A program made the translations under genes and the position numbers. A stretch of DNA of 25,516 nucleotides from a virus (lineage: Duplodnaviria > Heunggongvirae > Uroviricota > Caudoviricetes), in the IMG/VR virus record IMGVR_UViG_2695420503_000007, positions 1-25,516 of that record; one strand, given 5' to 3'. Under the pieces are notes generated by a model, which worked only from the letters and a program-made list of their open reading frames with translations, made no database searches and was not told the origin of the DNA. This document shows positions 1-25,516 of this stretch, piece by piece; position 1 is the first letter of the stretch; every line of letters starts with the position of its first letter.

Positions 1-1
1 T

Positions 2-115
2 GTATCTTCTAATCCAAATGGATATTTTGTCGGGAATCAGAGAACAACAGCATATGGGATAAATGAAACCCGTCCACGGAATATTGCATTTAACTATATC
101 GTGAGGGCTGCATAA
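2..115 (+). CDS. tail-fibre C-terminal variable cassette, 3' end only (gene continues left of the window)
   Basis: Open frame enters from the left edge and stops at TAA 113-115, overlapping the ATG of the next gene. Translation ...GYFVGNQRTTAYGINETRPRNIAFNYIVRAA resembles C-termini of Mu S / P1 S / e14 Stf-type fibres. It is followed by a Tfa gene on the same strand. Confidence 0.55.
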   Translation, partial: VSSNPNGYFVGNQRTTAYGINETRPRNIAFNYIVRAA

Positions 116-717
116 TGGATAACGCTGTATTAAATAGCGAGTTTATTGCTACAAAGGCGGGGAATATTACCGTCTATAACTATGATGGCGAAACACGGGA
201 ATATATTTCCACATCAACTGAATATCTTGCTGTGGGTGTCGGTATCCCTGCATATTCCTGTTTAGATGCCCCTGGCACATACAAAGCTGGTTATGCAATC
301 TGCCGATCTGTAGATTTTAACTCATGGGAATATGTGCCAGACCATCGCGGTGAAATCGTCTTTAGCACCGAAACAGGAGAATCAAAAGAAATCACAGCTC
401 CGGGTGATTACCCTGATAATACAACCACTATCGCCCCGTTAACGCCATACGATAAATGGGATGGTGAGAAATGGGTGACGGATACCGAAGCACAGCATAG
501 CGCCGCAGTAGATGCAGCAGAAGCACAGCGCCAGTCACTGATTGATACTGCAATGGCTTCAATCAGTCTGATTCAGCTGAAATTGCAGGCCGGACGTAAA
601 CTGACGCAGGCAGAAACAACCAGCCTTAACACTGTGCTGGATTACATTGACGCGGTGACGGCAACAGATACCAGCACCGCGCCGGATGTCATCTTGCCTG
701 AACTGCCGGAGGCGTAG
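115..717 (+). CDS. tail fibre assembly chaperone (Tfa, Mu U'-like)
   Basis: 200-aa ORF directly downstream of the fibre cassette and translationally coupled to it (TAATG). Size and position are typical of Tfa. It converges on a second Tfa gene on the other strand. Confidence 0.65.
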   Translation: MDNAVLNSEFIATKAGNITVYNYDGETREYISTSTEYLAVGVGIPAYSCLDAPGTYKAGYAICRSVDFNSWEYVPDHRGEIVFSTETGESKEITAPGDYPDNTTTIAPLTPYDKWDGEKWVTDTEAQHSAAVDAAEAQRQSLIDTAMASISLIQLKLQAGRKLTQAETTSLNTVLDYIDAVTATDTSTAPDVILPELPEA

Positions 718-1129
718 GCCATTCAATATCTGGCGCACTGGCGGTATCGACCAGCTCCAGTGCGTCCAGATAATCCAGCCACAAATTATATTGTGCCAGT
801 TCCCCACCTTTCAGACGACCAATAGCTGCTTTACCAGGCCATTGCTTACCGTTCATGTAATCATTGGCTAAATCTATTCTTTTTTGCTTCTCCACATCAG
901 CAGCGACAATTAATTCTTCTCGTGTAGGTGGAGGAATATCACCCCATGCTGGCATGTTATTTAAAGTTATAAGTTGCTTACCTGTAGGGGGAGTGCCGGA
1001 AAACTCATAATAAATACTGTCACTAACGTTAATGGCATCATGTGGCCAACAATTATTATCAACATAATCAGCCTGCCACTCGATGGCATAAAAACGGGAC
1101 TCAGATGGACTGAACACAAAACGATTCAT
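689..1129 (-). CDS. tail fibre assembly chaperone (Tfa, Mu U-like)
   Basis: 146-aa ORF immediately downstream of the left tail-fibre gene on the - strand, 1 bp apart. Its 3' end overlaps the opposing Tfa gene (689..717), as in invertible fibre segments. Confidence 0.65.
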   Translation of the reverse strand: MNRFVFSPSESRFYAIEWQADYVDNNCWPHDAINVSDSIYYEFSGTPPTGKQLITLNNMPAWGDIPPPTREELIVAADVEKQKRIDLANDYMNGKQWPGKAAIGRLKGGELAQYNLWLDYLDALELVDTASAPDIEWPTPPAVQAR

Positions 1130-1130
1130 A

Positions 1131-1730
1131 TTAATATCCTATAGCTAAAAACATAGCGTCTGAGGTGTTTGTATTTACAGCAATATTCATCATGACCTGA
1201 GCGGTAAATCCTGTATTGCTTACCCACTCGCATGAGTTAGTTATCTGAACCCATGTTAATTTGGTAGAAAAAACGCCCCAGCAATTAACAGGGAACGGGA
1301 CAGGGAAAGTCACTGGCACAGAATTTACTACACCGACAGTAGTCAAATTTGCGAGCGTCCGGCGAAACACCTGAATCTTAAGACCATCAGGACCTGTAAA
1401 TAACAAATTATCGGTGTACTGCCCGCTTGCTCTTAAACCAAGGTTTTCGAGAGCCGTTTTCACCGTGCCGTCCGATTTGATATCGCCAAACGGATTTTTG
1501 CGGCTTAACAGCAGCGCACGAAGCGCGGTAAGCAACTGGTCGTGCCGCCCTTTCTCCAGGCTGGCACCGGAGGCCTCCACAACGCTGCAAAGCTCCTCCT
1601 GCAACATGTCAAAGTAGTCATCATCCAGATCGGTGGCAGGTGTGCCGGTCTGGGGGTTACCACGGGTAAAACCGTTCTTACCCGCGCCGAACTTATCCTT
1701 CTGCGCGGTTTTCGTGTCTATACGATGCAT
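1131..1730 (-). CDS. tail fibre protein, left copy (constant N-terminal 99 aa fused to a variable C-terminal ~100 aa)
   Basis: 199-aa ORF. The first 99 aa ([21 protein letters not shown]...TALENLGL) are identical to the start of the right-hand fibre gene at 25065; the sequence then diverges ([14 protein letters not shown]...). It follows the gp48-like gene, the position the fibre gene occupies in Mu/e14-type modules. Confidence 0.75.
1428..1453. other. hix/gix/pix-like 26-bp site-specific inversion site (left copy)
   Basis: Plus-strand TGCTCTTAAACCAAGGTTTTCGAGAG, a 12-2-12 imperfect dyad around AAACC-AA-GGTTT. By recall it matches Salmonella hixL (TTCTTGAAAACCAAGGTTTTTGATAA) at 18 of 26 positions. 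It sits at the constant/variable junction of the fibre gene, where the inverted-repeat homology ends. Confidence 0.6.
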
Positions 1731-1733
1731 GAA

Positions 1734-2318
1734 TTACTCCGGATATTTAAAAATTACGTAGGTATGCGACGGGCAGAGTTTGTTAAGCACACACTCGACA
1801 ACGGTGTCGCCCCAGATACGCAGTGCGGAATCACAGGGATCGCCACATGTCATCCAGGTGGTGTTGGTGGCGGCTGGCATGTTGACCTGCCAGTAATACC
1901 GCCATTCCGGCGCATTCACAGCGTCAGTGCAGGCTGATGAGCAGGTGAACGTGCTTTTGTCGTATCGCGTGATGGTAGCGTCTGGTCTGCCCAGGGCAGC
2001 AAGCTGTGCAAGGTAAAAATCCTCATTGATGCCGCCCGCCAGGTTAACCTTCGCATCCAGTCGTTGCTGACGCTGGCGAAGGGTCTGTGTCCCTGCGGGA
2101 ATACATTCATCCGGCAGGCCGCACAGACGCTCCCAGCGGTTTATCAGTTCGGTGGTGGTGCGCGGATCCAGCTCCCGCATCAGGGCATCCGCACGCTGAT
2201 GAACGCGGGTTAATGACGGTGCCGAACCGGCAATCGCCGGATCGCTGGCTGACCACGCCGGACCGGGGGGCAACAGTGCAGACAACAGACGGATGTAATC
2301 ATCGTTTGTCACGTCCAT
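1734..2318 (-). CDS. Mu gp48-like baseplate/tail protein (DUF2313, e14 YmfQ-like), left copy
   Basis: 194-aa ORF between the baseplate J-like gene and the fibre gene, overlapping the J-like gene by 10 bp. Identical to 24477..25061. Confidence 0.7.
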
Positions 2319-3367
2319 GAAATCGTCCCCAGAACCGCCAGTTCATTTTTTGCAATGGAGATATTGTCTGCCGGTGCAAGCAACTGATGGCTGTATTCCC
2401 CGTTCGCACCGGAAATCGCCTCACTGATACGCGACACCTTCAGTTCTCCCTGCGGATAACCATCACGCAGCAGGAACGAACGCAACTCCGCGGTGATGGC
2501 AGCCCGTATTTCCGGTGTATCCGGCGTCACGCGGATATGAAAATCCACTTTATGTGCCACCGGCCTGAATACATACAAATCAGAGCCTGCCACCGGGGCC
2601 AGTGGCCCGATATGTTGTCTTGCCGCCGTTTCCGTTGATTCTTCCGGAATGGGATTAATCAGGTCACTGCTGGCAATCATCACACCGACAGTTCCCGTTC
2701 CCATCCAGTGACGGTATGTCCATGCGCGGGTAATGCCGGGCACTTCTTTAGCCCAGACGACATAGTCCCCGTCAGCCCCGCCCTGCGGCGTCCAGTAATA
2801 CCGCTCAATGACGCGGGCGCGCCACGTTTCCAGATCTTCAGTATCGAATCCGCCAGTCAGGGTATCTGCAACACCGGAAGACGGCAGACCATTCACCGGC
2901 GTGACCAGGATTAATGCCGTACCGTCGTCAGCGTTACCGACCGCGCCTGTAGTTGAGCAAGTGATCGGCACACGCAGGACACCACCGGAGCTGGTTGCAT
3001 CGGCAGTTGCCGTGTACTGAACCAGGTCATCGCGCTGAATCACGCTCCCGGCAGTCACCTTCAGGCCATCGCTGACACCTTCCCAGCGCATATACCCGCT
3101 GGCAGCCGTGGCCCCCTTGCGCGGACACCGTTTCATCGCAGCATGTCGCGCCAGCCAGGACTCATCGCACAGGTCAGGCAGCATATTCATTGCCAGATAA
3201 TCGATGTACCCGTAGACCGTATGCAGCGCCGCCGCATACACCTTTGCCCGCACGTCTTCATCCATGCGCCGGAGCGTGTTGCTGACGTCCAGCCTGGCGA
3301 ATAAATCGTTACGGAGCATACTGATATTTTCTGCCAGCGTCGGGCGCTGAAATTCACTGTCCGCCAT
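2309..3367 (-). CDS. baseplate J-like protein (Mu gp47 / e14 JayE-like), left copy
   Basis: 352-aa ORF with the size and position of the baseplate J family. Identical to 23428..24486. Confidence 0.8.
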
Positions 3368-3782
3368 GCGTTATCGCACTCCACAGATCATCAAAAGAAA
3401 TCATTACCGGTCCGTCACGACGCCAGAGAGTGATACTGTTACCCAGTTCATTAATCCCGGTACGGCGGATATCCAGATCAATACGGGACACCACGCCGTC
3501 ATCAATCATCCATTGCAGGCATTCGCGGATATACCCCCTTACCGTCTGCACCAGCTGATTGGTCAGTTTGCTGCGCTGAAGCAGCCACAGTCGGGAGCCG
3601 TAACGGTCATTCTGTACCGCAGGCCAGGTATCCCCCCACCATCCCATCGGGACGTCGGCGTTGTCATCAGGCTCCGCCCGCCGCCAGGTAAACAGGGAAA
3701 TCACCACGGCGCGGGTCAGCGGATCCAGCGGTGCGCTGGCGCAGGTGCGTTTACCGCTCACCGTCAGCCACAGTTCCATCAT
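3354..3782 (-). CDS. baseplate protein, Mu gp46-like (GPW/gp25-like), left copy
   Basis: 142-aa ORF, translationally coupled between the gp45-like and J-like genes. Identical to 23013..23441. Confidence 0.7.
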   Translation of the reverse strand: MMELWLTVSGKRTCASAPLDPLTRAVVISLFTWRRAEPDDNADVPMGWWGDTWPAVQNDRYGSRLWLLQRSKLTNQLVQTVRGYIRECLQWMIDDGVVSRIDLDIRRTGINELGNSITLWRRDGPVMISFDDLWSAITHGGQ

Positions 3783-4327
3783 GCCTCCATCGCTTTATCA
3801 GGTTTGTCGGTGTTACTGCCCTGACCGTTCTCTCTGTGACGATGCCCGTTATAGGCAAGCCGCATCGCTGACATGGTGGTGCCGCCGGAGTCGCACAGGT
3901 CTTTCACCTGTCCGGTCACTTCCAGGTCCATTTCAAAACGTGCTTTAGGTGAATTGCGAAACGTGATCGTTTTACCTGCACCGTCCACCACGATCCCCTC
4001 CCGGGTCAGCGTCACGGACTGCCCCTGATCGTCATAGACAGCCACCTCACCCGTCTGCAGCCCTTTCAGGCGGTAGCGCCGGTCCGACACCGTAACAACC
4101 ACCGCATGAGAACGGTCGCCATCCGGAAACAACACCACCGCTTCCGCACCGCTGTTTGCCCTTGCGGTAAAACCGTAGGGTTCAAGATGTTCAACCCCGG
4201 CTTTGGGTTCACCGGCAATCAGGGACACATCCACGGTCTGGCATTTCGTGGCGGCACTGATGCTTTTCACCACTGCCCGCCCAATCAGGCCGAGAAGTTG
4301 TCGCTGCATGGCTTCAATCGTCCTCAT
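3779..4327 (-). CDS. baseplate spike/assembly protein V-like (Mu gp45-like), left copy
   Basis: 182-aa ORF identical to 22468..23016; stop/start overlap with neighbours. Confidence 0.75.
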   Translation of the reverse strand: MRTIEAMQRQLLGLIGRAVVKSISAATKCQTVDVSLIAGEPKAGVEHLEPYGFTARANSGAEAVVLFPDGDRSHAVVVTVSDRRYRLKGLQTGEVAVYDDQGQSVTLTREGIVVDGAGKTITFRNSPKARFEMDLEVTGQVKDLCDSGGTTMSAMRLAYNGHRHRENGQGSNTDKPDKAMEA

Positions 4328-4694
4328 CAGAACGGGTCCTCCTGTACTCTGGCTTTTTTCTTTTTCCGCGCGCCGGGAGCTTCGGGTTCAGGCAGATAAG
4401 CATCAGGCGGGCCGACACGGATTTCCGTCAGGGTGCCGTTCTGGTCCTGAGTAAACGTGACTTCCGAGACAAGCAGTTCGGTATTGTCGAAACCACAGAC
4501 CGGATCGAAGACAATCACCCGCTGGTTGGGCTGCCACAGCGTACCGTTACCCTGTCGCCAGCCCTGCACCACATAGGTGGTTTCATCCGTCCGCGCCGCC
4601 CGTTGTCGGGCTTCAAAGTCCGCACGGGCAATACAGCCTGCCCCCGTAGCCTGCCCTGTCTGCCTGATATACATCGGACGGTAACGGGCAATAA
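4327..4694 (-). pseudogene. 5'-truncated copy of the baseplate hub gene (Mu gp44/P-like); only the C-terminal ~122 codons are present
   Basis: Reverse complement is identical to 22101..22468, the 3' third of the intact 359-aa gene at 21389..22468. Homology stops abruptly at 4694 with no start codon or RBS for the fragment. Confidence 0.75.
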
Positions 4695-4940
4695 CGCTGG
4701 GTTAAGACACAGCCGTGTGCATGTTGTGGAAAGCCCGCTGATGATCCTCACCACCTGATAGGTCACGGTCAGGGGGGAATGGGTACAAAAGCGCATGACC
4801 TCTTTGTGTTGCCTTTGTGCAGAAAGCATCACGACGAACTGCATGCGGATACCGTGGCATTTGAAGAGAAGTATGGCTCTCAGTTGGAGCTGATATTTCG
4901 TTTTATCGATCGTGCGCTGGCAACTGGCGTACTGGGCTGA
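4695..4940 (+). pseudogene. 5'-truncated gene remnant (Cys/His-rich C-terminal 81 codons; resembles the DUF968/NinG-region proteins found upstream of Q in lambdoid prophages)
   Basis: Open frame begins exactly at the repeat junction (the in-frame TAA 4692-4694 lies in the repeat) and ends at TGA overlapping the Q-frame ATG. Translation RWVKTQPCACCGKPADDPHHLIGHGQGGMGTKAHDLFVLPLCRKHHDELHADTVAFEEKYGSQLELIFRFIDRALATGVLG has no plausible start. Family assignment is from memory only. Confidence 0.4.
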
Positions 4941-4957
4941 TGTTGTGGAGAAAGTTG

Positions 4958-5299
4958 ATGCGTGACATGTATGAAGTTTTGGACCGCTGGGGAGCATGGG
5001 CTGCAGCAGATAACAGTAGTGTGGACTGGCAGCCGATAGCAGCAGGCTTCAAGGGGCTTTTACCTCATGGTAAAAAAACACGTCTCCAGTGTGATGATGA
5101 TGAAGGGATCATGATAGACGGTTGTGTCGCACGGTTACGTAAATATAAACAAGAAGAATATGAGCTAATAATTGCCCACTTTGTTATTGGTATTTCATTA
5201 CGCGCCATTGCGAAGAAGCGTAAGTGTTCTGATGGGACAATTAGAAAAGATATGCAAACAGCATTAGGTTTTGTTAGTGGTGTGCTATCAATGCTATGA
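4958..5299 (+). CDS. Q: late antiterminator Q (Q21/QuuD-type)
   Basis: Translation MRDMYEVLDRWGAWAA...AAGFKGLL...CDDD...CSDG matches the N-terminal hallmark I recall for DLP12 QuuD-type Q proteins. GGAG sits 7 nt upstream of the ATG at 4958; the track ORF starts at an upstream in-frame ATG (4940) that lacks an RBS. It lies upstream of the lysis cassette. Confidence 0.7.
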   Translation: MRDMYEVLDRWGAWAAADNSSVDWQPIAAGFKGLLPHGKKTRLQCDDDEGIMIDGCVARLRKYKQEEYELIIAHFVIGISLRAIAKKRKCSDGTIRKDMQTALGFVSGVLSML

Positions 5300-5302
5300 T
5301 TA

Positions 5303-5325
5303 TAAGAGGCCTTAGGGCCTCTTTA
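5303..5325. terminator. hairpin between the convergent Q and cassette genes (candidate bidirectional intrinsic terminator)
   Basis: AGAGGCC-TTAG-GGCCTCT perfect 7-bp stem, flanked by T-rich sequence on the + strand and A/T-rich sequence on the - strand, in the 27-bp gap between the two stop codons. Confidence 0.5.
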
Positions 5326-6069
5326 CTAAATTACTTGGATGATGAAAGAAACAATCAATGTTGCTAAACCACCAATAGCAGATACTTTAAATTCCGAACC
5401 ACGAAATACCATCTTCCCATTGACCTTTATATTATTTGCAATGAATGGTGATATTCCAACGGCCGCACTCATGAAATATAAAGAAGAAATCATTTTCTTT
5501 TGAAACTCATTCAAGTCTGGCATTAACAGTGTAATTGATAAAAAAATACAAAAACTTAAAAATCCAATAATAGCAGTGACAATTAATTTCCAATTCATTG
5601 GGGTACCTATAGTAAATCCATCGATTGGCAATTTTCGAGACTCAAATTCCGCAATAATAGCGGTGTAAATATCTTTTGATGAGTACTTTTTAATGATTCT
5701 TTGGATGTTTGATAGACCATCTTTGCTATACAATACAATATTGTCTGGATCAATTTTTAGGTGTTTAATGTTTGCCACCATCATGTCGTAGTATTCTAAA
5801 TAAGTTTCCAGAACTGCTCGACAGTCTCCAGCTAACGAAATGGCGAATGTCTTATTGTCATCCAGTTTACATAAATCTACTTTTTGAACTAACTTAACAG
5901 CGGTATTAAAATATTTTGAAGCATGCTGCTGAACTTCATGTAGGTCAGCAAGGTTTGATATACCGCCATTACGCACGTATGGCTGAATACCACGTAAAAA
6001 TCTTTCCTTTGCAGAAGTCAGCTCCGACGTTACTTCGTCGGGGCTGATCTGAAACACATCATTATTCAT
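5326..6069 (-). CDS. hypothetical membrane-anchored protein (about 160-aa soluble N-terminal domain plus 2-3 C-terminal hydrophobic helices); cassette gene B
   Basis: 247-aa ORF, AT-rich, on the strand opposite all flanking phage genes. Hydrophobic segments WKLIVTAIIGFLSFCIFLSITLLM, ISSLYFMSAAVGISPFIA and VSAIGGLATLIVSFIIQVI. Start overlaps the stop of the upstream small gene (ATGA). I do not recognise the family. Confidence 0.75.
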   Translation of the reverse strand: MNNDVFQISPDEVTSELTSAKERFLRGIQPYVRNGGISNLADLHEVQQHASKYFNTAVKLVQKVDLCKLDDNKTFAISLAGDCRAVLETYLEYYDMMVANIKHLKIDPDNIVLYSKDGLSNIQRIIKKYSSKDIYTAIIAEFESRKLPIDGFTIGTPMNWKLIVTAIIGFLSFCIFLSITLLMPDLNEFQKKMISSLYFMSAAVGISPFIANNIKVNGKMVFRGSEFKVSAIGGLATLIVSFIIQVI

Positions 6070-6329
6070 TTTTGTTTTGGTGCCAGCATTCTTAATGCAG
6101 TGTTAAGATCAGAGTTGTCCACACTTTCAGTGATTAAGAATTGGGTATTGGGAACATGACGGCTGATAATGCCTTGGAGCATGCTACGACTTATAACTTT
6201 ACCACTTTGAAGCGCGGAGTTAATGTCATTTTGTATCAAAGTGATTTCACGCTCGGTACAGGGGAAACCCCACCGAGTAACATTTGCATATTCACCAATT
6301 TTTTTCTTAAATTCTAGGTAGTTACTCAT
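6066..6329 (-). CDS. hypothetical small soluble protein (87 aa); cassette gene A, first gene of a two-gene operon
   Basis: AT-rich ORF with a strong SD (AAGGAG) 8 nt upstream of the ATG, translationally coupled to gene B. No recognisable motif. Confidence 0.7.
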   Translation of the reverse strand: MSNYLEFKKKIGEYANVTRWGFPCTEREITLIQNDINSALQSGKVISRSMLQGIISRHVPNTQFLITESVDNSDLNTALRMLAPKQK

Positions 6330-6355
6330 TGCAGTTCTCCTTGTTTGTAACCACG

Positions 6356-6368
6356 TTAATCATATCAA
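6356..6368 (-). promoter_or_regulatory. candidate extended -10 promoter (TGaTATGAT) for the two-gene cassette
   Basis: On the - strand, TGATATGAT lies about 30 nt upstream of the gene A ATG, preceded by an A/T-rich tract with no good -35. Pattern match only. Confidence 0.3.
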
Positions 6369-6447
6369 AAAGCAAAATAATAAAAAACTAACGCGTACGC
6401 AAAAAGTATTGTATCGTGTTAAGAGTGGTTACTTCGCCACGCAGCTT

Positions 6448-6472
6448 AAACCCGCCGATGAGCGGGTTTTGT
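6448..6472 (+). terminator. tR'-like intrinsic terminator hairpin upstream of the lysis genes
   Basis: AAA-CCCGC-cgatga-GCGGG-TTTT, a GC stem followed by a T-run, about 150 bp upstream of the holin start. This is the position of tR' (6S RNA terminator) in lambdoid late regions, where Q-modified polymerase reads through. Confidence 0.5.
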
Positions 6473-6620
6473 CGTCTCTGGCCCGGCTGTTAGTTGGGCT
6501 TGGCCTATCCCGCAGTTATCCATTTGCTCGGCTTCTTTGACGTTTCCGCTTCTGATTTGCGGTTCCTGATATTCCCTCAATTTGCACCTGCTGTATCAGC
6601 AAGGTGAGAGATAACTATAA

Positions 6621-6947
6621 ATGCCTCATAACCCAAATACCTGGCTGGAGTTGCTCCAGAGCTGGTGGCGTGGAGACACCCCGCTGGGCGCAGTGATTAT
6701 GTCGATCGTTATGGCTGGTTTGCGCATCGCCTATTTTGGCGGTGGTGGTGGCTGGAAGCGAAAAACGCTCGAGATTTTGCTATGTGGCGCTCTGACGCTG
6801 ACCTTTGCATCCGCTCTTGAGTATGTCGGATGGCCTAAATCGCTTTCTGTTGCCATTGGTGGTGGCGTGGGGCTGATCGGTGTCGATGCTATTCGTGGGG
6901 CTGCAATGCGAGTAATCGGTAACAAATTTGGTAGCTCGAAGGAGTAA
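6621..6947 (+). CDS. holin
   Basis: 108-aa ORF directly upstream of the endolysin, with hydrophobic helices, a Gly-rich loop and a charged C-terminus (KFGSSKE). RBS AAGGTGAGAG precedes it. Confidence 0.75.
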   Translation: MPHNPNTWLELLQSWWRGDTPLGAVIMSIVMAGLRIAYFGGGGGWKRKTLEILLCGALTLTFASALEYVGWPKSLSVAIGGGVGLIGVDAIRGAAMRVIGNKFGSSKE

Positions 6948-6950
6948 TTT

Positions 6951-7427
6951 ATGCAGGCACTAAATTCCCAGCGTAAAGCTTTCCTGGATATGGTGGCATG
7001 GTCAGAAGGAACGGATAACGGGCGACAGCCGACACGTAACCACGGTTATGATGTTATTGTTGGTGGCGAACTGTTCACTGATTACTCCGATCACCCTCGC
7101 AAACTTGTCACGCTAAACCCCAAACTCAAATCAACAGCTGCCGGACGTTACCAGCTTCTTTCACGCTGGTGGGATGCTTACCGTAAACAGCTTGGCCTGA
7201 AAGATTTTTCTCCAGAAAGCCAGGACGCTGTAGCTCTGCAGCAGATTAAAGAGCGTGGTGCTTTACCGATGATTGACCGCGGCAGTATTCGTCAGGCAAT
7301 CGACCGTTGCAGCAATATCTGGGCGTCGTTACCTGGTGCAGGTTACGGTCAGTATGAACATAAAATCGGTGACCTGATTGCCCGATTTAAAAAAGCTGGT
7401 GGGGTAGTAAATGAAGCTGAGATATAA
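6951..7427 (+). CDS. R: endolysin, lambda R-type lytic transglycosylase
   Basis: Translation ...NSQRKAFLDMVAWSEGTDNGRQPTRNHGYDVIVGGELFTDYSDHPRKLVTLNPKLKSTAAGRYQLLSRWWDAYRKQLGLKDFSP... is near-identical to lambda R as I recall it. Confidence 0.9.
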   Translation: MQALNSQRKAFLDMVAWSEGTDNGRQPTRNHGYDVIVGGELFTDYSDHPRKLVTLNPKLKSTAAGRYQLLSRWWDAYRKQLGLKDFSPESQDAVALQQIKERGALPMIDRGSIRQAIDRCSNIWASLPGAGYGQYEHKIGDLIARFKKAGGVVNEAEI

Positions 7428-7803
7428 GCTGGTTATTGTTGCCTTCGTTGTTAGCGTCATTGGTTCCTTCATCTGGTCTGCTGGGCATTACTACAGCAAA
7501 TATCAGCACGAAAAGGAGCGTGCTGATGAGGCTGTACGAAATGCTGAATCAGCAACTGCCATTACCCGTAACGTTCTTCAATCACTGCAAATCATCAATA
7601 CAGTTATAGAGGCTAACCAGCATGCAAAACAGCAGATCGCACTGGAGTCACAGAGAACCCAGGAAGATATCAAAGTGGCTGTTGCGGATGATGATTGTGC
7701 TTCACGTCATGTGCCTGCTGCCGCTGCTGACCGGTTGCGGAAGTACGCGAACAGTTTACGTACCGATTCCGGCGGTACCGTTGCCAGCAAGCCTGACTAC
7801 TGA
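7411..7803 (+). CDS. Rz: i-spanin (Rz-type)
   Basis: 130-aa ORF overlapping the endolysin 3' end, with an N-terminal TM helix (LVIVAFVVSVIGSFIW) followed by a charged, coiled-coil-like region. It contains the start of an out-of-frame lipoprotein gene. Confidence 0.75.
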   Translation: MKLRYKLVIVAFVVSVIGSFIWSAGHYYSKYQHEKERADEAVRNAESATAITRNVLQSLQIINTVIEANQHAKQQIALESQRTQEDIKVAVADDDCASRHVPAAAADRLRKYANSLRTDSGGTVASKPDY

Positions 7804-7960
7804 AACTCCCCAGCCAGTCATTCCCGAGCCGCTGACCTATGGGGCCAGTCTGGATCTGAATGTGAGCCTGCTTTCGGCGTTGGGACAATGCAATATTGAC
7901 AAAGCGGGGATTCGAAGTATCGATATGCGCCGTAACGCTTTGCTGGCAGCAGGCAAATAG
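7688..7960 (+). CDS. Rz1: o-spanin lipoprotein (Rz1-type), overlapped architecture
   Basis: In the +1 frame relative to Rz: MMIVLHVMCLLPLLTGCGS with lipobox LLTGC, then a Pro-rich mature region. It starts inside Rz and extends about 157 bp past the Rz stop. Confidence 0.65.
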   Translation: MMIVLHVMCLLPLLTGCGSTRTVYVPIPAVPLPASLTTETPQPVIPEPLTYGASLDLNVSLLSALGQCNIDKAGIRSIDMRRNALLAAGK

Positions 7961-7986
7961 TCCGGACAAAGAACAGGAATATATTT

Positions 7987-8337
7987 ATGCCCCCTCGAAC
8001 TCCAAAATCCTGCCGCGTTCGCGGCTGCCGTAATACCACGACAGACCCGTCAGGCTACTGCGAAAGCCACAAAAGCGAAGGCTGGAAGCAATACAAGTCA
8101 GGACAATCCCGTCATCAGCGCGGTTATGGTTCTAAGTGGGACGCTATCCGCGCGCGTGTGCTGCAACGTGACAAAGGCCTGTGTCAGTTATGTCTGCGTG
8201 CTGGTGTGGCGCGTGAAGCGAAAACCGTTGACCACATCATCCCTAAAGCACATGGCGGCACTGATGCCGACAGTAATCTGCAGAGTCTGTGCTGGCCGTG
8301 TCATAAGGCGAAGACGGCCCGTGAACGGCTTAAGTGA
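7987..8337 (+). CDS. HNH endonuclease (terminase-associated)
   Basis: 116 aa with Cys pairs CRVRGC...C and CQLC...CWPCH and the HNH core DHIIPKAHGGTDADSNLQSLCWPCH, immediately upstream of the terminase genes. Confidence 0.85.
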   Translation: MPPRTPKSCRVRGCRNTTTDPSGYCESHKSEGWKQYKSGQSRHQRGYGSKWDAIRARVLQRDKGLCQLCLRAGVAREAKTVDHIIPKAHGGTDADSNLQSLCWPCHKAKTARERLK

Positions 8338-8453
8338 TAATAACTCTCAACTGTCTGAGGGGAGGGGCGGGTCAAATCTCTGTGACCTGACGTCTTCCGG
8401 ACTGCCCGCCCCATCGTTTTTTTATACCCGCGAAAAATGAAATTTAACCAGGA

Positions 8454-8957
8454 GTGCCGCATATGGCTGGAACGGCGGGGCGTTCCGGGCGTCGCCCCAA
8501 GCCAACGGCGCGCAAGGCGCTGGCCGGAAACCCCGGCAAGCGAGCCCTGAATAAAGATGAACCTGTTTTTACGCCCATCAAAGGTGTTGAGCCACCGGAG
8601 TGGTTCGCTGAAGAAGATCTCCCTCTCGCCACGATCATGTGGCAACTGACAACCAAAGAACTCTGCGGTCAGGGCCTGCTGTGCGTGACTGACCTCGCGG
8701 TGCTTGAGCGGTGGTGCGTGGCCTATGAGTTCTGGCGACGTGCCGTGAAAAATATTGCCAGCCAGGGCAACACCATTACCGGTGCAATGGGCGGTATGGT
8801 CAAAAACCCGGAGCTGACCGCCAAGAAAGAACAGGAGTCCGAGATGAGCAGCACGGGGGCAATGCTCGGACTCGACCCCAGCAGCCGCCAGCGTCTGATT
8901 GGCCTGGCGGGGCAGAAGAAAGCCACTAACCCGTTTCTGAAAATCATCGAGTCATGA
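8454..8957 (+). CDS. terminase small subunit
   Basis: 167-aa ORF with a basic N-terminus ([14 protein letters not shown]), translationally coupled to the large terminase (ATGA overlap at 8954-8957); RBS AGGAG. Confidence 0.8.
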
Positions 8958-10687
8958 GCAGGAAATCTTACCCCAACGTAAATGCTGCCAATCAGTATGC
9001 CCGGGATGTCGTGCGCGGAAAGATTGTGGCCTGCCAGTTTGTGATTCAGGCCTGCCAGCGCCATCTTGATGACCTGATGGCGGAAAAAAGTAAGTCGTTT
9101 CGTTACCGCTTCGACAAGGACCTGGCTGAACGGGCCGCGAAATTTATTCAGCTGTTGCCGCACACCAAGGGTGAGTGGGCATTCAAACGGATGCCCATCA
9201 CGCTGGAGCCGTGGCAGCTATTTGTGATCTGCTGTGCGTTTGGCTGGGTCAATAAAGGCACCCGGTTGCGCCGCTTCCGGGAGGTGTATACCGAAATCCC
9301 CCGTAAGAACGGCAAATCAGCAATCTCTGCTGGTGTTGCCCTGTATTGTTTTGCCTGTGATAACGAGTTTGGCGCGGAAGTGTATTCCGGTGCCACGACA
9401 GAGAAACAGGCGTGGGAAGTCTTTCGCCCGGCGCGACTGATGTGTAAACGCACACCCATGCTGACGGAAGCGTTCGGGATTGAGGTTAACGCTTCAAACA
9501 TGAACCGTCCGGAGGATGGCGCGCGGTTTGAACCGCTGATCGGTAACCCCGGTGATGGTTCATCACCCCACTGTGCCGTGGTTGATGAATATCACGAGCA
9601 TGCCACCGATGCGCTTTATACCACAATGCTTACCGGGATGGGGGCGCGACGTCAGCCACTGATGTGGGCCATCACCACCGCCGGGTACAACATTGAGGGG
9701 CCGTGCTACGACAAGCGGCGGGAAGTCATCGAGATGCTCAACGGCTCGGTGCCTAACGATGAACTGTTCGGGATCATCTATACCGTTGATGAAGGTGACG
9801 ACTGGACCGACCCGCAGGTGCTGGAAAAAGCCAATCCAAATATTGGCGTGTCGGTTTATCGCGAATTTTTGTTAAGTCAGCAGCAGCGTGCGAAAAATAA
9901 CGCCCGTCTGGCAAACGTCTTTAAAACAAAACACCTCAATATCTGGGTGTCGGCGCGTTCGGCGTATTTCAACCTGGTGAGCTGGCAGAGCTGCGAGGAT
10001 AAATCACTGACCCTTGAGCAGTTCGAGGGGCAGCCGTGCATTCTGGCCTTTGACCTGGCGCGTAAGCTGGATATGAACAGCATGGCGCGACTTTATACCC
10101 GCGAGATTGACGGTAAAACGCATTACTACAGTGTGGCCCCGCGCTTCTGGGTACCGTATGACACGGTGTACAGCGTCGAGAAAAATGAAGATAGACGGAC
10201 AGCCGAACGCTTTCAGAAATGGGTGGAAATGGGCGTCCTGACCGTTACCGATGGTGCAGAGGTGGATTATCGCTACATCCTCGAGGAGGCCAAAGCGGCG
10301 AACAAAATCAGCCCGGTCAGTGAGTCACCCATCGACCCCTTCGGGGCGACCGGGCTGTCGCATGACCTTGCTGATGAAGATCTGAATCCCGTCACTATCG
10401 TCCAGAACTTCGCCAATATGTCCGATCCGATGAAAGAGCTGGAAGCAGCGATTGAATCGGGACGCTTTCATCATGACGGCAATCCCATCATGACCTGGTG
10501 TATCGGCAATGTGGTCGGCAAAAACATGCCAGGTAACGATGATTTAGTGAAGCCCGTCAAGGAGCAGACGGAAAACAAAATCGATGGTGCGGTTGCACTG
10601 ATTATGACGATCGGTCGGGCAATGCTCAAAGAACCTGACGATTTCCTCTCATCTCTTGATCCGGACGATGATCTCTTAATTCTATGA
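8954..10687 (+). CDS. terminase large subunit
   Basis: 577-aa ORF. Its position and size, and the downstream portal, protease and capsid genes, fit the HK97-type head module. Confidence 0.9.
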
Positions 10688-10845
10688 AATCACTAATTGC
10701 TGATGTTATCGGGCTGGCTGGTTTTGGCCTGCTTACGTGCGGGGTTTACCTGCAGTTTGGTATGGCTCCGGCTCTGATTTTGTCCGGTGCTTTACTGCTG
10801 GTGGGCGCACTGGCTATGGCCAGAAGGGGGACGCGTGCTGCTTGA
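10684..10845 (+). CDS. small hydrophobic protein (53 aa, two predicted TM segments); not in the ORF track because it is under 60 aa
   Basis: ATG overlaps the terminase stop (ATGA). Translation [53 protein letters not shown]. It fills the terminase-portal gap and ends a few bp into the likely portal start. Confidence 0.35.
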
Positions 10846-12061
10846 TGCTCTGTTCAGAAGTAAATCACTGGAGAATCCTTCCACCCCGATAACCGGGGAT
10901 GCCGTTGATACTGATGGGCTGTTCCGGGCAGACGTTTATGTCAGTCCTGAGACTGCGATGAAACTGGCTGCGGTGTATTCCTGTATCTATGTCCTGTCTT
11001 CCAGCCTTGCCCAGATGCCGTTGCATGTTATGCGCAGGCACAAGGGGAAGGTTGAACCCGCACGCGATCATCCTGCGTTTTATCTGGTTCATGATGAGCC
11101 CAATACCTGGCAAACCAGCTACAAATGGCGCGAACTGAAGCAACGTCACATCCTTGGCTGGGGGAATGGGTATACCTGGGTGAAACGTAATCGTCGCGGT
11201 GAAGTCATATCCCTGGATTGCTGTATGCCGTGGGAAACGACGCTGATGAATACTGGTGGCCGATATACCTACGGTTTGTACAACGAATATGGGGCGTTTG
11301 CGATCAGTCCGGACGATATGATCCACATCCGTGCGCTGGGTAATAATCAGAAGATGGGGCTGAGTCCGATTATGCAACATGCCGAAACAATAGGCATGGG
11401 GATGAGCGGTCAGAAGTACACAGAAAGCTTCTTCAGCGGTAATGCCCGTCCGGCGGGGATAGTATCCGTTAAAAGCGGACTCAATAAGGAAAGCTGGGGC
11501 TGGCTTAAAGATCAGTGGCAGAAGGCATCGCAGGCGTTACGCCGCCAGGAAAACAAAACCATGCTGCTGCCAGCCGATCTGGATTACAAGGCACTGACTG
11601 TGTCGCCAGTTGACGCTCAGATCATTGACATGATGAAGCTGAACCGTTCAATGATCGCCGGTATTTTCAATATTCCTGCGCACATGATTAATGACCTCGA
11701 AAAAGCCACCTTCTCCAATATTTCTGCGCAGGCGATTCAGTTTGTCCGCTACACGATGATGCCGTGGGTGACGAACTGGGAGCAGGAGCTTAACCGTCGC
11801 TTGTTTACCCGCGCTGAGTTAGCCGCCGGGTATTACGTCAGGTTCAATCTGACGGGGCTTTTACGCGGAACTCCGCAGGAGCGCGCGCAATTCTATCACT
11901 TCGCTATTACCGATGGATGGATGAGCCGTAATGAGGCCCGCGCATTCGAGGATATGAATCCGGTTGAAGGGCTGGATGAGATGCTGGTAAGCGTGAACGC
12001 TGCTAACCCGGCAGGAGATTTTAAGCCCCCAAAAAACGATGAGGGAAAAACCAATGAATGA
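10787..12061 (+). CDS. portal protein (HK97 family)
   Basis: 424-aa track ORF. The real start is probably the in-frame GTG near 10835 (AAGGGGG RBS; product would begin [10 protein letters not shown]...); the 10787 ATG has no RBS and overlaps the small ORF. Confidence 0.85.
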   Translation: MLYCWWAHWLWPEGGRVLLDALFRSKSLENPSTPITGDAVDTDGLFRADVYVSPETAMKLAAVYSCIYVLSSSLAQMPLHVMRRHKGKVEPARDHPAFYLVHDEPNTWQTSYKWRELKQRHILGWGNGYTWVKRNRRGEVISLDCCMPWETTLMNTGGRYTYGLYNEYGAFAISPDDMIHIRALGNNQKMGLSPIMQHAETIGMGMSGQKYTESFFSGNARPAGIVSVKSGLNKESWGWLKDQWQKASQALRRQENKTMLLPADLDYKALTVSPVDAQIIDMMKLNRSMIAGIFNIPAHMINDLEKATFSNISAQAIQFVRYTMMPWVTNWEQELNRRLFTRAELAAGYYVRFNLTGLLRGTPQERAQFYHFAITDGWMSRNEARAFEDMNPVEGLDEMLVSVNAANPAGDFKPPKNDEGKTNE

Positions 12062-12656
12062 CCGTGAAATCCGTTGTTACAGCGGTGAGGTGCGTGCTGA
12101 GAGGCATGACGATAACCCGGCGCACATTATCGGTTATGGATCGGTGTTTGACTGTCGTTCTGAGCTGATATTCGGTTCATTCCGCGAAATCATCCGGCCC
12201 GGCGCTTTTGACGATGTGCTTGGTGATGATGTACGCGCACTGTTTAACCACGATCCTAATTTTATTCTTGGGCGTAGTGCAGCAGGCACGCTGAATCTTT
12301 CAGTTGATGAGCGCGGATTACGCTATGACATCCAGGCTCCGGAGACACAGACCATTCGTGATCTGGTGCTGGCCCCGATGCAACGTGGAGATATTAACCA
12401 GTCATCTTTCGCTTTCCGTGTCGCCCGTGACGGTGAGGAGTGGTATCAGGATGAGGATGGGGTTGTTATTCGCGAGATAACCCGCTTTTCCCGTCTGCTG
12501 GATGTCAGTCCTGTGACATATCCTGCCTATCAGGAGGCTGACTCGGCTGTTCGCTCCATGAAAGCATGGCAGGAGGCGCGCAACAGCGGCGCGCTACAGA
12601 AAGCCATTAATCAACGTATGGCGCGTGAACGCGTCCTGACCCTTCTTAACGCGTAA
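12039..12656 (+). CDS. prohead maturation protease (HK97 gp4-like)
   Basis: 205-aa ORF between the portal and capsid genes, overlapping the portal 3' end. Confidence 0.85.
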   Translation: MREKPMNDREIRCYSGEVRAERHDDNPAHIIGYGSVFDCRSELIFGSFREIIRPGAFDDVLGDDVRALFNHDPNFILGRSAAGTLNLSVDERGLRYDIQAPETQTIRDLVLAPMQRGDINQSSFAFRVARDGEEWYQDEDGVVIREITRFSRLLDVSPVTYPAYQEADSAVRSMKAWQEARNSGALQKAINQRMARERVLTLLNA

Positions 12657-12666
12657 AGGAAACATC

Positions 12667-13896
12667 ATGAAACTGCATGAACTGAAACAGAAACGTAATA
12701 CTATCGCAACTGACATGCGCGCCCTGAATGAAAAAATTGGTGATAACGCATGGACGGAAGAGCAGCGCACTGAGTGGAACAAAGCAAAATCCGAACTGGA
12801 AGCGCTTGATGAACGAATTGCACGCGAAGAAGAACTGCGTCGTCAGGATCAGGCGTACATTGAAAGCAATGAGGAAGAGCAGCGTCAGAATCTTGATCCG
12901 GAAAACAATCCACAACAGGATGAGAAACGAGCTCAGGTTTTTGATAAGTGGATGCGTCACGGTGCCAGTGAGCTGACATCAGAAGAACGAAAGGCGTTGC
13001 GTGAACTTCGTGCCCAGGGTGTAGCTCAGGATGAAAAGGGCGGATATACCGTACCAGAAACATTCCTGGCGAAAGTTGTTGAGAAGATGAAATCCTACGG
13101 TGGCATCGCCAGTGTGGCGCAGATTCTGACCACTTCAGATGGTCGCACTATGGAGTGGGCAACAGCTGATGGTACTTCCGAAGTTGGTGTTCTGCTGGGC
13201 GAAAATGAAGAAGCCGGTGAAGAAGACACCGATTTCGGTATGGGGAGCCTTGGGGCGCTCAAAATGACATCGAAAATCATTCGTGTGTCTAATGAGTTGC
13301 TGCAGGACAGCGCGATCGATATGGAAGCTTATCTTGCCCGTCGCATTGCTGAACGTATTGGTCGTGGTGAAGCCCGTTATCTGATTCAGGGGACTGGTGC
13401 GGGTACGCCTAAACAACCCAAAGGGCTGGCAGCATCAGTGACCGGCACAACACAGACTGCCGCGGCAAATGCGGTGAAGTGGCAGGAAATTCTGGCTCTG
13501 AAACACAGCATTGATCCTGCATATCGTCGCGGACCGAAATTCCGCCTGGCGTTTAACGATAATACGCTGAAACTGATCAGTGAGATGGAAGACGGTCAGG
13601 GACGCCCTTTATGGTTGCCGGATATTGTTGGTGTGGCACCTGCTTCAGTGTTGAATGTACCGTATGTCATTGATCAGGAAATTGATGATATCGGGGCGGG
13701 TAAAAAATTCATGTTCTGTGGTGACTTTGATCGCTTCATTATCCGTCGTGTGCGATACATGATTCTTAAACGTCTGGTTGAGCGTTACGCGGAATATGAT
13801 CAGACCGGTTTTCTGGCCTTCCATCGTTTTGACTGTATCCTGGAAGACACCTCTGCCATTAAAGCGCTGGTGGGGAAAGGTAGCGTTGGTGGTTGA
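12667..13896 (+). CDS. major capsid protein (HK97 fold) with N-terminal scaffolding-like domain
   Basis: 409 aa. The N-terminal ~100 aa are highly charged and coiled-coil (ELEALDERIAREEELRRQDQ), then a capsid body. It follows the protease, with RBS AGGAAA. Confidence 0.9.
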   Translation: MKLHELKQKRNTIATDMRALNEKIGDNAWTEEQRTEWNKAKSELEALDERIAREEELRRQDQAYIESNEEEQRQNLDPENNPQQDEKRAQVFDKWMRHGASELTSEERKALRELRAQGVAQDEKGGYTVPETFLAKVVEKMKSYGGIASVAQILTTSDGRTMEWATADGTSEVGVLLGENEEAGEEDTDFGMGSLGALKMTSKIIRVSNELLQDSAIDMEAYLARRIAERIGRGEARYLIQGTGAGTPKQPKGLAASVTGTTQTAAANAVKWQEILALKHSIDPAYRRGPKFRLAFNDNTLKLISEMEDGQGRPLWLPDIVGVAPASVLNVPYVIDQEIDDIGAGKKFMFCGDFDRFIIRRVRYMILKRLVERYAEYDQTGFLAFHRFDCILEDTSAIKALVGKGSVGG

Positions 13897-13920
13897 TTAG
13901 TCTTTTACGTAATACAGCAC

Positions 13921-13963
13921 GCCGCGTAATGCGGTTTTTTTGTGCCCGCGTTCTGGCGGGCAC
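13921..13963 (+). terminator. tandem hairpins downstream of the capsid gene (candidate partial terminator)
   Basis: GCCGC-gtaat-GCGG followed by T7, then a perfect 8-bp stem GTGCCCGC-gttctg-GCGGGCAC immediately before AGGAGG and the ATG of the next gene. Confidence 0.45.
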
Positions 13964-13973
13964 AGGAGGTTTT

Positions 13974-14297
13974 ATGCTGTTAAAAATGGAAGAGATTAAG
14001 CTTCAGCTCCGTCTGGATGATGATTTCTCTGATGAAGATGAGTTGCTTGAACTGCTTGGTAAGGCCGCTCAGAGTCGAACGGAAAACTTCCTTAACCGTA
14101 CGTTGTATGCAACCGCAGATGACAGGCCTGCGGATGATCCTGATGGGCTTGTGATATCTGATGATGTGAAGCTGGCGCTTCTGCTACTTGTCAGCCATTT
14201 CTACGAAAACCGCTCAACGGTTACAGACGTTGAGAAAATGGAGTTGCCAATGAGTTTTAACTGGTTGGTTGCTCCTTATCGCCTTATACCACTATGA
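13974..14297 (+). CDS. head-tail connector protein (gp6-like)
   Basis: The track ORF begins at 13893, but that would translate through the hairpins. An AGGAGG RBS 4 nt upstream of the in-frame ATG at 13974 gives MLLKMEEIKLQLRLDDDFSDEDE..., about 108 aa, acidic, typical for this family. Confidence 0.7.
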   Translation: MLLKMEEIKLQLRLDDDFSDEDELLELLGKAAQSRTENFLNRTLYATADDRPADDPDGLVISDDVKLALLLLVSHFYENRSTVTDVEKMELPMSFNWLVAPYRLIPL

Positions 14298-14704
14298 AAA
14301 TTCGTCAGGCGCAGACCAGCGCAACCTACATTCTGCCGGACCCCGGCGAACTGAATAAACGCGTCCTGATCCGCCAGCGGGTGGATATGCCCGCGGATAA
14401 CTTTGGCGTGGAGCCTCAATACCCGGTTGCGTTCCGGGCATGGGCGAAGGTTATCCAGACCAGTGCCACCACCTGGCAGGAAACCGCGCAGACCGGGGAC
14501 GCCATCACCCATTACATCACCATTCGCTACCGCCGGGGGATCACCGCTGATTATGAGGTGGTCTGCGGTGACAGTGTGTACCGGGTGAAACGTCAGCGCG
14601 ATCTGAACGGGGCGCGGCGCTTTCTGCTGCTGGAGTGTACGGAACTGGGCGAATTTACGCAGAGTCACGGAGGCAGCAATGGCGACTTCCTTTTTGCACG
14701 TTGA
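14294..14704 (+). CDS. head closure / head-tail adaptor protein
   Basis: 136-aa ORF translationally coupled to the connector gene, in the conserved head-completion position. Confidence 0.6.
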   Translation: MKIRQAQTSATYILPDPGELNKRVLIRQRVDMPADNFGVEPQYPVAFRAWAKVIQTSATTWQETAQTGDAITHYITIRYRRGITADYEVVCGDSVYRVKRQRDLNGARRFLLLECTELGEFTQSHGGSNGDFLFAR

Positions 14705-15185
14705 TTTTCAGCAGCCCGCGGAGATGCGCTTTAACCGCGCCCGTGTCCGGCGGGCGTTTGTCACGATTGGTCAGCGTCATATGCGTGATGCCCGTCGGCT
14801 GGTGATGCGCCGTGCGCGGTCGGCACCGGGTGAAAACCCCGGTTATCAGACCGGACGCCTGGCACGTTCGATTGGTTATATGGTACCCAGAGCCAGTAAA
14901 CATCGCCCCGGTTTTATGGCACGTATAGCCCCTAACCAGCGTAATGGTGAGGGAAACCGCCGCATCACCGGTGATTTTTATCCGGCTTTTTTGTTCTATG
15001 GCGTGAGGCGAGGGGCAAAGCGTCGTCGCAGCCATCATCGTGGTGCATCCGGTGGCAGCGGCTGGCGGCTGGCTCCACGTAATAACTTTATGGTGGAAAC
15101 GCTTGAAAAGAACCGCAGCTGGACACGCTATTTTCTGGCGCGGGAATTACGTAAATCACTGAAGCCGGAGCGACGACACAGATGA
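14679..15185 (+). CDS. virion morphogenesis / neck protein (HK97 gp10-like)
   Basis: 168-aa very basic ORF overlapping its neighbours, in the head-tail joining block. Confidence 0.55.
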   Translation: MATSFLHVDFQQPAEMRFNRARVRRAFVTIGQRHMRDARRLVMRRARSAPGENPGYQTGRLARSIGYMVPRASKHRPGFMARIAPNQRNGEGNRRITGDFYPAFLFYGVRRGAKRRRSHHRGASGGSGWRLAPRNNFMVETLEKNRSWTRYFLARELRKSLKPERRHR

Positions 15186-15742
15186 AACTGACGCCTGTTA
15201 TTGCTGCGCTGCGTGCCCGCTGCCCGTATTTTGAAAACCGGGTGGCAGGCGCGGCACAGTTCAAAAATCTGCCGGAGGTCGGAAAGCTGAGACTCCCGGC
15301 GGCGTATGTGGTACCGGGGGATGATTCTCCGGGAGAAAACAAAAGCCAGACCGACTACTGGCAGGAGCTGAAAGAGGGCTTCTCCGTGGTTGTCATACTG
15401 AGTAACGGGCGTGATGAGCGCGGTCAGTTTGCCTCGTATGATGTGGTGGACGATGTCCGGCAGATGCTCTTTAAGGCTCTGCTGGGCTGGAATCCGGAGG
15501 CGTGCGGTAACCCGATTACCTATGACGGCGGCACGCTGCTGGATCTGAATCGTCATGAGCTGATTTATCAGTTCGATTTTTCGGTCATCAGCGAGCTGAC
15601 TGAAGACGATACCCGCCAGCAGGATGATCTGAACAGTCTGGATGAACTGCGAACGCTGGCGATTGATGTTGATTATCTCGAGCCCGGTAACGGGCCTGAC
15701 GGCGATATCGAACATCACACCGAAATAACCCTTCCTTCCTGA
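15182..15742 (+). CDS. tail completion / tail terminator-like protein
   Basis: 186-aa ORF coupled to the upstream gene (ATGA) and preceding the sheath gene. Assignment is by position only. Confidence 0.5.
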   Translation: MKLTPVIAALRARCPYFENRVAGAAQFKNLPEVGKLRLPAAYVVPGDDSPGENKSQTDYWQELKEGFSVVVILSNGRDERGQFASYDVVDDVRQMLFKALLGWNPEACGNPITYDGGTLLDLNRHELIYQFDFSVISELTEDDTRQQDDLNSLDELRTLAIDVDYLEPGNGPDGDIEHHTEITLPS

Positions 15743-15750
15743 GGATCCTC

Positions 15751-15921
15751 ATGTTTGTCAAACCTGTTAAAGGGCGGTCAGTTCCTGATCCTGCCCGCGG
15801 CGACCTTTTGCCCGCCGAAGGGCGAAATGTTGACGAGAACAACTACTGGCTGCGCCGTGAAGCAGCGGGTGATATCCGGCGCGTGAATAAAAAGGTGAAT
15901 ACCGATGACGATAAGCTTTAA
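15751..15921 (+). CDS. small conserved-position protein upstream of the sheath gene (56 aa)
   Basis: ATG 9 nt after the previous stop; translation MFVKPVKGRSVPDPARGDLLPAEGRNVDENNYWLRREAAGDIRRVNKKVNTDDDKL; overlaps the sheath start. Mu-like tail modules carry a small gene here. Confidence 0.4.
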   Translation: MFVKPVKGRSVPDPARGDLLPAEGRNVDENNYWLRREAAGDIRRVNKKVNTDDDKL

Positions 15922-17401
15922 CACCATTCCGTCGAATACGCTGGTTCCGTTGTTTTATGCGGAAATGGATAACCAGGCGGCGAATACTGCACAGGACAGC
16001 GGAGCATCGCTGCTGATTGGTCATGCCAATAACGGTGCAGAGATTGTTGCCAACAGTCTGGTACTGATGCCGTCGGCAGACTATGCACGCCAGATTTGTG
16101 GTGCGGGAAGTCAGCTGGCGCGTATGGTCGAGGCTTATCGCCAGACTGACCCGTTTGGCGAGCTGTATGTGATTGCCGTTCCTGAATCCACAGGCGCGGC
16201 GGCAACGGTTACGCTGACGGTGACCGGGGCGGCAACCGAAAGCGGCACGGTGAATGTGTATGTGGGACGTACCCGCGTGCAGGCACCGGTGACTAACGGC
16301 GATAACGTCACGATGATTGCCAGCAGTATCCAGGATGCCATCAATGCCGTTCCGACCCTGCCGTTTACGGCTTCATCTTCGGCAGGCGTGGTCACACTGA
16401 CCGCGCGTCATAAGGGGCTTTGCGGGAATGAAATTCCTGTCAGCCTCAATTACTACGGCTTTGGTGGGGGCGAAGTGCTGCCAGCGGGCGTACAGATTGC
16501 CGTGGCGACGGGTACCGCCGGAACGGGTGCTCCGGTTCTCACCGGCGCGGTGGCTGCAATGGCGGATGAGCCGTTTGATTATATTGGCCTGCCGTTCAAC
16601 GACACGGCCTCCGTTAACACGCTGGTGACCGAGATGAACGATACCAGCGGTCGCTGGAGCTATGCGCGTCAGCTGTATGGTCATGTGTATACGGCAAAGA
16701 CCGGCACGCTGTCAGAACTGGTGACCGCAGGTGACCACTTTAACCAGCAGCACATTACCCTGGCGGGGTACGAAAAAGACACCCAGACGCCTGCCGACGA
16801 GCTGGCGGCAAGCCGTACCGCCCGCGCAGCGGTGTTTATCCGCAACGATCCGGCACGTCCCACGCAGACCGGTGAGCTGGTGGGTATGCTGCCTGCGCCG
16901 AAGGGGAAACGGTTCACGATGACCGAACAACAGACCCTGCTGTCTCATGGCGTGGCAACGGCGTATGTCGAAAGCGGGGTACTACGCATTCAGCGTGATG
17001 TCACCACGTACAGGAAAAACGCTTACGGGGTTGCGGATAACAGCTACCTCGACAGCGAGACGCTGCATACCAGTGCGTATGTACTGCGCAAACTGAAATC
17101 CGTCATTACCAGTAAGTACGGGCGTCACAAGCTTGCCAGCGACGGTACCCGCTTTGGTCCCGGTCAGGCGATTGTCACCCCGGCGGTGATCAAAGGGGAA
17201 CTGCTGGCAACCTACCGTCAGCTTGAGCGTGCGGGGATCGTGGAAAACTACGAACTGTTCAAGCAGTACCTGGTTGTGGAGCGTGATGCCAGCGATCCGA
17301 ACCGCCTGAACACGCTGTTCCCGCCTGACTATGTTAACCAGTTGCGTGTCTTTGCCGTGGTTAACCAGTTCCGTCTTCAGTATTCAGAGGAGTCCTCATA
17401 A
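15905..17401 (+). CDS. contractile tail sheath protein (Mu L-like)
   Basis: 498-aa ORF immediately upstream of the tube gene, with size and order typical of Mu-like tails. Confidence 0.85.
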   Translation: MTISFNTIPSNTLVPLFYAEMDNQAANTAQDSGASLLIGHANNGAEIVANSLVLMPSADYARQICGAGSQLARMVEAYRQTDPFGELYVIAVPESTGAAATVTLTVTGAATESGTVNVYVGRTRVQAPVTNGDNVTMIASSIQDAINAVPTLPFTASSSAGVVTLTARHKGLCGNEIPVSLNYYGFGGGEVLPAGVQIAVATGTAGTGAPVLTGAVAAMADEPFDYIGLPFNDTASVNTLVTEMNDTSGRWSYARQLYGHVYTAKTGTLSELVTAGDHFNQQHITLAGYEKDTQTPADELAASRTARAAVFIRNDPARPTQTGELVGMLPAPKGKRFTMTEQQTLLSHGVATAYVESGVLRIQRDVTTYRKNAYGVADNSYLDSETLHTSAYVLRKLKSVITSKYGRHKLASDGTRFGPGQAIVTPAVIKGELLATYRQLERAGIVENYELFKQYLVVERDASDPNRLNTLFPPDYVNQLRVFAVVNQFRLQYSEESS

Positions 17402-17757
17402 TGGCCCGTATCGGGGGAACCTGTTATTTCAAAATTGACGGTCAGCAGCTATCGCTGACCGGCGGCATTGAGGTGCCCATGAACAGGACGGTCAATGATG
17501 ACATCATCGGCCTGGACGGTTCAGTGGACCGCAAGGAAACTCACCGTGCGCCTTATGTTAAAGGGACCTTCAAGGTGCCGAAGAATTTTCCGGTGAGCAA
17601 AATCACCTCGTCTGATGAGATGACCATCACTGCCGAGCTGGCGAACGGTCAGGTCTATGTACTGTCGTCTGCCTGGCTGCACGGCGAAGCGAACCATAAT
17701 GCCGAAGAAGGGACGGTTGATCTTGAGTTCCACGGTGAAGAAGGGGATTACCAGTAA
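17401..17757 (+). CDS. tail tube protein (Mu M-like)
   Basis: 118-aa ORF coupled to the sheath (TAATG), followed by the chaperone pair and tape measure gene. Confidence 0.8.
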   Translation: MARIGGTCYFKIDGQQLSLTGGIEVPMNRTVNDDIIGLDGSVDRKETHRAPYVKGTFKVPKNFPVSKITSSDEMTITAELANGQVYVLSSAWLHGEANHNAEEGTVDLEFHGEEGDYQ

Positions 17758-18026
17758 TGAAAGAGCTTGAGTTAAAGAAACCGATTACCGCTCATGGCGA
17801 GACACTCTCCGTACTGGAGTTTGATGAGCCCACCGGGAAAGATGTCCGCGAGCTGGGGTATCCCTACCAGATGAATCAGGATGAGTCCGTCAGACTTCTG
17901 GCGCATGTGGTATCGAAATACATTGTGCGGCTGGCGAAAGTGCCGCAAAACTCTGTCGACCAGATGTCTCCGGCAGACCTGAATGCTGCGGCGTGGCTTG
18001 TGGCTGGTTTTTTCCTCCAGGCCTGA
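17757..18026 (+). CDS. tail assembly chaperone (short, frame-0 product)
   Basis: 89-aa ORF directly upstream of the tape measure gene, overlapped at its 3' end by a -1 frame ORF. Confidence 0.7.
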   Translation: MKELELKKPITAHGETLSVLEFDEPTGKDVRELGYPYQMNQDESVRLLAHVVSKYIVRLAKVPQNSVDQMSPADLNAAAWLVAGFFLQA

Positions 18027-18175
18027 CGGCTGAATACCTCACTGATCGCTTCTTTGACTGCGCCAGCTACTGGCGCATTAATCCCTTCGAATTGCTGAAT
18101 ATGCCGATCAGTGAAATTCCCTTGCTGGTCAGTCAGGCAAACAGGATAGAGCAGGAGAAACGCACACATGGCTGA
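17757..18175 (+). CDS. tail assembly chaperone, long form made by a programmed -1 ribosomal frameshift
   Basis: Slippery heptamer T_TTT_TTC at about 18008-18014 lies in the 34-nt overlap between the frame-0 ORF and the -1 ORF 17993..18175. Slipping gives ...WLVAGFF then PPGLTAEYLTDRFF..., about 139 aa, ending at the tape measure start. Confidence 0.55.
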
Positions 18176-20003
18176 ATTTGAGCTTAAGGCGTTGATCACC
18201 GGTGTCGACAGGCTTTCTCCCGCGCTGTCGAAAATGCAAAAGAAAATCCGGGGATTTAAACGCCAGGCGGAAGAAGCGTCACAGGGTGGGCTGGCGCTTG
18301 GTGGCGGACTGGCTGCGGGTCTGACGCTTTCCCTGAAATCTTATGCTGATCAGGAAAACGCCGCCACCGGGCTGAAAGTCGCCATGATGGATGCGAACGG
18401 CGAGGTTGGAAAGAGCTTTCAGGACATCAATAAACTGGCTATTGGCCTGGGTAACCAGCTACCCGGTACAACGGCTGATTTCCAGAACATGATGCAGATG
18501 CTGGTGCGTCAGGGGATCCCGGCAGAAAACATTCTTGGTGGTGTGGGTAAAGCGACAGCTTATCTTGCGGTACAACTGAAAAAAACACCGGAAGCGGCTG
18601 CTGAGTTTGCTGCAAAGATGCAGGATGCTACCGGAACGGCGTCAGAAGACATGATGGGGCTGTTCGACACTATCCAGAAGGCGTTTTATCTGGGCGTTGA
18701 CGATACAAACATGTTGTCCTTCTTCACTAAAACCAGTTCTGTTCTGAAGATGGTGAATAAGGACGGACTTCAGGCTGCACAGAGCCTTGCCCCTATCAGC
18801 GTCATGATGGATCAGATGGGGATGAACGGAGAGTCGGCAGGTAATGCCCTGCGAAAAGTTATCCAGTCCGGATTAAGCGTTAAGAAAATCAGGGACGTCA
18901 ATAAAGTCATGGCCCGCCAGAAACTCGGAGTGCAGCTCGATTTTACTGACGGCAAAGGGAGTTTTGGCGGTCTTGATAACATGTTTAAGCAACTGGCAAA
19001 GCTGCGAAAACTGACCGACGTTAAGCGAACAGGTGTACTTAAGGCAATATTTGGTGATGATGCCGAAACCCTTCAGGTGGTCAATGCTCTGATCGATAAA
19101 GGAAAGGATGGTTACGATCAGATCCAGCAGAAGATGAATAAACAGGCCAGCCTGAATAAACGTGTTCAGGCACAGCTTGGTACGCTGTCCAACCTGTGGG
19201 AGGCAATGACGGGGACCGCAACTAACGGTCTTGCAGCTATTGGCGGCGCATTTTCTGGTGACGCCAAAAATATCACGCAATGGCTGGGGGAGTTAGGGGA
19301 AAAATTCACGAAGTTTGCGGATGAAAATCCCCGGGTTATTCGCGGCGTCGTCGGGCTTGCTGCCGGTCTTGCGATTCTGAAACTGGGATTGATGGGCGTT
19401 GGCGGTGCCATCAGTATTGTCAGCAGGATCATGTCGATGACGCCGATTGGAATGATTGCGACGGCGATAGCCCTGGCTGCGGGATTAATTATCACTAACT
19501 GGGATGTTGTCGGACCTTTTTTCAAGAAGCTCTGGGAAACCATTGGTCCTTATTTTGAGGCTGGCTGGGAACTTCTGAAGAAGGTTTTTGCCTGGTCGCC
19601 GCTGGGGATGGTAATCAATAACTGGGGACCGGTTGTTAAGTGGTTTCAGGATATGTGGGACAAGCTGAAGCCAATTATTGAGTGGTTTACCGACAGTTCC
19701 GGTGACACGGTCGATGCCATTAACTCTGCGCAGTGGGGCGCGGGTGCTTATGATGCTTATGGGACGGGAATACCGGCACGGGGATACACACCTTATCAGG
19801 CGGTGGATCCGGCTCAGTCAAACAACGCCTCCGATGCCACAGGCCCGAATCCCTTCATGATTAACAAAGCTTCTGCGCCAAAAGTTGATGGTGAGATCAA
19901 GGTCTCTTTTGTGAATTCGCCTCCGGGTATGCGGGTTATGGAAACGCGATCCAGCGGTTTTGATGTCAGCCATGATGTTGGCTATACGCGCTTTGGCAGG
20001 TAA
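18168..20003 (+). CDS. tail tape measure protein
   Basis: 611 aa, largely alpha-helical and Ala/Gly-rich, with a hydrophobic central region (VVGLAAGLAILKLGLMGVGGAISIV), after the chaperone pair. Confidence 0.85.
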   Translation: MAEFELKALITGVDRLSPALSKMQKKIRGFKRQAEEASQGGLALGGGLAAGLTLSLKSYADQENAATGLKVAMMDANGEVGKSFQDINKLAIGLGNQLPGTTADFQNMMQMLVRQGIPAENILGGVGKATAYLAVQLKKTPEAAAEFAAKMQDATGTASEDMMGLFDTIQKAFYLGVDDTNMLSFFTKTSSVLKMVNKDGLQAAQSLAPISVMMDQMGMNGESAGNALRKVIQSGLSVKKIRDVNKVMARQKLGVQLDFTDGKGSFGGLDNMFKQLAKLRKLTDVKRTGVLKAIFGDDAETLQVVNALIDKGKDGYDQIQQKMNKQASLNKRVQAQLGTLSNLWEAMTGTATNGLAAIGGAFSGDAKNITQWLGELGEKFTKFADENPRVIRGVVGLAAGLAILKLGLMGVGGAISIVSRIMSMTPIGMIATAIALAAGLIITNWDVVGPFFKKLWETIGPYFEAGWELLKKVFAWSPLGMVINNWGPVVKWFQDMWDKLKPIIEWFTDSSGDTVDAINSAQWGAGAYDAYGTGIPARGYTPYQAVDPAQSNNASDATGPNPFMINKASAPKVDGEIKVSFVNSPPGMRVMETRSSGFDVSHDVGYTRFGR

Positions 20004-20025
20004 TGAAAAATTAATCTGTTAATGA

Positions 20026-20050
20026 GTCCCACTCCGGTGGGATTTTTTAT
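20026..20050 (+). terminator. hairpin plus T-run after the tape measure gene (candidate attenuator)
   Basis: CCCAC-tccg-GTGGG followed by ATTTTTTA, between the tape measure stop and the RBS (GGAG) of the next gene. Confidence 0.35.
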
Positions 20051-20063
20051 GTACGGAGTTTAT

Positions 20064-21392
20064 ATGACGTGGAAAGACAGACTTCAGGACGCGTCATTTC
20101 GCGGTGTGCCATTTAAGGTTGAAGAAGAAAGTGCGGGAACCGGTCGTCGTGTGGAAACGCACGAATACCCGAACCGCGACAAGCCCTATACCGAAGACCT
20201 GGGGAAAATCACTTTCCGCCCGTCCATCACAGCTTATGTGGTGGGAGATGACTGCTTTGACCAGCGCGATCGCCTGATTGACGCGCTGAATAAACCCGGT
20301 CCCGGCACGCTTGTCCATCCGACTTACGGTGAGCTGAAAGTCTGTGTTGACGGGGAAGTTCGGGTCAGCACATCGAAGAGTGAAGGGCGTATTGTCCGCT
20401 TTGACCTGAAGTTTGTCGAAGCGGGAGAACTCTCTTACCCCACTTCAGGTGCGGCGACGGCGCAGACGCTGATGTCATCCTGTTCTGCACTGGATGACTG
20501 CATCAGTGACAGCTTCAGTGGTTTCAGTATCGATGGCGTGGCAGATTTTGTGCAGAACGACGTCGTCGGTAATGCCAGCACAATGCTTGGGTATGTTTCT
20601 GATGCGATGAAAGTGGTGGATTCTGCCGTATCGGATGCCGCCAGGCTTTTGCAGGGGGATATCTCGGTACTTCTGCCGCCGCCATCGTCAGGCAAAAATT
20701 TCGTTGAGCAGGTGCAGAAAATGTGGCGTACCGGGAAACGCCTTTATGGTAACGCCAGCGACCTGGTCACCATGATCAAAACGCTTTCCGGTGTCAGCCT
20801 CGGCAGCGATCTGCAACCGCGCGGCGTCTGGAAAACGGACAGTAAAACCACCGCCACGGCGACGCAGCAGCGTAACGTGGTTGCCAGCACCCTTCGTACG
20901 ACCGCAATCAGCGAAGCGGCGTATGCCGTCACACGATTGCCTGCGCCCACAACTTCCGCGGTGATGCAGAATGCCACAGTGGGGCAGTCAACAACACCCG
21001 CGCAGAGCACTGGCTGGCCTTCCGTCACGCATCCGGCACTGAACAATGCACCGGCGGTGAAAAACACGGTTGACCTGCCAACGTGGGAAGAACTGACCGA
21101 CATTCGCGACACACTGAATACGGCAATTGATAAGGAGTTGTCCCGTACAACCAGTGATGCGCTGTTTCTGGTGCTGCGCCGGGTGAAAGCAGATCTGAAT
21201 GCGGATATCAACACGCGCCTTGAACAGTCTGCACGGATTATTCAGCGCACACCGGATGAGGTTTTACCCGCGCTGGTGCTGGCGGCGACCTGGTTTGATA
21301 ACGCGGCGCGTGACGCGGACATTATCCGGCGTAATGCCATTACGCATCCCGGCTTTGTGCCGGTGATCCCTCTGAAGGTGCCAGTGCAATGA
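20064..21392 (+). CDS. Mu gp43 (N)-like DNA circularisation / baseplate-associated protein
   Basis: The track ORF starts at 20022 but would translate through the hairpin. GGAG 5 nt upstream of the in-frame ATG at 20064 gives MTWKDRLQDASFRGVPFKVEEE... (about 442 aa), the N-terminal motif I associate with Mu N-like proteins. Confidence 0.65.
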   Translation: MTWKDRLQDASFRGVPFKVEEESAGTGRRVETHEYPNRDKPYTEDLGKITFRPSITAYVVGDDCFDQRDRLIDALNKPGPGTLVHPTYGELKVCVDGEVRVSTSKSEGRIVRFDLKFVEAGELSYPTSGAATAQTLMSSCSALDDCISDSFSGFSIDGVADFVQNDVVGNASTMLGYVSDAMKVVDSAVSDAARLLQGDISVLLPPPSSGKNFVEQVQKMWRTGKRLYGNASDLVTMIKTLSGVSLGSDLQPRGVWKTDSKTTATATQQRNVVASTLRTTAISEAAYAVTRLPAPTTSAVMQNATVGQSTTPAQSTGWPSVTHPALNNAPAVKNTVDLPTWEELTDIRDTLNTAIDKELSRTTSDALFLVLRRVKADLNADINTRLEQSARIIQRTPDEVLPALVLAATWFDNAARDADIIRRNAITHPGFVPVIPLKVPVQ

Positions 21393-22468
21393 ACGACAAT
21401 GTTACGCTACGGGTAAATGGCCGGGAGTGGAATGGCTGGACATCGGTGCGCATCGGTGCCGGTATTGAACGGCTGGCGCGGGATTTCAGTGTGGAGATCA
21501 CTCGCCAGTGGCCGGGAGATGAGGGTATCACCACGCTTCAGCCGCGCATTAAAAACGGTTCAAAAGTGGAAGTGCTGATTGGTGATGAGCTGGTGATCAC
21601 CGGCTGGGTGGAGGCGACTCCCGTTCGTTACGATGCCCGTTCGGTCAGCACCGGTATTGCCGGACGTAGTCTGACGGCTGACCTGATTGACTGTGCAGCC
21701 GAACCGACACAGTTTAACGGACGCTCGCTGGTGCAGATTGCGCAGGCGCTTGCTGCGCCTTTCGGCATTGAGGTGGTGAACAGCGGTGCGCCATCGGGTG
21801 TTATTCCTGATGTTCAGCCTGATCACGGTGAAACGGTGATTGAGGTAATCAACAAAATACTCGGTCAGCAGCAGGCGCTGGCTTACGACGACCCGCACGG
21901 TAGGCTGGTGATTGGTGGTATTGGCTCAACGCGGGCACATACCGCGCTGGTACTTGGGGAAAACATCCTTTCCTGTGATACGGAGAAGAGTATCCGGGAG
22001 CGGTTTTCTGTTTACCAGGTGGCGGGGCAGCGTGCCGGAAACGACGATGATTTCGGTGAGGCCACCACCACCGCGCTGCGGGCCCGCACAGAGGACGCAT
22101 TTATTGCCCGTTACCGTCCGATGTATATCAGGCAGACAGGGCAGGCTACGGGGGCAGGCTGTATTGCCCGTGCGGACTTTGAAGCCCGACAACGGGCGGC
22201 GCGGACGGATGAAACCACCTATGTGGTGCAGGGCTGGCGACAGGGTAACGGTACGCTGTGGCAGCCCAACCAGCGGGTGATTGTCTTCGATCCGGTCTGT
22301 GGTTTCGACAATACCGAACTGCTTGTCTCGGAAGTCACGTTTACTCAGGACCAGAACGGCACCCTGACGGAAATCCGTGTCGGCCCGCCTGATGCTTATC
22401 TGCCTGAACCCGAAGCTCCCGGCGCGCGGAAAAAGAAAAAAGCCAGAGTACAGGAGGACCCGTTCTGA
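21389..22468 (+). CDS. baseplate hub protein (Mu gp44/P-like)
   Basis: 359-aa ORF, coupled upstream (ATGA) and downstream (TGATG). Its last ~122 codons are repeated inverted at 4327..4694. Confidence 0.8.
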   Translation: MNDNVTLRVNGREWNGWTSVRIGAGIERLARDFSVEITRQWPGDEGITTLQPRIKNGSKVEVLIGDELVITGWVEATPVRYDARSVSTGIAGRSLTADLIDCAAEPTQFNGRSLVQIAQALAAPFGIEVVNSGAPSGVIPDVQPDHGETVIEVINKILGQQQALAYDDPHGRLVIGGIGSTRAHTALVLGENILSCDTEKSIRERFSVYQVAGQRAGNDDDFGEATTTALRARTEDAFIARYRPMYIRQTGQATGAGCIARADFEARQRAARTDETTYVVQGWRQGNGTLWQPNQRVIVFDPVCGFDNTELLVSEVTFTQDQNGTLTEIRVGPPDAYLPEPEAPGARKKKKARVQEDPF

Positions 22469-23016
22469 TGAGGACGATTGAAGCCATGCAGCGACAACTT
22501 CTCGGCCTGATTGGGCGGGCAGTGGTGAAAAGCATCAGTGCCGCCACGAAATGCCAGACCGTGGATGTGTCCCTGATTGCCGGTGAACCCAAAGCCGGGG
22601 TTGAACATCTTGAACCCTACGGTTTTACCGCAAGGGCAAACAGCGGTGCGGAAGCGGTGGTGTTGTTTCCGGATGGCGACCGTTCTCATGCGGTGGTTGT
22701 TACGGTGTCGGACCGGCGCTACCGCCTGAAAGGGCTGCAGACGGGTGAGGTGGCTGTCTATGACGATCAGGGGCAGTCCGTGACGCTGACCCGGGAGGGG
22801 ATCGTGGTGGACGGTGCAGGTAAAACGATCACGTTTCGCAATTCACCTAAAGCACGTTTTGAAATGGACCTGGAAGTGACCGGACAGGTGAAAGACCTGT
22901 GCGACTCCGGCGGCACCACCATGTCAGCGATGCGGCTTGCCTATAACGGGCATCGTCACAGAGAGAACGGTCAGGGCAGTAACACCGACAAACCTGATAA
23001 AGCGATGGAGGCATGA
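22468..23016 (+). CDS. baseplate spike/assembly protein V-like (Mu gp45-like)
   Basis: 182 aa, identical to the left copy at 3779..4327. Confidence 0.8.
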   Translation: MRTIEAMQRQLLGLIGRAVVKSISAATKCQTVDVSLIAGEPKAGVEHLEPYGFTARANSGAEAVVLFPDGDRSHAVVVTVSDRRYRLKGLQTGEVAVYDDQGQSVTLTREGIVVDGAGKTITFRNSPKARFEMDLEVTGQVKDLCDSGGTTMSAMRLAYNGHRHRENGQGSNTDKPDKAMEA

Positions 23017-23441
23017 TGGAACTGTGGCTGACGGTGAGCGGTAAACGCACCTGCGCCAGCGCACCGCTGGATCCGCTGACCCGCGCCGTGGTGATTTCCC
23101 TGTTTACCTGGCGGCGGGCGGAGCCTGATGACAACGCCGACGTCCCGATGGGATGGTGGGGGGATACCTGGCCTGCGGTACAGAATGACCGTTACGGCTC
23201 CCGACTGTGGCTGCTTCAGCGCAGCAAACTGACCAATCAGCTGGTGCAGACGGTAAGGGGGTATATCCGCGAATGCCTGCAATGGATGATTGATGACGGC
23301 GTGGTGTCCCGTATTGATCTGGATATCCGCCGTACCGGGATTAATGAACTGGGTAACAGTATCACTCTCTGGCGTCGTGACGGACCGGTAATGATTTCTT
23401 TTGATGATCTGTGGAGTGCGATAACGCATGGCGGACAGTGA
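23013..23441 (+). CDS. baseplate protein, Mu gp46-like
   Basis: 142 aa, identical to the left copy at 3354..3782. Confidence 0.75.
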   Translation: MMELWLTVSGKRTCASAPLDPLTRAVVISLFTWRRAEPDDNADVPMGWWGDTWPAVQNDRYGSRLWLLQRSKLTNQLVQTVRGYIRECLQWMIDDGVVSRIDLDIRRTGINELGNSITLWRRDGPVMISFDDLWSAITHGGQ

Positions 23442-24486
23442 ATTTCAGCGCCCGACGCTGGCAGAAAATATCAGTATGCTCCGTAACGATTTATTCGCCA
23501 GGCTGGACGTCAGCAACACGCTCCGGCGCATGGATGAAGACGTGCGGGCAAAGGTGTATGCGGCGGCGCTGCATACGGTCTACGGGTACATCGATTATCT
23601 GGCAATGAATATGCTGCCTGACCTGTGCGATGAGTCCTGGCTGGCGCGACATGCTGCGATGAAACGGTGTCCGCGCAAGGGGGCCACGGCTGCCAGCGGG
23701 TATATGCGCTGGGAAGGTGTCAGCGATGGCCTGAAGGTGACTGCCGGGAGCGTGATTCAGCGCGATGACCTGGTTCAGTACACGGCAACTGCCGATGCAA
23801 CCAGCTCCGGTGGTGTCCTGCGTGTGCCGATCACTTGCTCAACTACAGGCGCGGTCGGTAACGCTGACGACGGTACGGCATTAATCCTGGTCACGCCGGT
23901 GAATGGTCTGCCGTCTTCCGGTGTTGCAGATACCCTGACTGGCGGATTCGATACTGAAGATCTGGAAACGTGGCGCGCCCGCGTCATTGAGCGGTATTAC
24001 TGGACGCCGCAGGGCGGGGCTGACGGGGACTATGTCGTCTGGGCTAAAGAAGTGCCCGGCATTACCCGCGCATGGACATACCGTCACTGGATGGGAACGG
24101 GAACTGTCGGTGTGATGATTGCCAGCAGTGACCTGATTAATCCCATTCCGGAAGAATCAACGGAAACGGCGGCAAGACAACATATCGGGCCACTGGCCCC
24201 GGTGGCAGGCTCTGATTTGTATGTATTCAGGCCGGTGGCACATAAAGTGGATTTTCATATCCGCGTGACGCCGGATACACCGGAAATACGGGCTGCCATC
24301 ACCGCGGAGTTGCGTTCGTTCCTGCTGCGTGATGGTTATCCGCAGGGAGAACTGAAGGTGTCGCGTATCAGTGAGGCGATTTCCGGTGCGAACGGGGAAT
24401 ACAGCCATCAGTTGCTTGCACCGGCAGACAATATCTCCATTGCAAAAAATGAACTGGCGGTTCTGGGGACGATTTCATGGACGTGA
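23428..24486 (+). CDS. baseplate J-like protein (Mu gp47 / JayE-like)
   Basis: 352 aa, identical to the left copy at 2309..3367. Confidence 0.85.
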
Positions 24487-25061
24487 CAAACGATGATTAC
24501 ATCCGTCTGTTGTCTGCACTGTTGCCCCCCGGTCCGGCGTGGTCAGCCAGCGATCCGGCGATTGCCGGTTCGGCACCGTCATTAACCCGCGTTCATCAGC
24601 GTGCGGATGCCCTGATGCGGGAGCTGGATCCGCGCACCACCACCGAACTGATAAACCGCTGGGAGCGTCTGTGCGGCCTGCCGGATGAATGTATTCCCGC
24701 AGGGACACAGACCCTTCGCCAGCGTCAGCAACGACTGGATGCGAAGGTTAACCTGGCGGGCGGCATCAATGAGGATTTTTACCTTGCACAGCTTGCTGCC
24801 CTGGGCAGACCAGACGCTACCATCACGCGATACGACAAAAGCACGTTCACCTGCTCATCAGCCTGCACTGACGCTGTGAATGCGCCGGAATGGCGGTATT
24901 ACTGGCAGGTCAACATGCCAGCCGCCACCAACACCACCTGGATGACATGTGGCGATCCCTGTGATTCCGCACTGCGTATCTGGGGCGACACCGTTGTCGA
25001 GTGTGTGCTTAACAAACTCTGCCCGTCGCATACCTACGTAATTTTTAAATATCCGGAGTAA
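24477..25061 (+). CDS. Mu gp48-like baseplate/tail protein (DUF2313 / YmfQ-like)
   Basis: 194 aa, identical to the left copy at 1734..2318. Confidence 0.75.
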
Positions 25062-25064
25062 TTC

Positions 25065-25516
25065 ATGCATCGTATAGACACGAAAACCGCGCAGAAGGAT
25101 AAGTTCGGCGCGGGTAAGAACGGTTTTACCCGTGGTAACCCCCAGACCGGCACACCTGCCACCGATCTGGATGATGACTACTTTGACATGTTGCAGGAGG
25201 AGCTTTGCAGCGTTGTGGAGGCCTCCGGTGCCAGCCTGGAGAAAGGGCGGCACGACCAGTTGCTTACCGCGCTTCGTGCGCTGCTGTTAAGCCGCAAAAA
25301 TCCGTTTGGCGATATCAAATCGGACGGCACGGTGAAAACGGCTCTCGAAAACCTTGGTTTGGGAGAAGGCTCTGCATTACCTGTTGGTGTGCCTGTTCCG
25401 TGGCCTTCCGCCACTCCGCCGACAGGCTGGCTGAAATGCAACGGTGCCGCTTTTTCTGCTGAAGAATACCCGGAACTGGCAAAGGCTTATCCGACAAATA
25501 AATTGCCTGATTTACG
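25065..25516 (+). CDS. tail fibre protein, expressed right copy (5' part; continues past the window end)
   Basis: Same 99-aa constant N-terminus as the left copy, then [51 protein letters not shown], the conserved motif that follows the inversion crossover in Mu/P1/e14-type fibres. Confidence 0.8.
25342..25367. other. hix/gix/pix-like 26-bp site-specific inversion site (right copy)
   Basis: CTCTCGAAAACC-TT-GGTTTGGGAGAA. Its reverse complement TTCTCCCAAACCAAGGTTTTCGAGAG matches hixL (as recalled) at 20 of 26 positions. Repeat homology ends within this site. Confidence 0.6.

Follow-up and report, generated by a model that had tools for sequence, protein, structure and literature searches.

An e14-type invertible tail-fibre segment of an SfV-like Escherichia coli prophage, probably read in both switch states in one draft scaffold

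The window analysed here, a stretch of 25,516 nt taken as a whole, is the entire draft record CYAU01000062.1, a WGS contig of 25,516 bp. We conclude, with a probability of about 0.8, that this scaffold consists of two contigs of one Pin-switch locus, with two fibre cassettes and an inverted duplication that is not genomic. With the same confidence, we assign positions 1-1453 to a ~1.83-kb Pin-invertible fibre segment of an SfV-like myovirus prophage of E. coli, about 79% of which they cover. This allele has the anatomy, the crossover sites and the natural inversions of a switch that is already known, as it is an orthologue of the e14 P segment (ymfQ-stfP-tfaP / tfaE-stfE-pinE). The biology adds little, being a further allele pair of the long-known Pin/e14 fibre switch, in this case carried on an SfV-like prophage.

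Anatomy of the fibre segment

The left end of the window falls within a StfE-like, collar-type fibre cassette (S'v), the 3′ end of which occupies positions 2-115 on the plus strand (37 codons and a stop, by translation). Frame 2 of positions 1-115 reads ...VSSNPNGYFVGNQRTTAYGINETRPRNIAFNYIVRAA*, and the stop codon at 113-115 overlaps the ATG of the next gene (TAATG). That gene (115-717, plus strand) encodes the 200-aa Tfa for S'v, an orthologue of TfaE (Pfam Caudo_TAP, E = 1.3e-30; PHROG 105, 2e-96). The 146-aa, TfaP-like Tfa for the other cassette (Sv) is encoded on the minus strand at 689-1129 (Pfam Caudo_TAP, E = 1.5e-25; PHROG 188, 3e-52), and the 3′ ends of the two tfa genes overlap by 29 nt (689-717). 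The whole fibre ORF that follows (1131-1730, minus strand, from ORF prediction and Pfam) encodes 199 aa with a Gp53-like_C tip. Its C-terminal ~102 aa constitute Sv (1131-1439, minus strand; PF21882, 3.7e-07) and its N-terminal ~97 aa the constant part Sc in the copy of contig c1 (1440-1730, minus strand, recognized by identity to StfP). At the other end of the window, Sc is fused to the 5′ part of S'v with its collar domain (25355-25516, plus strand; Pfam Collar, 2.3e-12), which reaches the contig end. The two fibre 3′ cassettes are convergent, each has its own Tfa that matches Caudo_TAP, and the tips differ (Collar versus Gp53-like_C). A sequence-only reading of this DNA had placed the fibre ends, both Tfa genes and the overlap at the same coordinates, which held when we rechecked the ORFs and their translations.

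Crossover sites, invertase and natural inversions

Two 26-bp crossover sites of Din type, each with imperfect inverted half-sites of ~12 bp on either side of a 2-bp core, were identified in the window. The Sc/Sv site (1428-1453; TGCTCTTAAACC AA GGTTTTCGAGAG, with the central dinucleotide at 1440-1441) is located at the constant/variable border of the 199-aa fibre gene. The Sc/S'v site (25342-25367; CTCTCGAAAACC TT GGTTTGGGAGAA) is the same as the K-12 e14 stfP site and contains the repeat TTGGTTTGGGAGAAGG that was reported for e14 (Kirigo et al., 2025; PMC12529663). Searched with the pattern TTCTCNNAAACCNNGGTTTNNGAGAA, from which these sites differ at 2 and 1 positions, respectively, the window has only these two matches, and 0 were expected (100 shuffles).

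Within the window we detected neither the far-end crossover site, which is expected ~388 nt past the left contig end, nor an invertase gene (tblastn with PinE, best E = 4.3). Both were found in L018, a sibling assembly with 2 mismatches to the window in 17,349 nt. In detail, the order in L018 is Sc/S'v, 225 nt, window positions 1-1446, the second site (19002-19027) and, 55 nt beyond the site, a gene for a 184-aa protein with Resolvase and HTH_7 domains that shares 180/184 residues with PinE. The far-end site is also seen in the related loci L004, L002 and L003 and in K-12, and pinE adjoins the segment in L002, L004, L016 and L017; in the canonical neighbours it is directly after the silent cassette. 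Judging from the sibling assemblies and relatives, the window locus probably has both the far-end site and the invertase. The earlier reading had also considered that the plus-strand fibre end might belong to an independent gene with no flanking inversion site. In L018, an inversion site and a pin gene bound this ORF, which is a silent cassette in the state seen at the left of the window and not an independent gene.

Both orientations of the segment occur in nature. A second sibling assembly, L019, is 100% identical to the window across 17,193 nt and represents the same prophage in the Sc/Sv state. L018 and L019 are in opposite switch states, as are the two halves of the window. The sibling isolates Z1323PEC0011 and Z1323PEC0013 are identical in the flanks, and the 1815 bp between the sites in one are the exact reverse complement of those in the other. 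The end points of this inversion map to the site at 1428-1453. Among complete genomes, the Sv allele was found at the Sc/Sv junction in 8, and the pin/Sv junction that we predicted in silico was found in 11, one of them at 200/200 identity.

In the mechanism that we propose, Sc (~97 codons), the constant 5′ part of the fibre gene, ends in the 26-bp crossover site. The segment contains Sv (the Gp53-like tip) and the 146-aa Tfa, convergent with S'v (the collar-type tip) and its 200-aa, TfaE-like chaperone. A serine invertase orthologous to PinE, presumably encoded past the contig end and directly beyond the segment on its far side, would carry out strand exchange at the central dinucleotide of each inverted site, so that either Sv and its Tfa or S'v and the TfaE-like chaperone would be fused in frame to Sc. 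The fused fibre and its matched Tfa would then be transcribed from the late operon. By the precedents of Mu, P1 and e14, inversion may be expected to change the receptor specificity.

The inverted repeat and the scaffold join

The window contains a perfect inverted repeat of 3270 nt (1425-4694 and 22101-25370, 100% complementary). The left arm (minus strand) carries Sc, YmfQ, baseplate J, gp46/W, gp45/V and the 3′ third of a P-like baseplate gene (ORFs, with Pfam labels and by reference to L010 and L032). The right arm (plus strand) is the same baseplate-to-Sc block, in place inside a complete SfV-like prophage and colinear with phage SfV and with complete prophages. Position 4694, the inner end of the left arm, reads “N” in CYAU01000062.1 but “A” in the window, and this base is the only difference between the window and the public record across the positions compared (1-14674). 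As the public record has just one N at the inner end of the repeat, the window comprises two contigs, c1 (1-4693) and c2 (4695-25516). The 4694/4695 junction was absent, as an exact 30-mer, from IMG/VR, the GTDB representative genomes and the JGI metagenomes and, by BLAST, from 5,426 complete E. coli genomes and from phage and plasmid records. The inverted duplication is therefore without independent support. The inner breakpoint has neither microhomology nor a Din-type site.

A truncated DUF968 product of 53 aa was found only in this record and on one short metagenome contig without the join, where adapter sequence comes first and normal DUF968 follows. We rejected a deletion remnant in which the 5′ part of DUF968 is fused to the 'P fragment, and which would have provided the two contig ends with a shared repeat neighbour, as a synthetic 200-nt query of that junction was covered by no genome. 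A circular molecule or a phage-genome record as the source was also rejected, as no phage or plasmid record matches and the record is a WGS contig. Comparison of the two moron ORFs at 5326-6329 with PADLOC returned nothing meaningful, and the 247-aa moron protein occurs too widely to be of use.

The culture that was sequenced most likely contained both switch states, from which the assembler built two overlapping versions, with the N as the join between them. If so, c1 would read the locus in the Sc/Sv state and c2 would read the same prophage in the Sc/S'v state. Assembly of one locus from mixed states implies that there are two cassettes, not three, and that the 3.27-kb duplication is not genomic. 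Clonal cultures contain the e14 segment in both orientations at once (Goldberg et al., 2014; PMC4272514), its 1797 bp are inverted by PinE and PinQ, and about 30% of a wild-type culture was inverted (Kirigo et al., 2025; PMC12529663). One feature runs against the reading of a single locus in two states and is left unaccounted for by it: the baseplate block of c1 stops exactly at 4693/4694, where it is head-to-head with c2. S'v also lacks 225 nt where the two contigs end, which points to another S'v-like copy in the genome.

In an alternative that we consider unlikely, two separate elements share a near-identical baseplate-to-Sc block but are in opposite fibre states, and the collapsed block was read into both contigs. 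The partners would be the complete SfV-like prophage and either an e14-like remnant or a prophage fusion of the FDAARGOS_1287 type. With another S'v-like copy in the genome, both contigs would be expected to break inside S'v, as they do. Most E. coli genomes that match window positions 1-3000 do so in multiple copies (median of 2 places per genome), and in the e14-like remnants L007 and L014 homology breaks within -14/+9 nt of the arm end in the P-like gene. FDAARGOS_1287, in which a P2-type H gene adjoins the segment, comes closest to contig c1 (12 mismatches in 4693 nt). Against two elements, L018 crosses the block and the whole segment into pin without a break on one 54.8-kb contig, so the block looks single-copy in this lineage. 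L019 has this prophage in the opposite state, so that a single switching locus is enough to account for all of the observations. Furthermore, 100% identity over 3270 nt would be unusual for distinct prophages, as relatives typically differ by 2-7%.

There is only a small chance that the N-joined order is real, either as a second inverted baseplate-fibre copy or through the joining of two prophages at invertase sites, as in FDAARGOS_1287, which has one shared segment between a P2-type H gene and an SfV-like Sc. Were this order true, both tips would be encoded at once in a form that is expressed, and the Din-type sites would be hot spots of inter-prophage rearrangement. We regard as very improbable a real 3.27-kb duplication, that is, a truncated inverted baseplate-fibre module upstream of the late region, with both fibres each on their own Sc. 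The deposited scaffold has this order, inverted invertase sites could in principle rearrange the copies, and, as FDAARGOS_1287 demonstrates, such sites can be points at which prophages are joined. However, the join is a single N with no sequence, the inner breakpoint and the database searches for the junction gave the results described above, the truncated DUF968 product is on no other genomic record, and the join is missing from the sibling assemblies of this prophage.

The sequence-only reading had seen a third, different variable region in the right-hand fibre gene and had suggested at least three receptor specificities. Neither claim withstood comparison with the sequence past the window ends, as represented by L018, in which the right and left ends of the window lie 225 nt apart inside one 263-aa fibre ORF and both belong to one S'v, with no third tip. 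Positions 25355-25516 make up the 5′ collar part of the S'v that ends at 1-115: this part is 100% identical to S'v of L018 and continues there into window positions 1-115. Systems with more alternatives exist, and p15B Min and other shufflon-like fibre systems have Din-family invertases, fibre C-terminal cassettes, more than two sites and several cassettes. Also, a prophage with four coexisting variants was described by Goldberg et al. (PMC4272514). The right-hand stretch differs from S'v of L004 and L001 by 4 mismatches in 149-160 nt (156/160 identity), and the 3′ end at 1-115 is identical to theirs (115/115). This 5′ collar part is, however, 92-97% conserved among all S'v alleles and is thus uninformative about a distinct tip. 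A multiple-inversion (Min- or shufflon-like) locus with three or more alternative fibre C-termini is hardly credible here, as the window has two Din-type sites, one per Sc copy, and L018, which has two sites and two cassettes from Sc to pin and no more, already contradicts it.

Relation to known fibre switches

Over 16.6 kb, the structural module (window positions 8396-25000) shares 98% identity with SfV, which with SfII, SfI and SfIV belongs to the serotype-converting Shigella phages; this match ends at the end of the query (25000). In the Mu G segment (Sv-U / U'-S'v, inverted by Gin) and the P1 C segment (Cin), the constant 5′ part of the fibre gene runs up to and into a crossover site, each of two convergent cassettes comprises a variable fibre 3′ end and a Tfa/U gene, and a serine invertase gene of the Hin/Gin/Cin/Pin family adjoins the segment. 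The switch logic of the locus studied here is alike, a comparison based on general knowledge of the layouts and not on sequence. The Mu G segment is larger (~3 kb) and has much longer variable parts, whereas here Sc is ~97 aa and the fibres are 199 and 263 aa.

The closest counterpart is the PinE-inverted P segment of e14, a cryptic prophage of E. coli K-12 (Goldberg et al., 2014, PMC4272514, who cite Plasterk and van de Putte, 1985, and Mehta et al., 2004; Kirigo et al., 2025, PMC12529663). The invertible layout of the Mu G/e14 P type that had been proposed from the letters of the window was borne out by e14-like sites, by the presence of both junction types and by protein identity to K-12, with 179/200 aa (89.5%) shared between the plus-strand Tfa and TfaE and 190/194 between the YmfQ proteins. 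The gene order is alike, as are the upstream ymfQ and baseplate J genes. Sc is identical to K-12 StfP across the first ~99 aa, the Sc-side crossover sites are identical, and the 3′ overlap of the tfa genes is 29 nt in both. The minus-strand Tfa shares 58/92 residues with TfaP in its C-terminal half. The segments differ in length (1797 bp in e14 versus ~1827 bp here), and the Sv tip is another allele (120/195 to StfP overall, with the constant ~100 aa matching well). The distal part of S'v is unlike StfE. Whereas e14 is defective, the host element here is an apparently complete SfV-like prophage, and the window stops short of Pin and the second site. For e14, an effect of the inverted state on the adsorption of T2 is reported by Kirigo et al. 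(PMC12529663).

The record calls for caution, as phase-variable segments in mixed cultures can put both switch states into one draft scaffold, and such scaffolds can mimic large perfect inverted duplications and extra alternative cassettes. In the window, the display of the N at 4694 as an A removed the sole visible clue to the scaffold join. Clean natural examples of inversion are provided by the sibling isolates and by L018 and L019, and these could be used for the choice of strains.

Crossover sites and kinship with the e14 P segment

The window was scanned for the Hin/Gin/Cin/Pin-type 26-mer TTCTCNNAAACCNNGGTTTNNGAGAA with up to three mismatches allowed, and 100 shuffled sequences served as the control. 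This Din-type 26-mer has exactly two matches in 25.5 kb and none in any of the 100 shuffles. The resulting crossover sites are at 1428-1453 (TGCTCTTAAACC AA GGTTTTCGAGAG) and 25342-25367 (CTCTCGAAAACC TT GGTTTGGGAGAA). Both sit at the codons ...ENLGL, the point where the identity of the two fibre genes of the window ends.

An ORF map of the window agreed to the base with the gene coordinates of the sequence-only reading. A fibre C-terminus ending ...NIAFNYIVRAA was recognized from its reading frame (+ strand, stop at 113-115). It is followed by a 200-aa gene, Tfa(+), at 115-717 (+ strand; Pfam Caudo_TAP, 1.3e-30), which starts on an overlapping TAATG. A 146-aa gene, Tfa(-), at 689-1129 (- strand; Caudo_TAP, 1.5e-25) is convergent with it, and the two overlap by 29 nt (689-717). 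Directly upstream on the minus strand is a 199-aa fibre gene (1131-1730) with a tip that Pfam assigns to Gp53-like_C. Each variable part is tightly coupled to its own chaperone, by the TAATG at 113-117 and by a 1-nt spacer at 1130. The right-hand fibre occupies 25065-25516, and its variable start is a Pfam Collar domain. PHROGs assignments of the cassette genes are consistent with those of Pfam.

The cassette block is the orthologue of the P segment of e14, the cryptic prophage of E. coli K-12. In e14, ymfQ-stfP-tfaP faces tfaE-stfE-pinE, and the tfa genes overlap by 29 nt, as in the window. Tfa(+) is identical to TfaE at 179/200 positions and YmfQ to its K-12 counterpart at 190/194. The constant 5' part of the fibre gene (Sc), of ~100 aa, matches StfP; the right-hand fibre begins with a match to StfP 1-105, continued by one to StfE 12-66. 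The stfP site of e14 and the window's right-hand site (25342-25367) are identical in sequence. Complete genomes with the window's alleles display the canonical locus end: H1827/12 encodes pinE, a silent ORF of the S'v (collar-type) cassette, tfaE, tfa, the 199-aa fibre and ymfQ in that order. EC1515 and 11PC share this architecture, with the segment of 11PC in the other orientation. The proposal of a G-segment-like invertible cassette was therefore correct, given the e14 orthology, the crossover sites and the natural inversions, and the cassette is an already known system.

In a related prophage (GCA_033355105.1, 12945-17515), the fibre and Tfa genes are followed by genes for a SopE-like GEF, an IS transposase and a resolvase/invertase, a stretch that stands where the second fibre cassette would be.

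Two cassettes and two contigs

Counting the right-hand variable stretch as a third region, the sequence-only reading had suggested at least three receptor specificities. This is wrong, as the stretch is the start of S'v and continues into window 1-115 in the sibling assembly CYAG01000031.1, which we consider the decisive evidence for its origin. Across alleles of S'v-type cassettes this stretch (...KLPDL), their collar start, is conserved at 92-97% identity. In the related locus L004 and in FDAARGOS_1287, one ORF contains both the stretch and the window's left-end fragment, with the stretch lying 225 nt further upstream. CYAG01000031.1, an accession in the window's series, differs from window 8168-25516 at 2 of 17,349 nt. 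Its order is Sc, site, S'v, 225 nt past the window's right end, then window 1-1446 (+ orientation, 3 mismatches), after which there is a second crossover site, TGCTCTTAAACC AA CGTTTATGAAAA. The locus ends with a 184-aa invertase (180/184 identical to PinE), and the fibre is a single 263-aa protein with the C-terminal end ...NIAFNYIVRAA. Another sibling assembly, CYAN01000055.1, shows 100% identity over 17,193 nt and contains this prophage with Sv, the Gp53-like cassette, attached to Sc. As Sc runs into S'v in one sibling and into Sv in the other, the locus holds two cassettes.

The window corresponds in full to the WGS record CYAU01000062.1 (25,516 bp, assembly GCA_001285105.1), identified through a look-up of the 115-aa protein encoded at 4327-4674, and thus both of its ends are contig ends. 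At position 4694 the record has N where the window has A, the sole difference over record 1-14674 (also confirmed on L032). A perfect inverted repeat of 3270 nt (1425-4694 and 22101-25370) covers Sc, YmfQ and the J, W, V and partial P baseplate genes. On the outside the repeat is bounded by the crossover sites, and on the inside its left arm stops precisely at the N. Thus, the window is a scaffold of c1 (1-4693) and c2 (4695-25516). The latter is an ordinary SfV-like prophage late region (DUF968 end, Q, lysis, terminase, head, tail, baseplate, fibre), with 98% identity to phage SfV over 16.6 kb, and c1 consists of the segment and, after it, the final 3.27 kb of c2 in reverse complement. Most likely, c1 and c2 are one locus read in its two states. 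The join has neither a crossover site nor microhomology, and the junction is absent from every other sequence collection searched. The truncated DUF968 product that it creates is on no other genomic record, and the sole other contig with the product lacks the join.

Alternatively, it is possible that the strain carries a second element sharing the block. In e14-like remnants, homology breaks within -14/+9 nt of the arm-end point in the P-like gene, and a second element is therefore possible. At both contig ends the sequence breaks off inside S'v, which suggests that another S'v-like copy may exist, and FDAARGOS_1287, the closest complete genome to c1, displays a second-element situation. This genome (NZ_CP070071.1, 18565-21730) has the same segment as c1, with 12 mismatches in 4693 nt to window 1-4693. 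On one side of the segment is the constant region of a P2-type H fibre of 516 aa, which has its own Din-type site (19601-19626), and on the other is an SfV-like Sc, with no pin gene between the H gene and Sc. Two different prophages appear to be joined tail-to-tail at the fibre switch. A deletion remnant as common neighbour of both ends was not found. The best explanation of the perfect inverted repeat is a pair of contigs in the two switch states, linked by the scaffold N.

In several e14-like defective elements, among them the related loci L007 (~9842) and L014 (~5250), early-region DNA abuts the final third of the P-like baseplate gene at a point corresponding to window ~22087-22110, and the joins fall within ~25 nt of each other. 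They give rise to a 115-aa ORF that is predicted on numerous contigs (112 index blocks), and the position seems to be a recurrent mosaic or deletion boundary. Separately, the start of a metagenome contig (ENA ERZ27280815 k141_98503, 1-50) resembles Illumina adapter sequence and produces a false truncated DUF968 ORF, the product of which is identical to the 53-aa one of the window.

Natural inversions and the proposed switch

By the Hin/Gin/Cin/Pin paradigm, and with the sibling assembly as a guide, the two sites would be exchanged by a PinE-type serine invertase encoded just outside the segment. This would fuse either Sv with Tfa(146) or S'v with TfaE(200) to Sc, for expression from the late operon. 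By the same analogy, we infer that the unrelated Gp53-like_C and Collar tips may confer different receptor specificities.

We built the post-inversion junction in silico by joining the L004 flank on the pin side, ending at the central dinucleotide, to the window's Sv. This predicted pin-Sv junction is present in 11 complete E. coli genomes (one 200/200 identical), where it is annotated as gp53-like and adjoins pinE; the Sc-Sv junction of the window is present in 8 genomes. Z1323PEC0011 and Z1323PEC0013, isolated from dogs in a single study, have the locus at the same coordinates (857143-858957), next to pinE and with identical flanks. The sole difference at the locus is an exact 1815-bp reverse complement between the sites. 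Inversions with end points inside the crossover sites occur naturally. For e14, published work reports clonal K-12 cultures with both orientations side by side (PMC4272514). It also reports a wild-type culture in which ~30% was inverted, and inversion of the 1797-bp segment by PinE and by PinQ (PMC12529663).

Elsewhere in the window, two ORFs of 247 and 87 aa (5326-6329, - strand) lie antisense between the Q antiterminator and holin genes. They have no Pfam match on record and a PADLOC screen gave nothing meaningful; they matched PHROGs of unknown function (5814, 31842) and may be morons.

Follow-up and report, generated by a model that had tools for sequence, protein, structure and literature searches.

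The window analyzed here, a stretch of 25,516 nucleotides, is best read as the late part of an E. coli prophage of SfV type in which an invertible P segment of the e14 type is present. A tail fiber gene in it contains, at the boundary between a constant head and alternative C termini, a Din-family (Pin) crossover site that matches the published pixL in all 26 positions. At a probability of about 80%, we consider that an e14-type switch combined with a duplication in the contig, arising from mixed orientations and being an effect of the assembly, accounts for the arrangement. Since the right-hand site corresponds to a pix crossover site and the "two fiber genes" would be one gene written twice, the system appears to be an ordinary one, namely the long-known e14/SfV-type Pin/pix tail fiber inversion switch, already described and not new. 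Its biological weight is small, the e14 switch being known since the 1980s.

The window is the whole of draft contig CYAU01000062.1 of assembly GCA_001285105.1, with gene coordinates that agree (the 115-aa ORF at 4327-4674 is on record there), so that nothing lies beyond its edges in that record. Positions 8396-25000 share 98% nucleotide identity with phage SfV and comprise terminase, portal, capsid, sheath, tube, tape measure, and baseplate genes, and the stretch 4695-8400 carries lysis genes as well as an antiterminator Q gene, a cassette of two antisense genes, and the 3' portion of a DUF968 gene. The cassette (247 aa and 87 aa; 5326-6329, minus strand) separates the Q antiterminator from the holin gene, a placement resembling that of a moron, and strain CFSAN061769 has it as well; its products match no Pfam family and give only a negligible PADLOC match.

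Crossover sites in the tail fiber gene

Two 26-bp sites are present in the window. The left site, at 1428-1453, reads TGCTCTTAAACC-AA-GGTTTTCGAGAG in plus-strand letters and lies in a gene of minus orientation, at the junction between the constant part of the fiber (Sc) and one variable part (Sv). The right site, CTCTCGAAAACC-TT-GGTTTGGGAGAA, is on the plus strand at 25342-25367 (both sites lie exactly where the preliminary description had placed them) and marks the junction between Sc and the alternative variable part (Sv'). In gene orientation, the left site becomes CTCTCGAAAACC-TT-GGTTTAAGAGCA and the right site CTCTCGAAAACC-TT-GGTTTGGGAGAA; both thus have in common the constant half CTCTCGAAAACC and the core TT, whereas the variable halves GGTTTAAGAGCA and GGTTTGGGAGAA match in 8/12 positions. 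Direct reading of the letters therefore bears out that the half-site on the constant side is identical and that on the variable side different. The end of sequence identity inside the site is also confirmed: the first mismatches are at 1434, 1433, 1429, and 1427, so that identity stops within the variable half-site. Both sites display the AAACC-NN-GGTTT core and are imperfect dyads, with half-site symmetries of 8/12 and 9/12, as in the definition of Din-family sites. Within the fiber ORF, the core occupies codons 95-100 (E95-N-L-G-L-G/R100), so the location in this ORF holds to within one codon of the 96-100 given earlier.

Table 3 of PMC3241671 lists published Din-family site sequences, including hixL and pixL, and was the reference for alignment. 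The reverse complement of the right site, TTCTCCCAAACCAAGGTTTTCGAGAG, is identical to e14 pixL (26/26 against the published sequence), and the same 26-mer occurs at the same position of stfP in K-12 MG1655 (4779-4804 of locus L019). The right site also contains the published inverted repeat of the P segment, TTGGTTTGGGAGAAGG. This full identity, both to pixL as published and to the equivalent place in stfP of K-12, settles that the site is real and that 25342-25367 is a characterised crossover site. The left site matches pixL in 23/26 positions, with the mismatches confined to the variable half, and both cixL and cixR in 21/26; its variable half TGCTCTTAAACC matches a cix half-site in 11/12. 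An identical left site is found at the equivalent place in three complete genomes (H5, H2, and H1). Identity to hixL is 19/26 for the left site and 20/26 for the right one; the 20/26 given earlier was correct and the 18/26 one position too low, and the closest characterised site is e14 pixL rather than hixL. The exact 12-nt core is present in the window at these two places only. A shuffle control of the core with one mismatch allowed, which is weak when taken alone, gave 3 matches against a mean of 0.89, with 5 of 100 shuffles reaching 3.

A single invertible segment and its predicted invertase

The left fiber gene is complete, as its ORF and translation indicate (1131..1730, minus strand): it encodes 199 aa, of which residues 1-99 are constant and 100-199 variable, and residues 134-199 match Pfam Gp53-like_C (E = 3.7e-7). 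At the right end, the reading frame of Sc passes into the 5' portion of Sv', of the stfE tail-collar type (25065..25516, plus strand, open at the contig end). Translation continues in frame across the right site, the product matches Pfam Collar (E = 2.3e-12), and positions 25349-25516 are 96.4% identical to K-12 stfE. The 3' end of the Sv' gene, its last 37 codons ending in VSSNPNGYFVGNQRTTAYGINETRPRNIAFNYIVRAA and a stop, is found at 1..114 on the plus strand, followed by U' (TfaE-like; 115..717, plus strand; Caudo_TAP, E = 1.3e-30), the tail fiber assembly chaperone paired with Sv'; positions 65-844 are 89.9% identical to K-12 tfaE. The chaperone gene paired with Sv, U, lies at 689..1129 on the minus strand (Caudo_TAP, E = 1.5e-25), so that U and U' are convergent. 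This is the e14-type layout, in which a constant head is in frame with either of two opposed C-terminal segments, each with its Caudo_TAP chaperone.

In E. coli FDAARGOS_1287, one fiber ORF holds both the peptide from the right end of the window and that from its left end, and the gap between the window ends amounts to 225 nt by coordinates in locus L016 and genome H1. Both peptides being in one ORF at this distance, a single segment Sv'-U'-U-Sv, mostly inside the window, is indicated. The variable partners are then the two ends of one segment of ~1.83 kb, with Sv, U, U', and the 3' end of Sv' in 1-1441 and the 5' end of Sv' in 25354-25516. Two fiber genes with two invertible segments had been proposed; instead, one segment is found, and the gene copies belong to inverted repeat arms identical at 3260/3260 positions. 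Nor do a missing site and invertase lie beyond the right edge, as the right end of the window continues, after the 225-nt gap, into its own left end.

The same strain offers an observation of its own. In FDAARGOS_1287 (NZ_CP070071.1, ~82165-132867; loci L001, L020, and L022), a segment 99.7% identical to window 1-4694 lies between the P2-like fiber gene H (site TTCTCACATACCTTGGTTTGGGAGAA) and an inverted SfV-like fiber gene, flanked by converging tail modules, one P2-like (V-W-J-I-H) and the other inverted and SfV-like. The remaining P2-like tail genes are inverted ~35 kb away, followed by a second hybrid segment between two invertase genes. Accordingly arranged, the region appears to have undergone an inversion of ~46 kb between Din crossover sites of two adjacent prophages, which is more interesting than the switch of the window. 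Also, copies of pixL occur close together in some draft contigs, two in L007 (13221-13246 and 13664-13689) and three in L005 (13319, 15083, and 17036), which could represent segments with several cassettes or additional duplications due to assembly.

The claim that no ORF of the window encodes a serine recombinase proved right, because tblastn with two PinE proteins detected no Pin-like ORF in it (best E = 4.3); moreover, no Resolvase Pfam match is present among the called genes of window 1-14674. This absence follows from where the contig ends. Two complete genomes, H1827/12 and GPEC1035, are colinear with window 1-4694 at 97.9% identity, and the order in complete genomes H5 and H2 is pinE - pixR - Sv' - U' - U - Sv - site - Sc - baseplate. 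In the colinear genomes, pixR is TTTTCATAAACG-TT-GGTTTGGGAGAA, 26/26 against the published pixR, and pinE (184 aa) ends 27 nt from Sv' (H5, H2, and Ec-RL2-1X). Transferred by colinearity to window coordinates, pixR would lie ~375-400 nt and pinE ~455-1010 nt past the left edge; thus, the prediction of an invertase and a second site just outside the window agrees with the colinear genomes for the left edge and fails for the right one. pixR is also at the expected place in the colinear loci L016, L017, L018, and L019, and the starts of the two sites are 1827 nt apart in H5 and K-12 alike. The two sites of the window itself are inverted, with core AA/TT, and both have the fiber-side half, representing the two recombinant states of pixL, pixR being outside the window. 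For this isolate, pinE and pixR are known solely via related genomes.

Din invertases bind each site as a dimer, and the sites form a synapse together with the enhancer, to which Fis is bound; the DNA is then cut in a staggered manner across the central 2 bp, and rotation of the subunits brings about the inversion. The 99-codon constant fiber head (Sc) ends in a 26-bp pix site, pixL being the site within the fiber gene and pixR the one beside the invertase gene. In the proposed mechanism, a serine invertase of the Pin family, whose gene lies immediately outside the segment, would cut the central 2 bp of pixL and pixR, and the segment of ~1.83 kb (Sv - U - U' - Sv') would flip. Sc would thereby be joined in frame to Sv or Sv', both of which are followed by the gene for the matching chaperone, and the receptor specificity would be altered.

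Related genomes contain the expected products of such an inversion. The right site comprises the Sc half of pixL and the Sv' half of pixR joined at the core, which is the exact recombinant of pixL x pixR. The reciprocal junction, built in silico from the pin flank, the pin half, TT, the Sv half, and Sv, matches at 195/195 positions in the complete genome Ec-RL2-1X and at 93-97% in 10 further complete genomes, with the annotation gp53-like and pinE. A 3138-nt query representing fiber, segment, and inverted fiber was also run on complete E. coli genomes. The best genomes split into two classes, matching either query 650-3138 or 1-2483, with match ends that coincide with one crossover core or the other (query 650-655 or 2483); boundaries at the 2-bp core are seen in thousands of genomes, and no complete E. 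coli genome spans both cores of the query. Moreover, Z1323PEC0011 and Z1323PEC0013 carry the fiber segment at equal coordinates in opposite orientation. These are sibling dog isolates (NZ_CP148277.1 and NZ_CP148269.1, 856481-858964 in each; hits H91 and H92) and illustrate the switch in nature. L010 and L011, Logan contigs that stem from independent sequencing runs, terminate exactly at the 26-bp pix site (13222-13247 in each), which is expected if those samples held both orientations. For e14, the P segment is reported in both orientations within clonal K-12 cultures (PMC4272514), and the flipped state fuses ycfK(stfP) to stfE (PMC12529663). The earlier proposal of an invertible host-range switch is thus upheld by the site identities, the reading frames, the exact recombinant make-up, the reciprocal junction, and the occurrence of both orientations in related genomes.

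The inverted repeat and its junction

The left repeat arm (1435..4694, minus strand) contains the 3' fragment of a gpP/Mup44-like gene, the gp45-, gp46-, J/gp47-, and gp48/YmfQ-like genes, and Sc, whereas the right arm (22101..25360, plus strand) closes the SfV-like tail operon, which is its native setting. The arms show 0 mismatches over 3260 nt. Compared with the H1 prophage, the right arm is contiguous through 22101, and the identity does not change there. At the inner end of the left arm lies the junction J (4694..4695), where the gpP/Mup44-like baseplate gene, reverse-complemented and cut at its middle, meets the DUF968 gene, likewise at its middle; both gene fragments are 5'-truncated and diverge from the junction, with a microhomology of <=1 base. 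J was not found in 5426 complete E. coli genomes, nor in IMG/VR, GTDB representatives, or JGI metagenomes (exact-match scans of these last three gave 0), and the 53-aa ORF created by the truncation of DUF968 is recorded for this contig only. Upstream, native DUF968 sequence is seen in L002 and L015. J is probably a misjoin or a private rearrangement, a misjoin being the likeliest. Pin cannot create it; possible sources are a misjoin, an inverted duplication, or an event in which 4695-22100 was inverted.

Other origins for this end of the repeat were considered and rejected. Several loci break within ~70 nt of 22101, as a recombination hot spot in the gpP-like gene would predict, but this is a matter of ascertainment, because the look-up returns only loci in which the exact 115-aa truncated ORF was called, and two of the joins contain N. 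Neither a pseudo-pix site nor microhomology was found at J, its native flanks being unlike AAACCNNGGTTT, and a repeat boundary at 22101 as the cause of a contig break was discarded, the closest complete genome having 2 mismatches over 21250-25360. An apparent second sighting of J in L015 turned out to be native DUF968 after adapter-like sequence; in this metagenome contig (k141_98503, ERZ27280815), positions 1-50 contain an Illumina-adapter-like start fused to native DUF968.

For the window, we favor a sequenced culture that would have contained both orientations, in which case the assembler would have placed the single constant region twice; this double use of the Sc region would give a perfect inverted repeat of 3.26 kb with the crossover site as its outer boundary. 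From the contig alone, we infer that both orientations coexisted in this isolate. The identity of the arms, together with the fact that both odd features are unique to this draft contig, favors an assembly effect. Likewise, since no complete E. coli genome carries either the order fiber, segment, inverted fiber or the junction at 4694..4695, the duplication is probably due to the assembly. Counting against this explanation, J has no microhomology, the assembler step that would produce it could not be named, and a genuine inverted duplication predicts the same contig.

Such a genuine duplication, with one segment, the baseplate-fiber block on both sides, and J as a true rearrangement junction, seems unlikely to us. 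It could be of the tandem-inversion type or belong to a circle of ~25.7 kb ordered X - A - B - inverted A. The contig is unbroken over both arms and J, with no Ns, a de Bruijn assembler normally requires reads that span a junction, and filling of the 225-nt gap turns the path into a closed cycle. However, neither J nor the order fiber, segment, inverted fiber is present in the 5426 complete genomes or the other three collections, the ORF resulting from the truncated DUF968 is private to this contig, the left copy would be without operon context, and a circle would lack replication or integration genes. If the palindrome were real, the segment would be flanked on both sides by the baseplate-fiber block, and both fiber variants would be encoded simultaneously; we give little credence to this outcome, for which an aberrant (inter-sister or inter-copy) Pin recombination at pix and an illegitimate join at 4694..4695 would be invoked. 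If it were true, an invertase switch could seed large inverted duplications in prophages.

It is very improbable that there are two separate fiber genes, with a segment, a partner site, and an invertase for each past the nearer edge. The window does contain two sites with different variable partners, and genomes with several Din segments exist, FDAARGOS_1287 with two segments and two invertase genes being an example. Nonetheless, homologous copies in other genomes differ by 0.3-5%, whereas those of the window do not differ at all; the left copy is truncated midway through a baseplate gene, a single segment from which 225 nt are missing accommodates both variable partners, and, as the window is the whole contig, the record has nothing past its edges. 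Finally, an ordinary mosaic joint, formed by homologous recombination at the conserved coding motif LENLGL, retains hardly any probability: tail fiber genes are highly mosaic and LENLGL is conserved at the protein level, but the site is identical to an experimentally defined crossover site, the recombinant make-up is exactly as predicted, the reciprocal product was found, and in thousands of genomes the matches end at the 2-bp core.

With the assembly explanation preferred, the window carries a warning for annotation: when a draft contig shows a perfect multi-kilobase inverted repeat bounded by an invertase crossover site, mixed orientations in the sequenced culture may be the cause, and such a repeat is not to be taken as two loci.

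Comparison with known inversion systems

The closest known system is the P segment of e14, for which pinE, pixL/pixR, and the gene pairs stfP-tfaP and tfaE-stfE have been described (Plasterk and van de Putte, 1985, as cited in PMC4272514; also in the account of PMC12529663). As in e14, the right site of the window is pixL, the genes follow one another in the same order, and the fiber ORF has its crossover at the same position. Compared with K-12 e14, identities are 95.8% for jayE-ymfQ-stfP 5', 96.4% for stfE, and 89.9% for tfaE. However, e14 is a deleted remnant, whereas the segment of the window ends an apparently intact SfV-like tail operon. Also, Sv and U of the window (1131-1430 and 689-1129) have no nucleotide match to the K-12 stfP 3' part and tfaP, the Sv half-site is TGCTCTTAAACC instead of the TTCTCCCAAACC of e14, and the contig is without pinE. 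As a functional precedent, a 2025 paper reports that inversion of the P segment inhibits T2 adsorption (PMC12529663).

SfV and its relatives (SfII, SfI, SfIV, and vB_EcoM-689R6) share 98% nucleotide identity with the window over 8396-25000, covering the terminase, head, tail, and baseplate regions, and vB_EcoM-689R6 has a DNA invertase gene after its fiber gene. Nevertheless, the records of these phages contain neither an inverted duplicate of the baseplate-fiber block nor junction J.

Among the other inversion systems, the Mu G segment with Gin, the P1 C segment with Cin, and the Salmonella H segment with Hin use the same class of 26-bp imperfect dyad with the AAACC..GGTTT motif, at a lower site identity (gix 18/26, cix 20-21/26, and hixL 19-20/26). 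Hin switches a promoter, with no coding fusion, whereas Mu and P1 likewise combine a constant fiber head with alternative tails and chaperones. Judged against the known e14-type system, the window differs only locally: its Sv/U cassette is another one, the half-site of which is cix-like, and the tail operon preceding the segment is apparently intact.

Follow-up and report, generated by a model that had tools for sequence, protein, structure and literature searches.

An AT-rich two-gene cassette in the Q-to-late-promoter slot of a lambdoid prophage as a candidate anti-phage module

The DNA analyzed here (the window) is a stretch of 25,516 nucleotides from a virus of the Caudoviricetes (IMG/VR record IMGVR_UViG_2695420503_000007, positions 1 to 25,516). 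It carries an AT-rich insert of two coupled minus-strand ORFs, hereafter genes A and B, situated after a Q21-type antiterminator gene and ahead of the lysis genes. The features of the locus are as follows.

4940–5299, plus strand: antiterminator Q gene (PF06530), a distant Q21 relative, 46% identical to QuuD of DLP12
5294–6375, no strand assigned: variable cargo segment, in whose place related prophages hold unrelated genes
5304–5323, no strand assigned: GC-rich hairpin of 8 bp, lying within the 26 nt that separate the Q and B stop codons
5326–6069, minus strand: gene B, 247 aa (ORF and sequence)
6066–6329, minus strand: gene A, 87 aa (ORF and sequence)
6337–6340, minus strand: Shine-Dalgarno sequence GGAG of A, 7 nt before the ATG (read from the sequence)
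6359–6367, minus strand: candidate extended −10 (TGaTATGAT; TG 6366–6367, TATGAT 6359–6364), proposed from conservation
6376–6470, plus strand: conserved 95-nt unit, ending in a hairpin (6448–6469) and a T-run
6621–6947, plus strand: holin gene

The ORF calls matched exactly the two coupled genes described in an earlier note made from the sequence alone, with the stop codon of A and the start codon of B overlapping as ATGA (6066–6069). The contrast in composition reported there was also borne out: GC content was 0.32–0.40 in the cassette versus 0.50–0.59 in the backbone, and GC3 was 0.32 for B and 0.36 for A versus 0.54–0.63 for the holin and terminase genes. The Q gene is likewise AT-rich (GC 0.43). 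The cassette had been placed on the strand opposite all flanking genes, which holds for the immediate flanks but not for the genes at 689–4674, which an inverted duplication of 3.27 kb has likewise placed on the minus strand. The chance of a 247-codon open frame at the composition of the cassette was about 1e-8 by our own arithmetic, dN/dS between the window and a 94% variant was 0.24 for B and 0.45 for A, and homologues of both are kept at 47–57% protein identity with dS of at least 1.9, where synonymous sites are saturated or nearly so. Taken together, these values argue that the two ORFs are not products of chance, and the substitution pattern indicates that both genes are under purifying selection.

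The strong Shine-Dalgarno sequence expected ahead of the cassette is the GGAG of gene A; gene B has none of its own, which fits translational coupling to A. Regarding the candidate extended −10, the pattern TGnTAnnnT is kept in four loci that are otherwise diverged around it, whereas a generic promoter and terminator scan, whose sites were no more frequent than in shuffled sequence, did not flag it. The conservation suggests that 6359–6367 is the cassette promoter, from which both genes would be expressed in the lysogen. The hairpin at 5304–5323 (ΔG = −14.0 and −13.4 kcal/mol, z about −3.0 and −3.4, for the plus and minus strands, respectively) is likely a bidirectional terminator or insulator; it lacks a strong T-run and was therefore not flagged by the terminator scan. 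A search of 5200–6700 against Rfam returned nothing. The 95-nt unit is conserved in 570 E. coli records, whatever genes lie downstream, and comparison with related loci showed that it acts as an independent mosaic block. It is read here as a putative Q-dependent late promoter, leader and terminator, although no −35/−10 hexamers could be assigned in it. The cassette converges with Q and points away from the putative late promoter unit, which reverses the earlier view that it converges with late transcription.

Comparison with related E. coli prophages revealed that unrelated cargo, also on the opposite strand, replaces the segment 5294–6375. Homology with the loci L009–L014 ends at 5275–5293 on the left (at 5004 in L013; L009 showed no left-flank homology within the fetched stretch) and restarts at 6374–6387 on the right. 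Three of the six alternative cargoes match PADLOC candidate defence families, namely PDC-M53A/B, PDC-S20 (a PifA-like KAP NTPase) and PDC-S60 (a phosphoesterase-STAND protein). The locus thus shows the operational marks of defence-hotspot cargo, a variable slot with conserved phage borders and candidate defence systems among its alternative occupants. The exchange of the segment supports the proposal, already made in the earlier note, that the cassette is acquired cargo between Q and the lysis genes, and places it at a recombination hotspot. The same note had equated the site with the cargo slot of Stx phages, and this part has to be revised. The stx genes are likewise acquired cargo in the broad Q-to-lysis region of lambdoid phages, but they lie downstream of PR'/tR', on the late strand and under Q dependence, whereas the cassette sits on the upstream side of the putative late promoter unit, is encoded on the other strand and has a candidate promoter of its own. 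Its position is that of nmpC in DLP12 of E. coli K-12, which is likewise opposite-strand cargo, with a PF06530 Q gene (QuuD) on one side and the leader/terminator part of the 95-nt unit on the other; unlike here, the DLP12 slot holds an outer-membrane porin gene, interrupted by IS5.

All lambdoid loci examined have the pair directly next to this Q family and near the holin, and Q, A and B diverge deeply in parallel, their synonymous sites all being saturated or close to it. Such linkage would be expected if A and B served the phage itself or the physiology of its host, by timing lysis, tuning Q-dependent late expression or giving the lysogen a membrane or stress benefit. We consider this highly improbable, since related prophages with the same Q and holin hold entirely different cargo, B matches no holin or antiholin family, and the pair is also found between the tail genes of P2-like phages, in integrons and in chromosomes without nearby Q or lysis genes. 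The linkage to Q is more simply explained by cargo sitting between Q and its cognate promoter unit. The lack of a holin-family match and the occurrence of the pair away from lysis genes also led us to reject a holin/antiholin identity.

Gene A encodes a soluble basic protein (pI 9.3) with four predicted helices (AF2 model, pLDDT 75.7). Near its C-terminus, D71-N72-S73-D74-L75 (DNSDL) is invariant in 13 sequences, down to 23% identity. The A family comprises at least 331 clusters, A itself matches PHROG 31842 at 1.8e-7, and a genome scan with the A motif gave 4 loci. For B, the architecture proposed earlier, a soluble N-terminal domain of about 160 aa followed by two or three hydrophobic C-terminal helices, was recovered: the N-terminal part (~159 aa, pI 5.9) is predicted to be soluble, cytoplasmic and helical, and transmembrane helices (TMs) are predicted at 160–182, more weakly at ~194–210, and at 230–247, with a K/R-rich loop at 211–229. 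The model of the cytoplasmic domain is a generic helical bundle, and residues 212–247, covering the last TM region, were modelled with low confidence (pLDDT <50). The B family (79 representatives at E ≤1e-3) has the signature F54, N55, C83, Q123, R124, G151 and F152 and the motifs YFN, AExC, QR and LPxxGF, and B matches PHROG 5814 at 4.4e-15; both PHROGs are annotated 'unknown function'. Across this family the N-terminal domain is conserved and the C-terminus is variable: most members end in TMs, P0091 in an alpha/beta hydrolase and P0069 in DUF3298.

Profile and structure searches and PADLOC matched neither product to a characterised family, in line with the earlier note, where neither had been recognised. 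There was no usable match for A or B in Pfam, NCBIfam or PADLOC, and no PDB entry matched. Among the PADLOC-DB v2 HMMs, A matched none and B only DndH (E = 0.007, 11.6 bits, 56 residues); B matched zero Pfam families at E ≤0.1 and no lysis family in Pfam or PHROG. Foldseek against viral structures gave nothing at E ≤0.001 for either protein, and neither resembled a validated defence protein in sequence or in fold in the databases searched. Among sequenced phages, megablast found no match to the cassette, and the tblastn search turned up a single P2-like phage, listed under two accessions.

The earlier note had also proposed checking whether homologues recur in this slot of other prophages with different flanks; beyond the slot, they occur in P2-like phages, an integron and chromosomes. 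A B-family gene comes directly after one or two A-like genes in all 37 loci examined (23/23 loci plus 14/14 IMG/VR contigs), which stem from Gammaproteobacteria, Betaproteobacteria and a single Ignavibacteriales MAG; across the 23/23 loci, the A-B spacing varies between an overlap of 4 nt and a gap of 10 nt. In a P2-like phage, the Z/fun tail-gene hotspot carries homologues of A and B (hhalign 97.9% and 98.5%, respectively) on the opposite strand, with the tail-fibre assembly gene G on one side and the sheath gene FI on the other. This P2-lineage pair scores 1.8e-59 and 1.2e-111 against PHROG 31842 and PHROG 5814, respectively; its proteins are only 22–33% identical to those of the window, and it has no PADLOC match, and a literature search found no report of a test of it. 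The P2 tail-gene (Z/fun) locus is recognised for accessory and defence genes (PMC13586616), while the hotspot described by Rousset et al. (2022) is the cos-proximal one of P2 and not the tail-gene locus. In the V. cholerae superintegron, the pair forms a cassette between VCR repeats, with its own promoter, among ParE/Phd and TacA cassettes, and VapB adjoins the pair in L017. On chromosomes, distant homologues adjoin PD-Lambda-1 (E = 1e-161) and Olokun OloA/OloB (E = 1e-59 and 3e-146, respectively), and lone insertions were found between guaB and guaA in H. influenzae and after sucD in Aeromonas. These last two sites are not defence islands. The distribution indicates that A-B is a widespread, uncharacterised gene pair and not an orphan, and that the module is mobile between hotspots.

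A small upstream gene overlapping or coupled to a larger downstream gene is also the layout of type II toxin-antitoxin (TA) operons. As a plain addiction module, B would be a membrane toxin and A a labile antitoxin, which would stabilise the carrier DNA, whether prophage or integron array, and have no specific anti-phage role. The superintegron copy with its own promoter among ParE/Phd and TacA cassettes, VapB beside the pair in L017, the lone insertions between housekeeping genes and the overlapping stop and start codons all suit such a module, to which we nevertheless give a quite small probability.

Several known systems resemble A-B in part. SpoIISA of Bacillus subtilis is a three-TM membrane toxin with a cytoplasmic domain, neutralised by the small antitoxin SpoIISB. 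This pair may work like A-B, in that a three-TM protein of ~250 aa is silenced by a small soluble partner encoded alongside; A-B differs in its C-terminal TMs, in having the small gene first and in its taxa, and B has no SpoIISA family match because it matches no Pfam family at all. RexA/RexB of lambda, like A-B, is a two-gene prophage module of a soluble partner and an inner-membrane protein, the latter thought to collapse the membrane potential on infection. The sizes are reversed here, the soluble partner being tiny (87 aa) and the larger membrane protein having its own 160-aa cytoplasmic domain, and membership in RexAB was rejected on hhalign probabilities of 0.1%, 1.4% and 0.2% for B-RexA, B-RexB and A-RexA (all <2%) and the absence of a RexA/RexB Pfam match. 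Sucellos, also from the V. cholerae superintegron, is described as structurally RexAB-like; its two genes are both required, and it carries a promoter of its own (bioRxiv 10.1101/2024.07.02.601686). Neither Sucellos (SclA/SclB), set apart by its description, nor Toutatis of the V. cholerae integron study fits A and B in architecture. JukAB was rejected as well, as neither similarity to the JukB-specific fold or sequence nor a JukA partner was found.

The B cluster is listed by DefensePredictor (2026) as a predicted novel defence gene (Table S10, cluster WP_053886465.1, mean log-odds 7.88, the strict cutoff being 4), and 42 of 94 (~45%) high-score predictions cloned in that work were validated experimentally. 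This table was the sole match of our accession search, in which the main texts of papers gave no mention, and no experimental test of the B cluster was found in the literature. Five independent lines of context, namely the neighbours in the slot, the P2 hotspot, the PD-Lambda-1 and Olokun neighbours, the integron cassette and DefensePredictor, point to the defence-type role put forward in the earlier note, but they do not tell abortive infection, exclusion and TA apart; the context fits non-suicidal exclusion or a plain addiction module equally well. Counted against a defence role were the absence of matches to validated defence proteins, the contexts that are not defence islands, the generic bundle of B with its poorly modelled last TM region, the ~45% validation rate of DefensePredictor and the generic scans, which gave no promoter or terminator support. 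On this balance, some anti-phage role of A-B is likely. Our main reading, to which we assign a probability of about 55%, is that A-B would be a self-contained anti-phage module, carried as swappable cargo of lambdoid prophages and expressed under a promoter of its own in the lysogen.

How such a module might act can be outlined from its layout, and we hold to the particular mechanism of an A-gated membrane effector only tentatively. B would be anchored in the inner membrane, its conserved helical domain of 160 aa facing the cytoplasm. Gene A has the strong Shine-Dalgarno sequence and gene B is coupled to it by ATGA; because B depends on this coupling, A would be produced first and in excess, and such antitoxin-first stoichiometry is usual in type II TA operons. 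A, via or near the DNSDL motif, would bind the cytoplasmic domain of B and keep it inactive. Infection by another phage would then remove, titrate or modify A, or hit the cytoplasmic domain of B directly, and the glycine-rich TM helices of freed B would oligomerise and depolarise or permeabilise the membrane, aborting the infection. In this scheme, lysogenic expression, the binding of A to B, the trigger and the membrane damage are all predicted steps.

Alternatively, B, assisted or stabilised by A, might block genome entry or an early membrane step without killing the cell. HK97 gp15, P22 SieA and T4 Imm are non-killing exclusion proteins of this sort, B is a predicted inner-membrane protein carried by prophages and probably expressed in the lysogen from its own promoter, and the pair lies in hotspot and defence-island contexts. 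Moreover, porins of the NmpC kind alter phage receptors, and the homologous DLP12 slot holds one. On the other hand, the strict small partner, the antitoxin-like operon order and the exchange of the TM end for a hydrolase favour a triggered effector, and the pair's occurrence as an integron cassette and in lone chromosomal copies is characteristic of TA-like modules; superinfection exclusion therefore appears unlikely to us.

Beyond the anti-phage module itself, a broader and more doubtful extension is that A-B represents a new family of membrane-acting immune systems, widespread in Gamma- and Betaproteobacteria and beyond, and that the Q-to-late-promoter slot of Q21-type prophages is a dedicated defence hotspot. 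Within this extension, a sensor or gate of ~85 aa, present once or twice and marked by an invariant DNSDL(N/R)T, might conceivably control an undescribed cytoplasmic helical domain, and, just as speculatively, that domain could be wired to different effectors, either a TM bundle or an alpha/beta hydrolase. The uniform opposite-strand orientation of the cargo would then let Q read-through at induction silence it, giving the prophage self-immunity.

If confirmed, A-B would be a compact defence system of ~1 kb without detectable kinship to known ones, whose broad host range and small gate protein should make its genetics easy. Since a published machine-learning screen had already flagged B, the main value of the present analysis is added context: an obligate small partner, the breadth of the family, two phage hotspots, an integron form and defence neighbours, which make the prediction directly testable. 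Confirmation would also mark the gap between Q and the late promoter of Q21-type lambdoid prophages as a place to seek more systems. Among only eight sampled genomes, several unannotated cargoes of two and three genes were seen in this slot.

The AT-rich pair of genes between the antiterminator gene Q and the lysis genes, encoding a small soluble protein (A) and a membrane-anchored partner (B), is best described as compact, predicted defence cargo of a familiar kind in a prophage hotspot. An anti-phage role is the best-supported reading, at a probability of roughly two in three, because the pair occupies two unrelated cargo hotspots in phages, occurs as an integron cassette with its own promoter, has named defence systems as neighbours, joins a conserved sensor-like domain to variable effector ends and was called independently by machine learning. 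The locus is laid out as follows.

4940–5299, plus strand: Q, antiterminator gene (PF06530), left neighbour
5304–5323: stable hairpin filling the 26-nt gap between the convergent Q and B stop codons
5326–6069, minus strand: gene B, 247-aa ORF
6066–6329, minus strand: gene A, 87-aa ORF
6376–6470, plus strand: 95-nt unit, right-hand boundary of the cargo slot
6621–6947, plus strand: lambda-family holin gene, right neighbour

The two minus-strand ORFs and their ATGA overlap (6066–6069) coincide exactly with the coordinates of the earlier note, whose remarks on composition, Shine-Dalgarno sequence and promoter also agree with the data: the GC content of the cassette is 0.32–0.40 versus 0.50–0.59 on both flanks (GC3: B 0.32 and A 0.36, holin and terminase genes 0.54–0.63), a GGAG Shine-Dalgarno sequence stands 7 nt upstream of the ATG of A, and the predicted extended −10 promoter (TG 6366–6367, TATGAT 6359–6364) retains TGnTAnnnT across the E. 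coli, Klebsiella and Citrobacter loci, the neighbouring bases having drifted. Since B has no Shine-Dalgarno sequence of its own, its translation is probably coupled to that of A. Judged on sequence, A and B are real genes; the chance of a 247-codon open frame at this base composition is about 1e-8 by our own arithmetic, comparison with the E. coli variant at 94% identity yields dN/dS values of 0.24 (B) and 0.45 (A), and the Klebsiella and Citrobacter homologues retain 47–57% protein identity with synonymous sites saturated or nearly so (dS ≥1.9). The hairpin between Q and B has dG values of −14 and −13.4 kcal/mol and a z of about −3.

Close homologues were found in Citrobacter, Klebsiella and Enterobacter (B, 53–81%; A, 48–91% identity). 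An exhaustive profile search gave 79 representatives of the B family at E ≤1e-3, and a profile search for A gave at least 331 clusters of 80–100 aa proteins, none of them annotated, from Vibrio, Haemophilus, Aeromonas, Shewanella, Marinomonas and other genera. By gene neighbourhood, the A–B pair is a widespread, obligate module: in 23 of 23 loci a B-family gene came immediately after one or two A-like genes on the same strand, with anything between 4 nt of overlap and 10 nt of separation, and the pair was present in all 14 IMG/VR contigs (ten arranged as Q / B–A / unit, three P2-type and one elsewhere). In six distant loci B is preceded by a tandem pair of A paralogues (L017, 119–639; L018, 4533–5001; L027–L030, ~5670–6470); the ancestral module may have had three genes, the enterobacterial and Vibrio forms being reduced to one A.

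The whole cassette was present in 21 complete E. coli genomes out of 5,426, at an identity of ≥99.7% in six and ~94% in fifteen. It lay on two different prophage backbones, one with a P27-type terminase and myovirus tail (L001, from E. coli E1, near-identical to the window) and one lambda-like, in which a DNA methyltransferase and essD/rrrD are present (L002). Recurrence in the same slot with different flanks extends to the Klebsiella and Citrobacter loci examined, where A–B is adjacent and tail-to-tail with a PF06530 Q even with differing replication/lysis modules. To the right of the window cassette, the holin gene is followed by endolysin and Rz-like genes and then by HNH endonuclease and terminase genes. 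Homology with related prophages ended at window 5275–5293, within a few bases of the Q stop codon, in 4 of the 5 loci sharing the Q flank, and at 5004 in L013; it restarted at 6374–6387. The interval from Q to the 95-nt unit is a cargo hotspot, and other E. coli prophages hold wholly different cargo there, always on the opposite strand:

L009: phosphoesterase-NACHT protein
L010, 1417–2967: three hypothetical genes, without PADLOC match
L011, 2057–4449: NA37 (nucleoid-associated-like) protein and 404-aa hypothetical protein, without PADLOC match
L012: two-gene pair
L013: KAP NTPase
L014, 2990–4451: pair of 182 and 308 aa, without PADLOC match

Among these six, three have matches to candidate defence families of PADLOC (PDC-S60, PDC-M53A/B and the PifA-like PDC-S20), and the cargoes of L010, L011 and L014 are further candidate systems. 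All eight cargo types of the slot have the opposite-strand orientation. In DLP12 of K-12, nmpC occupies the homologous slot, flanked on one side by quuD (46% identical to the window Q) and on the other by the leader/terminator half of the 95-nt unit, which lies upstream of essD.

The 95-nt unit was found in 570 E. coli records irrespective of neighbouring or downstream genes, acting as a separate mosaic block. A stretch within it, TTTTTGCGTACGCGTTAGTT on the minus strand, is perfectly conserved and includes the palindrome GCGTACGC; the unit also has a small GTGG..CCAC hairpin and, at its 3′ end, an 8-bp GC-rich, terminator-like hairpin with a T-run (6448–6470). We infer a putative Q-dependent late promoter of Q21 type, qut site, leader and terminator (tR'); Q itself is distantly related to phage 21 Q (PDB 6P18, E 1e-4). 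No promoter hexamers could be assigned in the unit, Rfam gave no match to it, and a generic promoter/terminator scan left it unflagged.

The feature is real and, apart from two positional details, the earlier note describes it correctly. Acquired cargo in the Q-to-lysis gap agrees with the unrelated cargo between the same boundaries in related prophages. The cassette had been called convergent with late transcription; instead it converges with Q, and it diverges from the putative late promoter. It had also been placed in the Stx slot, but it lies upstream of that promoter, and stx is a late-strand gene located downstream of PR'/tR'. Linkage to Q needs no functional link, because cargo flanked by Q and the promoter unit cognate to it would be inherited together with them, and Q and cargo appear to have long travelled together in this lineage. 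Q is AT-rich (GC 0.43, GC3 0.37), near the cassette values and unlike the late genes. Compared with the loci of Klebsiella and Citrobacter, Q shows saturation at synonymous sites, as in the deep divergence of A and B, with ~87% protein identity. Speculatively, the opposite-strand orientation might keep constitutive cargo transcription off the lysis genes, and Q read-through might damp the cargo during induction.

The second phage slot is in a P2-like phage, where homologues of A (85 aa; hhalign 97.9%) and B (233 aa; 98.5%) occupy the opposite strand in the interval separating the tail-fibre assembly gene from the sheath gene. The P2 tail-gene (Z/fun) accessory locus was counted among P2 defence hotspots by a 2026 study (PMC13586616). 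In H. influenzae the pair stands alone as an insertion separating guaB from guaA, and in Aeromonas it is positioned after sucD. The V. cholerae pair has a predicted TTGAAA/TATAAT promoter of its own, ParE/Phd and TacA cassettes as neighbours and, on both sides, repeats recognisable by the VCR consensus as VCR/attC. Named defence systems neighbour the A–B pair in a Noviherbaspirillum MAG (PD-Lambda-1, E 1e-161, ~1 kb away) and in Paraburkholderia (Olokun OloA/OloB, E 1e-59 and 3e-146, directly downstream); an Ignavibacteriales MAG has the pair close to an O gene of phage replication.

The AF2 model of B (pLDDT 72.7) and hydropathy agree with the soluble N-terminal domain and two to three C-terminal hydrophobic helices proposed earlier: predicted helices span residues 10–144, followed by TM helices at 160–182 and 188–210 and a poorly modelled one at 232–246, and an N-in, C-out topology would fit hydropathy and the K/R-rich loop 211–229. 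The family signature comprises F54, N55, C83, Q123, R124, G151 and F152 in the cytoplasmic domain and the glycine-rich last TM helix. The C-terminal end varies among members, mostly with 2–3 TM helices; one member adds DUF3298, and another has a single TM helix and then an alpha/beta-hydrolase domain. A is basic (pI 9.3) and soluble with four predicted helices (pLDDT 75.7), and its D71-N72-S73-D74-L75 is invariant down to 23% identity. Neither product had been recognised before, and searches here led to no annotated family either: Pfam, NCBIfam and PADLOC gave no significant match for A or B, PDB sequence searches returned designed helical proteins only for B and lambda Cro at E ~0.5 only for A, and Foldseek found no match among viral structures. 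The only family matches were PHROG 31842 (A) and PHROG 5814 (B), both function-unknown.

B had already been flagged computationally as a defence gene. DefensePredictor (Science 2026, PMC13092281) labelled a 243-aa protein, whose cluster is represented by WP_053886465.1, 'Predicted novel defense gene'; its mean log-odds is 7.88 (strict cutoff, 4), and neither HHblits nor Foldseek gave a match. The accession of the representative is the one that B bears in the E. coli E1 prophage, which is near-identical to that of the window. It is absent from the accessible part of the tables of cloned or validated units, and the relevant accessions had no match in the main texts of the papers searched. Operon logic and strict pairing suggest that A would gate or neutralise B, with small, well-translated A made first and membrane protein B, coupled behind it, acting at the inner membrane. 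For that reason an abortive-infection, toxin/antitoxin-like mechanism is tentatively favoured, at clearly less than even odds; the same findings would equally fit non-suicidal exclusion or a pure addiction module. Sucellos (RexAB-like) and Toutatis, from the V. cholerae integron study, differ from A–B in architecture, and direct profile comparison of A/B with lambda RexA/RexB was negative.

Elsewhere, the window holds a perfect 3,270-nt inverted duplication (1425–4694 and 22101–25370) in which a Mu-like region for baseplate and tail fibres is repeated; it is a private rearrangement, if not a fold-back artefact of assembly. Its left arm abuts a DUF968 gene cut to its last 53 codons (4779–4940; ~330 aa in the reference prophage), and no match across the junction 4694/4695 turned up in the 5,426 complete E. 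coli genomes. Its end at 1425 lies inside the last of the following genes, whose layout (115–1730) resembles a Mu G-type invertible tail-fibre segment, with no invertase seen within the window.

115–717, plus strand: tail-fibre assembly gene (PF02413)
689–1129, minus strand: tail-fibre assembly gene (PF02413)
1131–1730: tail-fibre C-terminal gene, adjoining the two oppositely oriented PF02413 genes

The DUF2570 (Rz-like) gene of the E. coli E1 prophage (L001, 14112–14384) is a partial pseudogene according to RefSeq; its counterpart in the window (7411–7803) is an intact 130-aa ORF with an embedded Rz1-like frame (7622–7960).
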